Positions 1 to 64,000 are shown, counted from the stretch's first letter. The stretch is 64,000 nt of DNA from a virus (IMGVR_UViG_3300033463_000041:32001-96000), one strand, 5' to 3'. Translations and numbers: made by a program. The notes: generated from the letters alone by a model not told the origin.

Positions 1-1635
1 CTTGTCGGCAAAGCCCTTATAGTAGAATGTCGTGTCTTCGCTGTCTCCGTATGTCATGCGGAAGCCGCGAATACAATTCTCCAGCTTCCCCTCAGAAATA
101 ATCTCGCACTCGATATTCTGTACATCATCGCTACGGAAGATGTTACGCAGTAGCACAATGCGGACGCGCTGATAGTTGTCGGTAAACAAGAAGCGCACGC
201 CAAAGCCACTCTCTATAGCCTTGATAACCTCGCTGATGTCCGCGTTTGGGAAACATTCGCTGGTGGCAATGGCATCGTGCAGGTAGCGGTTTTTTGCCAA
301 TGACTTATTACCGTTATATCCGTCGTAGTATGCCCTGACAGAATCGCTCATACCTGCTACCTCCTTCACTTTAACAATAATTCGGTCAATTTGAAGGTTT
401 TCTATTTTCCTGTCAATGGCTATAACATCTTCCGGTGCAACGTCATTATGGTCGTATGAAGGTGTTCCGACGGTGATTCCAGAACTTGTAAAACCACAGT
501 CTTCAGGCTTTGTGATTTTCTGCGGGCCATTGAACCTCTTGCCATCCTTTTCGCCGAAATATTCAGGAACCAAGTCACCGCCACTTCCGAACTGATACTT
601 CCCGAGCGACCAGTCGTATTTGTTCGGATTACGCAAATACTTCGGCTCTTTATAGGCACAGTTGGTGTTTACAAAGAACAGTCGGCGAAGGTCTTCAACG
701 TCCATCATCTGATTTTCGTCGATATGAATACCGAGGTGTTTCATCAGTGATTTGATCCAGTAGATGACGAAGAAATTAGGCGCAGAGTTTACGCGGTTGG
801 CAGGCATCACGTCATAGCCGCGTTGCGCTTCCGGCTCGCTTGCGTAATCGTTATAGGTGCTTCCGTCCTGGTTCTTTTTCAAGTAGCCGGACTTCTGATA
901 GCAGAGGGCAATATTGCAATACGGGTGTGCATCGTCGTATGGCGTGTCGGTGTTCAGACAGTTTATCTCTTCATCGTTGACACCTGTCTTCCAGTTGTCG
1001 AACTTTCCTTTCGGGAATACCATTCGCGGATATTGCTGAACAGAATTGCCGTCTTCTTCACCGTCAAACGAGAAGGGTGTCAGCTCTGGATCTTCATCGC
1101 CAATCTCTACGGCATGAACCGTATGCGTAACGACCGATGGGTACGATGTGCTGCCGTCAGAGAATACAGCAGAAGCCGTGAGCTTCAAATTGGTACATGC
1201 CCAACGTTTGCGCCACAATGCCACGCCAATTCTCACGTCGCTCATCATCGGCACCTGGTTTGCCTTGGCACCCTCTATCATCTCGTCGAAGGTCTTCTGG
1301 CCGCTCTCAAAGCCTACGTCCACATTGCCCTTTGCATCCACTTCCACCTCATCGTCCAGTTTCAGATAGCCATAGTAGAGAGCCACCTCCTCTACCCACA
1401 AACGCGCCCGGCGCTTGTTGATCTGCTCATGCAGACGACTCCCGTGCATGTCACCTGCCGTGCCGAAGATGTGGGCATTGGCACGGACGTTCAGCGTAAA
1501 CGAATGGCTCCACACGTCACCGCTGGCGAAGACTTCGCTGGTATCGGTAATCGTGATGCTGGCATCCTCTGGCAGCCAGGCAAATTTACTGCCCGTGCCT
1601 TCGAGGTCGAAGATTTCAAGTCTGAGATGTTCCAT
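1..1635 (-). CDS. Phage tail-associated protein (baseplate/hub-like), 3' end runs off the window; absent from the ORF track
   Basis: Open frame from ATG at 1635 (MEHLRLEIFDLEGTGSKFAWLPEDASITITDTSEVF...WSHSFTLNV) to base 1 with no stop. Preceded by the phage promoter motif at 1654-1689. N-terminus resembles Bacteroidales phage tail proteins. Confidence 0.75.
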   Translation of the reverse strand, partial: MEHLRLEIFDLEGTGSKFAWLPEDASITITDTSEVFASGDVWSHSFTLNVRANAHIFGTAGDMHGSRLHEQINKRRARLWVEEVALYYGYLKLDDEVEVDAKGNVDVGFESGQKTFDEMIEGAKANQVPMMSDVRIGVALWRKRWACTNLKLTASAVFSDGSTSYPSVVTHTVHAVEIGDEDPELTPFSFDGEEDGNSVQQYPRMVFPKGKFDNWKTGVNDEEINCLNTDTPYDDAHPYCNIALCYQKSGYLKKNQDGSTYNDYASEPEAQRGYDVMPANRVNSAPNFFVIYWIKSLMKHLGIHIDENQMMDVEDLRRLFFVNTNCAYKEPKYLRNPNKYDWSLGKYQFGSGGDLVPEYFGEKDGKRFNGPQKITKPEDCGFTSSGITVGTPSYDHNDVAPEDVIAIDRKIENLQIDRIIVKVKEVAGMSDSVRAYYDGYNGNKSLAKNRYLHDAIATSECFPNADISEVIKAIESGFGVRFLFTDNYQRVRIVLLRNIFRSDDVQNIECEIISEGKLENCIRGFRMTYGDSEDTTFYYKGFADK

Positions 1636-1653
1636 ATTTATATTTATTTTCCT

Positions 1654-1689
1654 CCAATATCGTCATTCCGCACACAAAAGTCAAGGGCA
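1654..1689 (-). promoter_or_regulatory. Phage-specific promoter motif (TGCCCTTGAC-N18-GATATTGG)
   Basis: One of 11 copies, each directly upstream of a gene start in the matching orientation. Confidence 0.75.
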
Positions 1690-1707
1690 AATAGCATCGG
1701 TTCAGGT

Positions 1708-1743
1708 TGCCCTTGACTTTATTTCTCCTATATAGTATATTGC
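1708..1743 (+). promoter_or_regulatory. Phage-specific promoter motif (TGCCCTTGAC-N18-TATATTGC)
   Basis: 15 nt upstream of ATG 1759; back-to-back with the copy at 1654-1689. Confidence 0.75.
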
Positions 1744-1758
1744 GGGAAAAAGAAAGAT

Positions 1759-4700
1759 ATGCCCCGCACCTCTGCCGTACACTACATAGCGCCCTCTGCC
1801 ATCAGCATTACGCCGAACGCCAACAGTTCGGCTAACGACCTTGCTGTCTTTGTGGCCCGTGGTGCGAAAATCAAGGTGTACAGTCAGGGTATTGTTGAAC
1901 TGGGCTGGGAAGACGGCACCTTCCAGGAATGGACGCTTCGCGGACGTAACCGACAGTTGACCGACAACACGAAGCCCTATACCATCTATGCCAGACTGCC
2001 GAAATCGAACAAGGCGAACGGCTATCTGGTGTTTGCACAGAAAGACCGTCGCGATGAAGGTTGGCAGGACAGGTACTGCTACGTGACACAAAACGGTCTG
2101 TCGCCGCAGTATATCAGCGGCAAAGGCGGTGCCAGCGTGAGGGACAACATGAACTGGTGGATCAAGTTGGGCGAGGTCAGCCTGCCTGAGAACAACCAGC
2201 GTACCGTTACGCTCGACACGGGTATTCTGGGCACCGACCAGTATAACAACGACTGGAACCTGAACCCTGACGAACTGCCGCTGCGCATCGAACTCGACTG
2301 TAGCATCGACAGCAAGGATGCGGGCAACCGCCCCTACGTGGAATGGGGACAGGAGCTGATTATGCGCGCCCGTCTGGTGGAAGGCTGGACCGACACTGAT
2401 GTGGCCCGCTTCGACCACTGGGAGATTCGCCGTAATACAGGCGACGATACCGATGATGCCCGCTGGAACGCACTTGACCGTTCGACAGGATTCGGTCGCA
2501 ACGGAAACATCACCCTGAGTCATGCCCGTGGTGCGGGCGACGATTTCAACGGAGCGGTATCAACCACCTTTACCATCATCGCAATGGGCACGACCGACGA
2601 AGGCGGTTCTTCTTCGTCGGATTCGTCGTCTTCATCATCTTCCTCTTCATCAAGCAGCAGCGACGGGCTTGTGCCTATTGCTGCCACCACCCTGAACGTC
2701 ATGACCGAGACGGTGGAGCAGTATGCGCTGGAGCTTTCTACCAGCGTCGCCTCATACGACCCGACCACAGACGTATATAGCCCCATCGACGGCATCAAGG
2801 TCTGCATCCGTGCCACCGACCAAAAGGGCAACGTGTTCAAGCTGACACGCGGACAGATGGAAAGTGCCGCACTGGCCGTGCAGTATGCACTGGCCGACAG
2901 CGAGGCATGGACTACGATGGAGTTCAATGGTGCCGCCACCGAACTGGCTGAGTCTGTGCTTGACATCCGCGTGTTCTACGCCCATCAGAATGTCAACATG
3001 CGCATCGTGAAGGTGGTACCAAACAGCGATTCCGACAGTTCGACAAGCAGCAGCTCCGACAGCAATCCAAGATTGGTGGAACTCTACCGCACACCCATCG
3101 CCTTTGTCCGCAATGGTGAGGATAGCCGTGAGCGAGAATGGATCTACCTGCGCTCTGAAGGCCCGCTGACATTCGGCGAAGACCCCGAGGGCAACCTGCT
3201 GCCCGCTCTGATAAGTGGTGGTGAGGTGGAACCGGCTGGTGCAGCCACCGGTCTTGACACCAACAAGCAGCAGGACGGCTGGGTGCCAAATGGCTGGTGG
3301 GACGAGATGCAGGGCACCGACGATACTTACCATTACGAGTACGGAGCCTACCGCGACTGGATACGCAACGAGGCTTCCAGCAGCTCTTCATCGAGCGAAA
3401 GCAGTACGTCGGACGACGAGCGTTCTGGCGGTCATTGGGGCGAGTTCACCACACCGCGCATCTGGAGCTACTATGCCGAGGACGCCGTCATCTACCGCTG
3501 CCGATGGACGCTCAACGGCGTAGAGGTGTTCCAACTGAAGGCCGCCTATAGCGGAGCCTTCCGTGGCACGCTGCCGTTGGTGGCCACACTGATGAAGCGT
3601 GTGGGAAACAACCCTGAGCAACAGGTAACGGCTACCTCTTCCATCGTCACCGTCAACTTCGACGGACTATCTGCCGAGTCGCAGCCGTCACCCTATAACG
3701 TCACCAATCCGCAGTTCACCATAGGCAGCGGTGAAGGACAGCATCCTGAGTTCGTGCCGTTCCTGAGCAATGTCGCCCTGAGCGCCATCAACATCACCTT
3801 CAACGTCGGAGGCGAACCACATGTGTTCAGCATCCCCGTCATCCGCGAGGCCGACGAAGACTCGGTGAAGGACACCATCGACCAGTACGGCTCGACGCTG
3901 TTCCTCTCGAAGCTCCACGATGACATTGCTGCCGGAAAGATAACCTTCCAGGATATCGCCATGTTCCTGCAGGGCTTGAAGATTGGCGGTGCCAGCAGCC
4001 TTTACGGCATTACTGGCAGCGGCAATGCCTCCTTTGCGCAGATTGTCTTTGATACAATCCTGAAATCGTTCGGTGCCAACCCGAGCTTCATCGGCGGCAA
4101 CGGCATCCACATGGATGCGTCCACCGGCCATATCGCCACCGACTCGCTCGATGTGCGCGGCTGGATGCGCATCATGGAGCTGATCATTAACCGCCTGCAG
4201 CTCATGGAAAGCGACTACTCGTTTACCGAGGGCGCAACCACCGAGCACTTCGACATAGGCCCCAACGGCAACCACATGACCGTCACCGTGCATAAGGAGC
4301 ACGACAATGACTACCTGCCGTTCTATCCTGGCGACATCCTGTATGCCAAGATCAACGACCTGCTGCCTGCAGGACAGGTGCCAGACGGTCATACCGCCAC
4401 AGAACACGGCTCGTACTACACCGTGTGGGTTCGCGTGCTGAGCACCAACATGAACGACAATACAATGGTCCTCGTGCCTTACCTCGGACGTAATGCCGAA
4501 GGGCCGATAGTGCCGGGTGCCGTGAACTTTACGCCGCAGGGAATGGGAATCAGCGGGGCTGGCGCACCGGCAGGCAGCGATTTCTACACCTCCTACAACG
4601 AGGCGCTGCAAGCCGAGTATGCACTATACCCGGAAGGCTATGACAAGGCCATCACATTTACACGACACGGCAACGTGGCCGACGGCATCGACCCCGCAAC

Positions 4701-5718
4701 GGGGCTGCCCTCTGCCAGCATACTGTCTTCGCAGAAAAACCGCCAGCAGGCATGGGTACTGTCTACCACCGACAAGCGTCTGACATTCTTCTGGAATGTT
4801 GACAAGCCAATCGTAGATGAAGACAACTACGCCCTGTGTCTGGGCATACTGCCACAGCTCAGCTGCCTGCCTTACGACTCGAACGGAAATCCCGTATGGA
4901 ACGTAGACATGCCGTCGTTGTTCGTCAACACCGTCTTCTACAGTCACATGCACCGCATCAACTGGCCTGCCAAGGTTGTTAAGGAAGACCGTGGGCAATG
5001 GACGGCTACGCCAAAGGCAACCTATACTGGCGTGACGGGAACGCGGACACCCGACGGAACGCTTGACAGTGCCATAGCTACAGCACTCGGATGGACGGGC
5101 ACGTCGCCACTCTCGTTTACGGAGGGTCAGGAGATTGACGAACCCTATCACTTCAAGGCCATCACCCGCAACCGCTGGATCAGCATGCGCCTGTCTGCCG
5201 CCCATAACAGCCTCTCAGACGCCAACCTTTATAAGAAGATGACGAAGGAGTGGACTGAGGAAAACGACCTGGAGACCAGCCGCGTGTGGAATGGTGGGAA
5301 ATTGTGGGAAGCACTTGTAGACTGTCCATCCCAGCAGCCTTCATATAACAGTTCACAGTGGCAATATATTTCCGGGACTGGAATATGGGATATGCAGTTC
5401 TGTGATGCCAACGGTTATCCGTACACCAATGTCATTCCGGCCTGTCCTGGCTATGTGAACCTGACAATATTGCCAAAGGTGATGTGGGGCGATGACGATA
5501 TGAGTTCAGAAGTGACATCGTGGGCCTGGCATAAATATTTCGCTAACGGCGCGGAAGATACGGGATGGGGTGCTCTTCATGCCACCAGACAGATAACAAT
5601 CACCGATGCGGATATGCCTGCTGCATGGAGCCGTCAGAACCCCGTTATCTTTGAGTGTGTGGCAACGTTAAATGGCGTTGATATTCAGATAGTAAAGACT
5701 GTTGGATTTGGAACGTAA
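1759..5718 (+). CDS. Large phage tail protein (1319 aa) with three poly-Ser linkers
   Basis: FLSKLHDDIAAGKITF and IATDSLDVRGWMRIMELIINR segments typical of Bacteroidales phage tail/fibre proteins; first gene of a tightly packed operon. Confidence 0.7.
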   Translation: MPRTSAVHYIAPSAISITPNANSSANDLAVFVARGAKIKVYSQGIVELGWEDGTFQEWTLRGRNRQLTDNTKPYTIYARLPKSNKANGYLVFAQKDRRDEGWQDRYCYVTQNGLSPQYISGKGGASVRDNMNWWIKLGEVSLPENNQRTVTLDTGILGTDQYNNDWNLNPDELPLRIELDCSIDSKDAGNRPYVEWGQELIMRARLVEGWTDTDVARFDHWEIRRNTGDDTDDARWNALDRSTGFGRNGNITLSHARGAGDDFNGAVSTTFTIIAMGTTDEGGSSSSDSSSSSSSSSSSSSDGLVPIAATTLNVMTETVEQYALELSTSVASYDPTTDVYSPIDGIKVCIRATDQKGNVFKLTRGQMESAALAVQYALADSEAWTTMEFNGAATELAESVLDIRVFYAHQNVNMRIVKVVPNSDSDSSTSSSSDSNPRLVELYRTPIAFVRNGEDSREREWIYLRSEGPLTFGEDPEGNLLPALISGGEVEPAGAATGLDTNKQQDGWVPNGWWDEMQGTDDTYHYEYGAYRDWIRNEASSSSSSSESSTSDDERSGGHWGEFTTPRIWSYYAEDAVIYRCRWTLNGVEVFQLKAAYSGAFRGTLPLVATLMKRVGNNPEQQVTATSSIVTVNFDGLSAESQPSPYNVTNPQFTIGSGEGQHPEFVPFLSNVALSAINITFNVGGEPHVFSIPVIREADEDSVKDTIDQYGSTLFLSKLHDDIAAGKITFQDIAMFLQGLKIGGASSLYGITGSGNASFAQIVFDTILKSFGANPSFIGGNGIHMDASTGHIATDSLDVRGWMRIMELIINRLQLMESDYSFTEGATTEHFDIGPNGNHMTVTVHKEHDNDYLPFYPGDILYAKINDLLPAGQVPDGHTATEHGSYYTVWVRVLSTNMNDNTMVLVPYLGRNAEGPIVPGAVNFTPQGMGISGAGAPAGSDFYTSYNEALQAEYALYPEGYDKAITFTRHGNVADGIDPATGLPSASILSSQKNRQQAWVLSTTDKRLTFFWNVDKPIVDEDNYALCLGILPQLSCLPYDSNGNPVWNVDMPSLFVNTVFYSHMHRINWPAKVVKEDRGQWTATPKATYTGVTGTRTPDGTLDSAIATALGWTGTSPLSFTEGQEIDEPYHFKAITRNRWISMRLSAAHNSLSDANLYKKMTKEWTEENDLETSRVWNGGKLWEALVDCPSQQPSYNSSQWQYISGTGIWDMQFCDANGYPYTNVIPACPGYVNLTILPKVMWGDDDMSSEVTSWAWHKYFANGAEDTGWGALHATRQITITDADMPAAWSRQNPVIFECVATLNGVDIQIVKTVGFGT

Positions 5719-5730
5719 ACAGAAATAAAT

Positions 5731-6885
5731 ATGAAAAGAATAAATGCAAGCCAGATGAACGTCGATTCCCTCTACTCTCCGTTGAGCGAGATGGTAGAGA
5801 TGGTATGCGTTGGTGGCCGTTCGCTTGAGCAATGGTACTATGTGACTGCAGGATTGTGGTCGCCGAATCGCCGCACGGTTCCTCTGACGCTGCGCCCGAC
5901 GGTAAACGTGACCGACCCGGACACAGGACGTGCATACACGCCGACGTTGACAGGTTCCCTATGGTACTACCGTACACATGGTGCAAGCAGTTGGACACAG
6001 ATAACAAACACGACTGAGAGTGCCGATGCACCATTCACGAAGAAATCAAATCACGATCTGGTTGTACGTGCCAATTTTACTGCTGAGATACGCTGCGACC
6101 TTGTGTATGCAGACCCTCGCAACGGGCTCTCCGTAAACACTACCGTTTATGCTACAATCATCACCAACGAGGATTCTGACTCTGTTTACAACGTGCATAT
6201 CACGACAGATGCAGAAGGCTATGAGTTTTCTCCGCTGACAGAGGACAGTTCTTTGAAGACGCTTCATGCCCATGCGACGCTTGGTGAAAGCAACGTAAGT
6301 TCACAGGTCATTTTCCAGTGGTACACTTTGCAGAACGGTCAGGAAACCCTGATCGGCACAGATGACCCTGCATACGTTTCAGGTCAGGGTACGGCGACGC
6401 TCACTATCAATGCACTGTTCGCAGAGAAGTTCCCGATCATACTACGAATAAAGCGGAACAGCAATGCTGACTTAGAGCCTTGCCGCGACCAGATCGCAAT
6501 AGTATGGCGCATACCGAATATGACAGGTGAGGTGTATTCTCCGCAGGGAGCAGCCGTAAAGCCAGATACAGGTGGGCAGATGGAATTTCTGCCCATCTAC
6601 CATACGTCGCAGGGAACGCTGCCAGACCAGAAGGTGCGCGAGAACCTGCGCATCAAGTGGAGCCGACGTAACTCGGCAGGAGCATTCAGTAGCGTTGGCT
6701 GGGGATTTAACAATCTTCAACAGGTGAACGATTTGAGGACAAACGGACAGACATCAACGCTAATGCAGGCCGAAGCCTACTTGCGCGGACCGTACAGACA
6801 GGTTGTGTCTGGTAACAAGGGCGTCACCATCACCATCGACGGAACCACCTATAATGTTGTGGAGCGTGAGATAGAAGACGAATAA
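5731..6885 (+). CDS. Putative virion structural protein, beta-rich/Ig-like
   Basis: 384-aa ORF in the tail operon; Thr/Val-rich; WSPNRRTVPLTLRPTV motif. Confidence 0.6.
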   Translation: MKRINASQMNVDSLYSPLSEMVEMVCVGGRSLEQWYYVTAGLWSPNRRTVPLTLRPTVNVTDPDTGRAYTPTLTGSLWYYRTHGASSWTQITNTTESADAPFTKKSNHDLVVRANFTAEIRCDLVYADPRNGLSVNTTVYATIITNEDSDSVYNVHITTDAEGYEFSPLTEDSSLKTLHAHATLGESNVSSQVIFQWYTLQNGQETLIGTDDPAYVSGQGTATLTINALFAEKFPIILRIKRNSNADLEPCRDQIAIVWRIPNMTGEVYSPQGAAVKPDTGGQMEFLPIYHTSQGTLPDQKVRENLRIKWSRRNSAGAFSSVGWGFNNLQQVNDLRTNGQTSTLMQAEAYLRGPYRQVVSGNKGVTITIDGTTYNVVEREIEDE

Positions 6886-6905
6886 ACGATAAGGAGATAT
6901 AAGAT

Positions 6906-7157
6906 ATGATAGACGATACCATCTACCTGGCCACCGCTAATGTGGCACAACGCGCAGGAGTCTATGAGACAGCCTACCAAGTAAAGGACGGTCGCTTTGT
7001 GGTTGACCGTAATGACATACGCCGCATACGATTGACGGGCGACGAATATCTGACAGGAATACAGGGTATTGAGAAAATCAGTCAGCAGCAGGCAGAGGTG
7101 CTGATTAGTGAAAACCACTACCGTCGCGCCGGCGACCCAAACGATAAAGAGGAGTAA
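6906..7157 (+). CDS. Small hypothetical protein in the tail operon
   Basis: 83-aa ORF with tight spacing to its neighbours. Confidence 0.6.
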   Translation: MIDDTIYLATANVAQRAGVYETAYQVKDGRFVVDRNDIRRIRLTGDEYLTGIQGIEKISQQQAEVLISENHYRRAGDPNDKEE

Positions 7158-7162
7158 CGACT

Positions 7163-8260
7163 ATGGGAGTAATATCAAGCCAATTCATTGTGACAGCCCT
7201 GGAAGACGGCTCGACCATCCACGGCTCGTTGAGCAGCGACAAGACGCTGACGCAAATTGTAGGCACCTCCGTTCAGCCAGATTGGACGCAGGCTGCAAAC
7301 CAGCCAACCATCACCCTGCGTGTGATGAAGGGTGCATCGTATCTGACCGCCCAGCAGTACAAATGGTATATCAACGGCACGGAAATCACCGACAGTGATA
7401 GTCGGTTCCAGAAAGGGACTACGACAGTCAACGGCATCGTATGCCCTACGTTGAAAATCGTCCAAAACCTTGGAGGCCCAGGCAATCAGGACCTTGACAT
7501 AATCACTATCGCCGGAAAAGTGGAGTCGAACGGTGCAATGATAGACTTCTCCGCTGGTATTGAAGTGAAGATATCGCGTTCTACCGGTTCGGGATACGTG
7601 CCTTCATTGGGCTTTGTAAACGGCAAATCGTGGATTGACACGTCTGGTGAGCGCATCTGCATATATGGCATGCTGGCCACTGAGGAGGGAGCGGTAAGCG
7701 GATATACCTGCCGTTGGTACAAAAACTACGACACGGAGATTACTGCAACAAGCGGCACAGGTTCTTATGTAAGCACCGTTACCATCGGCGGTGTGACCTA
7801 TCCATGTCTTTATCTGGCAGAAGGAGACGTCGATGACTTTACCGTGTTGAGATGCGAATACTATATCAGCGGTACATTGGTAGCACAGGAGACCGCAAAT
7901 ATTGATGACGAACAGGATCCTGACCGCATGTATATCACCTATGGTGCCAACAGTGCAGCCTATGAGGGTACGCCTGCGTCGCTGAAAAGCGGCAGCGTGA
8001 CGTTCAATATATGGGTGGCAGGCAACGACGATCCTGCTAATGCAGCAATCATGGCAAAGTACACCAGCTATAAGGTCATGCTTCTTGACAGTCAGGGGAA
8101 CGTCATCACTGGCTCTGTTTCCGGATTTGATGCAGCCGACGCACAGGGCTACCGCACTCTTCCGGTCAGCAGTAACAAGACGTCGGCCACCATCAGTTAT
8201 GAACAGGTGGTATCTTACGGAGGAAAGATAACAGGTATCGTTAAGGCTTCGACCACATAA
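7163..8260 (+). CDS. Putative tail structural protein with Ig-like domains
   Basis: YKWYINGTEI and YTCRWYKN Ig-like strands; operon position. Confidence 0.6.
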   Translation: MGVISSQFIVTALEDGSTIHGSLSSDKTLTQIVGTSVQPDWTQAANQPTITLRVMKGASYLTAQQYKWYINGTEITDSDSRFQKGTTTVNGIVCPTLKIVQNLGGPGNQDLDIITIAGKVESNGAMIDFSAGIEVKISRSTGSGYVPSLGFVNGKSWIDTSGERICIYGMLATEEGAVSGYTCRWYKNYDTEITATSGTGSYVSTVTIGGVTYPCLYLAEGDVDDFTVLRCEYYISGTLVAQETANIDDEQDPDRMYITYGANSAAYEGTPASLKSGSVTFNIWVAGNDDPANAAIMAKYTSYKVMLLDSQGNVITGSVSGFDAADAQGYRTLPVSSNKTSATISYEQVVSYGGKITGIVKASTT

Positions 8261-8271
8261 GAAATAAAAAT

Positions 8272-11200
8272 ATGGCAGGAAAGACCATAACATCACAGTT
8301 TAGCGTCACCAGTGTAAAAGACGGTAATCCTGGCACTCCTGGAAAGGACGGCAACGGCATCGTAAGCACGGTCCGTACATACGCCATCAGCGCCAATAGT
8401 ACGAGTGCAAACGACACCGTAGCCCCGAGCGACATTAGCTCGTGGGCGGCTGTAAGCCCTGCAGTGACAGAAGCTAAGCCATACCTTTGGGCAAGGGAAG
8501 TGGTGACTTACACAAAATCAGACCCGACGGTCAAATACTACTGCATCGGTGCGCGAGGTGCCAACGGTGTTGATGCGCAGGATATCGAGTGGGTGTATGT
8601 GCTCACGACGGATAATGTTGCGCCTGTCATTGTCGCTGAATCAGGCAACGACTATCTTTCTGACGATTACCTGCCGCTTGCAAAAGTAACAAGCGGGAGA
8701 ATCAAGGGAGGTTCTGAAGGAAACGCAAACACAAATGTAAGATGCACAGACGATCCGCAGGGTGTTGACTCGACTTGGAAATACGAGTGGGAAATCAAAC
8801 GTGAGAAGGGCCCTGCCACCAACGGTCATCGCGCATGGGTAGCCTACAGCGGTACGCTAACGCTGCACAATCAATACGTGACAAGTCCATATTTTGCAGA
8901 CATTGACAACGAAATGGTCAGCGTGGCGTGCAGTTATGAGGGTAAGACTACGGCAGCCTTCGATAAAACCATCGGTGTGAAGATGTGGCATGGCTCAGAT
9001 GAACAGACGCTGACGAAGCTCGTTGCTACGTTTGGCGGTACGTCGGCATCGGCAACCGGATCGACAAACTCCGCATCGGCTACTTCTGGAAACATAAAGA
9101 TAACCGTCAATAAGTCTTCTAAAACTATCCGCATTGAGATAAGCAATGCCAAGGAAATCGCACAGGTGACGGACATCACCATCACCATAGCCTGCGAGAA
9201 CAGCGGCGACCAGACACTACACCTCTACGTCAACGGCGTGCGCCCTGGCAACCCTGGAGAAAAAGCTGTCATATACGACCTTGTCCCTTCGGCATCGTCT
9301 GTAAAGCGCAATAAGAACAATACGCTCACGCCATCATCGCTGACTTGTGACGTACAGAAGAATGCCGGTTCTGCATCTTCGCGTGCAGCCAGCACAGACG
9401 GAACACTCTATTACCGAAAGAATGGTGATATCGCCTCGACCTCAGACGGTACGTCGCTGGCTATCAATAGCGGAAGCATAAGCATTGAAGCGTCCGACAC
9501 CTATGTTACCTTTGCTTTCTTTGATGCCAGCGGTACACTCCGTGACAAGGAGCGCGTAATCGTAGTCTATGACGGAACTGACGGAATAAATGCGCCATAC
9601 GATGTAATAACCTATGCAAGAAGCAAAAGCCGTTCAAGCTACTCTGGTAGCAATATCGACACATCTGTTGGTACAAACGGTTGGGCAAGTACGGCTCCGT
9701 CCACAACGTCAACATATCCATATATCTGGGAGAAGATTGAACATTACACATGGAGCGGAGGGACAGCTACGCTCAGTTCGACCAGCTATGTTTGCCTGAC
9801 AGGAGAAAAAGGGCCAGACGGAAAGTCACTCTATGGACTTTCGAGTTCGGCATCGCTTATTACACTGTCAAAAAACTATGCTGGCGTGATCTCCGCATCG
9901 CTTTTGTCATACACTATTTCATTACAATACGACGGAAATTCGATTACTTCTATTCCGTCCGGATATAGCTTATGGCAGAGAAAGGATGGCGGATCATGGA
10001 CTTCTGCAACGCTTGGATCTAAGACAACACTTGCATCAGACAATTTTAACGATGGAGCTGTCGGTGTGATACAATATGCCTTCTGTGTGGGAACAAGTTA
10101 TGTTGCCGGAAATGTCCTATCTTCTGCATCAGTCAGCGTTCGTTGGGAAATTCAACGCATGCTTATTCCACAAGGGAAATGGGACGAAGCGACAAACTAT
10201 CAGTTTGCACGTACAGACACAACTACTCCTCTTGTATTTTTGGATGGTAACAACGGTGGTACGTATTGGTACCTTATTGCGGATAACAACAATGCCGGTA
10301 CGTCTTCTTCACCTTCATGGGTTGCTCCAGGTACGAATGGGAGTATATGGGCGCAGGCTACCAACTACGAGGTCATACTTACAAAGATGATTTTCGCGGA
10401 GATGGCACGGCTTGGCTCATACGTTGTTTATGATCGTTTCTTCTTCTCTCAGTACGGCACGTTGATTTACAAAGGTGCCAGCGGGAATACTTTAGAAACA
10501 ACTGTCAAAGCATCAAACGTTAGTAGTAACTTCAACGGCATAACGCCAATAGTACTGAACGGTAATGAAACAAACGACATCATTGTTTGTAAGGTTGCTT
10601 TCTATGCTACGGCCAATGCTCAGATAAAGATTACCTTGACGCCAAGTAGTGAACTGAACTATGATTTCGGAGCAATAGGTGTATTGGGTACAGAATCCTC
10701 ACCGGGATACTCTAAATGGCTTGAATCGGCAAACGAATCGACTATTAAAAATACTGCGGTCGGTACTTATATGCTGAAAAAGGCAAGCGGAACAACACCT
10801 GTTGACACTACCATAACCATACCGTCTGCAGGCGAATATTATATCGAGATTGCCTATGCTTGTGATGTCGATGTCGACAACGATGATACTGCAACCTTTG
10901 TCTTTGAGCGCAAGTCTGGTACTGTAACATGGCGTTCGGTAACAAAGGTGGCTGGAAGCCAGTGGATGACCTTTGATGGTAAGGCCGGAAACCTTGTGCC
11001 ATACGCATGGTTTGATCCTTCAGATCCAATGGCAGAGAATGTTCCTGCCACTGGCTATAAGTTCCGCCCAGCGAAGTGCATCAACGCACTTGCTGGAGAG
11101 GAATGGATGGCAGGAGGCAATGTACATGTTAGCCAGGCTGGTGATATAACAATGCAAAATGCGGTAATTGAGGGATCGCTAATGTATCATAAGACTTATG

Positions 11201-11808
11201 TAGACAAGGCTGGCAACTCTATCACTCCATTTACGATGTGGAGTGTCACTGGCTCTGCAGTTGACGTTGACGGAAGCGCAACAGTTAAAAAATTGACGAT
11301 GCAATATGATACCATTATCATCGGTGGAAACACAAGGTCAAATTCCTACAATCTCTTTACTAACATTGTAGATACCGGATATACCGTACTTCTGCCGCCT
11401 GCCAAGTTCTTCCCTGGCATGCGCTTAAAGATAATTAACGGAACATTTACTGGCGGTAACGGCAATGCAGCAACGCTTAGCCCGAGTCCCATAAATCTGG
11501 CGGTTATCTATCGCAGCGACACAGAAGAACTTGTCGATTACATAGATATCAGCTATGATGCAAATATGATTGCAGCAGCTTTGCCTGTCACGTTTAACAA
11601 TAGTATTGGTGATGACTTTACTTTTGTTGGTGCTCCAGACAGCACAAAACACATAGACTATACGCCTACGACAGCTAATCGTTTTACGGTATTTGGCCTA
11701 AAAGGAAGTAGTAACAAAAAGTACAAATCTATAGAGTTGGCAGCACTTGAGAATCCATACGTCTCTGGAACGCACTACTGCTGGATGATTATCAGTACGC
11801 AAGAATAA
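8272..11808 (+). CDS. Tail fibre / receptor-binding-like protein (1178 aa)
   Basis: Short collagen-like GxxG runs (DGNPGTPGKDG, GNPGEK, GEKGPDG); KPYLWARE and YPYIWEK fibre motifs; Ser/Thr-rich. Confidence 0.7.
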   Translation: MAGKTITSQFSVTSVKDGNPGTPGKDGNGIVSTVRTYAISANSTSANDTVAPSDISSWAAVSPAVTEAKPYLWAREVVTYTKSDPTVKYYCIGARGANGVDAQDIEWVYVLTTDNVAPVIVAESGNDYLSDDYLPLAKVTSGRIKGGSEGNANTNVRCTDDPQGVDSTWKYEWEIKREKGPATNGHRAWVAYSGTLTLHNQYVTSPYFADIDNEMVSVACSYEGKTTAAFDKTIGVKMWHGSDEQTLTKLVATFGGTSASATGSTNSASATSGNIKITVNKSSKTIRIEISNAKEIAQVTDITITIACENSGDQTLHLYVNGVRPGNPGEKAVIYDLVPSASSVKRNKNNTLTPSSLTCDVQKNAGSASSRAASTDGTLYYRKNGDIASTSDGTSLAINSGSISIEASDTYVTFAFFDASGTLRDKERVIVVYDGTDGINAPYDVITYARSKSRSSYSGSNIDTSVGTNGWASTAPSTTSTYPYIWEKIEHYTWSGGTATLSSTSYVCLTGEKGPDGKSLYGLSSSASLITLSKNYAGVISASLLSYTISLQYDGNSITSIPSGYSLWQRKDGGSWTSATLGSKTTLASDNFNDGAVGVIQYAFCVGTSYVAGNVLSSASVSVRWEIQRMLIPQGKWDEATNYQFARTDTTTPLVFLDGNNGGTYWYLIADNNNAGTSSSPSWVAPGTNGSIWAQATNYEVILTKMIFAEMARLGSYVVYDRFFFSQYGTLIYKGASGNTLETTVKASNVSSNFNGITPIVLNGNETNDIIVCKVAFYATANAQIKITLTPSSELNYDFGAIGVLGTESSPGYSKWLESANESTIKNTAVGTYMLKKASGTTPVDTTITIPSAGEYYIEIAYACDVDVDNDDTATFVFERKSGTVTWRSVTKVAGSQWMTFDGKAGNLVPYAWFDPSDPMAENVPATGYKFRPAKCINALAGEEWMAGGNVHVSQAGDITMQNAVIEGSLMYHKTYVDKAGNSITPFTMWSVTGSAVDVDGSATVKKLTMQYDTIIIGGNTRSNSYNLFTNIVDTGYTVLLPPAKFFPGMRLKIINGTFTGGNGNAATLSPSPINLAVIYRSDTEELVDYIDISYDANMIAAALPVTFNNSIGDDFTFVGAPDSTKHIDYTPTTANRFTVFGLKGSSNKKYKSIELAALENPYVSGTHYCWMIISTQE

Positions 11809-11869
11809 GAGATTATGAAGGCAAATGTAAATTGTGACAAACGAAGAAGCCAAAAGGACAAAGCGCATT

Positions 11870-11905
11870 TGCCCTTGACTTTTCCGGTCTCATTCCTTAT
11901 CTTTC
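11870..11905 (+). promoter_or_regulatory. Phage-specific promoter motif (TGCCCTTGAC-N18-TATCTTTC)
   Basis: Upstream of ATG 11936, which heads the fibre/DGR-target gene run. Confidence 0.75.
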
Positions 11906-11935
11906 GGCATAGGAACTGATTAAAAAAGAACAGAC

Positions 11936-12373
11936 ATGGCAAAATTATCATTCAACTATGACGGACAGAGCTATGTATCTGACGTCTTCTCGGGAGGAAA
12001 GGTTGTGCAACTGACTTTCCCGATAGAGAGAACCAAAGTGCTTTATCTGGAGACGCGCCTTGGCGTTGGCCTTCCTTGGAATGTCGCCGACAGCCGTATT
12101 CTGGAAAAGCAGATGGTGGTCAACGTTCCTGCTGGCGGCAGCGGACAGGAGTACCGTATGAACTGTATCGCAGAGCCTGCATCGGCAGAAATTGTTGCCG
12201 ACCAGTCGGGCGGCGGAAGCGGTGGCGGCAGCTCGCAACCATCGGCTAACAGTGTAGGTTCCGAGGAAATCAAGGACGGTTCAATCAGGATGGAAGACCT
12301 CGACCCAAGCATCGTGACCACACCAGCAGAAGCGCGTCAGATGGTGGCCGACGCCATTGCCGCCAACACATAA
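11936..12373 (+). CDS. Putative virion fibre/decoration protein
   Basis: Gly/Ser linker then NSVGSEEIKDGSIRMEDL fibre-type repeat; C-terminal helix shared with the next ORF. Confidence 0.55.
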   Translation: MAKLSFNYDGQSYVSDVFSGGKVVQLTFPIERTKVLYLETRLGVGLPWNVADSRILEKQMVVNVPAGGSGQEYRMNCIAEPASAEIVADQSGGGSGGGSSQPSANSVGSEEIKDGSIRMEDLDPSIVTTPAEARQMVADAIAANT

Positions 12374-12437
12374 AAAGAATGAGCATAAAACTCAGATATA
12401 GTTCACTTTATTAACCCTTTAAAAAGTATTTCGCTTT

Positions 12438-13076
12438 ATGACAAAAGACGAGCTTTTATTAAAGATTGTGGCCACCGAGTCATTGGAGGCCGCCATCAAT
12501 GACATCATCGCGTATGTCAAGCAGAACCGTTCAGCCATCGATGCTAACATCAGCACCGTCAACGGCAAGGTGACAACCCTTATCGGCAGCGATACTGCAA
12601 AGAGCGTCCGCACCATCGCTAACGAGGAACTGGCTGCACAGCTGATTCCTGCTAACGCCAAGGAGGCACTCGACACCTTGCAGGAGATTGCTGCATGGAT
12701 CCAGAGCCACCCGGACGATGCCTCTGCCATGAACACGGCAATCACCAACCTGCAGAACCTCGTTGGTACTCTCCCACAGGACACTGAGGAGACCACCGTC
12801 GTGGCTTGGGTAACAGCAGAGCTGGCAGCCCTCGCTTCTCAGATCAGTGGCAAGAACGTCTCTGCATCTGGTGAGACTGGCGACGGCGCCCTCGTAACGG
12901 CTTCTGCCTCGAACAATGCCGTTACCGTCGGCACTACCACAAAGCTGAAGAACGCTGTATCTGCTGCTGAGTCAGCTGTTCAGCCAGAAGATCTCGGTCT
13001 GCTGACCGTAGCCGAGGCACAGGCTCTCGTGGCCGCTGCCATCGCTGATTCTTCCAGCTCGAACTCCAGCAACTAA
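12438..13076 (+). CDS. Putative coiled-coil fibre protein ending DSSSSNSSN
   Basis: ALDTLQEIAAWI motif common in phage fibre proteins; Ala-rich heptads. Confidence 0.6.
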   Translation: MTKDELLLKIVATESLEAAINDIIAYVKQNRSAIDANISTVNGKVTTLIGSDTAKSVRTIANEELAAQLIPANAKEALDTLQEIAAWIQSHPDDASAMNTAITNLQNLVGTLPQDTEETTVVAWVTAELAALASQISGKNVSASGETGDGALVTASASNNAVTVGTTTKLKNAVSAAESAVQPEDLGLLTVAEAQALVAAAIADSSSSNSSN

Positions 13077-13091
13077 TTGCGCTCTCTGTGT

Positions 13092-13140
13092 GCCTGCGGA
13101 GGAGTGACGCTCCTCGGGGTGTTTTCTCCGCAGGCTCTTT
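13092..13140 (+). terminator. Intrinsic terminator-like hairpin
   Basis: GCCTGCGGAG...CTCCGCAGGC followed by TCTTT, just after the stop at 13076. Confidence 0.55.
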
Positions 13141-13180
13141 ACTGTCAATTCATAAAGCGAAAACAGATTCTGATTAGATT

Positions 13181-13777
13181 ATGGCAAACGATAACAATAG
13201 CGTTTTAACACCGATGCAGTGGCTCAAGCAGAACCTGCAATTGGCGTTGCGCGAGTTCTGGAGCAGCATCACGGCTGTCTTCGCTACCAAACAACAGGTA
13301 GCGTCCGACATCGCAACGATTGCTGAAATCGCTGCGCCACTCCATCCCGTAAACATCAACACGCTCACGCCGACAAGCACATTCGTCGCCAATGCCATCA
13401 TCGGCATCAACGGCGTCATCTACCGTGCAAAACAGGCTACGAGCCATTTCCCTGTGGTGCTGGAGACGAGCGGAGAAGCCCTTGTGGTACAGGTCATCAA
13501 CGGAAAGAAATCCTTTGTTGTCAGCGATCCGACCGTGCATAGCGACTGGGAGCAGTGGACCGATGCTGCCATTGAGTACTGGATTAGCCAGTTGGCAGCC
13601 CGCGCTACGTCGTTGGAGAATGCGGATGTTGCGCTCGCTTCTCGCATTACTGCACTTGAGACAGCACTACAGTCTCGACCAGGCAGTATCACCTATGGCG
13701 GTGTGGAATACAGTGCTTCAGACCTGCTGACGGCTATGGCATCGCTTATGACAAAGACCGTTGTTACAGGAGAGTAA
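13181..13777 (+). CDS. Hypothetical virion-associated protein
   Basis: 198-aa ORF with C-terminal coiled coil (LASRITALETAL), directly upstream of the DGR target. Confidence 0.6.
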   Translation: MANDNNSVLTPMQWLKQNLQLALREFWSSITAVFATKQQVASDIATIAEIAAPLHPVNINTLTPTSTFVANAIIGINGVIYRAKQATSHFPVVLETSGEALVVQVINGKKSFVVSDPTVHSDWEQWTDAAIEYWISQLAARATSLENADVALASRITALETALQSRPGSITYGGVEYSASDLLTAMASLMTKTVVTGE

Positions 13778-13849
13778 GAACCGGCAAAGCGCATAAGGCA
13801 AAATGGCTTAGAATATGGTTATTAACAATAATAGAGATTTTAAAAGATT

Positions 13850-14935
13850 ATGGAAACTATCACCCAAACCAATGCGCTGAAGGCCGTACAGTCCGGTCTC
13901 ACGCAATCCGCACCTGGAGCGACACAGCAGTTAATGCTTTTTAATCCAGATGGCACCCCTGCAAACAAGTGTACTCCGCAACAGCTAATTACGGACGGAG
14001 CATACCTTGGTGGTGGATATGCTACCTGTGCAACAGCTGCGACAACACAGGCAAAGACAGTCACTCTCTCGAATTATCTCTTGCTGAAGAACGTTCCGGT
14101 ATCAGTCCGCTTCCAGAACGGCATCAACGTGGCAGGGGCTACGCTCAATATCAACTCTCAAGGAGCAAAGCCAATCCTTATTAACGGATCAGCACTGCAG
14201 CCTGGCGTCGTCCGCCCTGGCATGACCGTCACATTTGTCTACGACGGCACGAACTACAACATCATTGAGATGCTGGGTCTTGAGCAGAGTGCAAGCCCCT
14301 CAGACCTCTTTGTGGACATGGGGCTTCCTTCCGGCCTTCTCTGGGCAAAGAAAAATATCGACGTGACACAGGCCGATGGTTTCGCGGCCAGCGAATACCA
14401 GTACGAATGCTCATTCGTCTCTTGGGGCAATACCCAGATGTACAACCCAACGAGCACGTCAGCATTTGCACATGACTTCGGAACGTCAAACGAAGGTCCT
14501 TATGCATCTACTCCCGGTGCAGCTCTCACGGGCAACATGTCGCCGTCGTTTGATGCAGCACGCGCAAACATCGGCGCGCCTTGGCGTATGCCTACTACCG
14601 AGGAATATGCGGAACTGTTCAACAGCAGCTATACAAAGTATATTGATGCTGACGGCAATGATATCGCCGCTGAGACAGCGAATAAGCTGATCACCATCAA
14701 CGGCATTACGGGCATCCGTCTGAAATCCAAGGTCAACGGCAACGTTATTTTCTTTCCTTGCTCCGGCTACGGTGACGGGACGTCGTGGGGCACTCGCGGT
14801 TCGTTCGGCTTCTATTGGGCGTCTTCATTGTTCTCTTCTACGTATGGTCGCGACCTGTACTTCGATTCGGGTGGTGTCGGTCCTCAGAACCTCAGCTACC
14901 GCTTCATCGGTTTCACCGTGCGGGCTGTTCAGTAA
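13850..14935 (+). CDS. DGR target protein, probable receptor-binding tail protein with C-terminal C-type-lectin-like variable domain
   Basis: VDMGLPSGLLWAKKNI, WRMPTTEEYAEL, IFFPCSG and GFTVRAVQ motifs of Bacteroidetes DGR targets; 3' end is the VR. Confidence 0.9.
   Translation: METITQTNALKAVQSGLTQSAPGATQQLMLFNPDGTPANKCTPQQLITDGAYLGGGYATCATAATTQAKTVTLSNYLLLKNVPVSVRFQNGINVAGATLNINSQGAKPILINGSALQPGVVRPGMTVTFVYDGTNYNIIEMLGLEQSASPSDLFVDMGLPSGLLWAKKNIDVTQADGFAASEYQYECSFVSWGNTQMYNPTSTSAFAHDFGTSNEGPYASTPGAALTGNMSPSFDAARANIGAPWRMPTTEEYAELFNSSYTKYIDADGNDIAAETANKLITINGITGIRLKSKVNGNVIFFPCSGYGDGTSWGTRGSFGFYWASSLFSSTYGRDLYFDSGGVGPQNLSYRFIGFTVRAVQ
14748..14932 (+). repeat. DGR variable repeat (VR)
   Basis: 185-bp ungapped match to 15837-16021 with 23 mismatches, 22 of them at TR adenines. 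Confidence 0.97.
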
Positions 14936-14938
14936 TTA

Positions 14939-15021
14939 TGCCTTGACCCAAGGCACTCATTTCCGCAGGCCATGCCCCAAGCCGCCCACCAGGCGGCACA
15001 AGGCATGGTCGAAGGAAATGA
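14939..15021 (+). other. Hairpins downstream of the VR/IMH (DGR target-recognition structures)
   Basis: TGCCTTG-ACC-CAAGGCA (14939-14955), then nested stems TCATTTCC/GGAAATGA, CCATGCC/GGCATGG, GCCGCC/GGCGGC (14957-15021). Confidence 0.7.
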
Positions 15022-15070
15022 CTACAGTGAAAATTAGTAACAACAAATAATCAATAAAACAATAAAAGCA

Positions 15071-15649
15071 ATGAGACTCAACGCCGCATTGGAATATGAG
15101 AAGGTAAGAGAGAATGACTCCAACTGGAACAAGGTGGTTCTTCACAAGGACGGGCATTTCTATCACGCCTACGAATGGAGCGCGTGGCTGATAAAGACGT
15201 TTGTCTGTACTGAGGAATTCCAGAAAGCGCGTCAGGACAATTCGGTCCTTTCGGCCTTGCATTTTATCACGAAGAACAATGACTATGTGATGCTCGGCTT
15301 CCCTCTTGAGAGTCTGTCAAAGTATATTCCTGAGTACGAGGACGTAAAAGCGCTGGAAGGTGACGACCTCGAAATAACGATTGCACTGCCGGTCGATGAA
15401 GACCGTACATTCGAGAGCATGTCTGAATCCTTCAGTGCATGGCGCACAGAATGTCCCATCAAGGAGCCGCCTAACAAGGGTGCTGGCAAGAATGCACTGA
15501 AAGGTGTCAGCCAGGCTGCTGTTCTCAGCCGTAGCGGCATATTTCAGATAGCAGCACAGGTTATGGCCTATCCTGTTGAGAAGAGTACTCCTGCCGAGAA
15601 TATTGAGTTCATCTCAAGTCTGAAACAGCAGGTGGCACAACTCCTTTGA
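15071..15649 (+). CDS. DGR accessory protein, MutS domain-I-like (MSL type) rather than Avd
   Basis: Lies between VR and TR; VVLHKDGHFYHAYEWSAW resembles the MutS-I hhh-x-x-G-x-FY-E motif; VMLGFPLESL. Confidence 0.65.
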   Translation: MRLNAALEYEKVRENDSNWNKVVLHKDGHFYHAYEWSAWLIKTFVCTEEFQKARQDNSVLSALHFITKNNDYVMLGFPLESLSKYIPEYEDVKALEGDDLEITIALPVDEDRTFESMSESFSAWRTECPIKEPPNKGAGKNALKGVSQAAVLSRSGIFQIAAQVMAYPVEKSTPAENIEFISSLKQQVAQLL

Positions 15650-15836
15650 GCCTGTCTGCAAACAAACCTCCAGCTTCTAAAGGTGTTCTTTCATTTTGTG
15701 GGCTATTCAGAATAAGGCATAATTCATAGGTTGCTCGTCCTTCATCCCAATGGATGCGGGAAAAATCAAAGACTGATGATGGCTTCCCTTGCGGATTCTT
15801 TCTTCTGTTCGTATCAGGCAGCAACCGCCATGAGGT

Positions 15837-16021
15837 TTTTCTTTCCTTGCTCCGGCAACGGTAACGGGACGTCGTGGAACAATCGCGGTTCGAACGGCAA
15901 CTATTGGGCGTCGTCATTGAACTCTTCTACGAATGGTCGCAACCTGAACTTCAATTCGGGTGGTGTCAATCCTCAGAACAACAACAACCGCTTCAACGGT
16001 TTCACCGTGCGGGCTGTTCAG
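15837..16021 (+). repeat. DGR template repeat (TR), part of the non-coding template RNA
   Basis: 17 AAY codons in the VR frame; immediately upstream of the RT; ends ...GCTGTTCAGCATT (IMH*) versus VR ...GCTGTTCAGTAAT. Confidence 0.97.
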
Positions 16022-16078
16022 CATTCTGTCTATCAGTGATGGCAACACATATAGATAAACATAAAAACGAAGGATAGT

Positions 16079-17266
16079 ATGGCGTATAGATTGACAAAGA
16101 AATCACTATTGCTTGACCTTTATGCAGCATTTGCATGTGCAAAGCAGCATAAGGCATCGAAGGCGTATGTGCTTCACTTCCGCAACAATCTTGACGCGAA
16201 CCTCCGCAAACTATGTGATGACTTGTGGAATCGCAGATACAAGCCTGAACCCTCCAGCTGTTTTATCGTTGAACGTCCTAAGAAGCGTGAGGTCTTTGCA
16301 GCTCAGTTCAGAGACAGGGTGGTACATCACCTATACTACAATTATACGCATGTCCTGTTTGAGCGCACATTCATACAAGACACCTATTCGTGTATTCCAG
16401 GACGCGGGACGCATTACGGAGTCGAAAGACTTGAGATGCACATACGGAAGGAAAGCCGGAACTATACCAGACGCTGCTATGCTCTGAAACTCGACAAGCG
16501 CGGATATTTCATGCACATAGACCGGAGCCGTCTGCTGTCTATAACGCTCGGCTCGCTCGAAAAAATGGGCGAACACAGGATAGGCCGTAGCGGTAAGACG
16601 TGGAACGATCATCTTGACATGGACTTCCTCGGATGGCTGTCAGAGGAAATCATCACGCTTAATCCGAAGGAACACTGCCATATCGTAGGCTCGGTAAAGG
16701 ACTGGGACGGACTTGACAGGAACAAGTCGCTGTTCTATACCGTCGACGGATGCGGACTGCCCATAGGGAACCTGACATCGCAGCTGCTCAGCAATGTCTA
16801 TCTGAACTGCTTCGACCAGTATATGAAACGAGAACTCGGATGTAAGCATTATGGACGTTATGTCGATGACAGCTATGTCGTCAGCTGTGACAGGGAATGG
16901 CTTCTTGCCCTCGTCCCGAAGATAAGGGCCTTCCTTAAAGACGTTTTGGGATTGGACCTTCATATGGGGAAACTCCATATCGTAGACGTGTCTTTCGGTG
17001 TTGAGTTCCTCGGTGCGTTTGTGAAGAAATTCAGGACGTATGTAAGCCGTGCGTCCATTGGTCGTTCCGCAGCAAGCATACTCAACCTGTGCCTGGAAGA
17101 TGGCGCTCAGGCGTGGCGTAGCATAAACTCGTTTGTCGGCATGATGGCCCATTATACGTCATACTATGTCCGTTGCCGTATATTCCTACGTCCGGACTTC
17201 CTCTCTATTGCTACATTCGACAAGGATGTGAAGAAGATGAATAAACCATTATTTATAAACGTTTAA
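16079..17266 (+). CDS. DGR reverse transcriptase
   Basis: KKREVFAAQFRDRVVHH, GRGTHYG, GLPIGNLTSQLLSNVYL (DGR-type SQ) and YGRYVDDS catalytic motif; 395 aa. Confidence 0.97.
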   Translation: MAYRLTKKSLLLDLYAAFACAKQHKASKAYVLHFRNNLDANLRKLCDDLWNRRYKPEPSSCFIVERPKKREVFAAQFRDRVVHHLYYNYTHVLFERTFIQDTYSCIPGRGTHYGVERLEMHIRKESRNYTRRCYALKLDKRGYFMHIDRSRLLSITLGSLEKMGEHRIGRSGKTWNDHLDMDFLGWLSEEIITLNPKEHCHIVGSVKDWDGLDRNKSLFYTVDGCGLPIGNLTSQLLSNVYLNCFDQYMKRELGCKHYGRYVDDSYVVSCDREWLLALVPKIRAFLKDVLGLDLHMGKLHIVDVSFGVEFLGAFVKKFRTYVSRASIGRSAASILNLCLEDGAQAWRSINSFVGMMAHYTSYYVRCRIFLRPDFLSIATFDKDVKKMNKPLFINV

Positions 17267-17277
17267 AGATTTTGAAC

Positions 17278-17850
17278 ATGAACAAAGTATCAGGAAATCA
17301 GAGCGACTTCGCCTATATCCGCGAAGACGGCTCGCGCATCATCATCAGCTATGGGCTGACGAAGATTGATGACAACCTCTATGAGTGGTACGAGGTCTAC
17401 CTCTACAAGAAGCAAGTAAACCAACTTACACTCCAGATGGTGAAAAAGGCCATCATCGCCGACATCAACGCACGTACCGACGAGAAGATCCTGTCTGGCT
17501 ACGAGTGGACGATACTGCATGGCGACGATGCAGGAAAGACCGTGAAGGTATGGCTGTCGGCAGAGAACAAGGAGAACTACAAGGCCAAGTACGATACAGC
17601 CAAGGACGATCCTGAACTCATCACATGGCCCTCTAAGTTCAAGGTGTCAGAGAACGACGACCTGACTCCAGTCTATGAGTATTTTGACAACGTCGCCGAG
17701 TTGAAGGCATTCTACTACGGTGGTCTGAACTACATCGAGCAGACCGTGAACGCAGGTTGGGCAGAGAAGGACGGCATCGACTGGGCACCCTATGAAGCCC
17801 TGTTCCCTGCAGCAGCTGCCCAAGAGCAATCAGGAGCATCATCTGAGTAA
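17278..17850 (+). CDS. Hypothetical protein, possible tail-fibre assembly / DUF4376-like
   Basis: INARTDEKILSGYEW...VWLSAENKENY pattern seen in fibre-adjacent Bacteroidales phage proteins; ATG 17278 preferred to TTG 17272. Confidence 0.5.
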   Translation: MNKVSGNQSDFAYIREDGSRIIISYGLTKIDDNLYEWYEVYLYKKQVNQLTLQMVKKAIIADINARTDEKILSGYEWTILHGDDAGKTVKVWLSAENKENYKAKYDTAKDDPELITWPSKFKVSENDDLTPVYEYFDNVAELKAFYYGGLNYIEQTVNAGWAEKDGIDWAPYEALFPAAAAQEQSGASSE

Positions 17851-18392
17851 TGCCTATGGCAACGATGCTTATCCTCTCCATTGTGATGGCGGTGGTCTAC
17901 GTGGCCGCCGTCATCATCAAAGACAAGGCATTGCCCGACAGCGTGTCCGCACTTGTCTATGTCCTGCCTAAAGGCCGGTGGCGCTGGCTGTGGTCGGCAT
18001 GGCTGGCAGTGGTGACGCTGCTGATGGCTCCTGCCCTTATGACGGCAATGGCCGATTCATACTGGACCCAGTTGTTGGCAGCAGCTACTATCATCAGCCT
18101 TGCCATGACTGCAGCCCTGCCATTGTGGCCAGGTAGCCATAACCGCCTGCACAACATCCTCGGCATTCTATCGGGTGTGCTGTCACAGGTGTGCGTGTGG
18201 TTCATCAGCCCGTGGTATCTGATGCTATGGCTGCTCTTTGTCATACTGTTGGTGTTACATGCCTTTCCTGATGTATCATGGGCAGCAAAGATTGCCGACA
18301 AGACAAGCGGCAAAGGCGTATTCCTGCTTGAAGCCGTATGCTCGGCGGCATTGTATGCAGCCATGATAACGGCAATCCTCTCGCTCCAGTAA
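17850..18392 (+). CDS. Multi-pass membrane protein
   Basis: About 5-6 hydrophobic segments; start overlaps the previous stop (TAATG). Confidence 0.7.
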   Translation: MPMATMLILSIVMAVVYVAAVIIKDKALPDSVSALVYVLPKGRWRWLWSAWLAVVTLLMAPALMTAMADSYWTQLLAAATIISLAMTAALPLWPGSHNRLHNILGILSGVLSQVCVWFISPWYLMLWLLFVILLVLHAFPDVSWAAKIADKTSGKGVFLLEAVCSAALYAAMITAILSLQ

Positions 18393-18404
18393 AAAAGGAG
18401 AAAT

Positions 18405-18551
18405 AAAAAGTCCCCGCCAGTCGTAATAACCATTTCGCTTTTAAGGGTTTTATACTACGCGACTGACAGGGGACTATAATCCCTATACGTAGTATAAACC
18501 ATTTTCTTAAAAGCGGATGCAAAAGTACAACATTTCCGACAATCTTGCAAA
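18405..18551 (-). promoter_or_regulatory. Leftward host-type promoter plus structured leader/terminator
   Basis: TTTG(18551-48)-N20-TACTTTTG(18527-20); interleaved inverted repeats 18436-59/18488-515 and 18409-24/18459-75, ending in a U-run. Confidence 0.6.
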
Positions 18552-18573
18552 TATTAGCGGGATTAGTGGCTAC

Positions 18574-18795
18574 ATGCTACTGAAAATTAACATAAATCAA
18601 GTGGAAATGATGTCAAAGTTTGACCTTTCCGTGGATGATGTCAGACATATTCCCATGTACGAGGAATACCTCTCACTGCGTCAGGACAGGCTGAAGACAA
18701 CGCATATCATTGCCCATCTCGCAGAGAAATACTTTGTCAGCGAAAGCACGGTGAAGCGCGTGATAAAGCGGTTCTCGAAGCGGGTCATCTTGTGA
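18574..18795 (+). CDS. Small HTH (Mor-like) DNA-binding protein
   Basis: IAHLAEKYFVSESTVKRVIKRF helix-turn-helix; start uncertain (18517 or 18574). Confidence 0.65.
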   Translation: MLLKININQVEMMSKFDLSVDDVRHIPMYEEYLSLRQDRLKTTHIIAHLAEKYFVSESTVKRVIKRFSKRVIL

Positions 18796-18840
18796 ACCCC
18801 GAATAACTCTGATTCATTAGGAACCAGCAGTTATTCTCCG

Positions 18841-18848
18841 TAAATTTG
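18841..18848 (+). promoter_or_regulatory. Bacteroidetes -7 promoter element TAAATTTG for the Cys-rich cassette
   Basis: Matches TAnnTTTG about 70 nt upstream of ATG 18917. Confidence 0.5.
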
Positions 18849-18916
18849 TAACGGATTTCCGAAAGGACTTCCGCTACAGATAACCCTATTTATTCACAAC
18901 ACAAAACTTAAAGATT

Positions 18917-19501
18917 ATGGCTTTAGAAATGAATGACTTGTATGCCCTGAAGTCGATGGGTAACAAGGATGGCCTTTCAGCCTACGAGCAGGTGAAGCTG
19001 GACGACATGGCGGCCAAGCGCCCAAGCAACGTCGCCGTTACCAGCATCGTCTTCGGTGGTGCCGCACTCGTCGGTGTCATTGCAGGAACGGTGTTGAACA
19101 GCATGTACGCCAACGCGAAGTCGAAAGAGGCCAAGGAGGCAGCCATTGCCTCTGAGAAGGTGGCTAATGCCCAGTACAACGCTACCCTGCAGCTGATTGC
19201 CCAGGGCAATGCCAACACCAAGGACAACATCGACCGCCTGCTGCTCAGCATCCAGCGTGAGACAGACGCCAGAGTGGCCCAGGGTACTACGATTTCGCAA
19301 ACTATCACTGATTCGATTTCAGGACAGCAGCAGGGATCGCAGAACCAGTCAACCAGCGTGGAGAACTCGGCCTATGCTACGGCTATGAACCAGATTGTCT
19401 CTGACCGTCTGACAGGCCGCTCCAGCCTCGATGCACAGCCCGTCTGCATCTACTCGGCTCCCCAGCCATGTAGCTGCCCAGGTTGCGGTTGTGGCCAGTA
19501 A
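18917..19501 (+). CDS. Hypothetical protein: TM segment, coiled coil and Cys-rich tail (PCSCPGCGCGQ)
   Basis: ORF translation. Confidence 0.75.
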   Translation: MALEMNDLYALKSMGNKDGLSAYEQVKLDDMAAKRPSNVAVTSIVFGGAALVGVIAGTVLNSMYANAKSKEAKEAAIASEKVANAQYNATLQLIAQGNANTKDNIDRLLLSIQRETDARVAQGTTISQTITDSISGQQQGSQNQSTSVENSAYATAMNQIVSDRLTGRSSLDAQPVCIYSAPQPCSCPGCGCGQ

Positions 19502-19513
19502 CGGCTAATGGGT

Positions 19514-19546
19514 ATTAGGGGAAGTCTTCCCAAGATTTCCCCTAAT
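19514..19546 (+). other. Strong intergenic hairpin (stabiliser or partial terminator)
   Basis: ATTAGGGGAAGTCTT-CCC-AAGATTTCCCCTAAT. Confidence 0.55.
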
Positions 19547-19604
19547 TTCCTTTCCAATCCTTGCAAGTTTGGAAAGAATTAGCAAGAATTATCAAACACG
19601 GCAG

Positions 19605-19991
19605 ATGATGTGGAACAAGAATAAACGACGCGAAGAGATGATGAACATGATACGGATGATAAACCCGACAAGCAAAATGGCCATCAGCCAGCAGTGCCTA
19701 CTGATTGCCAAGGGCGACATCGACGAGGCAAAAAAGCTGCGCGACTACTTTGCAGACGTGATGCCTGAATTGCCGGTAGTGGACCAGCCAGAGCCTACGT
19801 GGGTGGACAATACCAAGAATACACTGAACGGTATTCTATCCTGGAGCGGTGAGCATCAGCAGGGGCTCATGCAGATATATGAAATCATCCGTGGCATGAC
19901 GGGCAACCGTCTGCCACCGCTTACCATCCCTGGCATGACAGCGGAGACAGAAGCAGCAGCTACACCGCTGCCTCCCATCAATGAAGAATAA
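19605..19991 (+). CDS. Hypothetical protein
   Basis: ORF in cassette; ATG 19605 preferred to TTG 19569. Confidence 0.65.
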   Translation: MMWNKNKRREEMMNMIRMINPTSKMAISQQCLLIAKGDIDEAKKLRDYFADVMPELPVVDQPEPTWVDNTKNTLNGILSWSGEHQQGLMQIYEIIRGMTGNRLPPLTIPGMTAETEAAATPLPPINEE

Positions 19992-20010
19992 CAATTAAAA
20001 TCACGGCAAG

Positions 20011-20217
20011 ATGAAAGTTTATCCAATCACAATAAAGATATACGCCGAGGACGAACATGAGGCAGAAAAGGCACGTCATGCGCTCGGCGGTTTCGTTGAC
20101 CAACTCGGACAGATGGGCATTCATGTCACTGGCAACAAGATTGCAGACGGCATGTCGCGCTGGGACAAGAATGCCTTTGTAAGATCAAAGATAATTGACC
20201 ACTTCAAGAACAATTAA
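20011..20217 (+). CDS. Small hypothetical protein
   Basis: 68-aa ORF with A-rich Bacteroidetes-type leader. Confidence 0.65.
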   Translation: MKVYPITIKIYAEDEHEAEKARHALGGFVDQLGQMGIHVTGNKIADGMSRWDKNAFVRSKIIDHFKNN

Positions 20218-20228
20218 AATTACCAACT

Positions 20229-20591
20229 ATGGCAGAAATTGACAACAAACCACAGGAGCAGGTGGCCGGTGCCGCCGCCCAGCAGAGACCACCCGTACAG
20301 TCTGTTGCTGCGCCACAGCAACCCTTACCCAATCATCCTGCATCGCAGCAGGCAAAGGCACGTCCTTGCCCGAAGGACTGTCGCAAGTGTTCCATGCAGC
20401 AGCAGATATGCTGCTCGTCCCTACTCTCGTTCCAGTCGTTCGAGGTGATGAACAACATCATCCAGCGTCTCGACGCACAGTCGCAGCGCATTGAGGAACT
20501 GGAGGAGCGCCTGAAGGCCATTCAGTCGTCAGAGGCCGAGCTGAGCAGCCCCGTGCCTTTCAACGGAGATCTGTTCTCTGGCAATGGTTAG
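20229..20591 (+). CDS. Hypothetical protein: Gln/Pro N-terminus, CPKDCRKC...CC cluster, coiled coil
   Basis: ORF translation. Confidence 0.7.
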   Translation: MAEIDNKPQEQVAGAAAQQRPPVQSVAAPQQPLPNHPASQQAKARPCPKDCRKCSMQQQICCSSLLSFQSFEVMNNIIQRLDAQSQRIEELEERLKAIQSSEAELSSPVPFNGDLFSGNG

Positions 20592-20679
20592 GCATGTTGC
20601 TGTGGCACAGCAACCCTATAGCGCAGAGTGGGGCTGGCGCAGAAGGTAGAGCCCCGAGACAATCAACACAAAAACTATT

Positions 20680-21153
20680 ATGAGTTGTAAATGTAACTGT
20701 AATTTCAGAAACGGATCAGACAAGATGGACTTCCTCATCTCGTCAGAGACCGCCGGTGTGTACGCATTGGGCCTGACCCACTACACATGCGGAAACATGA
20801 AGATGGCAGTGAATGATCCGGCACATCCCGTGCAGTGTAACCTCACCATCGAGCCCATCGGCCAGCCCATTGACCTCGGCAACGGTATCTATGGACAGGA
20901 GTTTCTGATTGCTGGAACCGTGACCTACTGCCCGTGCGGCGGTTGCAAGCCAGAGCCGGAGTATGTCACCTTCCAGGACTGCATCACCACCACGTCGGCG
21001 ACGCAGCCGAAGCTCGCACTCGGAGAGGTTAACGCCTCGCCGAAGCCCATCACCTACTACGTCAACAACGGATGCGGGTGCTGCCGTGCCCAGAAGCCAT
21101 GTACCAACCAGATTGCCATCACCACCTCTATTGAGGTGACGGCAGGGGCGTAG
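20680..21153 (+). CDS. Cys-rich beta-structured hypothetical protein
   Basis: MSCKCNC, YCPCGGC and NGCGCC motifs. Confidence 0.7.
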   Translation: MSCKCNCNFRNGSDKMDFLISSETAGVYALGLTHYTCGNMKMAVNDPAHPVQCNLTIEPIGQPIDLGNGIYGQEFLIAGTVTYCPCGGCKPEPEYVTFQDCITTTSATQPKLALGEVNASPKPITYYVNNGCGCCRAQKPCTNQIAITTSIEVTAGA

Positions 21154-21156
21154 TGT

Positions 21157-21498
21157 ATGGACTGGATGGACGTTGCGGCAGTCGTGTTCTTCTCGACGAC
21201 GGTAAACCACCTCGGACTGATAAGTGCCATAGAAAGCGCCATAAAGTACAGACTATGGATACTTGACTGTCCAAAGTGCCTCTCGTTCTGGAGTGTGCTC
21301 GTCTACGGACTGAGCGGCGACGGCATGGCCGCCAACCCCTCATGTCTGGCACGGCTGCTCGCAATATCCATCCTTTCTGCATACATCGCCATCTGGCTTG
21401 AACTATTGGAAAGTATCATCGACAGACTATACGATTACATCTATGGGAAGATTTATTCAACAGCAGATTCCTCCGATGACGACGCGGCAGGTGCCTGA
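21157..21498 (+). CDS. Small membrane protein with CxxC motif (DUF1360-like)
   Basis: ILDCPKCLSFW between hydrophobic helices. Confidence 0.55.
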   Translation: MDWMDVAAVVFFSTTVNHLGLISAIESAIKYRLWILDCPKCLSFWSVLVYGLSGDGMAANPSCLARLLAISILSAYIAIWLELLESIIDRLYDYIYGKIYSTADSSDDDAAGA

Positions 21499-21592
21499 AG
21501 CATGGTGCCCGTCGTGCGGCAGCAGCGTGATTGTCGGTTCTGCCGACAAGGGAAAGAAGCAAGTTAAACCCGTTAAAAAGAAGAAGAAATGA
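21443..21592 (+). CDS. Small CxxC protein with basic tail
   Basis: WCPSCG...KKKKK; stop overlaps the next start (ATGA). Confidence 0.45.
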   Translation: MGRFIQQQIPPMTTRQVPEAWCPSCGSSVIVGSADKGKKQVKPVKKKKK

Positions 21593-22092
21593 CAACAGCA
21601 CAAGAACTCAAAGAACGCTATGACAGTCTCTATGACTACATGGCCAATTCAAAAGACCCGAAGAACATGAAAGCCTTCGGGTGCGTGATGACAGAGATAA
21701 TGGACTGGCTCATCCAAAACAAGCCCGACGTGGCCGAGGAGATGATAGATCAGCTCGAAAGCATCAAGTGGAAGCAGTACCTCACACCCAAGGAGGCTCA
21801 GAAGATTATCGACGGCATGGATCCAAAGGCACCGTGGTTGCGCGACCAGTGGAAAGCTGCTATGGAATCCTTCGGCCTGCCTTTGGAGGATGCGCCGTAC
21901 TATAACCGCTGTGCCCTCTGGGTGGAGATGAACAAGGTGTATTCAGATGCCGGCGACGTCATCGCTTCACTCATCGGCAAGCCACTCTTGCCCTCAGACA
22001 AGGATATTATCAGCGCCTGCTACAAACTGGCCCTGAAGAACCTCCTCGACAAGGACGGTGTGTATGACATCCGCAAGTACTTTCTCTGGTAA
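21589..22092 (+). CDS. Hypothetical alpha-helical phage protein
   Basis: 167-aa ORF, YNRCALWVEMNKVYSD...LLDKDG. Confidence 0.7.
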   Translation: MTTAQELKERYDSLYDYMANSKDPKNMKAFGCVMTEIMDWLIQNKPDVAEEMIDQLESIKWKQYLTPKEAQKIIDGMDPKAPWLRDQWKAAMESFGLPLEDAPYYNRCALWVEMNKVYSDAGDVIASLIGKPLLPSDKDIISACYKLALKNLLDKDGVYDIRKYFLW

Positions 22093-22095
22093 GTT

Positions 22096-22371
22096 ATGGA
22101 CTATGCCGACGCTGCTGAAGCACTCATGCGCCGTAAGTTGCTCGAAAGTATCTACGACCGCATGACCGACGATGAGAAGCGCCTCTTTATCCAGATGACG
22201 ATGGAGAATCGCTCGCACACCGAGATTATGCAGGCACTCCAACAGCAGTCGGCACAAATCCAGGACCTACGCAAGCATCAGCAGACGTTTGCTGAAGACT
22301 TTGCCAGCAACATTGCCGGTAACGCCGCCTGGGATGGCCTTTTGTGGCTTACTCGAAAGTTATTCAGATAA
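22096..22371 (+). CDS. Hypothetical protein, last gene of the cassette
   Basis: 91-aa ORF, FASNIAGNAAWDGLLWL. Confidence 0.65.
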   Translation: MDYADAAEALMRRKLLESIYDRMTDDEKRLFIQMTMENRSHTEIMQALQQQSAQIQDLRKHQQTFAEDFASNIAGNAAWDGLLWLTRKLFR

Positions 22372-22495
22372 ACCATCATTCGCCGTGATTGGTAGGGCGG
22401 GCGCGCGTCAGTGCGTCTGCCCTTGTCTTTGCCGAGTGCAATCCTCGCCTCGGCATAGACATTAATCCCGCTTGTGCTTCTGCTCTCGGCTCGTC

Positions 22496-22531
22496 TGCCC
22501 TTGATTTTTTTTCGGTATGTTGCTATATTGT
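22496..22531 (+). promoter_or_regulatory. Phage-specific promoter motif (TGCCCTTGAT-N18-TATATTGT)
   Basis: Upstream of ATG 22543; one mismatch to the core. Confidence 0.7.
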
Positions 22532-22542
22532 AGCAACAAAAC

Positions 22543-23037
22543 ATGATCAATATGAACAACTGTAAAGAATTTGCCTTAGACGACCTGATGGCCATCACCG
22601 CCATACCTGTCGCAGACTATGCGCTCGGCACAAAAGCCTGGCAGCTGAAGCCGACGATAGTCACCACCAGCTTCTCCCCTACCCTTACCAACGCCATCGT
22701 CATCGGTTTGCAGCCTGCAACGGTAGGCGGCAAGCTCATACCTATCCGACGCCATACGGGGAAGGCAAAGGATGCAGAAAGCGACAACGTAGCCGGACGT
22801 CTGCATACGGTCACGGTGTCATGCGAGGTTGACGACCGCGACGGCGCTACGTGGAACGACCTGCTGAAACTGGAGCGCACACCGAGCCACCTCATGCTTT
22901 TGTTCCGTGGCGGACAGAAAGCATTTGCCGCCGCCACGCAGGACACCTATATTTGCGAGGTGGAGCGTAGCGGCAGCAAAACCAGCGTGTCGTTCAAACT
23001 GTATAACCTGATGGGTATTCAGCTGATTACCGCTTAG
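22543..23037 (+). CDS. Hypothetical, probably structural (tail-tube-like fold?)
   Basis: Has its own copy of the promoter motif; beta-rich ESDNVAGRLHTVTVSCEV segment. Confidence 0.55.
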   Translation: MINMNNCKEFALDDLMAITAIPVADYALGTKAWQLKPTIVTTSFSPTLTNAIVIGLQPATVGGKLIPIRRHTGKAKDAESDNVAGRLHTVTVSCEVDDRDGATWNDLLKLERTPSHLMLLFRGGQKAFAAATQDTYICEVERSGSKTSVSFKLYNLMGIQLITA

Positions 23038-23635
23038 ACCTTACGGCAGAGGAAAATTTTCTCTTCCTTGCCGGACGCTTTACCGGCTCAACGTTCTGTT
23101 GGGTCGGTTTCTTCTTACTTTCCGACATGTACTGCTCCCACAGGTTGCGCACCTCTTCTGGTACGGTCGTCACAGTACATACGAAGTTCTGTCCATACCG
23201 CAAGTTCAGCGGGCCTGTAATGGCGATGTCTGGCAACAGGATAGCCGTATCTGCCTGCGGTCTGTCAACAAGCACCAGACGGCCTGTAAACGGATTGTCT
23301 TTCAACCAGTCCGACATGACGGGTGACTTGGCAGACGACAGGTCGGCGATGATAGTCAACTGCCTTACCACGTTCAGCTTATCCACGCCGTTGGCATGTG
23401 GCCACTGCTGGCGCATCCAGCGGGTGATAACCTCCGTAGCCTGGTCGGGCATCGCCGGGGCGACAATCATCAGTTCCGTTTCCGTATATCGTGCCAGCAA
23501 GGCAGGCAGCAATTCAGTAATCGAAAGGTCTCCATAGCCCTGAAACTGCGTCCTGCCACCGTTTTCGATGGAGTCGCGCAGGTTGAGCAGTTGCCGCCGG
23601 ATACAACAAGGTTCTAAGATGTGCATAACTTTCAA
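23027..23635 (-). CDS. Hypothetical protein (possibly degenerate PLD-like fold)
   Basis: SITELLPALL...IAITGPLNL pattern; no intact HKD motif. Confidence 0.5.
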   Translation of the reverse strand: MKVMHILEPCCIRRQLLNLRDSIENGGRTQFQGYGDLSITELLPALLARYTETELMIVAPAMPDQATEVITRWMRQQWPHANGVDKLNVVRQLTIIADLSSAKSPVMSDWLKDNPFTGRLVLVDRPQADTAILLPDIAITGPLNLRYGQNFVCTVTTVPEEVRNLWEQYMSESKKKPTQQNVEPVKRPARKRKFSSAVRSKR

Positions 23636-23650
23636 TTATCAGTTGTCAAT

Positions 23651-23688
23651 AAAAAAGGCCCAGGCCCGATGATATGGAGCCTGAGCCT
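23651..23688 (-). terminator. Intrinsic terminator after the tail tube gene
   Basis: Minus strand AGGCTCAGGC...GCCTGGGCCT-TTTTT. Confidence 0.7.
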
Positions 23689-23717
23689 CGTAATGCTGTT
23701 GTTACCAGAAACCCGGA

Positions 23718-24299
23718 TTAGTTGCTCGAATCAGATTCAACATCCTCGGCAATCTCACCGTAGTATTTCACAACGTCGTACACCTGGAAATTGCAGACGA
23801 AGTTGAAGGTTGTACCGTGCTCGTCGTTGCGGTTCTTACCGCTGTCGTTGGTACGGCTGAACACCACGTCGCCAGTAGGATTGCCGACGACCTTCCACTC
23901 CTTCTGTGAAGTGCCGTTCACCTTCTTGGTCTTGCCAGTGGGGAAGAACACCATGTAGCCACCGCCCATGTTGGAGAGACGGCGACCGAGAACAGCCATA
24001 TCGTCTTCGTTCTTGTCAACGAGACCTGTACCGGTGACGGTGTTGGCACCGCCCTCGCCATTGTCCTCGCTGCTGACCTGACCAGACTGGTTCTTAAAGG
24101 CGATCTTGAAACCCTTCAGGGTAGAGCCTGAACCACCCTTGGGAGTGATGTTGTACTGGTTCTTCTCATCGTTGATCTCGATGTTGCCCTCGATGTGGTC
24201 GCTGTCAATAGGAACGACCATGCAGTAGTTACTGGTACCGCCCGGATTCTCCGAGCAGTCGTTCGTCTGCTTAACGTGCTTTAAATTGCAAAGTCCCAT
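23718..24299 (-). CDS. Major tail (tube) protein, C-terminus EDVESDSSN
   Basis: CSENPGG N-terminal motif and DSGKNRNDEHGTTFNF typical of Bacteroidales phage tail tubes; follows the capsid gene. Confidence 0.65.
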   Translation of the reverse strand: MGLCNLKHVKQTNDCSENPGGTSNYCMVVPIDSDHIEGNIEINDEKNQYNITPKGGSGSTLKGFKIAFKNQSGQVSSEDNGEGGANTVTGTGLVDKNEDDMAVLGRRLSNMGGGYMVFFPTGKTKKVNGTSQKEWKVVGNPTGDVVFSRTNDSGKNRNDEHGTTFNFVCNFQVYDVVKYYGEIAEDVESDSSN

Positions 24300-24355
24300 A
24301 ATCGTATGTCTTTTTTGTGTTTGTGTTGTTTACTATGATTACTTGTGAATAGAGA

Positions 24356-24413
24356 GTCGGAGGTCAGAGGGCGGCGCTTGCAGTGAAGGTCACTGGGCGC
24401 CGCTCACCTCCGA
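24356..24413 (-). other. Hairpin between the capsid and tail tube genes
   Basis: TCGGAGGT/ACCTCCGA with inner GCGGCGC/GCGCCGC. Confidence 0.55.
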
Positions 24414-24419
24414 TGGGGT

Positions 24420-25700
24420 TTAGATGCTGCTGTCAGAGTCACCACCGCCCTCTTCCTCGAACATAGCTACGAGAGTCACAACACCACCAGGGAAGGTGTA
24501 GTTGTAGGGGTTGGCAGTAGCGTTGTCGCTCCAGCCCTTGAACTTGTAGCCATCCTTCGGCGTAGCGGCAACAGTGATGATGTTGCCATCAGCATAGAGG
24601 TTCTTCTCACCAGAGGTGATCTCGGCAGTACCCTCATTCTCGTCGCTGGTGGCAACGGTGAAGATATCGGCGATGTAGTCGCCAGCGGGTACGTTGTTCG
24701 GGGTGTTCTCCTGGTCGTTGGTAGCGAATACCTTCGGGGAGTAGTCGCGGATACGAGAAGCCTGAGCGGTCTGCACCTGATAGTCGAACAGGTTGTGGTC
24801 GTCAGAGTTGCGCTCAACAGTGATGTCGGCCTGGCTCTCAGGACGAACGTCGCAGATGTACTCCAGTGTTCCGGGCAGACAGAAGATGAGCTTGTCGCCC
24901 TTACCCATAGAGGTGTGGGTGGTCAGCTTCAGGTTCTTCATCTGACTGAACTTCCAGCCATCCTCCAGAACGGTGACAGCCAGCTGCGGGTGCATCAGCA
25001 TGTAACCCTCGACAATCTTGTCAGCGAGGTCAGAGCTGACGTAAGCCAGCAACTCCTCGGCACCGCGAAGGTCGTCGTTCAGTGAGTTGTAAGCGGCCTT
25101 GAACCACTTGTAGGCAGCCAGAGAGTCGCTGGGAGCAGCGCCGGTCTTAATCAGGTTGCCGATAGCCTCGCTGATAATACCCTTGGTGATACCCTGGGCG
25201 ATCTTGGTGAAGATACCGTCGTACAGAGAGAGACCCAACTTCACCTGGTTCTCCGTGGTCTCGGGCAGGTTGGCGTTAGCCTCGTTGCCGAAGAAGAAGT
25301 TGGCGCGGACGTCCTGAGCGTGGCGATTGGCGATCTTCTCCAGCAGGAACTGCGTCTTCTCTGCGTTGTTGGTACCGTCGGGGTTCACGTGGAAGGGTTC
25401 CTTCTCACGATACTTCTGGACGTTGTCCTGGGGGTGAGTAACTGCGAGAATCACCTTTGCAGGGTTCTCGACAAACATACCGAGCTGTACCTTCTTGACG
25501 GCACCCTGCTTATACTGACGTGCAAGCAGACCCTTGTCATTGAAGAGGAACAGCTTGTCGATGTTCTCGACGTCGGTCGTGACAGTGATCTGGAGGTCAT
25601 CCAGCATCTTGTCATTCAACATGGAAGCGCGAGCTACCAGGTCGACATGCAGCTGTTCGGTAACAGTCTGCACTTGTGAGACATTGATTGCGTAAGCCAT
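24420..25700 (-). CDS. Major capsid protein with C-terminal InlB-B-repeat-like domain and GGGDSDSSI tail
   Basis: Directly downstream of the protease/scaffold, with its own promoter copy; LSLYDGIFTKI motif; ATPKDGYKFKGWSD B-repeat signature. Confidence 0.75.
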   Translation of the reverse strand: MAYAINVSQVQTVTEQLHVDLVARASMLNDKMLDDLQITVTTDVENIDKLFLFNDKGLLARQYKQGAVKKVQLGMFVENPAKVILAVTHPQDNVQKYREKEPFHVNPDGTNNAEKTQFLLEKIANRHAQDVRANFFFGNEANANLPETTENQVKLGLSLYDGIFTKIAQGITKGIISEAIGNLIKTGAAPSDSLAAYKWFKAAYNSLNDDLRGAEELLAYVSSDLADKIVEGYMLMHPQLAVTVLEDGWKFSQMKNLKLTTHTSMGKGDKLIFCLPGTLEYICDVRPESQADITVERNSDDHNLFDYQVQTAQASRIRDYSPKVFATNDQENTPNNVPAGDYIADIFTVATSDENEGTAEITSGEKNLYADGNIITVAATPKDGYKFKGWSDNATANPYNYTFPGGVVTLVAMFEEEGGGDSDSSI

Positions 25701-25757
25701 AATCCTTTTTTTAGTGTTGGTGAAAACTATTATGTTGTCTTTGTGTTGTTGTTATTG

Positions 25758-25793
25758 CAAATTTACTATGTAGAGAACTACAAGTCAAGGGCA
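25758..25793 (-). promoter_or_regulatory. Phage-specific promoter motif (TGCCCTTGAC-N18-TAAATTTG)
   Basis: Upstream of the capsid gene; perfect host -7 box. Confidence 0.8.
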
Positions 25794-25810
25794 ATCTGAG
25801 CAGAGTCTGA

Positions 25811-27736
25811 CTAACGGCGCTTGCTACGTGCCTTTGTCTCCGCGTCGCGCTTGCGCAGGGCATCGCGAATCTCCTCTGGAGACATGTTGGCATTCACGGT
25901 GCTACGCACGGTGCCAGTAGCCTCTGGAGCATCACCCGTTCCGTTGTCGGCAGGGATGCCACTGTCAGCGTTGGCCATAGGAGCGGGCTTACCAGCCATC
26001 TCCTTGAGCTCAGCCTTCAGGTCGCTAACCTGCTTCGTCAACTTGTCGACGTCCTCCTTCAGACCAGTGATGGTAGCATCACGCTCGGCAATCGTACCGT
26101 TGGCAGTCTCGATGTCCTTACGGGCCTGGTCGATGTCGGCCTGCAGCTGCTCGGCGGTATTCTTCTGACCGTCCAGCGACTCCTTCAATTCGGCAATCTC
26201 CTTGTCCTTGTCGGCAATCATCTGCTCTGCGTTATGCAGGGTTTCCTGAATCTTGTTAATCTCCTCAGTAGCAGCCTGTACGGCTTCCTCAGTAGCGGGC
26301 GCATCGGTTGGCTTTTCCTCCTCTTCGGCAGGTTTCTCCTCTGCGGGTTTCTCTTCCTCTTCGGCAGGCTTCTGCTCTTCCTCGGTAGCGGGTGCTTCCT
26401 CGGTGGGCTTCTGCTCTTCCTCAGCAGGCTTCTCTTCTTCGACAGCGGGTGCTTCGGTCGCAGGTGCTTCCTCTGCTGGCTGTTCCGTTGCAGGAGTTTC
26501 CTCCTGTGCGGCTGCGGCGGCTGCTTTAGCCTCCTTGGCCTTCATCTCTGTCAGCTTCTCTGTGAGGGTGTCAAGCAGAGGCTTATTGAGGAATGTACCT
26601 TCCTCTGTCACCTGCAACTCTTCCACTCCGAGAACCTGAGCGACAATCTGATACTTCTCGTCCATAATCGTGCTATTTTTTTGTGAAACATTGGTCTTGT
26701 TATCTGCAATATCGGCAATATGCTCAGCAGCGGCTTCTGCGCTTTTGAGTGCAGCTTCCATCGGATCTTCTTCATCGTCTGTCACGTCTGCAGGCTGTCC
26801 GATTTTACGGTTGGCGGTACGGGCGATAGGCTCTTCATCGCCGTTGGCCACGGCAAATGCGCGTGCCACCAGGTCGCCCAGCAGCATCTGTCCGTCACAC
26901 AGGATATCCATCACTTCGGATGCGTCGAATATCTTTCCGTCCAGATGCTCGTCGGTAGCATTAGGGAATGCTGCCTTCATATCGCTGCGGAACTCTGCCT
27001 CCAACTTGTCAAGTTCCTCAATCAGCAGCGTGGCATCGTCGTTCTCGGCAATGTCGCGATACTCCTTGTTCTTGTTGATACTCTTGGTAGCGTAGTACTC
27101 GCGGTAGGTCTCGCTGTCAAACTGATTCTTCTCACCGTTCTTGATAGTGAAGAACGCTGCCATAACGCCTACGCAACCCAACTGGTCCTTCAGGTTCACC
27201 ACGTAAACCTCGTCGCCAAACGATGTGAGATACTCACCAGCCGATGCACAAAGTCCGTCGATAAGCATATACACGCGCTGTCCACAGTCGTGAGCATAGT
27301 CGATAGCCTGCTGAAAATCGTTCTTAGCCCAAGCCGAACCGCCAGGGGTGTTAATCACCATGATATGAGCACGGCAGTACTTATTGTCGGCAGCCTCCAT
27401 CATCCAGTCGCGGATCTCCTTCGAGCCGTATGAGCAGGCATCGCCATTGCGTGTGATAGGTCCGTCTATGGGAATCACGTTCACAAACGGCTCCTTCATC
27501 TGGGCAAGCAGGTTGGAACCGTCCCAGTTATAACGAGGCAGCACCTCGCCGTCCTCGGTCACCTGAGCGTCGCGTATAACCTCTCCGTTCATACCGGCTA
27601 CCAGATATGGCTGCTTCTTCTCTACTGCACCGATGGCAATATGATTGTTGAAGTTGTGCATCAACGTAGGCAGCAAGCCGTGAACAAACTGCGGCATTAC
27701 CATCCAGTGCTTTGTTGTGAAAAGTTCGTAAATCAT
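25811..27736 (-). CDS. S49-family prohead protease fused to an acidic/coiled-coil scaffold region
   Basis: INTPGGS, DGLCASAGEY and GCVGV S49/ClpP-fold motifs; EEEKPA repeats and a long coiled coil. Confidence 0.85.
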   Translation of the reverse strand: MIYELFTTKHWMVMPQFVHGLLPTLMHNFNNHIAIGAVEKKQPYLVAGMNGEVIRDAQVTEDGEVLPRYNWDGSNLLAQMKEPFVNVIPIDGPITRNGDACSYGSKEIRDWMMEAADNKYCRAHIMVINTPGGSAWAKNDFQQAIDYAHDCGQRVYMLIDGLCASAGEYLTSFGDEVYVVNLKDQLGCVGVMAAFFTIKNGEKNQFDSETYREYYATKSINKNKEYRDIAENDDATLLIEELDKLEAEFRSDMKAAFPNATDEHLDGKIFDASEVMDILCDGQMLLGDLVARAFAVANGDEEPIARTANRKIGQPADVTDDEEDPMEAALKSAEAAAEHIADIADNKTNVSQKNSTIMDEKYQIVAQVLGVEELQVTEEGTFLNKPLLDTLTEKLTEMKAKEAKAAAAAAQEETPATEQPAEEAPATEAPAVEEEKPAEEEQKPTEEAPATEEEQKPAEEEEKPAEEKPAEEEEKPTDAPATEEAVQAATEEINKIQETLHNAEQMIADKDKEIAELKESLDGQKNTAEQLQADIDQARKDIETANGTIAERDATITGLKEDVDKLTKQVSDLKAELKEMAGKPAPMANADSGIPADNGTGDAPEATGTVRSTVNANMSPEEIRDALRKRDAETKARSKRR

Positions 27737-27764
27737 ATTCTTTCGTTTTTATTCAACTTTTTCC

Positions 27765-27800
27765 GCAATTTACTATGTATCGCCGTGATTGTCAAGGGCA
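27765..27800 (-). promoter_or_regulatory. Phage-specific promoter motif (TGCCCTTGAC-N18-TAAATTGC)
   Basis: Upstream of the protease gene. Confidence 0.78.
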
Positions 27801-27829
27801 AACCAAGCAAGAAGCAATTTCTACACCTT

Positions 27830-29020
27830 TCACTTTAGTTCCGGCGTTCTGTGAGTGGCCGGGAAACCGGTAAACAATTTGCGTCTGTTCTGCTCGCAGA
27901 CTGCCTTGCGCTGGCGCTCTGCTGCAGCTTCTGCGTTGGCTGCATCCTGTGCCTCCTTTGCCTCGCGGGCGCGTATCGCGTTATATATAGGTGTGTCTAC
28001 GGCTGCGTCGCCAAGAGCATCAATGTGCTCTTCGATGAAGTTGCAAGCCGTTGCCATAGCCTGCTGTGCATCAGTCATGGAGTCACGTCTTGCCAGCTTC
28101 TCTTTTACAGGAGCCAACTCCGTTCTTCGGCTTTCCACATAGAGGGCCAGTGCAGTACGAAGCATCGACAACAGCTCATCGTAGACCTCTGCGTCAACCT
28201 CCTTCGTAGCAGCACCATTGTTGGCATACGCCACCACTGCCTTCAGCAGCTTGCCGCCGATGCGTGGCTTCAAATAAGTATTCTGGCAGAAGCGGATATC
28301 TCTTACCAGTGCTACATACGCCATACGCTCACCCTTGATATCCAGGTATTCGTTCAGTACACTGGCCGTCTGGAAAAGCAAGTCCTTATGCAGGTAGTAA
28401 GCGTCAGCCTCCTGCCACTTCTCGGTAAACACCTTATCGCATTTGGCGTCAGCCTCCAAGAACAGCAGCAGTGAGTCTATGGCGCGGCCTGCACTCATGT
28501 AGGCATCCTTCACCACGTGCTCTATCTTCTTCTGGTCTGCAGGATCGTAGCCCTCTGCACTCACCTGGTTCATGCCACCGCCCTCGTTGAACGAGACCGT
28601 CAGCAAGCCGGCCTTGTGCGACAACATCTTGTAGAACACAATCTGCTGACAGATGCGCAGCAGTCTGACAGTCACTTGATCCTGCTTCGGAACATCCTTT
28701 TCCTCCTTTGCCTGGGCAGTACATGTCGGCTCAACCAAACCTGCCTGCACGCGGTCCATGCGTTCCGTCGCGTCGGCATAAGGCACTTTGGGGTCTTTCT
28801 TCGCCTTGCCAGTCGGCTTGATGGTCGTCGATGTGATGTCGCCGTATTCCTTGCGCAGTCGCTCATACTCGTTGCAGAGATGCTGATACAGCGTGGTGCC
28901 AAGCAACGGCTCCAGAGCCACCCGCTCTTCCTCTTCCACATAACCGTAGATTTGGTCGGGTCTGCTCCACCGTGCCGTAGGCATCAGCGATATGATTTCG
29001 TTTTCGCTTCGTATAAACAT
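27830..29020 (-). CDS. Probable head-tail adaptor/connector (DUF6712-like)
   Basis: Duplicated LEPLLGTTLYQHL / LKPRIGGKLLKAV halves and AIDSLLLFLE. Confidence 0.6.
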   Translation of the reverse strand: MFIRSENEIISLMPTARWSRPDQIYGYVEEEERVALEPLLGTTLYQHLCNEYERLRKEYGDITSTTIKPTGKAKKDPKVPYADATERMDRVQAGLVEPTCTAQAKEEKDVPKQDQVTVRLLRICQQIVFYKMLSHKAGLLTVSFNEGGGMNQVSAEGYDPADQKKIEHVVKDAYMSAGRAIDSLLLFLEADAKCDKVFTEKWQEADAYYLHKDLLFQTASVLNEYLDIKGERMAYVALVRDIRFCQNTYLKPRIGGKLLKAVVAYANNGAATKEVDAEVYDELLSMLRTALALYVESRRTELAPVKEKLARRDSMTDAQQAMATACNFIEEHIDALGDAAVDTPIYNAIRAREAKEAQDAANAEAAAERQRKAVCEQNRRKLFTGFPATHRTPELK

Positions 29021-29037
29021 AGCTATATCGTTTTACC

Positions 29038-29073
29038 GCAATATCGTGATTTCTAAAGAAAAAGTCAAGGGCA
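29038..29073 (-). promoter_or_regulatory. Phage-specific promoter motif (TGCCCTTGAC-N18-GATATTGC)
   Basis: The core doubles as the last codons and stop (TGC CCT TGA) of the upstream gene. Confidence 0.75.
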
Positions 29074-29931
29074 TTTTAAATACATCTTCCCATCCCCATA
29101 GCAGAACACAGGTTTTCCGCTAAGTTCGCAGATTCTCGCCGCCTGCTCGCGGTCGCTCTCGACAAACAGGGTTGCCCAGTCCGACTTCTTATACTGATGC
29201 GCCTTATATCTGCCCGGGTACGACGTGGCATTACGCTCTTCACGACTATCAGCCTGAAACATAATCAGGTCGTTATATTGTATGCCATGTCTTTTCAGCC
29301 ATCGCTCGGTGACATCCCGGTACTTCTCCAGCCTGTATGTAACGATGGCTCCAATCGGCGTGGTGGGCACCACCATCGGCACGGCATGTTCAAGGTAGTA
29401 CTCGTAGGCTTTGGTGTCACGCTCCGACGGCGGGTCTTGGCACAGCACGCCGTCAATGTCCCACATCATGGCCTGTGTCTTATGCGCATGATGGTGCATG
29501 ATGTTCCACTCATAGAGATACCACCGCTCGCCTGGCACGTAGATATCCTCCAGCCAGATGTTCACCAGTGCCTTGGCATCTCTGCCACGGGCAAAGACAC
29601 AGCCGAACAGAATGTCATATGGCCCTGCCATCGTAACCAACAGATTGCGCGCCCTGACAATGGCAGCACCGGTGTTGACGGTATCGTCTATCACCAGTAC
29701 TTTCCCCGGTCTTCCTCTGCCAAGCAACGTCTGTCTGTCACCGCACGACATGATGTTGCCGTCAAGGAAATCATCCAACGAGGCACATCGCCTGCCCAGC
29801 AACTCGGCCACCATCAGTGCGGCTATCATGCCAGAGCGCGGTATGCCGACAATAATGTCTACATCCTGCGGTATCTTCCATAGATTCCTGCGGATAGCGT
29901 CCGACAGGTCTTGATAACTCTTGTATATCAT
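29065..29931 (-). CDS. Phosphoribosyltransferase (type I) + HAD-phosphatase fusion
   Basis: IVGIPRSG and VLVIDDTVNTG (PRPP loop); WDIDGVLC (HAD motif I), IVTYR and FVESD; ATG 29931 preferred to 29970. Confidence 0.8.
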   Translation of the reverse strand: MIYKSYQDLSDAIRRNLWKIPQDVDIIVGIPRSGMIAALMVAELLGRRCASLDDFLDGNIMSCGDRQTLLGRGRPGKVLVIDDTVNTGAAIVRARNLLVTMAGPYDILFGCVFARGRDAKALVNIWLEDIYVPGERWYLYEWNIMHHHAHKTQAMMWDIDGVLCQDPPSERDTKAYEYYLEHAVPMVVPTTPIGAIVTYRLEKYRDVTERWLKRHGIQYNDLIMFQADSREERNATSYPGRYKAHQYKKSDWATLFVESDREQAARICELSGKPVFCYGDGKMYLKCP

Positions 29932-29960
29932 AGCTTGAACCTGAAACTTGAAACCTGCCA

Positions 29961-31460
29961 CTATGTCCACAGGGCTTTATGCTCCTCCAGCCACTCTTTC
30001 GGGTCCTTCCCTTTCCAACTGCCATGACCGAAATGCAGGGCATAAGGGTCTATGCTCAACTCACGGCGCGGCAGACCGTGGTGTCTCACATCCTCCAAGA
30101 ACCAGCATCCCGTGTCATACGCCTTGTCAGGAGTCTTGTAAGTCAGCGCCCACATCTTCGGAAAGTTGAAGTAAGTCACACCCTCCTCCTTCATCATCGG
30201 CACGTTGACAAAGCAGAGGAACGGCAACACCCTCTCAACAGTAATCCTGAAAGCCGACATGTGAGGCTTCACCTGTCCGACGAACGCCTGCGTCTTATCC
30301 CAGAAACTGCTGATATCCTGCTTGATGAGCACGTCAGAGTCCATCAGGATAAACGGGTTGCGACGCTTGTTCACCAGCCACTGCACCGTCCAGCAGTGCT
30401 TGGCCGATGCCCATCCGTTGCCAACGTCCACCTTATCCGGGAACTCCTTCAGCCATTCGTCGAAGTTGATGATCTGCCCCTTGGTATTGTCGAGAACCTC
30501 TACACCGTCCATCGGCTCAAACGGTCGCTTGTCGCTGTTGTCGAACACGATGATGCCAACACCAGGCGTATGCTTCTGCAGCGAACGGATGCAGCAGCGC
30601 GTCATCTCAGGTGTGTTGTAGTGGACGATGCACACCGTAATACGCTGCTCCTTGTTGCGCTCGAAGGCTTCCATGTAAGCCTGCTTCTCAGGCGTTGCCT
30701 CGTTATACTTAAAGAATCTTCCCTTGTACTTCTTTCGGAAAGCATCCATGTCAGGCTTGTTGCCAGTACCCTTCGTCCACTTGTTCATCATCCACTCCTC
30801 AATGGTTTTCGTGGCGTAGTGGTGCAGTGTGGCCACGTTGAAATCGTATGGCTGGAATGGCGATGCCTCGCAAGGCTGCCACGTGGCTGTATAGCAGCAG
30901 CGCGCCGTATCTGGAATATGCGGATTGCGTCCGTAGGAAATCTCACCAAGTCCACCCCTCACGATGCTCTTGATGTGGTTGTTGTTTGGGAAGTCATACT
31001 GCACAGCCTTATCCAGTGGCAACGGCTCCGTGAAACGCTCCTTCACGCCACGTCCGTCATCATATACCAGTCCGCAGTCGCCATAGCATTTCCAGTTTAC
31101 CAGCACCGTATCGGCACCAGTGCCCGTATAGAAAGCCAGCCACTGCTTCACAGTCATCACGCTGTTCACAGTCAAAAACTCGTCGAAGTCAAAAAACGCT
31201 ATCCAGTCGTACTGCCCACCATACAGGCGATACATTTCGTTATAGGCCGTGACCTGCACGCCATGCCTGTTTCTGTAGTCATGGATGCTGACCTTGTGCT
31301 CAACGATTCTGTCGCCGAGGACATCCTCGAAGTATTCCTCCCCATCGTGGTTGTTGTCACAGATGTAGATATGGTCAAACCCCAGTTCAAGGTAATGCTC
31401 GACCCATTCTCGGGCATATCTGTTCTCGCGCCGCCCGATGGCTACCAATGCTATCTTCAT
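29961..31460 (-). CDS. Two-domain glycosyltransferase (GT2/GT92-like + GT2-like)
   Basis: REWVEHYLELGFDHIYICDNN and WIAFFDFDEFL; second domain VCIVHYNTPE, VFDNSD and ILMDSDVL (DxD). Confidence 0.85.
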   Translation of the reverse strand: MKIALVAIGRRENRYAREWVEHYLELGFDHIYICDNNHDGEEYFEDVLGDRIVEHKVSIHDYRNRHGVQVTAYNEMYRLYGGQYDWIAFFDFDEFLTVNSVMTVKQWLAFYTGTGADTVLVNWKCYGDCGLVYDDGRGVKERFTEPLPLDKAVQYDFPNNNHIKSIVRGGLGEISYGRNPHIPDTARCCYTATWQPCEASPFQPYDFNVATLHHYATKTIEEWMMNKWTKGTGNKPDMDAFRKKYKGRFFKYNEATPEKQAYMEAFERNKEQRITVCIVHYNTPEMTRCCIRSLQKHTPGVGIIVFDNSDKRPFEPMDGVEVLDNTKGQIINFDEWLKEFPDKVDVGNGWASAKHCWTVQWLVNKRRNPFILMDSDVLIKQDISSFWDKTQAFVGQVKPHMSAFRITVERVLPFLCFVNVPMMKEEGVTYFNFPKMWALTYKTPDKAYDTGCWFLEDVRHHGLPRRELSIDPYALHFGHGSWKGKDPKEWLEEHKALWT

Positions 31461-31472
31461 GTCGTTATTCTT

Positions 31473-32414
31473 TTATTTGTCGTGTATGCCCAACTTCCTC
31501 TCAATCTCCCTGTGAACCGTCTCAGCCCTTACCTTCCAGTCGTAGATCTTCTCGTTGTCATTCAAGCAGACCATTCCCGCCTGCGGGTCACGGATAATCT
31601 CTGCCAGCCGCTGTGTCGGCGTTTCATGGTCGGTATAGTGCCTTGGTGGACGGTGCTCTACATACAAGCCCTCAAAGTGCTGGTACAGCATGTAGATATA
31701 GTGGTTGTAGCTTCGGTCGTTACGCTTCAGCGGCGACAGGTAATAGGTTATCTCGTCGCCATGCCTGCGCCATACCTCTTCACAGCTACTCTTCCTGATG
31801 GCAGCAAAGATATGCCCTGTGTCTGGCCACTTCGCCGTATAGTGCTTGCCGTAGCGCCCCGCTATCATGTTCAACTGATACATACACTTTCGTTGGAACA
31901 CATTCGGATTCGGCGGATATACCCGCTCCTTTATCCTCTGGCACGGCAAGAGTGTGCCGTCCGGTTCTGCCTGACGGAAAAAATCCTCCGGCTGCAGCGG
32001 ACTCAGCGGAAACATGTCGTCATTCCCGTAGATAAAGTATTCCGACAGACCAGGTATCTTATGCAGGAACATCTCAATGCACGGACTCGCAAAGCATGGC
32101 AGCATGTTTGCCGGCATAAACTCCCGATGGAACGCCACCCTCACCTCCGGCTGTCCTGTGCCTTGCGGTTCTGCCGTAATGTTCTTCATCCACTCCTGCA
32201 CCTGGCTTTCCTGTGCCAGCAGGATATAGATACGTCTGAGCCACGGCATAAACTTCATGCAGCACCTCACCAGCAGTTCCTCCGTACCCCACGAACGGAA
32301 ACGCTCACTCATGGTTGCATCCCCTACATGGAAGCGTTGGTATTCCCGCCGCCACTCAGGGTCAGCGGGAAATACCATCGGTATAACGAGGTCTATATTA
32401 ATATCTCTCTCCAT
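31473..32414 (-). CDS. Stealth-family hexose-1-phosphate transferase
   Basis: CR1 IDLVIPMV; CR2 KFMPWLRRIYIL...IEMFLHKIPGLSEYFIYGNDDMF; CR4 MVCLND. Confidence 0.88.
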   Translation of the reverse strand: MERDINIDLVIPMVFPADPEWRREYQRFHVGDATMSERFRSWGTEELLVRCCMKFMPWLRRIYILLAQESQVQEWMKNITAEPQGTGQPEVRVAFHREFMPANMLPCFASPCIEMFLHKIPGLSEYFIYGNDDMFPLSPLQPEDFFRQAEPDGTLLPCQRIKERVYPPNPNVFQRKCMYQLNMIAGRYGKHYTAKWPDTGHIFAAIRKSSCEEVWRRHGDEITYYLSPLKRNDRSYNHYIYMLYQHFEGLYVEHRPPRHYTDHETPTQRLAEIIRDPQAGMVCLNDNEKIYDWKVRAETVHREIERKLGIHDK

Positions 32415-35400
32415 GTCTCGTCACGTTTTTCTTACCCGTATCGTAGCTGTCCACCAAGCCACCCTTGCCGTACACGTCGAAGGTTGCCTTGATGCCGTTT
32501 GTTCGCAGGTCTTCCAGCAAGTCGCTCTGGCGGTCGATGCTCTCTTTCAGTGATATTACCTGCTCCATGCTCATGCTGGTATCGCCACCGCCCAGTGTGC
32601 TCTCTACCTCCTCAAACTCATCCAGATTACCTTCGGCAAAGGCTCGTATGCCACCACGTCCGACGGTTCTACGACGGGCAGGAAGGCGACCGCCGTTGTA
32701 TAGCGTCTGTATCGACTGCCAGATGCCGTTGTCGTCCATCTGCAGTTGTCGGGTAGTGTGCGCGTCGATGATGGCCTCCCTACCCTTCTCGCCTACCAAG
32801 TGGAACTCCGGCCCATTGGTAATGTGTGTCTTGGCGTTCTTACCCATGTAGCGGGCGCGGTACGTCTTACCGTCGGCACTATCCACGTTATACTGTCTGC
32901 CAGGCGTCAGCGTCGATGGATCCGTAAACTCATTCACGTTACCCTCGCCATACGTCAGCATACCAGTTGCCATACGACCAGCACCGACACTGGCACCAGT
33001 CACCTGTGCAATCTGACTCTTCGATTTCGCAATCTTCGAGACGGCAAGACCAACCAATCCACCAAGTATGGCAGTGATGGCAGCAAAAGCTGCTGCACCA
33101 CCGATAGGACCAAGTTGGGCAAAAGCCTTTGATGCTACGGCAGGTGTGTCGGCGGCAACCTGTCCCGTGTTCTGTGCTAACGAAGCCGTCAGCGCACTGA
33201 TAGCTGCCTGTCCTGCAGCCTGCACGGCAATCATCTCAAACTTCTGAGCCGTTGAAAGATTGTCATTCGACATGGCCTGATAGGCAATACCGTACAGGTT
33301 AGCTGCTGCCGTCATCTTGGCAAAAGCCGACTGTGCGCCAGATGATATCTTTTTGTCGGTCTGGTTCTCGCCCTGCTGTATCTTGCTCTGGTTGGCAAGC
33401 ACCTGACCAGTAGCCTTGTTGCTTGCATCAACCATACCCTGATAAGCATTCTGCATATTCTCCATACCGGCCTGCATGCTTTCCTCCGTCATCTGCCACG
33501 GTGGAGTAATGCCTGGTGTCTCTGCCAGGTTCTCTTGCATCTGCATCATAGCCTCCGTACCCTGCTCAGTGTACGACTGCCACATCAGCCCCATGTTCTC
33601 CTGACCCTTGACAATATCCTCGTCGGTCATCTGCCACGGAGCCTTATAGGTTGGTGCTTCACCACCGTTATTCTCTTCAGGTCGGCGTATGGAGTTTGGC
33701 ACACCGTCTTCTCCTACGCCCATATCGCCCGAACCTTCTGTTGCAGGAACACCACCCATTGCCGATGTCAGCGCATTGATGGCGGCTGTGTTGGCTCCGA
33801 GTGCTGCCGTGTTCAGGTCTACGCTTTGGCTCTGAAGGAAAGCGTTCATCCAGTCGGTGATGCTCTCCGACATCTTCATGTTGATGTCATCCATAGCCTT
33901 GCTCCACGCCTCTGCCTGTGCGTTCTGCTGCTCAATCTCATGCTCACGCTCCAAAGCCTGACGCTCATCAAGGTATTCATAGTGGGCCTGTGCATCGCTG
34001 GTACCCGCATTGTCAATGACAACGTAGGTGCCTGCACCGGGACCGCCCTTGCCCGTCAAGTCCATCTTGGCGCGCTCGTTATAGTAATCGGCATTGCCGG
34101 CGTTGGATGCCTCGAAGATGCTTTGCAGGCTCGAAGACAACAGATTGCCCCACTCCTTCAACTCGGTATAGAGTCGGTTCTGAGATTCCTCAACCTTTGC
34201 CGTCAGTTCCTCTTCCAGTTTCAACAGTTCAGTTTGCTCCTTAGTGGTAGCCAGATTGAGTGCCATCTGAACATGCTGTGCATCTTGGCTCTTGCGCTTG
34301 GCTTCCTCCAACTTGCCCTGCGCTTCCAGTTCTTTCGACTGCTGTTTCAGTATCTCTACCTGAGCCAGTCCGCGTTTACGCATCAGATCATAGTATGCCT
34401 TCTGCATCGACATCTGTACCTGCATCTGCTTGATGGCCAACTTGTCGACCACACGCTCCGATGCCTGTCCAGCACCGATGAGCGAGTTTGCACGGCTTAC
34501 CCTACCCTGCTCAATGCCAAGCGTCGAGATGGTCTTGTCGAAAGCCTGCTTCATGGTGGTCTCGCCGTCAGGCATGAGGATATTGTTCCACATGATTTCG
34601 GCTTCCTTCTTCAACTGCGAGGCTTCCTTCTTGATAGCATCCTGAATGGTGTCAAAAGTAGAGCGCAACTGTGCCATCAAGCCCTCCTGCATCTGCGGAT
34701 TCTGCTTCATCTCCTCCACCCATGCCGTCAGTCCGGCTTCGGCGGCACGCTGCATCACCTCCTCGGCAGTTGTCGAGTAGGCGTTTTCAGCCTCGCCCAA
34801 CAGGAACGTCATTTCCTTAAACGCCTCTTGGGCTTGCTTCTCGTTGAACTTCGTCATGTCGGCATTCTTCGCCATCAACTCGTCGCGCTCCTTGCTCATG
34901 TGCGCCGTCAGGATACCCATAGTCGTGAGGTTTGTCTGCAGGTCCTTTGTGATGCCGTTGAACGGACGTTCCTTGTCGATGATATCCTGAATGGCCTTCA
35001 TGTGCTGACCGATGGCGTTGCGCTGACGCAGGAAGTCCTGCTCAATATCCTTATCCAGATTACCATAGATGCGGTCCATAGCGGCCTTGCTCTTCTTGCC
35101 GACGTCCTCAATGAACTTCACCGTCTGGGCAATATCCTGCCTGATAAAGGATGTCGTTTCGCCAGTACGCTCCGATATGATGTTGAAGATAGCCTGTTGT
35201 TCAGTCTTTGTCACTTCTGCACCCTTCTTGGCATACAGCTGCTGCAACTCGGCACGGCGCTGTCGCCACTCGGCCTCATTGGCAATGGTGCGGTTGCGTG
35301 CCTCTGCCTCGCTGATTTCCTCGTCGTTCTGAGCTTCCTGTATCTTCGCCTTACGCTCGGTATAGTAAGCATCCAACTCGTCCAGGTAATACTTCATCTC

Positions 35401-38400
35401 GTCTCTCACCACGCGGCTTGCTCTACGCTGTGCTTTTGGGTCGAGCCAGTCGCCGGTGTTCGTCAGGTGCTTGGCATGAAGTGCATCTTGTATTTTCAGT
35501 CGTTCTGAGTTATACCACTCAATGGCGTCATTGGTGGTCTTGATGTTCTTGCGCACGGCGTCGCTGATGAACTTCGCATCCTCCGACAATACCGCCTGTA
35601 CGTCTGCACCGTTGGCCAGAGCCTTTACGCGCTCCAACATCTCCTTACGACGCGCCACAAGGTCGTCACCGTTCCACTCAGAGTACGGAGAGGTCACTTT
35701 GTTATAATCGCCATAGGGGTTGGCATTTTTGCCACCGGGGCTGTAGTCAGCCTTTTGGATAATCTTACGATACTCCTTCAACTGCTCGTCACTCAGAAGC
35801 CATGACTCAGCCACTTTGCGCTGCGCCTCGTCCAACTGTTCTCCACTGGCTTGCAGTGCGCTGCGTAGCGCATCCTGGTCGGCCACGAACTGACGGACCT
35901 GTTCTACATTCTTCTTGTCAATGTCAGGCTTCCATCCTGCAGGTGCCATCTGCTGTTCGGGCGTTGTCTCACGGGTCTGCTGCCAAGGAGCATTCCATCC
36001 TCCTTGCTGCTGACCGCCAAACAGGTTAGGAATGTTGACGCCACTACCGCCGCCTTGCGGCTGAAGCATCGGCGGTGTGTTCTGTTGCTGCTGCTTGATG
36101 TTCCTCACAGCATTACCAACCGTGCTGGCAACCTTGCTGACAAGCGTGTTAATATTGTTGGCAAGGTCATACTTGATGGCTCCCTGAATACCGCGCAAGT
36201 CAGAGCGCATGTTTGCCGTCTGACTCATAATGTCGTTATGCTGGTCTTTGGCGTCGTTCATGTACGTGATGAGTGCAGAACGAACACCGCTGACACTCTT
36301 CTTTGACAGTTCACCGTCGGCAACCAGTCGCTCCAGGAAACCATTGAGTTTATTGTTGAATTCCGGTGCAAGAACGATGCCACCGCCCCAGCGTTTATCA
36401 ATCTTCTCGATGTTCTGATCGACAAGGCTCTTCAAACTGTCAGCAATCCTCTCGACGTCGGTACCGCTCTTTGCGCCAGAGCGTACACGGCTGACAATCT
36501 TTCCGTAGTCGGCACTCAGGTCTTCGTCGTATTCCTCTTGGATTTTCTTCTCCTTCTCGGCAATACGACGCTCGTAGGCTTCTTCCCTGATACGTTTGGC
36601 AATCAGGGAATGGGCATCTGCCAACTGGATAGCAGATGAAGTCTCGCTGAGCATATAACCCAGATACCTGCCGTACTTATCATTAATCTGCTTGATAAGG
36701 TCAAGGCGCTCCTTCTGTGCAAGGTTAGACTTATTCAACGGGTCAAACAGACTGTCAAGCACCTTCTTCTCGTCGGCCATCTTCTGATGGAATCGTCCAA
36801 CCTCTGCAGCAGCTTCCTTGGCGGCCTTGTGCCATTCCCACATTTTCATAGCCAGCATGGCGATAGCAGCGATGATTGCTCCGATGACGTTCTGCTTCAT
36901 AGCCAGATCCATCTTCTTCCACTCCATTCTTGCCAGTCGTGTACGTGCTGTAACCAAGCCCAACTTCTCGCCTAAGACACCAAGCGACGTTCCGATGCCA
37001 GCCATACCAGCCATCAGTGCTGTTGTCAGCGTCTTAAAACCACCGCCAATACCCATAAAGGCTGCACCTATCTGCAACTTCATAGCAGCGGCGTAGGTCA
37101 GCATCAATTTGAAACCAACGGCCAATGGGCCATCAGAGGCAAACCAGTCGGCCAGTGTTCGCAGTCCGTCGATGATTCTACCGAGGAAACGCTGCGCTGA
37201 GTCACTGACAAACCATTCTTCTATGCTGTTCTTCAGTCGCTCCCACTTGGCTGCCGTGGTTTCATTCATATTGTTATACTCGTTCAGCAGGGCCGTATTC
37301 TGGCGATAGGCATTATTGGCAATACCAAGTTGCTTCTCCAGTTCGTCCACGTTCTGCGACAGAAGACCAAACACGATACCGGCACGTGCGCCCTGCTGGT
37401 TCAGTTCCTTCATAACCTCCTGCATGGTGGCGTTCTTTCCCAGCATCTCTTCCACGTGGTCGGCCATAGCGTTCATGCCTTTCTCCGTCGATGTGTCATA
37501 CTGCTGAACACTCTCACGCATCTTTTGGAAGATAAGCACCATAGCATCCATAGCACGCCCACTATTGAACATGTCTTTCAGAGACTTCTCTGTCACGCCT
37601 ATAGCATTTGCTACTGCAAACGAGTTATTGCGGATTGCAGGAATCATTCGTGACAATGCCGTTGCCGACATCTCAACGCGACCACCCAACGCATCGACGG
37701 TAGAACCCAGAGCAGCCACCTGGTCAATGGTGATGCCTGCCTGAGCACCTACGGCACCGACACGCTTCACGAAGTCGGTAATGGCTGGCGCGGTAGATGC
37801 ACTGTTGGCACGCAGTTCGATGATAGTAGAACCGACGCGCTCAAGTGTTTCTTGCACGTCGTCACCATTGCGCTTCAAGTCGCCAGTTGCCTTGGCAATC
37901 TTCATCAGCTCAGTAGCCGATTCCTCACCCATTTCAGGCAGGGCAACCATCAACTGATTAGCGGCTTCTGTGAATCCTCGTATGTCCTCCTGTGCCTTCA
38001 AACCCAACTGACCGCCACGTGCCGATATGCTGAGCAGCTGTTCTATCGGTGTGCGCGTATCAAGTTTCGTCAAGTTGTCTGACAGTCGCCCTACTTCATC
38101 AGCCGTAAAGTGGGTAGTCTTACGGACTTCACCCATCTTGTCCGAGAGCGTCATAAGATCACCCATCGTTGACGTAATCTTCTGCATGGCGACGGCTGCA
38201 CCGACGTACAGACTGATATAGGTCTTCAGTCGGCCCCATGCCTTATCGAAGGCAGACACCGTACCCTTGGCAGAATTTCCAAGGGTCTTCATCTCCAGGT
38301 CGCAGGCTTTTATCTTCTTAGCCAGTTCATCGAAAGCCTTCTGCCCTTCTTTGGTGGTGCGGTCCATGCTCTGCAGTTTCAGACGGCCCTGCTCTACGGC

Positions 38401-41400
38401 CTGCTTCAACTCGTTGTACGAACGGCCTTTAGGACGGTCAAGCACTTCCTGAACTTCCTTGCTGATGGTGTTGACGCGCTTTAACTCTATGTTGATACCG
38501 TCGATGTCGCGCTGCAATTTCTGCCACGACCTACCGCCCTTCTCCACGCGCTGCTGCAGTTCTTCGAGCACTTTCTTAGCCTGTTTAAGCTCTTCGGTAC
38601 TACCACTGAATGAACCGCCACGCACCTGCTTTCCGATGGTGACGGCCTGACGCAGCGACATAGCCTGCTGTGCGGCTTTCTCTGCCGACTGCCCAGCCTT
38701 TATCAGATATTCGTTGATCTTGGCGATGGTGTCGGCATTATCCTTCTGTGGCAGGGAGTCGCGATATTTCTTTAGCGCATCGGCCTGCTTTTTTATCTCG
38801 TTGGCACTGGCGTTCTCATCCTTGCCATCCTTAAAGAAATTGAAGGCTTCCTGCCCCTCAGTCTTAATAGCCTGCTCCTGTAACTGACGCACACGCTTCA
38901 GGTCTTTCTCATAGCGTGCCAGACTGGCTGCTGCCGTATTGGGGTCATCAATCAGTCGCTGCCAGTATTGCTCCTGTGCTTTCAGTGCCGACGCCGACAA
39001 ATCCTTTGTGTTGTACAGCTGCTTGCGCATCATCGTGTCATTCTCCTGACGCTTGCGGGCAGCATCGGCGATGGCTTGTGCCTCCTTGCGGGCTGCACGT
39101 TCGGCTTCTACTCCGTATTTCTTGATGTGCTCCTCAGCATCCACGATGGCAGTTTTCAAGCGCTGATACTCCGGACTCGTAGCTGCCAACGTCTGCTGAT
39201 ACTGCTTGGCGGCTTCAATGGCGTTACGGATACTACCCTCACTCATCAGCATCTTATTGCCGTATATCTTCTGAGCGTCGGTCTTCACCTGCTCTGCGGC
39301 CAACTTCTGCTGTTCGTGGACGATAGCCTCCATATTTGCCTTGGCATCTATGTATGCCTGGCTGGTACGCTCGGCACCGTCCATCTGCGCCTGCCAGTAG
39401 CGGCGTGTTTCTTCCAGACCGGCATCCGACAGCTTACTGAGATCGACCATGCGGTCTTTCATCATCTGCAACTGCGCAGCAGCTTGCTGTGCGCTACGGG
39501 CGGTTTCCAGTCCGTATTGCTTCATGTGCTCTTCGGCACGGATGATGTTATTCTGCAAATCTGTATATGCTGCATTGGTGGGCTTCATGGTAGCCAACAG
39601 TTGCTTTGCAGCATTTACCGACTCCTGTAACTCAGCACCCGACAACGTTCTCAGGTTCTTACGACCCAGACGGTTGGCACTTGCTTCAAGTTGTGCCTGA
39701 GTCTGTTTCTCCTGTTCGGCATTGATGCGTTTCAGGTTGCGTTCTGCTTCCTTGAAGGCACGGCTTCCACGGGTGGCACCGTCCATCTGTGCCTGCCAAT
39801 AACGCTGTGTTTCAGTCAGCCCCTCCTTCGACAGACGGTTGAGTGCCGACATGCGGTCCTGCATCTGCTTATGCTTCTCGGCCAACAACTGCTGGGCTTC
39901 TGCCTGTTTTTGCGCTGTGCGCGCTGCCTCGATGCCTGTGTCCTTCAGGTGCTTCTCGGCCTTAACGATGCGCTCGGCCAGTTGGTTGGCTTCGTCGCTA
40001 CCGCTCTTATAGGTCTGGATGAGTTGCTTGGCGGCTTCAATGCCCTGGCGTATCTCGGTCTCGCTCAGCGTACCCAAGTCGTCCACCTTCAGGCGGTCGG
40101 CGATGGGTTGCGACAGCTTGGCAACCTCGGCATTCATCTGCGTCAGTCGCTCGCTCAGTCGGTTAATGGCGTCGCCACGCTCCTGCATGGTCTTGGCATC
40201 GGTGGCCTCAGTCTCAATCTTCTTCTTCAACAGTTCGATGGCCTGCTTCACCTTCTCGATGCTGACGTTCTCCGACTGTGCCATCTCGATGGCGGCCTCG
40301 GTCTCCTTGCGGTTCAGGTTGGTGATGGCCTGTGCGTTCTGGTCGAAAGCCTGCGTCAGGTCGTTGATTTCCTTTTGCAGGTCCTCAGCCTTCTTGCGCA
40401 TCTGCGTCATTTCTTCCTCCGACTTACGTTCAGGAAGAACCTCACGCATGGTGGTGTTGATGGTCTCGTCGCTGCGGTTGATGACGCGCTGGGCATTTCT
40501 GCGGTCTTTCGTGGCCTGGTCGCGGGCTTCCTTCATCGGGCCCATCTTCTGCAGTTCCTCGTTATACTCGGCCTGCTTCTGAGTGAGGCGTGCGGTCACG
40601 TCCGACTGCTCTTTCTCAGCAGCCGTCTCGCTCTTCGTCATCTTCTCCAGTTCCTCCTGGGCCTTTCTCAACTGCTCCTTCTTGGCAGCGAGTTTGCTAT
40701 CCAGATCCTCTCGGCGTTTCAGCAGCTGCTCCATCGTCATCTCTGCATCGGCAGACTCCTTCACGGCCTGCGTCTGCTCCTGAGTGGCTTCGGCATTCTT
40801 CTTGGCAGCCTTGGCACCCTTCTCCTGCAACTGTGTGAGGCGTTCGGTGTTGCCGGCCTTCTGCTGCTCCAGAGCGGCTATCTGTTCGTCGATTTGCTTT
40901 TTCTGCTGGTCAACGCTGACGTTATCTTTCTTCGCCTTGGTATTTGCCTCGGTAGCCTGAGTCCCGCTCTTCACGGCCTGGTATTCCTCCCATGCAGCCT
41001 TGGTGCGCTCCTCCTGCTTCACCACATAGCGCTGACGGTATGTCTCGGCATCGTCAAGTGCCTGACCTCTGGCAGTGCGCTTGCCGTCCTTCTCTTCAGG
41101 GCCGCCTATGGCGTTGGCCTTGTCGAGACGCTTCTGGTATTCCTCTTTACGCTTTCTGAGGGTTTCGTCTTCCTGACGGTATGCCTCACGCAGGCGTTTC
41201 ACCTCTTCCTCCTGAGCCTGGTCGGCAGCAGTTTGCTCCTTGGTGGCAGCGGTAACACCCTTCGAGATGTTGGTAAGTTCCAGCATACGGGCACCGCGCT
41301 GCTTCAATGCCTCTGGATCAACGGTGACTTGCAGGGCACCGAACTCCTTGTCGTAAACGCCCCTCTGAATCAATCCACCGTTCTTGCCGGTAACGAGGCG

Positions 41401-43767
41401 GCTTACGATTTCGCGAGCCTCCTTATCGCTACCGATACCGTAGTCCTTCTTGAAGGCATCAATCAGGTCCTTAATCTGATTTTTGCCCTGCAGCGTAAAA
41501 CGCCCGCCACCGACACCGCTTGGGTTGATGGCCTTGATTCTACCCATCAGGTATTGCTGGGCCTGCTCTATGTTAGAAGCCTCCAGACCTGTGTCACCCT
41601 TCAGTTTGAGGGTTGACATCTTTCGCATTTCCTCCAATGCAGCCTTGGCTTCCTCTGCCGTCATCTTCATGGCCTGTGCCTCTTCCTTGGCGGCTTCGGC
41701 ACCCTTCTTGGCGGCGTCGGCTCCCTTTTCATCAGAGGCGGTCAGGGCGTCGCGCTGTTTCTTCAGCGCCTCGATGGTGCTGGTCAGTGCGGCATTGTCT
41801 TGTGTGAGCTTCTCTACCTCCTGCTGTTCCTTCTTCGAGAGCTTCACCTTTTTCTCGGTGGCCTCGTTCTGCTGCTCGGCAGCCTGTGCGGCTTTCTCAG
41901 AAGCGGCGGCAATCTTTTCTTTCTGTTCAGCCTCCTTCTGTTCCAGATCGTTCAGTTCGCCCGTCAGCTTATTGATTCTCTCCGTCTGTCCGGCTTCGCG
42001 CTCACGGGCCTTTTCCAGATACGACTGAGCGGCCTCGATGCGTATCTGCTGGTCTTCCACGCCCTTCTTCTGTTCAACGGCCAGGAATCCCGTATGCTCG
42101 TCGAAACGCATGGTGGCGAATTTCTTCTGCACCACGTCGCTACGCTCCAGTGTGTGTATCAGCTTGCGGGCTTCCTCCTCCGTTATCTGGTAGTATTCGG
42201 CCAGCTGCTTGATAGGCTCTGCGGCCTGAGCGGGGATAAACTTATCCTCCGTCACGCCCTTTACCTTCTTGATAATCTCGTAGAATCGGTTGGCCACATC
42301 GAGCAGGTCATCCATCTGCTTCTTCTCGTCGCCAAGACCCATTGCAGTCAGACGGCCATCCTTGCTACCCTGCACACGCTTCAGGGTTTCTTCCCACTGG
42401 CTGATGCTGCCAGCACCCTTCTTGCTCTCGGCCTCTATCTGCTGACGCTTCTCGGCAATGGCATCCTGAATGGCTTTCAGTCGGGCTTCCAGTGCCTTGA
42501 CCTCCGAGTCATCCACCTTCGGTTTGATAGGCTCCTGGTTGATTTTCTTCTTGGCATCGTCCACACCGCTGGTATCAACCGTTGGCTTGACGGGCTGTTT
42601 GCTCAGGGTGTCAAGATCCTGCTCCAGTTTCTCGACCTCCTTCTCCAGACCGCTCACCTTTTCCTGCTGCTTACCAACCGCCTCGGCATGTTTCTCGGCT
42701 TTCTCAGCGGCTTTCTCAGCGGCTTTGGCTTCCTTGCCTTGCTCCTTCGTCAGCTCGTCAACCTGCTTTTTCAACTCGCCCACCTTGGCCTTCTGGTCGT
42801 CGTATGCCTTGATGGTGCGGTCTGCCTCGTCGCGTTTCTGCTCGGCATCCTGCTTGGTGCTGCGGGCGTCGGCTATCTTCTGGTCGCGCTTCTTGATCAC
42901 CTCGTCCAGATGCTCCTGCAGCTCTATCTCGTCGCGTATGTCGTCGAGTTCCTTGCTGCGCTGGGCCTTCTTGTCGCTGAGACCTTTCATGGTGCTCTCT
43001 ATGCCCTCGCGCTCCTTCTTGGCAGCCTGCATGGCAGCCTCGCCGTCGGCATGGCGCAGATTGATGCTCTCCTGCGTCAGTGCGTTCGACAATCTGAGTG
43101 CGTCCTGCTCAGAAGCTATCTCGCCTTTTAGGCTACGCTCGGTAGCAGCTACCGTCTCCACGGCCTGTGCCACCTCGTTCATCTGTGCTTTCAGGTTGCG
43201 CCACTCCTCGCTATTGTAGACAGCCAGACGCGAAAGGTCTTCCAGCACCTCCTTGGCACGGGTCAACTGTACGGTGCTGACGGAACTGCCGTCCTTCAGC
43301 GACTGCATCATCGTCACGATGTCCTCCTTGGCACGGGTCACGTTGCGGTCGGTGGCATCCATCAGGCGCTGCAACTGGTTCCAGTATTTGCTGCCTGTCT
43401 CCACGGTGCTCTGCACGAGCTTTGCAGCGTTATAGACAGACTTGTTGAACTTGGCCGACATCTGGTCAAGCGTACCTTGGTTGAACTCCTTAATACCCTT
43501 CGACAGCGTGTCGATACCCTTGGTATATTCGCGCATGCCTTTCTGCAAAGCCTCCCAGGTCTTGGTCTGCGCTTTCAGTCTGCCCTCGATGTCGGCAATG
43601 ACTTTCGCAGGTGCTCCGGCAGCCTTGGCGTTAGCCAGCTCCTTGTCGAGCTTTTCCTTGGCTACGCGGGCGTCATCACACGCTACCTGCAGCGATTTCA
43701 TTACTGGGTTCGCCTTGCCGGCGTTAGCCACAAAGTCAATGTGGATAAGTTCGTGACGTGTTGCCAT
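32398..43767 (-). CDS. Tape measure protein, 3789 aa
   Basis: TP901-type core (MGEVRKTT...LDTRTPIEQLLSISARGGQLG), extensive coiled coil, hydrophobic segments, NGPEFHLVGEKGREAII near the C-terminus. Confidence 0.9.
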   Translation of the reverse strand: MATRHELIHIDFVANAGKANPVMKSLQVACDDARVAKEKLDKELANAKAAGAPAKVIADIEGRLKAQTKTWEALQKGMREYTKGIDTLSKGIKEFNQGTLDQMSAKFNKSVYNAAKLVQSTVETGSKYWNQLQRLMDATDRNVTRAKEDIVTMMQSLKDGSSVSTVQLTRAKEVLEDLSRLAVYNSEEWRNLKAQMNEVAQAVETVAATERSLKGEIASEQDALRLSNALTQESINLRHADGEAAMQAAKKEREGIESTMKGLSDKKAQRSKELDDIRDEIELQEHLDEVIKKRDQKIADARSTKQDAEQKRDEADRTIKAYDDQKAKVGELKKQVDELTKEQGKEAKAAEKAAEKAEKHAEAVGKQQEKVSGLEKEVEKLEQDLDTLSKQPVKPTVDTSGVDDAKKKINQEPIKPKVDDSEVKALEARLKAIQDAIAEKRQQIEAESKKGAGSISQWEETLKRVQGSKDGRLTAMGLGDEKKQMDDLLDVANRFYEIIKKVKGVTEDKFIPAQAAEPIKQLAEYYQITEEEARKLIHTLERSDVVQKKFATMRFDEHTGFLAVEQKKGVEDQQIRIEAAQSYLEKAREREAGQTERINKLTGELNDLEQKEAEQKEKIAAASEKAAQAAEQQNEATEKKVKLSKKEQQEVEKLTQDNAALTSTIEALKKQRDALTASDEKGADAAKKGAEAAKEEAQAMKMTAEEAKAALEEMRKMSTLKLKGDTGLEASNIEQAQQYLMGRIKAINPSGVGGGRFTLQGKNQIKDLIDAFKKDYGIGSDKEAREIVSRLVTGKNGGLIQRGVYDKEFGALQVTVDPEALKQRGARMLELTNISKGVTAATKEQTAADQAQEEEVKRLREAYRQEDETLRKRKEEYQKRLDKANAIGGPEEKDGKRTARGQALDDAETYRQRYVVKQEERTKAAWEEYQAVKSGTQATEANTKAKKDNVSVDQQKKQIDEQIAALEQQKAGNTERLTQLQEKGAKAAKKNAEATQEQTQAVKESADAEMTMEQLLKRREDLDSKLAAKKEQLRKAQEELEKMTKSETAAEKEQSDVTARLTQKQAEYNEELQKMGPMKEARDQATKDRRNAQRVINRSDETINTTMREVLPERKSEEEMTQMRKKAEDLQKEINDLTQAFDQNAQAITNLNRKETEAAIEMAQSENVSIEKVKQAIELLKKKIETEATDAKTMQERGDAINRLSERLTQMNAEVAKLSQPIADRLKVDDLGTLSETEIRQGIEAAKQLIQTYKSGSDEANQLAERIVKAEKHLKDTGIEAARTAQKQAEAQQLLAEKHKQMQDRMSALNRLSKEGLTETQRYWQAQMDGATRGSRAFKEAERNLKRINAEQEKQTQAQLEASANRLGRKNLRTLSGAELQESVNAAKQLLATMKPTNAAYTDLQNNIIRAEEHMKQYGLETARSAQQAAAQLQMMKDRMVDLSKLSDAGLEETRRYWQAQMDGAERTSQAYIDAKANMEAIVHEQQKLAAEQVKTDAQKIYGNKMLMSEGSIRNAIEAAKQYQQTLAATSPEYQRLKTAIVDAEEHIKKYGVEAERAARKEAQAIADAARKRQENDTMMRKQLYNTKDLSASALKAQEQYWQRLIDDPNTAAASLARYEKDLKRVRQLQEQAIKTEGQEAFNFFKDGKDENASANEIKKQADALKKYRDSLPQKDNADTIAKINEYLIKAGQSAEKAAQQAMSLRQAVTIGKQVRGGSFSGSTEELKQAKKVLEELQQRVEKGGRSWQKLQRDIDGINIELKRVNTISKEVQEVLDRPKGRSYNELKQAVEQGRLKLQSMDRTTKEGQKAFDELAKKIKACDLEMKTLGNSAKGTVSAFDKAWGRLKTYISLYVGAAVAMQKITSTMGDLMTLSDKMGEVRKTTHFTADEVGRLSDNLTKLDTRTPIEQLLSISARGGQLGLKAQEDIRGFTEAANQLMVALPEMGEESATELMKIAKATGDLKRNGDDVQETLERVGSTIIELRANSASTAPAITDFVKRVGAVGAQAGITIDQVAALGSTVDALGGRVEMSATALSRMIPAIRNNSFAVANAIGVTEKSLKDMFNSGRAMDAMVLIFQKMRESVQQYDTSTEKGMNAMADHVEEMLGKNATMQEVMKELNQQGARAGIVFGLLSQNVDELEKQLGIANNAYRQNTALLNEYNNMNETTAAKWERLKNSIEEWFVSDSAQRFLGRIIDGLRTLADWFASDGPLAVGFKLMLTYAAAMKLQIGAAFMGIGGGFKTLTTALMAGMAGIGTSLGVLGEKLGLVTARTRLARMEWKKMDLAMKQNVIGAIIAAIAMLAMKMWEWHKAAKEAAAEVGRFHQKMADEKKVLDSLFDPLNKSNLAQKERLDLIKQINDKYGRYLGYMLSETSSAIQLADAHSLIAKRIREEAYERRIAEKEKKIQEEYDEDLSADYGKIVSRVRSGAKSGTDVERIADSLKSLVDQNIEKIDKRWGGGIVLAPEFNNKLNGFLERLVADGELSKKSVSGVRSALITYMNDAKDQHNDIMSQTANMRSDLRGIQGAIKYDLANNINTLVSKVASTVGNAVRNIKQQQQNTPPMLQPQGGGSGVNIPNLFGGQQQGGWNAPWQQTRETTPEQQMAPAGWKPDIDKKNVEQVRQFVADQDALRSALQASGEQLDEAQRKVAESWLLSDEQLKEYRKIIQKADYSPGGKNANPYGDYNKVTSPYSEWNGDDLVARRKEMLERVKALANGADVQAVLSEDAKFISDAVRKNIKTTNDAIEWYNSERLKIQDALHAKHLTNTGDWLDPKAQRRASRVVRDEMKYYLDELDAYYTERKAKIQEAQNDEEISEAEARNRTIANEAEWRQRRAELQQLYAKKGAEVTKTEQQAIFNIISERTGETTSFIRQDIAQTVKFIEDVGKKSKAAMDRIYGNLDKDIEQDFLRQRNAIGQHMKAIQDIIDKERPFNGITKDLQTNLTTMGILTAHMSKERDELMAKNADMTKFNEKQAQEAFKEMTFLLGEAENAYSTTAEEVMQRAAEAGLTAWVEEMKQNPQMQEGLMAQLRSTFDTIQDAIKKEASQLKKEAEIMWNNILMPDGETTMKQAFDKTISTLGIEQGRVSRANSLIGAGQASERVVDKLAIKQMQVQMSMQKAYYDLMRKRGLAQVEILKQQSKELEAQGKLEEAKRKSQDAQHVQMALNLATTKEQTELLKLEEELTAKVEESQNRLYTELKEWGNLLSSSLQSIFEASNAGNADYYNERAKMDLTGKGGPGAGTYVVIDNAGTSDAQAHYEYLDERQALEREHEIEQQNAQAEAWSKAMDDINMKMSESITDWMNAFLQSQSVDLNTAALGANTAAINALTSAMGGVPATEGSGDMGVGEDGVPNSIRRPEENNGGEAPTYKAPWQMTDEDIVKGQENMGLMWQSYTEQGTEAMMQMQENLAETPGITPPWQMTEESMQAGMENMQNAYQGMVDASNKATGQVLANQSKIQQGENQTDKKISSGAQSAFAKMTAAANLYGIAYQAMSNDNLSTAQKFEMIAVQAAGQAAISALTASLAQNTGQVAADTPAVASKAFAQLGPIGGAAAFAAITAILGGLVGLAVSKIAKSKSQIAQVTGASVGAGRMATGMLTYGEGNVNEFTDPSTLTPGRQYNVDSADGKTYRARYMGKNAKTHITNGPEFHLVGEKGREAIIDAHTTRQLQMDDNGIWQSIQTLYNGGRLPARRRTVGRGGIRAFAEGNLDEFEEVESTLGGGDTSMSMEQVISLKESIDRQSDLLEDLRTNGIKATFDVYGKGGLVDSYDTGKKNVTRHGERY

Positions 43768-43801
43768 ATATCTTGTATTCTGTGTTGGTTTCTAATGATG
43801 G

Positions 43802-44365
43802 TTATCTGTCAAATCTGCCGCGACGCTGCCGTCTGAAGAGGGCGCGGTTCACGGCATCGTGGGCATCCTGATTGTCGCCCATAGCGTAAACCATGAACAT
43901 GGTTCCGGCAAAGGAGAACTCCCTGCGGGCCACCGATGCAAACTTAGCGGCCTGCGTGCGCATCTCCGTCACCACGAAGGGCTTACCCCTGCGTTTACGT
44001 GTCGGCACGGGAATAGGCTGCCAATACGGTTGTGGGATGTTGGGCACCGGACTGTCGTAGGGCTCATTCTTGCCTACGGCCAGTTCTACGAACCTCGAAT
44101 AGTACAGGTACTTGGCAGCAAACACCTGTGTGTCGCCACCGCTCGTCGCCCATGTCTTCCACCACAGCGAGCGCTTCATGGCACCGGTACGCACGGCATT
44201 CAGTCGCTCCACGTTCTCCTCGGTGTTCTCGCGGCTGATGCGCTCGAAGTTGTTGATCCACGCCATGATGCGTTCGTCGCGCCAGTCCCATTCCCAGCGT
44301 TTCACCTTGTCGCCATACTTGTCGCTGGCCCAGCCCTTCTCCTGTACTTCCGAAATCAGTGCCAT
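43802..44365 (-). CDS. Probable neck/tail-completion protein (HK97 gp10-like)
   Basis: RTGAMKRS and YLYYSRFVELAVG motifs. Confidence 0.5.
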   Translation of the reverse strand: MALISEVQEKGWASDKYGDKVKRWEWDWRDERIMAWINNFERISRENTEENVERLNAVRTGAMKRSLWWKTWATSGGDTQVFAAKYLYYSRFVELAVGKNEPYDSPVPNIPQPYWQPIPVPTRKRRGKPFVVTEMRTQAAKFASVARREFSFAGTMFMVYAMGDNQDAHDAVNRALFRRQRRGRFDR

Positions 44366-44369
44366 AGTC

Positions 44370-44879
44370 TTACTCGTCTTCGTCTGTGCTGACTTGTGGC
44401 ATCTTGTCCATCAGCCTTACCGTCACCGTTGCCAGGCAGTGTTGCCAGCGACGTTTCAGTTCCCCGCCGTGACGTTCTATCACGTCGAGTCGCTTATACA
44501 GTTCAGCTTCCAGAAGTCCTAAAGACCCGGGGCCTTCCTTGGGCAGGTCGTGCTTCTTCAACTCCTGTTCGCAGAAGGCGAGGAAACGCTGTGTGCGCAG
44601 GTTGGCTGATTCACGCGCCTTGCGGATGCGCTCCGCCAGCTGCTTGTAGTAAGCGGCATCGTGGGGGGCATCCTTCTTGTTGCCGTTATCCACCGATTCC
44701 GTGGTACCGTTGTTTCTACTCACACCCTTTATTTCTGCCATCTTCTCCAGCAGCGCCATTGCTGCCAGCTCTGCATCGTCAGGCTCCTGTGTCATGGGTG
44801 CAGGGGCAACGTCCTCTACTCTCAGCGGCTTCGGCTCCTGCTTCTGCTTCTTGTGGAATATGTTCTTTAATGATTTCAT
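44370..44879 (-). CDS. Hypothetical protein
   Basis: 169-aa ORF coupled to the portal stop. Confidence 0.65.
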   Translation of the reverse strand: MKSLKNIFHKKQKQEPKPLRVEDVAPAPMTQEPDDAELAAMALLEKMAEIKGVSRNNGTTESVDNGNKKDAPHDAAYYKQLAERIRKARESANLRTQRFLAFCEQELKKHDLPKEGPGSLGLLEAELYKRLDVIERHGGELKRRWQHCLATVTVRLMDKMPQVSTDEDE

Positions 44880-46642
44880 GATTCTCCTCCTGCTATGGTT
44901 TCTACTGTACCAGTCTTACTGTTATCAAGTGTTGTCAGAGTTTGCTGCTTAATAATCCACTCTGCGTTATACCATGAGTTGAAGGTGCTGATAGCCTGCA
45001 GGAACGACAGGTAGCCGCGCTGCTTTACGTTCAGCTGCTGCTGCTTCAACAGGTGCATCTCACGCAGGGCTGTACCACCGTTGGAACTATGCACCATTGG
45101 CACACCAACGAGACGTGGATCAACACCCAGAGCAAGGAATATCGGGCTGGTAGCCAGTTCCAACTCTTCCTTTCCGGCGGTGGTGACATCTTTGGACGTC
45201 TCGGCCACGTCAACGATTTCGACATTATGGTGATCCTTGCCGTCCTGACCCTGCCACATCCACTGACGCATCATCTTTCCGTGATTCTCGCGGTGCTTCA
45301 GGAAGTCCTCCATCGACGCTTCCAAATCGTCGATAAATTTCTGCTGCTTTTCGGGGTTTCCTTGGTAGCCTTCGTCGGCAAAGACGGACTCCAAGTAGTC
45401 AAGACTTATATATAGGATTTTTCCCCACGACGTGATATTCTCACGCTGTTTGGCCTTGTCGTAGGCAATGGTGCTGGCAAAATCGTAGAACTTGGCAAGG
45501 AATATACTCCACCATGCAGGCTGCTGGTAGTAGAATTTGTTGCCATAGAACGTCGGGCATACTATCCACGTCGGGCGATCCTTGATGCGTCCGCGCTGAT
45601 GCGACTCCACTTGATAGCGCAGTTCGCCGACACGTCCTTGCGGCATAGCGACGGGGTACATCACAATCTTCTGGTCAGAGGCTTTAACAGTCTTCAGGCC
45701 GGTCATGCCCTTTGTTCTCCAACGGTCGCTGAAATAAATATTCTGGATGTATCTGTATTCATTGGCTGCCTCGTAACGGACACCGCTTATGATAGGCAAG
45801 ATACCAAGACGCACAATCTTCGGATTCCACGGACCGCGACGTCCGCGCTCCAGTCCGACGGTCGGGAAGTAGAGGTCGAACATTACGTCATCCTGCATAC
45901 ACTGCGAACAGTGCAGCGACAGGTCGTTGTTCTCCAGAAACTCACGGGCGCCGGGAATGTGTTTCTTGTCGCCCATTGCGTCATCTTCGTCGTAACCCTC
46001 CCACGTGCGTTTCCATTGCTCGTAGGCTTCACGGGCACGCTTCAGCTTGGCATTCTCCTTGGGCGCACCAGTCTTGATGCCGATATTGCCAAGTAGCTCA
46101 TCGGCTTCTTCAAGTGGCGTCTTCCCCTGTTCTTCCAGTGCTTCCAATTCATCCAGCAGACGTGCCCCTGCATCGCGGTACTCCACCAGCTCACCGTTTG
46201 GGAAACGGTACATCAGTCGTGGACCGAGGCCAGTAGCGAGGTCGGCCAGATAGCGCAGAGGTGACGCAGTATAAGGCAAAGCCTTTGCAAGGCTGTATAT
46301 TTGCGCAGGTATATTGTCGCCAGGTCCCCAGGGTATAAATCCGCGACCAAGCGATTCTCCATCTTCGCCGGCAACGGGTGTCGGCTTAGTGTTACGGCTG
46401 TCGAAACTCCATGCCAAATTTGAAATAGGGCCGTTGCTTAGCGCACCGGAACCCATGCCTATAGCCATGTTCTTTGCTTCCTTGTCAGACGGATCCTTGT
46501 CGCCCAGCGAGAAATTATGCACGCCGCCCAACTTAATGGCATCAAGCGACATAAACCCTTTCTTTCGCATTTCACGGTCTACACGCTCATAATCGGCCTT
46601 TGTCTTCGGGCGATGAACTTTGATAGAAGATTTATTTCCCAT
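44876..46642 (-). CDS. Portal protein
   Basis: FIPWGPGDNIP, YYQQPAWWSIF and FLALGVDPRLVG; follows the terminase. Confidence 0.8.
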   Translation of the reverse strand: MGNKSSIKVHRPKTKADYERVDREMRKKGFMSLDAIKLGGVHNFSLGDKDPSDKEAKNMAIGMGSGALSNGPISNLAWSFDSRNTKPTPVAGEDGESLGRGFIPWGPGDNIPAQIYSLAKALPYTASPLRYLADLATGLGPRLMYRFPNGELVEYRDAGARLLDELEALEEQGKTPLEEADELLGNIGIKTGAPKENAKLKRAREAYEQWKRTWEGYDEDDAMGDKKHIPGAREFLENNDLSLHCSQCMQDDVMFDLYFPTVGLERGRRGPWNPKIVRLGILPIISGVRYEAANEYRYIQNIYFSDRWRTKGMTGLKTVKASDQKIVMYPVAMPQGRVGELRYQVESHQRGRIKDRPTWIVCPTFYGNKFYYQQPAWWSIFLAKFYDFASTIAYDKAKQRENITSWGKILYISLDYLESVFADEGYQGNPEKQQKFIDDLEASMEDFLKHRENHGKMMRQWMWQGQDGKDHHNVEIVDVAETSKDVTTAGKEELELATSPIFLALGVDPRLVGVPMVHSSNGGTALREMHLLKQQQLNVKQRGYLSFLQAISTFNSWYNAEWIIKQQTLTTLDNSKTGTVETIAGGES

Positions 46643-46666
46643 AAAATCAAACGTTTAATTTTACGG

Positions 46667-46702
46667 GAAAGATACTATGTATCAATCTCGAAGTCAAGGG
46701 CA
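46667..46702 (-). promoter_or_regulatory. Phage-specific promoter motif (TGCCCTTGAC-N18-TATCTTTC)
   Basis: Upstream of the portal; would also drive the TMP and glycan cassette. Confidence 0.78.
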
Positions 46703-46741
46703 TTTAAAAGTACACAAAAGGGACGGTTCTTTTTGTGTACT

Positions 46742-48661
46742 TTAATGCGGGATAATCAGGTTATGATACCTGCCTCTCAGTCTGCCACCAATCGTTTTGT
46801 TGCCGTTGGTAAAGAAGCGGCAGCCTATGAGCAGCGTATCAAAAGCGTCCGTTACGTCCGTTCTGGTTCTGGGGTCAATGCTACCCTCCGTACCTTCGCC
46901 TTTTGCATGTAGCTTTTCACCACCCTTATACTTGCGTATGCCGTTCGGCCCCTGTTCGCAAGCACAGTTCTCAATGGCTGTTATCAAGTATTCGTTACGG
47001 TCTTCATCGGCGTTGATGCGAACGGCAGGGCCTTGCTGGAAACTGAATACATCACAGATAAACTGGAACTTCTGGTTATGCTTCATGGGAGATCCGATAT
47101 CAACGGGTGTTACGCTGGCACGGGCGCGCCTCAGTTCCTCGATAACTACATCATTGAAGTTTTGCGCCTTGGCTCCCTCTACAGCGTATGCCAGTGAGGC
47201 GCCTTGCTTTGCCGTACTGTCATAGTAGTAAATGAAGTCGCCGCCACGATCAATGAACGGACGGTAGTAGCGGCACATATTGCGTATCAGAGCACGTATC
47301 TTCTGCTCGTTCATGGTGAACATACTTTTGAGCACCATCAGAGTCTCACGGCCTTCAAACTTACGAAGCTGTCCGATAACCACGCAATTCAGGTTGGCAT
47401 TGTAGTCTAAAGCTATCCTGATGGGAAGATCATAGTCGATGTCTAAATCCAGGCTGCAATCGTTCACCAGCGACGTGCGTGTCAGGTCGATGGCGTCATA
47501 CTCCACGGCGGTGGGGTTGTTGGCCTGGTCTAAAGCTGTGCGGCTGTAGCGGGTCGTATAGTCAGACAGCAGTTTATCCATCACGGCGAGGTCGCTCTGA
47601 TGGTAAGTATGCAGTTCCGAATCGTAGTTGCAGTAATATCCATCACGTGCCAATCCTTTGCGTTGGCCAAGAATCTGAATATTGTACATCAATGGGGGTA
47701 AGGTTCGACGCATAGTTCTGAACCATTCTTCTCCCAATATCTCAATATTGCTCAAACTGCTGAAACGGAAAAAAATCTTGCTCTTGCAGCGCAATTCATT
47801 GATACGTTTCAAGAATCCGTCTACGTGCCACAATTCAGGCATCTCGTCGGCTTCGGCCAGCATCAGGTCTATCTCGTGGTTGATGTCGTCGGTCTGCGTC
47901 TGCTCCTCCTGCTCCCAGAGCGCCTGCTTCTGCGTGATGGACGGGTCGCTGACAAAGAACTTCGAGAGGTATAGCGGGTTATAGTCCACGTTGTAGCCGA
48001 AGGTATATTTGGCGGTATTGCGAAAACCGTCGCCCATCAGTCCGCTGCCCTTGGAGATCAGTTCGGGTCGGATAGCAGGAAACAACTCTTCCTTCATCTT
48101 CAGGAACGGCAGGTAGCGCGTCTCGTCGGCAGCTGCGCTGGAGAGTGTCATACCATTAACACTGGCGCGTACTGCCATTGATATGGAGTACCAGCACGCA
48201 CCTGTGTTAAAGATGGTTACGTTTTCCCAAGAGCGGGGCTTGCTCAGAGGCAACGGCCAGTGGAGCTTGGCAGGCGGTCGCTGTCGCATGAAGTCACGAC
48301 CTTCTACGAGACCCATCATCTCCAGTCCCTTCACCACGGCAGGCCATGTCTTGATGTAGAGCTGCTTGATGCTGCAGCCCAGGAATACGTTACTGCTACG
48401 TGGAATGCGCAGAGAGGTTTCTTTTACGTGCTCGGCAATGTCGGTGGTCTTACCCGTACCGCGCCCTGCCACCTCGTAAGTCTCACGGCAACGGTAGCGA
48501 CGGCGCTTTGACTGTGCCTCGTTCTCGTAGATATACCGCTGGTTAGGCAACTCCTTCTCTTCTCGCTCTTCCTCGTCGGCATCGCCTGTCGGTTCTGCCA
48601 ATGGGAGCATACGACCCAGAGCCGCGTCGCTGTCGTTGTCTGAAAAGCCTACCCTACTCAT
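46742..48661 (-). CDS. terL: Terminase large subunit
   Basis: Walker A VAGRGTGKT, Walker B AAADE, nuclease IALDYN and TDAFDTL. Confidence 0.9.
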   Translation of the reverse strand: MSRVGFSDNDSDAALGRMLPLAEPTGDADEEEREEKELPNQRYIYENEAQSKRRRYRCRETYEVAGRGTGKTTDIAEHVKETSLRIPRSSNVFLGCSIKQLYIKTWPAVVKGLEMMGLVEGRDFMRQRPPAKLHWPLPLSKPRSWENVTIFNTGACWYSISMAVRASVNGMTLSSAAADETRYLPFLKMKEELFPAIRPELISKGSGLMGDGFRNTAKYTFGYNVDYNPLYLSKFFVSDPSITQKQALWEQEEQTQTDDINHEIDLMLAEADEMPELWHVDGFLKRINELRCKSKIFFRFSSLSNIEILGEEWFRTMRRTLPPLMYNIQILGQRKGLARDGYYCNYDSELHTYHQSDLAVMDKLLSDYTTRYSRTALDQANNPTAVEYDAIDLTRTSLVNDCSLDLDIDYDLPIRIALDYNANLNCVVIGQLRKFEGRETLMVLKSMFTMNEQKIRALIRNMCRYYRPFIDRGGDFIYYYDSTAKQGASLAYAVEGAKAQNFNDVVIEELRRARASVTPVDIGSPMKHNQKFQFICDVFSFQQGPAVRINADEDRNEYLITAIENCACEQGPNGIRKYKGGEKLHAKGEGTEGSIDPRTRTDVTDAFDTLLIGCRFFTNGNKTIGGRLRGRYHNLIIPH

Positions 48662-49329
48662 TATTCTTCCTCCTCTTTCATTTCCTGTGCTGCAGGTTGC
48701 TGTGATTCTCCGATGGCCTTTCCGTCCTTGTCAACAACAAGTCCGTGCTCGTCAATATGTGCGCCCCACTTTGTAGCCAGTTCCAAACGGCGTTCTGCAC
48801 TGACGCGCTTTCTGGTCGGGTCTACCTTCGTCACGTCGGTAGTCGGAATCAATTCGGTATAGGAAGCCTCGCTGATGCGGTTCGGGTCTTCCTCCTCGCG
48901 GTCAAGTCCACCGTATTTGTACTGTTGTTTAAGGCCCATGTCAACAATGGTCATATTGCCCGTGTCAAAGCCAGTGGAGATCATACGCTCTGCGGTACGG
49001 ATGCCACGATACTGTAGCGTCTTGCGCGACGGCAGTTTCAAGAAGTGTTCCTGAATCCATTCAAACCACTCAGCATCCTTCTTTGCAGCCGTCAGCAGGT
49101 CGCCTCTATCCTTGTATTTCTTGTCATCAGCCTTTAGCATCGAACGTGCCAACTCCAATGGATTGACGTATGGGTTCTGTAGCCATGCCATGTAGATGGC
49201 CTTCACCCGCGTCAGCCTTGCCTTCTGAGGTTTGGTAATGTCAAGGTCAACAATAGGCACGTCGGCCTCGAAGTGGAGCGTAATACCCCGCTTCACCTCG
49301 TCTGGTATGTTGTACACGAAGTTTGCCAT
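48661..49329 (-). CDS. Probable terminase small subunit
   Basis: Immediately upstream of and coupled to terL; helical. Confidence 0.5.
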   Translation of the reverse strand: MANFVYNIPDEVKRGITLHFEADVPIVDLDITKPQKARLTRVKAIYMAWLQNPYVNPLELARSMLKADDKKYKDRGDLLTAAKKDAEWFEWIQEHFLKLPSRKTLQYRGIRTAERMISTGFDTGNMTIVDMGLKQQYKYGGLDREEEDPNRISEASYTELIPTTDVTKVDPTRKRVSAERRLELATKWGAHIDEHGLVVDKDGKAIGESQQPAAQEMKEEEE

Positions 49330-49332
49330 AGT

Positions 49333-50025
49333 CTAAATTCTTGAATACTCCTTCTTCGCATCAAAGCTCGGACAGCTCTTGATCCACTCCTGCGGCTCGA
49401 CAATACCATTGTGGTTCTTGTCGGGCGAAAAGTCGCGGTGGCCACTGATCTTTGCCTTTGGGTATAGCTTGCGCAGCTCTACCAACAACGAGAGCAAAGA
49501 CGCCTTCTGGGCCTCCGTTCGCGTGTCCTTTGCCTTCAGCTTATTGTATGGCACACCTGGCTTGTTCTCCAGACCGCCCACGTATGATATGCCGATGCTG
49601 TGTGCGTTATAGCCGTTGACGTGCGCCCCTATCAGGTCAACATCACGTCCGTTCCATTTCTCGCCATTCAGCCCAATCACATAGTGGTAGCCGATGTCGC
49701 TCCAGCCGTTCTTCTTGTGTTCTGCACGAATCTGGTCAACAGTCATTGCCTGTCCCTCTCTCGATGCCGTACAATGGATGACGATATCCGTTATCACCCT
49801 GCGTGACTTCTTCAGATGGAAAGCCTGTTTGACTACCGCCGGCAGGAGTTTTGCCAAAGTGGCCGGACCCGCTATGCCGTCTGGCGTCAGGTTATGTTCG
49901 CGCTGCCATGTCATCAGCGCCTCACGGGTGAGCGGGCCAAACTGCCCGTCTTGCACCAAGTGCAGCGCACCCTGTATCTGTTTCACTACAGGGCCGCTGC
50001 TTCCAAGTTTATAAAGTGTAGCCAT
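49333..50025 (-). CDS. Endolysin: PG-binding domain + N-acetylmuramoyl-L-alanine amidase (Amidase_2)
   Basis: DGQFGPLT / DGIAGPAT; IVIHCTA, DIGYHYVI, GHRDFSPD and KSCPSFD Zn-amidase motifs. Confidence 0.92.
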   Translation of the reverse strand: MATLYKLGSSGPVVKQIQGALHLVQDGQFGPLTREALMTWQREHNLTPDGIAGPATLAKLLPAVVKQAFHLKKSRRVITDIVIHCTASREGQAMTVDQIRAEHKKNGWSDIGYHYVIGLNGEKWNGRDVDLIGAHVNGYNAHSIGISYVGGLENKPGVPYNKLKAKDTRTEAQKASLLSLLVELRKLYPKAKISGHRDFSPDKNHNGIVEPQEWIKSCPSFDAKKEYSRI

Positions 50026-50046
50026 GATTCTTCACTCTTTACTCTA

Positions 50047-50712
50047 TTAGGGCCATTCGCCTAAAGGACCGTTTACGTTTGGGATGGGGAACGATGGGCA
50101 CCACTCCGTAATGTTACCAGTCACCGCATCAATGAAGATAGGATCACCGATGGTTCCCAACACCCACTGAGCGTTACAGTTCCTCGGACCTACAGGCATT
50201 CGCAGCACCATACCCTTAGCAGGTGGGATGACACCGTTCCACTCCTTCAAGCGTTTCAGCACGTCCATAGGCCACAGCTTAATCTCGCAGTTATCCAGCT
50301 CGTCGTCTTCAATCCACACGTCGATGATAGGATGCGGAATAATCGTACCCTTATTAACGTTAGAACTGATGTACTGAACGTGAGGCCCCTCGTCATTCCA
50401 GTAGAAGAATACGTCAGTAATGTCAGTGATGTGCAGGTCGTCGATGTTCTCAGCCTTGATGGTATCGTTGAACACCACTTGCAGGTTGCGCCACTCGTAG
50501 GTCTTACCACCAATCAGGTTGAACATCGTCTGACGATGCAGGGCGACGATGTTAGCCACACCAGCCGTAAAGTCCTGTACCACGCCGTCATAGTCGCTGC
50601 CAGCCACCACTACGGCCTTCTCCTGCGGTTTCTCACTCTTGCCGCATCCGTTGCAGGATGCCATCATGCCTACGACTATCGCCATCAGCATGCAGAAAAG
50701 AATCTTTTTCAT
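50047..50712 (-). CDS. Lipoprotein of unknown function
   Basis: MKKILFCMLMAIVVGMMASC lipobox. Confidence 0.7.
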   Translation of the reverse strand: MKKILFCMLMAIVVGMMASCNGCGKSEKPQEKAVVVAGSDYDGVVQDFTAGVANIVALHRQTMFNLIGGKTYEWRNLQVVFNDTIKAENIDDLHITDITDVFFYWNDEGPHVQYISSNVNKGTIIPHPIIDVWIEDDELDNCEIKLWPMDVLKRLKEWNGVIPPAKGMVLRMPVGPRNCNAQWVLGTIGDPIFIDAVTGNITEWCPSFPIPNVNGPLGEWP

Positions 50713-50770
50713 CTTTCGTTTTTGTGTTTTGTTAATAATGTTTTGTTTATTGTGTCGCGATAATCGCGCC

Positions 50771-51139
50771 TCAATCAATATACTCTTCCGCTTCCTCCCA
50801 GCCCGTATCGGGTTTGAAGTCGTCGCGCTCCTTCAGGTACATCACCCTCATGCCCGACAGCGACTGCCAGCGGAAGCCCAGGTCATGCAGCTGCTTCTCA
50901 GCCGACGGCCACGGGTCTCCCCAGTCGATGCTTGCACGCAGTCCCATCGCGTCGCGCAACTGTCCCACGTCCATGACCTCCACGCCGATGTCAAACCTCG
51001 GCCACGGCATCCAGCGCTCGTTGAACGCCTCGACCGCCTTCGTCACGTTGTCATCCACCGCGTCGATGTCCGTCACCTTCTTCGGCGCCTTCTCTTCGTC
51101 GTTCTGTGCCATATCTGGAAACTTACTCGGAATCGTCAC
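50771..51139 (-). CDS. Hypothetical protein
   Basis: 122-aa ORF in operon. Confidence 0.6.
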   Translation of the reverse strand: MTIPSKFPDMAQNDEEKAPKKVTDIDAVDDNVTKAVEAFNERWMPWPRFDIGVEVMDVGQLRDAMGLRASIDWGDPWPSAEKQLHDLGFRWQSLSGMRVMYLKERDDFKPDTGWEEAEEYID

Positions 51140-51686
51140 ATTCTTTATCGTCGGCGAACTGCGCTCTCTGAGCCTCCAGTTCCTCGTCCGTCAGATACAG
51201 GTTCCAGTCGATGCAGAGGTTCAGCGGCTCGTCACGCTGGAACTGCAACATCACCGCAAACCAGCCGTTCTGCAGCGGACCGACACTCAGGATGTCGATG
51301 TACGCACCGTCAAGGTTGATGCGTGCGAAGTCGCCTTTGATGTCGTTGTCAATCTCCTCATCGTGCTTCTTCTTCAGCCACGACAGGAAGTTCCTTGCAT
51401 GAAACATAGCCGTCTCATACGCCACAGCCGCCTCGTCGCCGTCGGCCATCTTCTCGGCCCTGACAAAGAAGTAAATCGGATAGTTCAGTACTGGACATTC
51501 AATAGGTCCGCTACCGTCCACCCCACTCTCCATTACCACGCATGGCGAAAAGGCGTTGCTGATGTCCTTGGCCATATCCACCACGCCCATCTGCGAGTCA
51601 GTCAGGTAGAAGCGTTTGTTCTCCTTCGTGTGCTTCATGTACTTATACCGCTCGCACCACTGTTTAACAATCGAATGAAAAGTCAT
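51123..51686 (-). CDS. Possible tail terminator/completion protein
   Basis: SPCVVMES...SVGPLQNGWFAVMLQF pattern. Confidence 0.45.
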   Translation of the reverse strand: MTFHSIVKQWCERYKYMKHTKENKRFYLTDSQMGVVDMAKDISNAFSPCVVMESGVDGSGPIECPVLNYPIYFFVRAEKMADGDEAAVAYETAMFHARNFLSWLKKKHDEEIDNDIKGDFARINLDGAYIDILSVGPLQNGWFAVMLQFQRDEPLNLCIDWNLYLTDEELEAQRAQFADDKECDDSE

Positions 51687-51707
51687 AGTCGTTTTGTGTT
51701 TGTGTTG

Positions 51708-52763
51708 TTACACCTTTATCTGGTCGAGGTCGATGCCATAGACCTTGGCGCTGTTGACCACCGCCTCCGTCACCGTCTCTTTACCTCCGATCTTCACCAT
51801 CTCGCGGTACTTATCCACCCACTTCTTCACGTAGGCATCGTGCTTCTCGCCTGGTTCCTTCGGGCCTCGCGTGTCGCGCAGCGCATTACGCAACTGCTTT
51901 ACACGCGCCTTCTGCTCTTTCGTCAGCTCACCTGAATCTTGAACCTTGGAACTTGAAACGACATGCGCATGTCCCAGGTCATCGACAGTAACACGTCCTG
52001 CCTTTACAGCCTTCGCCCACTCAGCGTCCAGCTCCTTACGGATGCTCTTTACCTGACTGTCAATCCTCGTGGCGGTCTTTGCCCACTTCTCGCGGTCAGC
52101 ATTCTTGGCGTTCGGGTCGTTTATCAGCAGGCTCATATTCTTACGGGCTTCCTCCAGACCGCGCATCAGCTCGCCATACTTAGCCGCACGCTCCTGCGTC
52201 TTCTTCGGCAGGATATGCACGTACTGGGAAATATGTTCTGGACGCGGAATAATGCCAGGTTCTTGTGGCTTGACGCCTGCGCCAACGGTCTGCGTTGCCT
52301 TGGAGGTTCCCGCCGCAGACTCCTCTTTTGCCGCTTTCTTGGCGCCAGCCTTACCTGAATCCTGAATCTTGGCACCTGAAACCACAATGTTCTCTCCCTG
52401 CAGAGCCACAGGCTTTGCCCCGTCTGGCTCACCCATCGTCTTCAGGCATTTCACCATTCTTCGGATGCTTCTGTAGGCAGCCTTGCCATACAGTCTGTCA
52501 GGCAGCCACGTGTCGGCCATGTTCGAGAACGATGACAGTAGCCGTGCGCCCTCTTCCCAGGCGCGGCATTCCTCGTCGTTCCATCGGCCACTCACCTGCA
52601 TCACGTTCTGCAGCTGTGCCTCCGGTTCCTCGGCACGTCTCAGCAACATCTTGGCAGCGGAGCGCAACCACTCCCCTACCCGCTTTGCTATTGTCAGCCG
52701 CTCACCGGCATCCATGTTATCGTACCTCTTGAGGTACTCGCTCAATGTTATCTTCTTGATCAT
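51708..52763 (-). CDS. Hypothetical helical protein
   Basis: Long ORF; ATG 52763 avoids overlap with the upstream gene. Confidence 0.65.
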   Translation of the reverse strand: MIKKITLSEYLKRYDNMDAGERLTIAKRVGEWLRSAAKMLLRRAEEPEAQLQNVMQVSGRWNDEECRAWEEGARLLSSFSNMADTWLPDRLYGKAAYRSIRRMVKCLKTMGEPDGAKPVALQGENIVVSGAKIQDSGKAGAKKAAKEESAAGTSKATQTVGAGVKPQEPGIIPRPEHISQYVHILPKKTQERAAKYGELMRGLEEARKNMSLLINDPNAKNADREKWAKTATRIDSQVKSIRKELDAEWAKAVKAGRVTVDDLGHAHVVSSSKVQDSGELTKEQKARVKQLRNALRDTRGPKEPGEKHDAYVKKWVDKYREMVKIGGKETVTEAVVNSAKVYGIDLDQIKV

Positions 52764-52768
52764 AGTCG

Positions 52769-53191
52769 TTACTCTTTTGGTTTCTGCTCTTTCTTCATCT
52801 CCTGTTGTTCCTTCATCCACATCATGTAGCAATAGCGGAAAGCATTTTCGCCCAGCTGCTTGATAACCTTACGGATGACCGACGGCTGCTGTGACTGTCG
52901 CGCACGAATCAGGTCGAACTCCTTCAGGATCGCCTCTGCGTCGTTCGTGCCGAAGCGTCTGAGGAACACCTCGTAATCATTCTTCGTGTTGTAGTGGATG
53001 CCGTATTTTGCCTTGGCATCGCGCATCATTTTCAGCATCTGCTTCACGGCCTCCTTGATACCTTCCAGCACACGCTCTCTCGGCACATCCACCATCTTCA
53101 TGCCCTGCTGCTGCAACTCCTTTTCGATTTGCTGCTTCTGTTGGGACTGCTCTTGTTCTGGGGCTTTCGCCTCTTGTTTCTTCTTTGCCAT
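52769..53191 (-). CDS. Hypothetical protein
   Basis: 140-aa ORF in operon. Confidence 0.65.
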   Translation of the reverse strand: MAKKKQEAKAPEQEQSQQKQQIEKELQQQGMKMVDVPRERVLEGIKEAVKQMLKMMRDAKAKYGIHYNTKNDYEVFLRRFGTNDAEAILKEFDLIRARQSQQPSVIRKVIKQLGENAFRYCYMMWMKEQQEMKKEQKPKE

Positions 53192-53228
53192 ATCTCAAAA
53201 ATTAAAATTAGATATTTTCAGTCTCTCG

Positions 53229-53789
53229 TTAGAAGAATATCGCTTTTGCGAAATAGATAACGGCTGATGCGATAGATATCATTTTCAACCAGAAGAAAGC
53301 CCATGCACCACAGCCTACCCATGCAGGATAGTCTTTGGGTGTCAACTGATGGCGGTTAATCTGACGCATGAAAAGCCACGACGTAAACGTCTGCCAAACG
53401 GCTTGCAATACGGATAGCAGCATGTAAATAACTGCAAGTGCAGTACAAATAGAAAATGTATGAAACGCATGGCCTGATATCAAACCGCCAGTCATCATAA
53501 CAGTAAACATCCATGCTACCATGTCGGCACGTTCGCCAGCCTTCACACTGCGCTCCTGATAATAGTCGTAGACTTCCTTTTCCGTCAACACGTCTTCGTC
53601 AGGTATTTCCTCAAACACCTTACCACGGGCATTATCTACACCATATACGTCCTGGCATAAACCAGACTCACACTCTTCGTGGCAATAATCCTTCAAAGCA
53701 CAACGGTCACATTCGCTCCCGTCACCGATGGTGTCAGGTACAAGAGCGTATGTTTTTCCGTTAATTTTAATTTCATTGTCTTTATTCAT
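53229..53789 (-). CDS. Hypothetical: Cys-cluster N-terminus plus 3 TM helices (possible holin candidate)
   Basis: CDRCALKDYCHEECESGLC followed by hydrophobic segments; first gene after a promoter copy. Confidence 0.55.
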   Translation of the reverse strand: MNKDNEIKINGKTYALVPDTIGDGSECDRCALKDYCHEECESGLCQDVYGVDNARGKVFEEIPDEDVLTEKEVYDYYQERSVKAGERADMVAWMFTVMMTGGLISGHAFHTFSICTALAVIYMLLSVLQAVWQTFTSWLFMRQINRHQLTPKDYPAWVGCGAWAFFWLKMISIASAVIYFAKAIFF

Positions 53790-53813
53790 AATTCGCCGAA
53801 TTTGTCTTTTGCA

Positions 53814-53849
53814 CTAAGATACATATATGTGATTCCTACGTCAAGGGCA
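53814..53849 (-). promoter_or_regulatory. Phage-specific promoter motif (TGCCCTTGAC-N18-TATCTTAG)
   Basis: Heads the leftward lysis/packaging gene run. Confidence 0.75.
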
Positions 53850-53904
53850 AATGAGTTAAGAACGTTTGCCGCCTTATTTAGTTAATAATACTTAAAACTG
53901 TGTG

Positions 53905-54381
53905 ACTTTGCGGTTGCAAAGTTGTGCGGTTGCAAAACTTTTCCTATCTTTGCACCAACTGATAGCTCTAATGCTTAAAGGATTCCGCTACAACAGTCCT
54001 GAGCAAGCGGGCAAGATGTCGGCCACAAAGCTACACATTATGAACACTTTATCGACAAGCCTTTCTAAGGCTCCTGGTGCATCTTTATTGCATAGTTGCA
54101 TAGTTGCACAACCACACAATTACAAAACCGCATATCCACACAACTATGCGGCTAAATACCTATTATATATAATTATGCAGTTGTGCGGTCGTGTAATTGC
54201 AGTGTTTTGTAACCGCATAACCACACAAATACAACACTGCACAATTATGTATATTTGCAACTACACAACCGCACATTTGCACAATAATACATTCAAGTGG
54301 CCGCACAATCGCACAAATACAATACCGCACACGTATGCACATTTGCAGTTGTGCAACCGCGCATTTACACAATCGCAAAAT
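53905..54381. repeat. Degenerate ~8-bp repeat arrays (ACCGCACA/ATTGCACA-like, both orientations), putative parS centromere
   Basis: Dense periodic repeats at 53905-53936 and 54085-54381, around a TATCTTTG -7 box (53945-52) upstream of parA. Confidence 0.65.
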
Positions 54382-54416
54382 TTTAAGCTACAACAAATAT
54401 TATAAGGAGTAAAACT

Positions 54417-55283
54417 ATGAGTAAGAACAAAGCTACACATCTGCGTCACATCGTGACCGTAAGCAACAACAAGGGTGGGGCAGGAAAGACCACCACAGTA
54501 TTGAACTTGGCAGTGGCCATTATGAAACGAGGCTACCGCGTTCTTGTCATCGACATGGATCCTCAGTGCAACCTCTCCACCAGTATCGGGTGGGACATGA
54601 AGCGCCAGGGAACGAAGAAAGAACCCGGGGAGCCTACGATGTTCACAGCACTTTGTGAGGGAGCAAACATTCCCGTGTATCGTAACAGCATTGGACTATA
54701 CTACACGCCATCGTCACGATGGATGGAGGATGCCGACGTCTATCTGAACAGCAACAAGGTGACAGACCCTGTAAGAGCCTTACGTGCCTTGTTAGCCGAA
54801 CCCATCGACGACCACACTGGCGAAGGACTCACAGAATGGGAGAGCAGTTTTGATTTCATCTTCATCGACACCCAACCCGCCATGAGCCGTGTCACGGTCA
54901 ATGCCGTATGCGCTGCCGACGGCATTATCATTCCCGTTGAGCTGGAGCAGTTTGCCGTTGACGGCTATGTCGAAACTATCGGTAAGATCATCAAGATCAA
55001 GAAAGTCTCAAACCCGACGCTGCAGATTCACGGCATATTACTCACGAAGGTAAACAACCGCTTGAAGAACGCTAAGAACTGGGAGGCCGACATGCGCGAC
55101 CAGGGCGACGTGTTCAATGCCGTCATCCGTCGCTCTAACGACATCACCAACTCGCAAGACCGCAGCTACGACACCACACCCGATGCCTGTCACGACATCT
55201 TCAGCTATCGTGGTGCCAGGAGCAATGTCAGCGAAGACTTCATCCTGCTTGCAGACGAATACCTGAAGAAATGGGGAAAGTAG
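54417..55283 (+). CDS. parA: ParA-family partition ATPase
   Basis: Deviant Walker A NNKGGAGKTTT, LVIDMDPQCNLS and FIFIDTQP. Confidence 0.93.
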   Translation: MSKNKATHLRHIVTVSNNKGGAGKTTTVLNLAVAIMKRGYRVLVIDMDPQCNLSTSIGWDMKRQGTKKEPGEPTMFTALCEGANIPVYRNSIGLYYTPSSRWMEDADVYLNSNKVTDPVRALRALLAEPIDDHTGEGLTEWESSFDFIFIDTQPAMSRVTVNAVCAADGIIIPVELEQFAVDGYVETIGKIIKIKKVSNPTLQIHGILLTKVNNRLKNAKNWEADMRDQGDVFNAVIRRSNDITNSQDRSYDTTPDACHDIFSYRGARSNVSEDFILLADEYLKKWGK

Positions 55284-55320
55284 CATAACTGCACAGCCGC
55301 ATAGTTGTGCGGTTGCATAA
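55284..55320. repeat. Second cluster of parS-like repeats
   Basis: ACTGCACAGCCGCATAGTTGTGCGGTTGCATAA between parA and the next gene. Confidence 0.6.
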
Positions 55321-55358
55321 CAAGTTTTCAAATGTCAAACAAATAAAGTTATCACATT

Positions 55359-55733
55359 ATGGGAAAGAAAGAAGAACCCCGCCGCCGTTCGCTCAACGCA
55401 CTGATAGAAGCGGCAGCAAGTGAAGACATCGACGTGGCAGGCATCGGCACAGAGCCACAAAACCAGCAGGCGCAAGAGAGTGTGTCATCCTCTTCGTCAT
55501 CCAGTAGCAGCAGTAGTGAATCATTCCCTACCAAGAAGGCAACAACCATCATGCCAAAGGAGGTGTTCAATGCCCTGCAGATGTACTGTACGCAGACCGA
55601 CACCCCGAAGCATCGTGCCCTCTATCTCTTTATTCTTGACGGCCTACATGCCGCAGGCCAGATATCCGACGACGACTACCAACGCTTCCGCGACATGGCC
55701 GCATTGCTTACTACCACCTACGAAAAGAAGTAA
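55359..55733 (+). CDS. Small centromere-binding-protein candidate (type Ib, RHH-like)
   Basis: Downstream of parA; disordered N-terminus, then KATTIMPKEVFNALQMYC strand-helix. Confidence 0.55.
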   Translation: MGKKEEPRRRSLNALIEAAASEDIDVAGIGTEPQNQQAQESVSSSSSSSSSSSESFPTKKATTIMPKEVFNALQMYCTQTDTPKHRALYLFILDGLHAAGQISDDDYQRFRDMAALLTTTYEKK

Positions 55734-55737
55734 GGCT

Positions 55738-55962
55738 ATGACACCAGAAGAATATATTGAGAAACTGAAAGAAGCCCAGCGCACGCTTATCCTCGTGAAG
55801 GAAGATCTTGACAGAGCTATTCACAGGATGGAAAAGCGTTTAGAAACGGGTTATGAATATTATGAGAAGGATAGCCGTCTGGCAGCTTTGGCAGGACGTG
55901 AATATATCAAGTTAGTTGATAAAAGTATTTATGAATTAGCAACGAATAAAATTGAGTATTGA
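55738..55962 (+). CDS. Small hypothetical protein
   Basis: MTPEEYIEKLKEAQ...; real start lies inside the track ORF 55420-55962. Confidence 0.55.
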   Translation: MTPEEYIEKLKEAQRTLILVKEDLDRAIHRMEKRLETGYEYYEKDSRLAALAGREYIKLVDKSIYELATNKIEY

Positions 55963-55964
55963 TT

Positions 55965-56129
55965 ATGAAGCATACAGAAAGTGAAGCATACGAATTGATA
56001 GATGCTTGTAATGAGAACATCAACAGCGGAGATGTGAATAGTGCTGGCAGTTATGACGAAGGTGTCAGAGACGCCTTGCTTTGGCTCCTCGATGGGACTG
56101 CAAAACCATTTATAGGTAGAGAACTTTAA
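55965..56129 (+). CDS. Small hypothetical protein (54 aa, not in the ORF track)
   Basis: MKHTESEAYELIDAC...SYDEGVRDALLWLLDG fills the gap between its neighbours. Confidence 0.55.
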   Translation: MKHTESEAYELIDACNENINSGDVNSAGSYDEGVRDALLWLLDGTAKPFIGREL

Positions 56130-56141
56130 AGCGATACGTCT

Positions 56142-56387
56142 ATGCAACAGTACACGCATGATTATACGCTGGTGTCAGAGGCCGAAAGCCATCTGTACGC
56201 AGCACAACAGTTAGAGGCGCATGAGCAGCCCGAAGAGGCATGGAAGCATATTGCGGATGCTCGTCGCATATTACAGCAGTTTCTCTCGCAGAACAACATG
56301 GTTCCAGACGATGAAGTCTATGACGGCTGGGTGAAGTCCAACGACGTGAAAGAAGAAATCGAACGACTAAAACAGCAGCAGCTATGA
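56142..56387 (+). CDS. Small hypothetical protein
   Basis: 81-aa ORF coupled to the next gene. Confidence 0.55.
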   Translation: MQQYTHDYTLVSEAESHLYAAQQLEAHEQPEEAWKHIADARRILQQFLSQNNMVPDDEVYDGWVKSNDVKEEIERLKQQQL

Positions 56388-56788
56388 AAACAATTATTTC
56401 CGCAGGCCGCATCATGATCCTGGTGCTTGCAAGTCTCTTGGCTTTTACGTCCTGCAGCAAGGACGAAGACCCAGGCATCAGGGATTACGATCTGATTGGC
56501 CAATGGATTTCTGACGTCAGGAATAATACACGGATATATACGTTTGGTGGTGATCTCAGAGGATACTATAACGATTCATCTGGCAGATGGTCCGACTTAA
56601 CATACACGATTTCTGAACTCGGACATATCCATATCAAATTCTTCAATAGTAAGACCAAGGAATTTGAAGAAGAGCATGACTGGACTTACAGCGTCTCCGG
56701 CAATACGCTGTGGCTGAATGGAACATCGTTCACCAGAAAGAAGGACAGCACACCTGTAGATTCCGTTGTGTCAGCGCGCCGACAATAG
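56384..56788 (+). CDS. Lipoprotein (lipocalin-like beta fold possible)
   Basis: LLAFTSC-SKDED lipobox with Bacteroidetes acidic surface-export-like signal; LIGQW motif. Confidence 0.7.
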   Translation: MKTIISAGRIMILVLASLLAFTSCSKDEDPGIRDYDLIGQWISDVRNNTRIYTFGGDLRGYYNDSSGRWSDLTYTISELGHIHIKFFNSKTKEFEEEHDWTYSVSGNTLWLNGTSFTRKKDSTPVDSVVSARRQ

Positions 56789-56807
56789 GGTAGGGCTGGA
56801 AAACATG

Positions 56808-56850
56808 GCAACGACCGCACCGAGGATAACAAGGCGATGCGGTCGTTGTT
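56808..56850. terminator. Hairpin between convergent genes
   Basis: CAACGACCGCA...TGCGGTCGTTG. Confidence 0.55.
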
Positions 56851-56933
56851 GTATTATAATCGTAAAGATTTGGCGCGGACAGATTTAAAGTCTGTGTGCC
56901 TTATCGGTTGATAGCCCGAAAGCGATTTACAAC

Positions 56934-57338
56934 TTAGCTGAAGTCTGCCCGCGATGACGTAAAAGAGTATGCGTCGCCATCAGGAGCGTAATTGCCTGTG
57001 TAGTCGTTTCTGAGGTTCATCGTTTCGGTTTCACTATTAGGCCATCGGTAACATACAAGCGTCATGCTAACCTCTCCTGTGGGTGTAAGGAGTGAATAAG
57101 CATCGACGACTTGTGCAGACGTTGTGCTGGCCTCCTGGTTCAGCATTACTGGAGTCTGCAAGTCCACGATGTTCAACTGTGAATCGAACGAAACGACGGC
57201 ATTACCGTCCAACGAGAGGGTAGCTACCATTACGCAGCCAATGTCCTGCTCAGGTGGGCCATAAGCCTGCATCTGAGCCGTAGCGTGTGCCATCAGCGTA
57301 ATCATCATCAGGCACATCATGCAAACGAATTTCTTCAT
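56934..57338 (-). CDS. Secreted hypothetical protein
   Basis: MKKFVCMMCLMMITLMAHA signal peptide; has its own copy of the phage promoter. Confidence 0.55.
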   Translation of the reverse strand: MKKFVCMMCLMMITLMAHATAQMQAYGPPEQDIGCVMVATLSLDGNAVVSFDSQLNIVDLQTPVMLNQEASTTSAQVVDAYSLLTPTGEVSMTLVCYRWPNSETETMNLRNDYTGNYAPDGDAYSFTSSRADFS

Positions 57339-57396
57339 TGCCTTTCGTTTTTAGAATTTGACATAGCCGAGTTCCACGGCGTTACTATTCCACATA

Positions 57397-57431
57397 CAAA
57401 GATACAAAATACCCGGCCCAAGTCAAGGGCA
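57397..57431 (-). promoter_or_regulatory. Phage-specific promoter motif (TGCCCTTGAC-N17-TATCTTTG)
   Basis: Upstream of ATG 57338. Confidence 0.72.
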
Positions 57432-57455
57432 CTTGCAAATAGAGTAGGGCAGTCG

Positions 57456-57990
57456 GTCGAAGATTCCCAACTTGCGGTCGGAAAAACCCAACTCGCAAGA
57501 AAGCGTTTATTAAATTTTAATCTGTTCTTGGTACCGAAATAACAAATCTCTCCAGGCTTGATACGAATCTTCGACCAGAAAATGGCTGATATCCTACTGC
57601 CTATGGGCGTTCCCGACATATATACACCCTAACTTCTTCTTTATCAGTCGGAAAAAACCAACTCACAAAGATTATTTGTTTGTTGGTTTTTCTCATTTAC
57701 AATAACCAATTAAATAGAGTGTTTATATATTTACGGATGGCGAAACCGCCTAACACACAAGTAGTTACGTTTTATATCGGTCGAACAATACCAACAACCA
57801 GTCGAAGAAACCCAACTTAGTGGTCGAACATTCCCAACTTGCAGTCGGAGATATCCAACCGAAAGTCGGACAAAACCAACTTTTAGTCGAAGAAATACAA
57901 CTCGGTCGGAGATTTACAACTCGCAGTCGGAAAAATACAACTTCCTAACTTTGGTCGGAAAAACCCAACTTGCGGTCGAAGAAACCCAAC
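57456..57990 (+). repeat. Iteron array / replication origin: 13 copies of GTCG-N8-CAAC
   Basis: Starts at 57456, 57477, 57647, 57780, 57801, 57823, 57844, 57865, 57886, 57905, 57926, 57954 and 57975; spacing mostly ~21 bp; AT-rich gap 57665-57775; upstream of rep. Confidence 0.85.
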
Positions 57991-58025
57991 ATTACGCATT
58001 TTTAACGCATATTTTTCCGAAAACA

Positions 58026-58212
58026 TTTGGAACTTTCAGAAATAATTCTTACCTTTGCCCTCGCTACAAACATAATGTTAAACCTCTCTGTGTGACGTGG
58101 ACGGACTGTAACTCCATCGTATCATACATCGAATAAAGATAGGCGGCAGCCTGTTTCCCCACTGTCAGCAGAGGTCGAAGTGTTTGTAGCAGAACGCATA
58201 GGGCTGCCGCCT
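58026..58212 (+). promoter_or_regulatory. rep promoter and structured leader
   Basis: TTTG(58026)-N20-TACCTTTG(58050); GCTACAAACA/TGTTTGTAGC and AGGCGGCAGCC/GGCTGCCGCCT interleaved stems. Confidence 0.65.
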
Positions 58213-58252
58213 TTGTTCTGCTGCGACCTCCGACATAAAAGATTGCAAGACA

Positions 58253-59185
58253 ATGGAAGAAAAGAAACAAACCACCCAGAGTCAGCCGACGGCACAGCCC
58301 GCCGACGAGAAGAACCTGCCCATGCGCTACATCAGGCAGCCGTACCCCATCTCGGCTATTCAGGCCGACCTCTCCACTCAGCAGATACGTATTCTCGTCG
58401 GCATGATGCAGAGCGTGCAGGATGGCGTGCAAGCCATGTTTGAGCGCGGGCCCGTAGACGGTCAGCTGCAACTGTTTCCAGAAATGCAGGACGACCGTGT
58501 GAACATCGACTTCAAGTTCAGCGACGTCGTTGATCGTCCTGATGCCTATCGCGACGTGGAGCGCGTGGCCAAGAAGTTCATGGAGATGGTTTTCCGCTAC
58601 GAAGACAAGCAAAAGGGCGAAGTAAGCCTGTCGCACTTTGTCGATGAGATTACCTATCCCTCCCGTGGCAGCAAGCGCGACAAGATCCGCTTCACCTTCA
58701 CCAAGAAGCAGGCCCAGGCCGTCTTCAACTTCACCATGTACAGCCGCTATCTCCTGCCCGTAGTCACTTCTTCAAAGAGCAAGCACACCGCCCGTCTCTA
58801 CATGCTTATTACATCCGCACGTGGGTTCGAGCGCGACGACTCCGGCATCTTCCACTGGTACGTCACCTACGAAGAGCTGCGCCGTATTCTCGGCTGTGAC
58901 GACAAGGACGAGCACGACCGCTGGTATCGCAAGTCGCAGAAGCTCTACAAGCATTTCAAGTCCGATGTGCTGCGTACCGCCCAGCGCGAGTTGAAAGCCC
59001 TTGCCGACGAAGGGAAGAGCGACTGTTGGTTCGACTTCACCGAACTGCCGGAAGGTTTCGACGGTGAACCTCTTCGCTTCGACTTCCTCGTACATCTGAA
59101 CGATGTCAAGAAGCCCATCGACAAGAAGGAGCCTGAGCAGACTGAACAGCCTGAGCAGGAAACAATGCCAATGTGGGGAGAGTAG
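58253..59185 (+). CDS. Plasmid-type replication initiator (Rep_3/RepB winged-helix family)
   Basis: LSTQQIRIL, KSKHTARLYMLI, TYEELRRILG and YKHFKSDVLRTAQREL; adjacent iterons. Confidence 0.85.
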   Translation: MEEKKQTTQSQPTAQPADEKNLPMRYIRQPYPISAIQADLSTQQIRILVGMMQSVQDGVQAMFERGPVDGQLQLFPEMQDDRVNIDFKFSDVVDRPDAYRDVERVAKKFMEMVFRYEDKQKGEVSLSHFVDEITYPSRGSKRDKIRFTFTKKQAQAVFNFTMYSRYLLPVVTSSKSKHTARLYMLITSARGFERDDSGIFHWYVTYEELRRILGCDDKDEHDRWYRKSQKLYKHFKSDVLRTAQRELKALADEGKSDCWFDFTELPEGFDGEPLRFDFLVHLNDVKKPIDKKEPEQTEQPEQETMPMWGE

Positions 59186-59188
59186 GTT

Positions 59189-60094
59189 ATGGAAAACGAT
59201 TACAGCAAACTTTGGGAAGACAGCCTCGCGATGATCCGCGAGAAGTACGGCGACAAGTTCCGGCACTGGTACGACGTGTGGTATGGCGAAGTGCGCTTCG
59301 AGAGCTACGACCCCGACACGCATGTGCTGCTTATTCAGGTGCCGTCAAAGTACGTCTATGAGTATCTGGAGATGAACGGTGCCAAGGATATCCGCTGGGC
59401 CACGAAGGAGGTCTTTAAGACAGACATCATACTGAAGTACCGTATTCTGGAGCCACGACGCGAGCCTGACTTTGCTCAGGTGGCCGACTATCTGCGCCAG
59501 CAGGGATGCACCGTTGGTACCGAACGTCCACACTTCAGAATTGCCGATGCTGAGAAGCGAATGCGCGACGGCCTGCGCTATTTCCTTGGTCACGACGGCC
59601 AATGGTTGCCAGCTTACGACAAGGTGGCCACCTGGCTCTCCGACAACAAGGGTAGGGGACTGGTCTGCATCGGCTATAGCGGAACGGGTAAGACACTGCT
59701 GTGTACCAAGGTGCTGCCTGTCATCCTCGGCTATAAGAGCATCGTTCAATGTACCGCCAAAGAAATGACGTTACGCAATGGCAATGTAGAGCGCATCGAC
59801 GAGCTGCTGAAGGCGAAGTGTATCATCATCGACGGACTGGGCACTGAGTCTGTCGATACCAACTACTACGGTCGCCGCCGCCGACCTTTCGAGGAATTGT
59901 GCGACGCAGCAGAGAGCGATGGCAAGCTGCTTATCATCACCACCAACTGCCTCTCTACGAAACCCATGCCCGACACGTGGGCTGGTAAGTCGCAGTTCCC
60001 CACATCCTTTGAGGAATACTATGGCCAGAACGTCATCAACCGCTTGAAGTCCATCACCACCACCGTCCTCTTCTCAGGACCCAATCTCTGGTAA
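59189..60094 (+). CDS. DnaA N-terminal-like domain fused to DnaC/IstB-like ATPase (helicase loader candidate)
   Basis: LWEDSLAMIRE...WY...LLIQVPSKYVYEYLE; Walker A GYSGTGKT; IIIDGLGTE; IITTN. Confidence 0.75.
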   Translation: MENDYSKLWEDSLAMIREKYGDKFRHWYDVWYGEVRFESYDPDTHVLLIQVPSKYVYEYLEMNGAKDIRWATKEVFKTDIILKYRILEPRREPDFAQVADYLRQQGCTVGTERPHFRIADAEKRMRDGLRYFLGHDGQWLPAYDKVATWLSDNKGRGLVCIGYSGTGKTLLCTKVLPVILGYKSIVQCTAKEMTLRNGNVERIDELLKAKCIIIDGLGTESVDTNYYGRRRRPFEELCDAAESDGKLLIITTNCLSTKPMPDTWAGKSQFPTSFEEYYGQNVINRLKSITTTVLFSGPNLW

Positions 60095-60694
60095 TCACTG
60101 CTCCCGCTTGCAGCGACGCTGCCACTCACGGCGCATGGGCTCTGCATAGACGTCGGGCGTGTCGGTGTCACGGCAGAACGCCTCTATCATGTCTATCTGG
60201 GCGTACTTCTCGTCACGGTGCTCTCTGGCATATCTGTCGGCATAGTCGCTGACGGCCTGCCAGAACGCCTCTCTCAGGATGCGCTGTATGACCTTCGCCT
60301 GCTTCATGCCGAAGTTCACGTCCAGCGTCCACGGACGCAGCACGCCGCTCCTTGTCATGCACAGCCTGGGACACTCGATGGGCAAGTACTGCAGCAGACT
60401 TTCCTTTGTCGCTCCGTAACTCTCCTCTATCGCCGTTGGATCAATCCTCATGCCGGCATCCAGCGCATTGCGGAACGTGGCCGAGATGGAGTTGCCAATA
60501 GGTCCGTTCCCCATCGGCTCATTGGCAGTCTCAAGGCGCAGCGCACGTCTGGCTCCTGGCAGGTGCTGAATGCTCACCACCTTCCAGTCCTTCACCATTG
60601 CGCCACCGCCGAGTTCGTGCTGAACCCAGCCTTGGATAAAGTCCGTTACTTTCAGCCAGCAGATAGCTGGTGCCCTGTATTGCCGTTCGCTCAT
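60095..60694 (-). CDS. Hypothetical protein, possible DNA-binding regulator
   Basis: Has its own TAACTTTG -7 box (60711-60704); C-terminal IEAFC...EPMRREWQR helices. Confidence 0.6.
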   Translation of the reverse strand: MSERQYRAPAICWLKVTDFIQGWVQHELGGGAMVKDWKVVSIQHLPGARRALRLETANEPMGNGPIGNSISATFRNALDAGMRIDPTAIEESYGATKESLLQYLPIECPRLCMTRSGVLRPWTLDVNFGMKQAKVIQRILREAFWQAVSDYADRYAREHRDEKYAQIDMIEAFCRDTDTPDVYAEPMRREWQRRCKREQ

Positions 60695-61299
60695 TGATGC
60701 CTGCAAAGTTACGAAGATTTTTCGAGCAAAAAGAAACTTTCGCCATTTATCAGAAATCGCCCGAATTTCCCTATTTTCACCTCAAAAAAATAACTGTTCT
60801 GATAAATTTATGAAAATGGTGAGTATCAGCAAGTTAGCAGCCGAAACACCCCGAAAAACTACCCTCCGAGTTATTTTCTTTCTGATAACTTGCAACCGCC
60901 TGACATTCAAGCCGTTGTGAAGTCGAAAAAGTGTATTTATCAAAAAATCGCGTTTTTCGGCGAAACTCAGAAATTTTTCTAAACTCTCTGAAATTCCTGT
61001 ATTCTTTCTCATTCATCAAGCAACGCGCACGTCTCTCCCTTACACCCACAATAAGTAAAACAAACACATACAAATAAAATAAATGACTGATAATCAATAA
61101 ATTATATAGTATATATAGCTCGTTATTTTTGTTTTTTGGAACACTTATCCCACCAAGGAAATCAAAAATAACCCCGATTTTTTCTGATAAATAATTGATA
61201 ATCAGCGTGTTAGAAGTTTATAAATGATTTTACAACTATCTGATAACCTGATAACTCCTTAAAAAATTTTTTGCCGTCGCGCAGATAACTCCCTCAAAA

Positions 61300-61331
61300 T
61301 TTGCACGTTACGCGAAAATCACCTAACTTTG
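61300..61331 (+). promoter_or_regulatory. Host-type sigmaA promoter
   Basis: TTTG-N20-TAACTTTG. Confidence 0.65.
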
Positions 61332-61336
61332 CGCCC

Positions 61337-61601
61337 GGATTAGTGGTCTGATAACTAAAAAACTTCTTTTCATACGTCGTCGCGATGACGAAGGTACGAG
61401 CCGCCGCGAGGCGAGAATTCAATTTTTTGATTTGTTTTAGTAGATTAGTTTTTAAGTAGTTTGTTTTTAAAACAGAAGAAGCACGGCCAGTTATACTCTG
61501 GCTCCGAGCGTTCTGAGTAAGGTAGACAATTCAGATCGCGTGTTTACTTACTCACTCGCACCGTTGCCCCGTTGTAGCTTTGTGGGGTGACGGTGTTTTT
61601 T
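61337..61601 (+). ncRNA. Candidate structured non-coding RNA (~265 nt)
   Basis: Bounded by a promoter and a terminator; no credible ORF; at least 4 hairpins. Confidence 0.55.
61559..61601 (+). terminator. Intrinsic terminator
   Basis: CACCGTTGCCCC...GGGGTGACGGTG-TTTTTT. Confidence 0.75.
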
Positions 61602-61604
61602 GTC

Positions 61605-61640
61605 TGCCCTTGACTGACTATTGGTTGGAACGTATCTTTG
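61605..61640 (+). promoter_or_regulatory. Phage-specific promoter motif (TGCCCTTGAC-N18-TATCTTTG)
   Basis: Upstream of ATG 61659. Confidence 0.78.
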
Positions 61641-61658
61641 TATCAAAACCCAATAGTT

Positions 61659-62402
61659 ATGATGAGACCATTCTACTTTGATCCTCTCGACCCAACGGGC
61701 CAGTATTATTACGACCCGCTGCCTGAGCACCCGACGAAAGAAGAGCTGGAGGAGTACCAGCGCGTGACGATGAAGATGCTACGCAACACCATCATCGGCT
61801 TCTTCGTTCTGCTTGCGGCCTTTGCCGTGTGCTCTGTGCTCACCTCCTGCGTCACGCAGAAGCAGGAGCATCAGGAGCAGACCCATGTTGTCGTGACCGA
61901 TTCTGCCGCTACCGAGCATAGCCAGGCCGTACAGGTCAGCAATCAGACTGTCAACATCGACTCCATCATTACTGCCGTGATGCAGCGCACACGCGAGGAG
62001 TTCGCCCGTCAGGAACAGGAGCATGAGATCGTTACCGAGACGCTGACGGAGACCGTCGATTCGCTGGGCCGTGTGGTGCGCCAGCAGCAGAAGACCACCG
62101 ACCGCACCCTCTCGCGCCAGGAGCAGCAGCGCATCGAGCGTCTGGAGCAGACCTTCGAGCAGCAGATCCACCTTGCCATCTCTGAGCACGACTCCCTGTG
62201 GCAGGAGCGCTTTGCCCAGTATCAGGCCACGATGACCGACTCCCTGCAGTCCGTCCGCGACATGCAGCGTCAGACCAGTGCCACGAACCCCCTCACTTGG
62301 TGGCAGCAGTTCCGGCTGCATCTGGCCAACATCGCCCTCTATGCCCTCCTTATCATTGGCGCCATCTGGCTCATCCGCAAAAAGAAATGGTTAAACAGTT
62401 AG
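61659..62402 (+). CDS. Spanin-like protein (lipobox, coiled coil and C-terminal TM)
   Basis: FFVLLAAFAVCSVLTSC; LTWWQQ...ALYALLIIGAIWLIRKKK. Confidence 0.55.
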   Translation: MMRPFYFDPLDPTGQYYYDPLPEHPTKEELEEYQRVTMKMLRNTIIGFFVLLAAFAVCSVLTSCVTQKQEHQEQTHVVVTDSAATEHSQAVQVSNQTVNIDSIITAVMQRTREEFARQEQEHEIVTETLTETVDSLGRVVRQQQKTTDRTLSRQEQQRIERLEQTFEQQIHLAISEHDSLWQERFAQYQATMTDSLQSVRDMQRQTSATNPLTWWQQFRLHLANIALYALLIIGAIWLIRKKKWLNS

Positions 62403-62701
62403 CATTATCAGAGCTCCGACGTGTCGCCGAGAAGACACGGCTTGTCAAGGTCAAGGTGCCCGACGGCAAAGGCGGCTTCACGCTGAAGGAAGTGCTGGAG
62501 CGCGTCCCTTGGCGCGTGTGGTATGTCTCTGCATCCAATGGCGACGTCATCCGTGGGCTGGAGTGTGTCACCCTGGCTGTCGATGTCGATGGCCCCGGAG
62601 CCTATCCCTCGCGCCTGGTGCAGTTCATCGCCAGCGGTCAGACACGTCGTCTGCGCGACTGCTGCATCCTACAGGCAAATGACTTCAAGTTAGTGATATA
62701 A
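62387..62701 (+). CDS. Hypothetical protein
   Basis: MVKQLALSELRR...SGQTRRLRDCCIL; ATG 62387. Confidence 0.6.
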   Translation: MVKQLALSELRRVAEKTRLVKVKVPDGKGGFTLKEVLERVPWRVWYVSASNGDVIRGLECVTLAVDVDGPGAYPSRLVQFIASGQTRRLRDCCILQANDFKLVI

Positions 62702-62711
62702 AGTTTCAGGT

Positions 62712-63191
62712 ATGTTTCCACAACAGTATCTCAAGAAAATAGCTTCTGCCGTATCCAAGCGTTCCGGCATCTGTCAGGCCACCGTAGAGCAGGTGCTGCC
62801 TGCCTTCATCGACGAGGTGCGCTTCCAGCTCACCGAAGGCAAGCTCAGTGTACCCATCGACAGTTTCGGCACCTTTGCCCTCATCGACATTCCCGAGCGT
62901 CAGCACCTTTATACGTATAAGGGTGCCAACGAGTTGCGCACCCTGCCGCCCAAGAAGAAGTTGAAGTTTGCCCCAGCCCGCAGCTTCCGTCGTGAACTGG
63001 AGGCCGGTGTCTTCGATGCCAGTCGCAAGTCGTTCTGTCGCCACCCCAAAGACCCCATCCTGCGCAACCGCGCACAGATGGCCTACCGTGCCGACCGCAG
63101 AGACCAAATAAATAAGGGCGCCACCAAATTTTTGAAGCCCACCACGGATGACACAGATGACACAGATGATGAGGAGAAACATGAATCATGA
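62712..63191 (+). CDS. HU/IHF-family DNA-binding protein
   Basis: IASAVSKRSGI...IDSFGTF...PER...KKLKFAPARSFR. Confidence 0.8.
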   Translation: MFPQQYLKKIASAVSKRSGICQATVEQVLPAFIDEVRFQLTEGKLSVPIDSFGTFALIDIPERQHLYTYKGANELRTLPPKKKLKFAPARSFRRELEAGVFDASRKSFCRHPKDPILRNRAQMAYRADRRDQINKGATKFLKPTTDDTDDTDDEEKHES

Positions 63192-63376
63192 ACCCTGAAA
63201 CCGCCCGTTAGGGCAAATGTCGCTTATTTGTCCCAAAGTTTTAGCAAACATTAACAATAATGGATTTTATGTTTCTCATACCCGATAAACACCACCATCA
63301 ACCTCAGTGTCGTTTCCGTTGACAACAAGCACATAAACTAAACCCATTCCATATATTAAGTCTTATGCCATTTGTT

Positions 63377-63416
63377 ACAGCCCGACAGTCACACGAACTG
63401 CCGGGCTGTTTCTTTT
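63377..63416 (+). terminator. Intrinsic terminator
   Basis: ACAGCCCGACAGT...ACTGCCGGGCTGT-TTCTTTT. Confidence 0.65.
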
Positions 63417-63514
63417 GCGAGGTAACAAAGAAAGTATAATAAATCTTAAAACATTTGGCGGTAACAAAAATAATAATTACCTTTGCGTCAGATTTCAAAA
63501 CAAAGCTACACGTT

Positions 63515-64000
63515 ATGAACATGGAAAAAGTAAAAGTCACTCAGGACGTTGTTTATCAGTTTATCACCGATCACAATGTCAATCTCTCGGGTATCGCCCG
63601 CGAGATGCAGGCCAACCCTACGCTTGTTGCCGGATGCTTCAAGCGCAATGCCGACCGCAACGGTCGTCCTCGCCACTTCACCGCTCAGACCCTGCCACGT
63701 CTGAACGAAGCCCTCGACAAGTTTGCTGCCAACATGCGCCAGAGTGTTGTGTCCTTTGGTAGCGAGCAGACCTACACCAACAATCGTGGTGTGACATACG
63801 ACCCTGGCACCATCCCTGCCATCAAGCAGTTGTCGCAGTACTTCAACCTCACCCAGTTCATTGTGCGCATCCTTGGCTGGACTGAGAACAAGAAGAACCT
63901 GACGTTCTCGTCGCCAACGGCTAAGATGTTCGGCTGCATCAGTCAGGATGACATCAACCGTATCAATGCCGAACTGCTTGCCGTGTCTGGAGTGCTCTCC
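63515..64000 (+). CDS. HTH-type protein (DUF5053-like), runs off the window; not in the ORF track
   Basis: MNMEKVKV...NVNLSGIAREMQ...RLNEALDKFA; preceded by TTTG(63454)-N20-TACCTTTG(63478). Confidence 0.65.
   Translation, partial: MNMEKVKVTQDVVYQFITDHNVNLSGIAREMQANPTLVAGCFKRNADRNGRPRHFTAQTLPRLNEALDKFAANMRQSVVSFGSEQTYTNNRGVTYDPGTIPAIKQLSQYFNLTQFIVRILGWTENKKNLTFSSPTAKMFGCISQDDINRINAELLAVSGVLS

Follow-up and report, generated by a model that had tools for sequence, protein, structure and literature searches.

A candidate virion-glycosylation cassette within the structural operon of a ruminant-gut phage

We examined a cassette of three sugar-handling genes in a 64,000-nucleotide stretch (IMGVR_UViG_3300033463_000041:32001-96000; hereafter the window) of a 117-kb phage record, 98% complete, from ruminant guts. 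Consistent with a first-pass annotation of the sequence, three tightly packed minus-strand ORFs lie at 29065-32414, between a 3789-aa tape-measure-like gene (32398-43767, minus strand) and the head genes. The upstream ORF matched tape-measure PHROGs (phrog_28 at 8.8e-29 and phrog_167 at 1.6e-15 over residues 1591-3037), and its stop at 32398 is overlapped by 17 nt by the ATG of the first cassette gene at 32414, whereas the other junctions are 12 nt apart or overlapping. Relatives keep the order tape measure, cassette, 396-aa gene, protease, capsid. However, the label "head-tail adaptor" for the ORF at 27830-29020 has no support because its only hit is a PHROG of unknown function. Similarly, the claim that the genes are transcribed from a single late-type promoter is not shown: promoter-like sites do exist on the minus strand at 46658-46697, in the 99-nt gap upstream of the 588-aa gene (44876-46642) that heads this block, including TTGATA-16-TAAAAT at 46685-46658 (10 of 12 matches), but such sites are not more frequent than in shuffled sequence (15 against 11.6 +/- 3.2), and co-transcription is inferred from the tight packing only.

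We next investigated the domains of the three encoded proteins. The first ORF (31473-32414, 313 aa) is a Stealth-family hexose-1-phosphate transferase homologue: it matched Pfam Stealth_CR2 (PF11380) over residues 38-149 at 87.4 bits against a cut-off of 39.4 (8.8e-25), and residues 6-287 aligned with residues 2-280 of the solved Stealth enzyme CpsY of M. tuberculosis (8j2n, E 2.3e-17), including the LP.F.S..IE..LH.IP.LSE.F.Y.NDD.F block and the terminal C-L-N-D motif. Matches to GNPTAB catalytic domains were also obtained at about 1e-13, and 435 relatives were found in the protein collection. Compared with these enzymes, the phage protein is minimal, has no membrane or accessory domains and is encoded beside structural genes. 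The second ORF (29961-31460, 499 aa) is a probable double glycosyltransferase. Its N-terminal GT-A-type domain (30675-31460) matched Glyco_tranf_2_4 (PF13704, 3.9e-14) and GT92 (PF01697, 2e-5), has 33-34% identical stretches in 15 Prevotella Lak megaphage records and is replaced by a DUF4422 domain in other cassettes. Its C-terminal glycosyltransferase-like domain (29961-30668), which we call GTX, matched Glycos_transf_2 only weakly (0.09) but carries FDNSD and LMDSD motifs that are invariant in 6 sequences. GTX is a phage-specific family; the nearest Atlas clusters are all viral (one has PF00535 on 20% of its members), and it accompanies Stealth in most cassettes.

The third ORF (29065-29970, 301 aa) encodes a phosphoribosyltransferase (PRTase) and HAD-phosphatase fusion, the likely start of which is the ATG at residue 14 (window position 29931), where its 285-aa homologues begin. 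The Pfam Pribosyltran match over residues 21-134 (1.7e-4) scored 21.3 bits, below the cut-off of 26.3. However, an AlphaFold model (pLDDT 92.8) shows two alpha/beta domains, the top Foldseek hits of which are XGPRT (4.7e-7), and the family profile matched GpT-1 at 7.7e-8 and the Pnkp1 phosphatase at 0.0036. Consistent with these results, residues 158-243 matched PHROG polynucleotide-kinase/phosphatase families (3.6e-10). In 39 sequences, D171, D173 and G174 (DxDG), T211, K256, E271 and S272 of the HAD domain are invariant, as are D96 and G101 of the PRPP loop, with D95 nearly so. Interestingly, this large uncharacterized family, with 564 confirmed matches across species-representative bacterial genomes, sits in bacterial polysaccharide loci: in 80 genome loci, the recurrent neighbors are Bac_transf, OEP, Wzy_C, GT2, GT4, ABC_tran+Wzt_C and a methyltransferase. 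In phages, the gene is embedded inside Stealth/glycosyltransferase cassettes of 5 distinct viral contigs. The arrangement has the two-step logic established for PRPP-dependent ribofuranosyltransferases, namely CriT/CrpP of Hib Bcs3 (PMC10299916) and the bipartite gPRT-PRP enzymes (PMC11127046), in which a PRTase-like PRPP-binding domain is joined to a HAD phosphatase and the cytoplasmic enzyme is encoded among glycosyltransferases. It differs in that the PRTase domain is small and resembles purine PRTases most closely and in that the domain order is PRTase then HAD, whereas in Bcs3 the phosphatase precedes CriT. No sequence link to solved CriT or gPRT chains was found in a profile search of PDB sequences at E up to 10, and membership of this class is therefore open.

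We next searched for transmembrane segments and transport genes. No membrane-like segment was detected in any of the three proteins: the maximum Kyte-Doolittle(19) values are 1.17, 1.18 and 1.71, compared with 2.08 for a control protein of the window, and the 1.71 stretch is a modeled strand plus helix of the PRTase core. Further, no GtrA, Polysacc_synt (flippase), canonical GT2, integrase or thymidylate-synthase-like hydroxymethylase gene was found in the 117-kb record.

The first-pass annotation had inferred from the window alone that a cytoplasmic pathway modifies Ser-rich tails of virion proteins, and we therefore looked for such tails. The probable major capsid protein (24420-25700, minus strand, 426 aa) follows the protease/scaffold gene (phrog_53), carries an InlB-B-repeat domain (Flg_new_2) and ends ...GGGDSDSSI, with a Ser-rich C-terminal tail (EEEGGGDSDSSI, codons 24423-24458). 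Its core is 71-76% identical among relatives, whereas everything after ...LVAxFE is hypervariable. There was no PHROG hit, and its identity as capsid rests on gene order only. A 193-aa structural protein (23718-24299, minus strand) ends ...ESDSSN (codons 23721-23738), and its homologues in relatives that carry Stealth end ...EESSD, ...AASSN and ...AAESSSSQK. It is possibly the tail tube, although the nearest named Atlas clusters (tail tube PF25595 and TP901-1 major tail protein, at 0.86) provide a lead only. Both proteins are candidate acceptors, although the tails are short (DSDSS and SDSS) and not poly-Ser. A scan of all 364 ORFs of at least 80 aa in the record revealed a further candidate, a 212-aa ORF of unknown function in the tail-fiber region (12438-13076, plus strand) ending ...ADSSSSNSSN.

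We then ran the check named in the first-pass annotation, phylogenetic co-occurrence with the Ser tails. Of 70 deduplicated, scorable capsid-centered loci from two other phage lineages (MCPa and MCPb), 14 of 14 capsid genes ending in a poly-Ser tail have a Stealth gene nearby, compared with 5 of 56 without a tail (Fisher test 6e-11, although the rows are not independent). In MCPb, 7 of 7 tailed capsid genes have Stealth plus GTX, and 0 of 30 untailed ones have any cassette gene; in MCPa, 7 of 7 tailed ones have Stealth, and 21 of 26 untailed ones have no cassette gene. To account for relatedness, we used trees built without the tail columns. MCPb gave 4 independent pairs, all in the same direction. 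MCPa gave 4 pairs differing in the tail on well-supported branches, and Stealth went the same way in 4 of them in 140 of 200 pairings, in 3 in 53 pairings and in 2 in 7 pairings, and never the opposite way. Together this is about 8 of 8 contrasts (sign test 0.008). In another lineage than that of the window, the cassette also lies among structural genes, in the order capsid, four small genes, c2, cassette, c8, c12, tape measure. The protein c2, a probable tail tube on the basis of a weak lead and gene order, ends ...SSSSE or similar in all 7 MCPb and all 7 tailed MCPa loci and also in locus L061, and a third protein, c21, gains a tail in 3 Stealth-positive loci. The tails use mixed Ser codons, indicating that they are kept at the protein level and are not slippage repeats.

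In the lineage of the window, Ser-rich tails and Stealth also go together wherever the records are complete. Records L193, L205, G001 and G002 have both, and the complete 140-kb G005 has neither. G004 has a tailed capsid gene and no Stealth in its 32% fragment, and many records are fragments. The association is not without exceptions. Four Stealth-positive lineages (the L009/L023/L008 group, L092, L007 and L082) show no Ser tail on the capsid protein or on c2, L013 has the full cassette with a tail on c2 but none on the capsid protein, and L063 and L077 have a GT2_4+GTX gene but no tails. More distant large phages with Stealth (L024-L030) show no clear tails within 10 kb, the only pointer being a 130-aa ORF beside Stealth in L026. 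Overall, the results support the interpretation in the first-pass annotation, as Ser tails on the capsid protein, the probable tail-tube protein and a third structural protein appear and disappear together with a Stealth gene in three structural lineages.

The three genes therefore probably form a cytoplasmic, late-expressed pathway that glycosylates the short Ser-rich C-terminal tails of the phage's own particle proteins (capsid, probable tail tube and possibly others) before or during assembly, although no glycan, phosphate or mass shift has been measured on any of these proteins, and the acceptor, the phosphodiester link, the sugars, the order of steps and the benefit to the phage are inferred. 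In the proposed pathway, the Stealth enzyme transfers a hexose(NAc)-1-phosphate from a UDP-sugar to a hydroxyl, most likely that of Ser in the tail, giving a Ser-O-phosphate-sugar link, or otherwise to a sugar already placed there. The N-terminal GT-A-type domain and GTX of the 499-aa protein would then extend the chain, and the PRTase domain would add ribofuranose-5-phosphate from PRPP, with the HAD domain removing the 5-phosphate to leave a ribofuranose cap or branch. The result would be a hydrophilic, partly anionic glycan brush on head and tail.

An alternative that could also accommodate the tails as acceptors is that Stealth is not the primer: GTX would first O-glycosylate Ser, and Stealth would then add or polymerize hexose-1-phosphate on that sugar, like a capsule polymerase or like GNPTAB acting on mannose, so that the protein link would be an ordinary O-glycoside. 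Characterized Stealth acceptors appear to be sugars, the solved relatives are GNPTAB and an exopolysaccharide enzyme, and GTX accompanies Stealth in 13 of 14 tailed loci. Conversely, tails occur with Stealth as the only cassette gene in L047/L048 (59% complete) and L061/L062 (35% complete), and GT2_4+GTX without Stealth occurs without tails (L063 and L077); because both Stealth-only records are fragments, this evidence is weak, and we regard this alternative as possible but doubtful.

It is unlikely that the cassette instead modifies a host surface polymer (capsule, LPS O-antigen or a teichoic-like polymer) to block superinfection or to stop progeny from sticking to debris, as in serotype conversion. 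Bacterial Stealth enzymes do make capsule and exopolysaccharide phosphodiester links, CpsY being named an exopolysaccharide phosphotransferase, and the bacterial PRTase-HAD loci and the four untailed Stealth-positive lineages are in keeping with this view. However, phage Gtr-type serotype conversion (GtrA/GtrB/Gtr*) needs a lipid carrier, a flippase and a periplasmic GT-C, none of which was found in the 98%-complete record, nor was an integrase; all three proteins are soluble, the genes lie inside structural operons in unrelated lineages, and the link between the cassette and Ser tails would remain unexplained. Hypermodification of phage DNA, by sugar or sugar-phosphate on a modified base or by ribosylation through the PRTase, is very unlikely. 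Glycosylation of phage DNA appears to be well established, and the PRTase domain is closest in fold to purine (xanthine-guanine) PRTases, but the 98%-complete record has no thymidylate-synthase-like hydroxymethylase, the cassette sits in the structural rather than the replication module, the bacterial PRTase-HAD homologues are in glycan and not nucleotide loci, and the link to protein Ser tails is again not explained.

Virion glycosylation has so far been shown by experiment only for mycobacteriophages (Che8, Corndog and Myrna; Freeman et al. 2023, Cell Host Microbe), in which phage-encoded glycosyltransferases modify the phage's own capsid protein (PMC11256854, PMC13445384, PMC12363180) and the glycans seem to sit on the C-termini of capsid and tail-tube subunits, which is where the Ser tails lie here. 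The hosts differ (ruminant-gut Bacteroidales-type against Actinobacteria), as do the enzymes: in tblastn searches of the three proteins against 50,697 phage records, one (P0002) hit only Prevotella Lak, Synechococcus and one uncultured phage, the other two (P0001 and P0003) hit nothing, and no mycobacteriophage was hit. Further, the genes lie here inside the structural operon, whereas in the cluster F1 relative Maravista they lie near the 3' end of the genome (PMC11256854). Sugar-1-phosphate linked to Ser in Ser-rich stretches is known from protists (GlcNAc-1-P-Ser of Dictyostelium proteinase I; bioRxiv 10.1101/2025.09.30.679562, and the reference list of PMC6994554), in a eukaryotic, secretory-pathway system, and nothing comparable is documented for phages. 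More tentatively, if Stealth puts hexose-1-phosphate directly on the serines of these C-terminal tags in phages of gut and rumen Bacteroidales, modular glycosyltransferases extend the chain and, in this phage, a PRPP-dependent enzyme caps it with ribofuranose, then this would be the first protein phosphoglycosylation system in the bacterial and viral world, the first use of PRPP as a donor on a protein-linked glycan and a portable tag-plus-enzyme pair for decorating protein assemblies.

The data point to a second virion-glycosylation system with different chemistry, which, if real, changes how phage particles should be pictured in gut ecosystems (surface charge, protease and antibody shielding, adhesion and recognition by defense systems), provides a genomic marker (a Ser tag plus Stealth) for finding glycosylated virions, offers a short peptide tag with its cognate enzymes for glyco-engineering and assigns a testable role to the PRTase-HAD family. 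The system is spread over several lineages of abundant ruminant-gut phages, and the sequence of the window or close relatives occur in runs of more than a dozen studies.

The window is bases 32001-96000 of a 117,146-bp virus record that is rated as 98% complete by CheckV, and at 29065-32414 of the window three minus-strand ORFs lie head to tail. The first of these (31473-32414, 313 aa) is a Stealth-family protein, with a Pfam Stealth_CR2 score of 87.4 bits against a cut-off of 39.4, and it aligns over residues 6-287 with the solved M. tuberculosis enzyme CpsY (E 2.3e-17) and with the catalytic parts of GlcNAc-1-phosphotransferase. The second (29961-31460, 499 aa) has an N-terminal GT-A-type domain (Glyco_tranf_2_4 at 3.9e-14 and GT92 at 2e-5) and a C-terminal half, here called GTX, which Pfam barely recognises (GT2 at E 0.09) but which keeps invariant FDNSD and LMDSD motifs and whose nearest protein-atlas clusters are all viral. 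The third (29065-29970, 301 aa) joins a PRPP-type phosphoribosyltransferase domain to a HAD phosphatase domain, and its real start is probably residue 14, where its 285-aa relatives begin. Although Pfam Pribosyltran scores below its cut-off, an AlphaFold model with pLDDT 92.8 matches xanthine-guanine PRTases (Foldseek 4.7e-7), and a profile of 39 family members matches archaeal purine PRTases (7.7e-8) and the Pnkp1 phosphatase (0.0036). The PRPP-loop aspartates are invariant or nearly so, and the HAD DxDG, Thr, Lys and Glu-Ser positions are invariant. None of the three proteins has a membrane-like segment. The window region, the Stealth protein and the PRTase-HAD protein have no match among 50,697 deposited phage records.

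The Stealth start overlaps by 17 nt the stop of a 3789-aa ORF (32398-43767, minus strand) that matches tape-measure PHROGs. This tape-measure-like ORF sits between the 588-aa gene at 44876-46642 and its two small followers on one side and the head protease and capsid-like genes on the other, an unusual place for a tape measure; relatives have 2327-3338 aa versions, and one relative (locus L199) has no such gene at this position. Downstream of the cassette follow a 396-aa gene of unknown function (27830-29020), a head-maturation protease fused to a scaffold-like C-terminus (25811-27736, minus strand; phrog_53), the two parts being joined by a long acidic Pro/Ala/Glu repeat region, a 426-aa protein with an InlB-B-repeat domain (24420-25700) and a 193-aa protein (23718-24299). 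The first-pass annotation, which had placed three sugar-handling genes between the tape measure and head-tail adaptor genes, therefore stands, and only its 'head-tail adaptor' label and its single late-type promoter are unsupported: the sigma-70-type promoter scan, which does not cover Bacteroidales promoters, was not above shuffles. Sequencing runs gave no conclusion on transcription, because one run on record as RNA (X24) holds only short contigs on parts of the stretch, two others may be DNA, and contigs cannot show transcription. An 837-aa open frame running antisense to Stealth+GT (29979-32492, plus strand) was rejected as a gene, and similar long antisense frames lie over the tape-measure-like gene. 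It is a shadow of codon usage, because TTA, CTA and TCA occur 0 times in the 812 sense codons (6.3 per 1000 across the operon), so that the complementary frame has no stops.

The 426-aa protein lies where a major capsid gene is expected and ends ...EEEGGGDSDSSI. An AlphaFold model of this protein, made with 8 sequences, reached a pLDDT of only 42.7. The 193-aa protein ends ...ESDSSN, and its nearest named atlas clusters are tail-tube families at 0.86, which is a lead only. We next searched IMG/VR with the Stealth protein, which gave 30 loci, about twenty of which belong to a different, siphovirus-like group with a conserved gene order: portal and large terminase on one strand, then genes c11, c9 and the major capsid protein (phrog_29), four small genes and a roughly 188-aa gene, c2, followed by the cassette, c8, c12 and a tape measure protein (phrog_9959). 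In this group the cassette is Stealth plus a DUF4422 glycosyltransferase plus GTX, often fused into one ORF of about 740 aa, and the capsid protein and c2 end in runs such as ...SSSSSSSE and ...GSSSSE. By its place before the chaperone-like genes and the tape measure, c2 is probably the tail tube. PHROG and Pfam searches gave nothing for c2, c8, c12, a further protein, c21, or the window's 193-aa protein, and hhalign of the window's capsid-like and 193-aa families against the profiles of the two comparison capsid lineages (MCPa and MCPb), c2, c8 and c21 found no relation (probabilities below 1%).

To determine whether the serine tails and the cassette occur together, we collected capsid-centred loci with two capsid alignments, using patterns from the conserved core, and scored every locus with HMMs built for the five cassette domains. 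A tail was defined as at least 5 Ser in the last 12 residues. A capsid match was present in 173 loci, giving 142 distinct capsid sequences, of which 72 were set aside because the gene was cut or less than 6 kb lay downstream; among these are ten tailed capsid genes on contigs too short to show a cassette, and locus L013, which has a full cassette, no capsid tail and a tail on c2. Of the 70 scored, lineage MCPb gave 7 tailed loci, all with Stealth and GTX, and 30 untailed loci, none with any cassette gene. Lineage MCPa gave 7 tailed loci, all with Stealth (6 also with GTX), whereas its 26 untailed loci comprised 21 with nothing, 1 with GTX only, 2 with Stealth only and 2 with both. Taken at face value, 14 of 14 tailed against 5 of 56 untailed loci with Stealth gives p = 6e-11, but relatives share traits. 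Therefore, we built trees without the tail columns. MCPb shows 4 changes of each trait and 4 independent pairs, all in the same direction. MCPa shows 5 changes of the tail, and among pairs that differ in the tail, Stealth went the same way in 4 (140 of 200 pairings), 3 (53 pairings) or 2 (7 pairings), and never the opposite way. Together this is about 8 of 8 (sign test 0.008). The c2 tails follow the same rule, and c21 gains a tail in three Stealth-positive loci. In contrast, the 'GSGS' end of c8 occurs with and without Stealth and is not part of the pattern. The tails are written in mixed Ser codons and so are maintained as protein sequence.

In the window's own lineage, capsid relatives 71-78% identical keep a nearly invariant core and a hypervariable end. 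One such locus, L193, has a fused Stealth+GT2_4+GTX gene after the tape-measure-like gene and the tails ...SESASSDSGSSN and ...EESSD, and another, L205, has Stealth, PRTase-HAD and GTX and the tail ...ETASSESSASSD. Two loci without a cassette within 10 kb turned out to have a Stealth gene elsewhere in their records, G001 (complete) and G002. The complete 140-kb record G005 has neither tail nor Stealth, and neither does G003 (66% complete), whereas G004, a 32% fragment, has a tail and no Stealth in that part. In the window's record two further ORFs of unknown role end in Ser-rich tails, namely 12438-13076 (plus strand; ...ADSSSSNSSN) and, more weakly, 17272-17850 (plus strand; ...QSGASSE; phrog_19239, unknown function).

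Overall, we consider it likely, from sequence evidence alone, that the cassette glycosylates virion protein tails, although not every locus conforms. Four Stealth-positive lineages (the L009 group, L092, L007 and L082) have no tail on the capsid protein or c2, L063 and L077 carry a GT2_4+GTX gene far from the capsid gene and have no tails, and large phages with distant Stealth genes show no clear tails nearby. Stealth in phages may therefore have more than one target. On the other hand, in two more distant phages the small ORF just upstream of the Stealth cassette ends ...ENSSSSSY (L026, 8849-9241, plus strand) and ...DWDNDSSE (L006, 6566-7021, plus strand), which suggests that the pairing reaches beyond the lineages tested. 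The alternatives of serotype conversion and DNA modification do not explain the tails. Serotype conversion needs carrier and export functions, and no GtrA, Polysacc_synt flippase, canonical GT2 or tyrosine integrase is found in the record; of note, the L007 record, a Stealth-only relative of the MCPa lineage, is classed as a provirus (85 kb, 80% complete), so that lineage includes temperate phages. DNA glycosylation of the known kind needs a hydroxymethylase, and no thymidylate-synthase-like gene is present.

With regard to which enzyme touches the protein, Stealth is the only cassette gene next to tailed proteins in loci L047/L048 and L061/L062, and no GTX was found in the available parts of those records, which are 59% and 35% complete. 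A search for GTX in the whole records of five loci with Stealth alone found it only as a fragment in one record, but because all five records are 10-80% complete, absence is not shown. GTX without Stealth occurs without tails. This favours direct transfer of sugar-1-phosphate to Ser, a link known from Dictyostelium proteinase I (bioRxiv 10.1101/2025.09.30.679562; PMC6994554). However, the records are fragments, and the opposite order, in which a glycosyltransferase acts first and Stealth second, remains a possible, if less likely, alternative.

The PRTase-HAD fusion lies inside cassettes of five distinct viral contigs and of two rumen Bacteroidaceae MAG contigs. The family is large, with 1156 proteins at E <= 0.001 and 564 confirmed matches in species-representative genomes, and is uncharacterised and widespread in Bacteroidota, Alphaproteobacteria, spirochaetes, Pseudomonas and others. 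In 76 of the 80 genome loci kept it occurs without Stealth or GTX. Its recurrent neighbours are an initiating sugar transferase, an outer-membrane protein, a Wzy_C protein, GT2 and GT4 enzymes, an ABC transporter with a Wzt C-terminal domain and a methyltransferase, and in the bacterial loci (L206-L282) it is nearly always embedded in Wzy- or ABC-transporter-type polysaccharide loci. It is therefore a glycan-pathway enzyme. Published work shows that cytoplasmic enzymes add ribofuranose to glycans from PRPP in two steps, in which a PRTase-like domain transfers ribose-5-phosphate and a HAD phosphatase removes the 5-phosphate (PMC11127046; PMC10299916). The fusion has both parts with intact motifs, so it most likely works this way, but homology to the characterised catalytic domains was not detected among the top Foldseek hits or in the PDB profile search, which returned purine PRTases and not CriT or gPRT, and we therefore do not assign it to that class.

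The closest known system is virion O-glycosylation in mycobacteriophages Che8, Corndog and Myrna. The logic appears to be the same, in that the phage's own enzymes act on the C-termini of capsid and tube subunits, but the enzymes are unrelated, as judged by searches of deposited phage records, and the chemistry is probably different, with a phosphodiester link and ribofuranose. Literature searches found no description of Stealth enzymes acting on phage particles, or of relevant serine-rich glycosylated capsid proteins, although the word 'stealth' is mostly used in another sense in the literature, making this weak evidence of absence. What the window adds is a third structural lineage, a cassette placed between the tape-measure-like gene and the head genes, and the PRPP-dependent module.

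Several leads point to a Prevotella-type host but are not proof. A 92-kb contig binned with a Prevotellaceae MAG carries the same phage, with 96% identity in the PRTase-HAD gene, and a capsid relative is named under Prevotella sp. Further, 15 Prevotella Lak megaphage records of about 540-550 kb encode a 33-34% identical relative of the N-terminal GT domain (residues 2-230). Runs containing the stretch are bovine, sheep and other gut metagenomes from 18 studies, of which one may be the source.

The window also contains a diversity-generating retroelement at 13850-17266 (plus strand). A reverse transcriptase lies at 16079-17266 (phrog_1423, 1.1e-78) and is followed by the Ser-tailed ORF at 17272-17850. 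A 185-nt template repeat at 15837-16021 pairs with a variable repeat at 14748-14932, the 3' end of ORF 13850-14935, and 22 of the 23 mismatches fall at adenines of the template.
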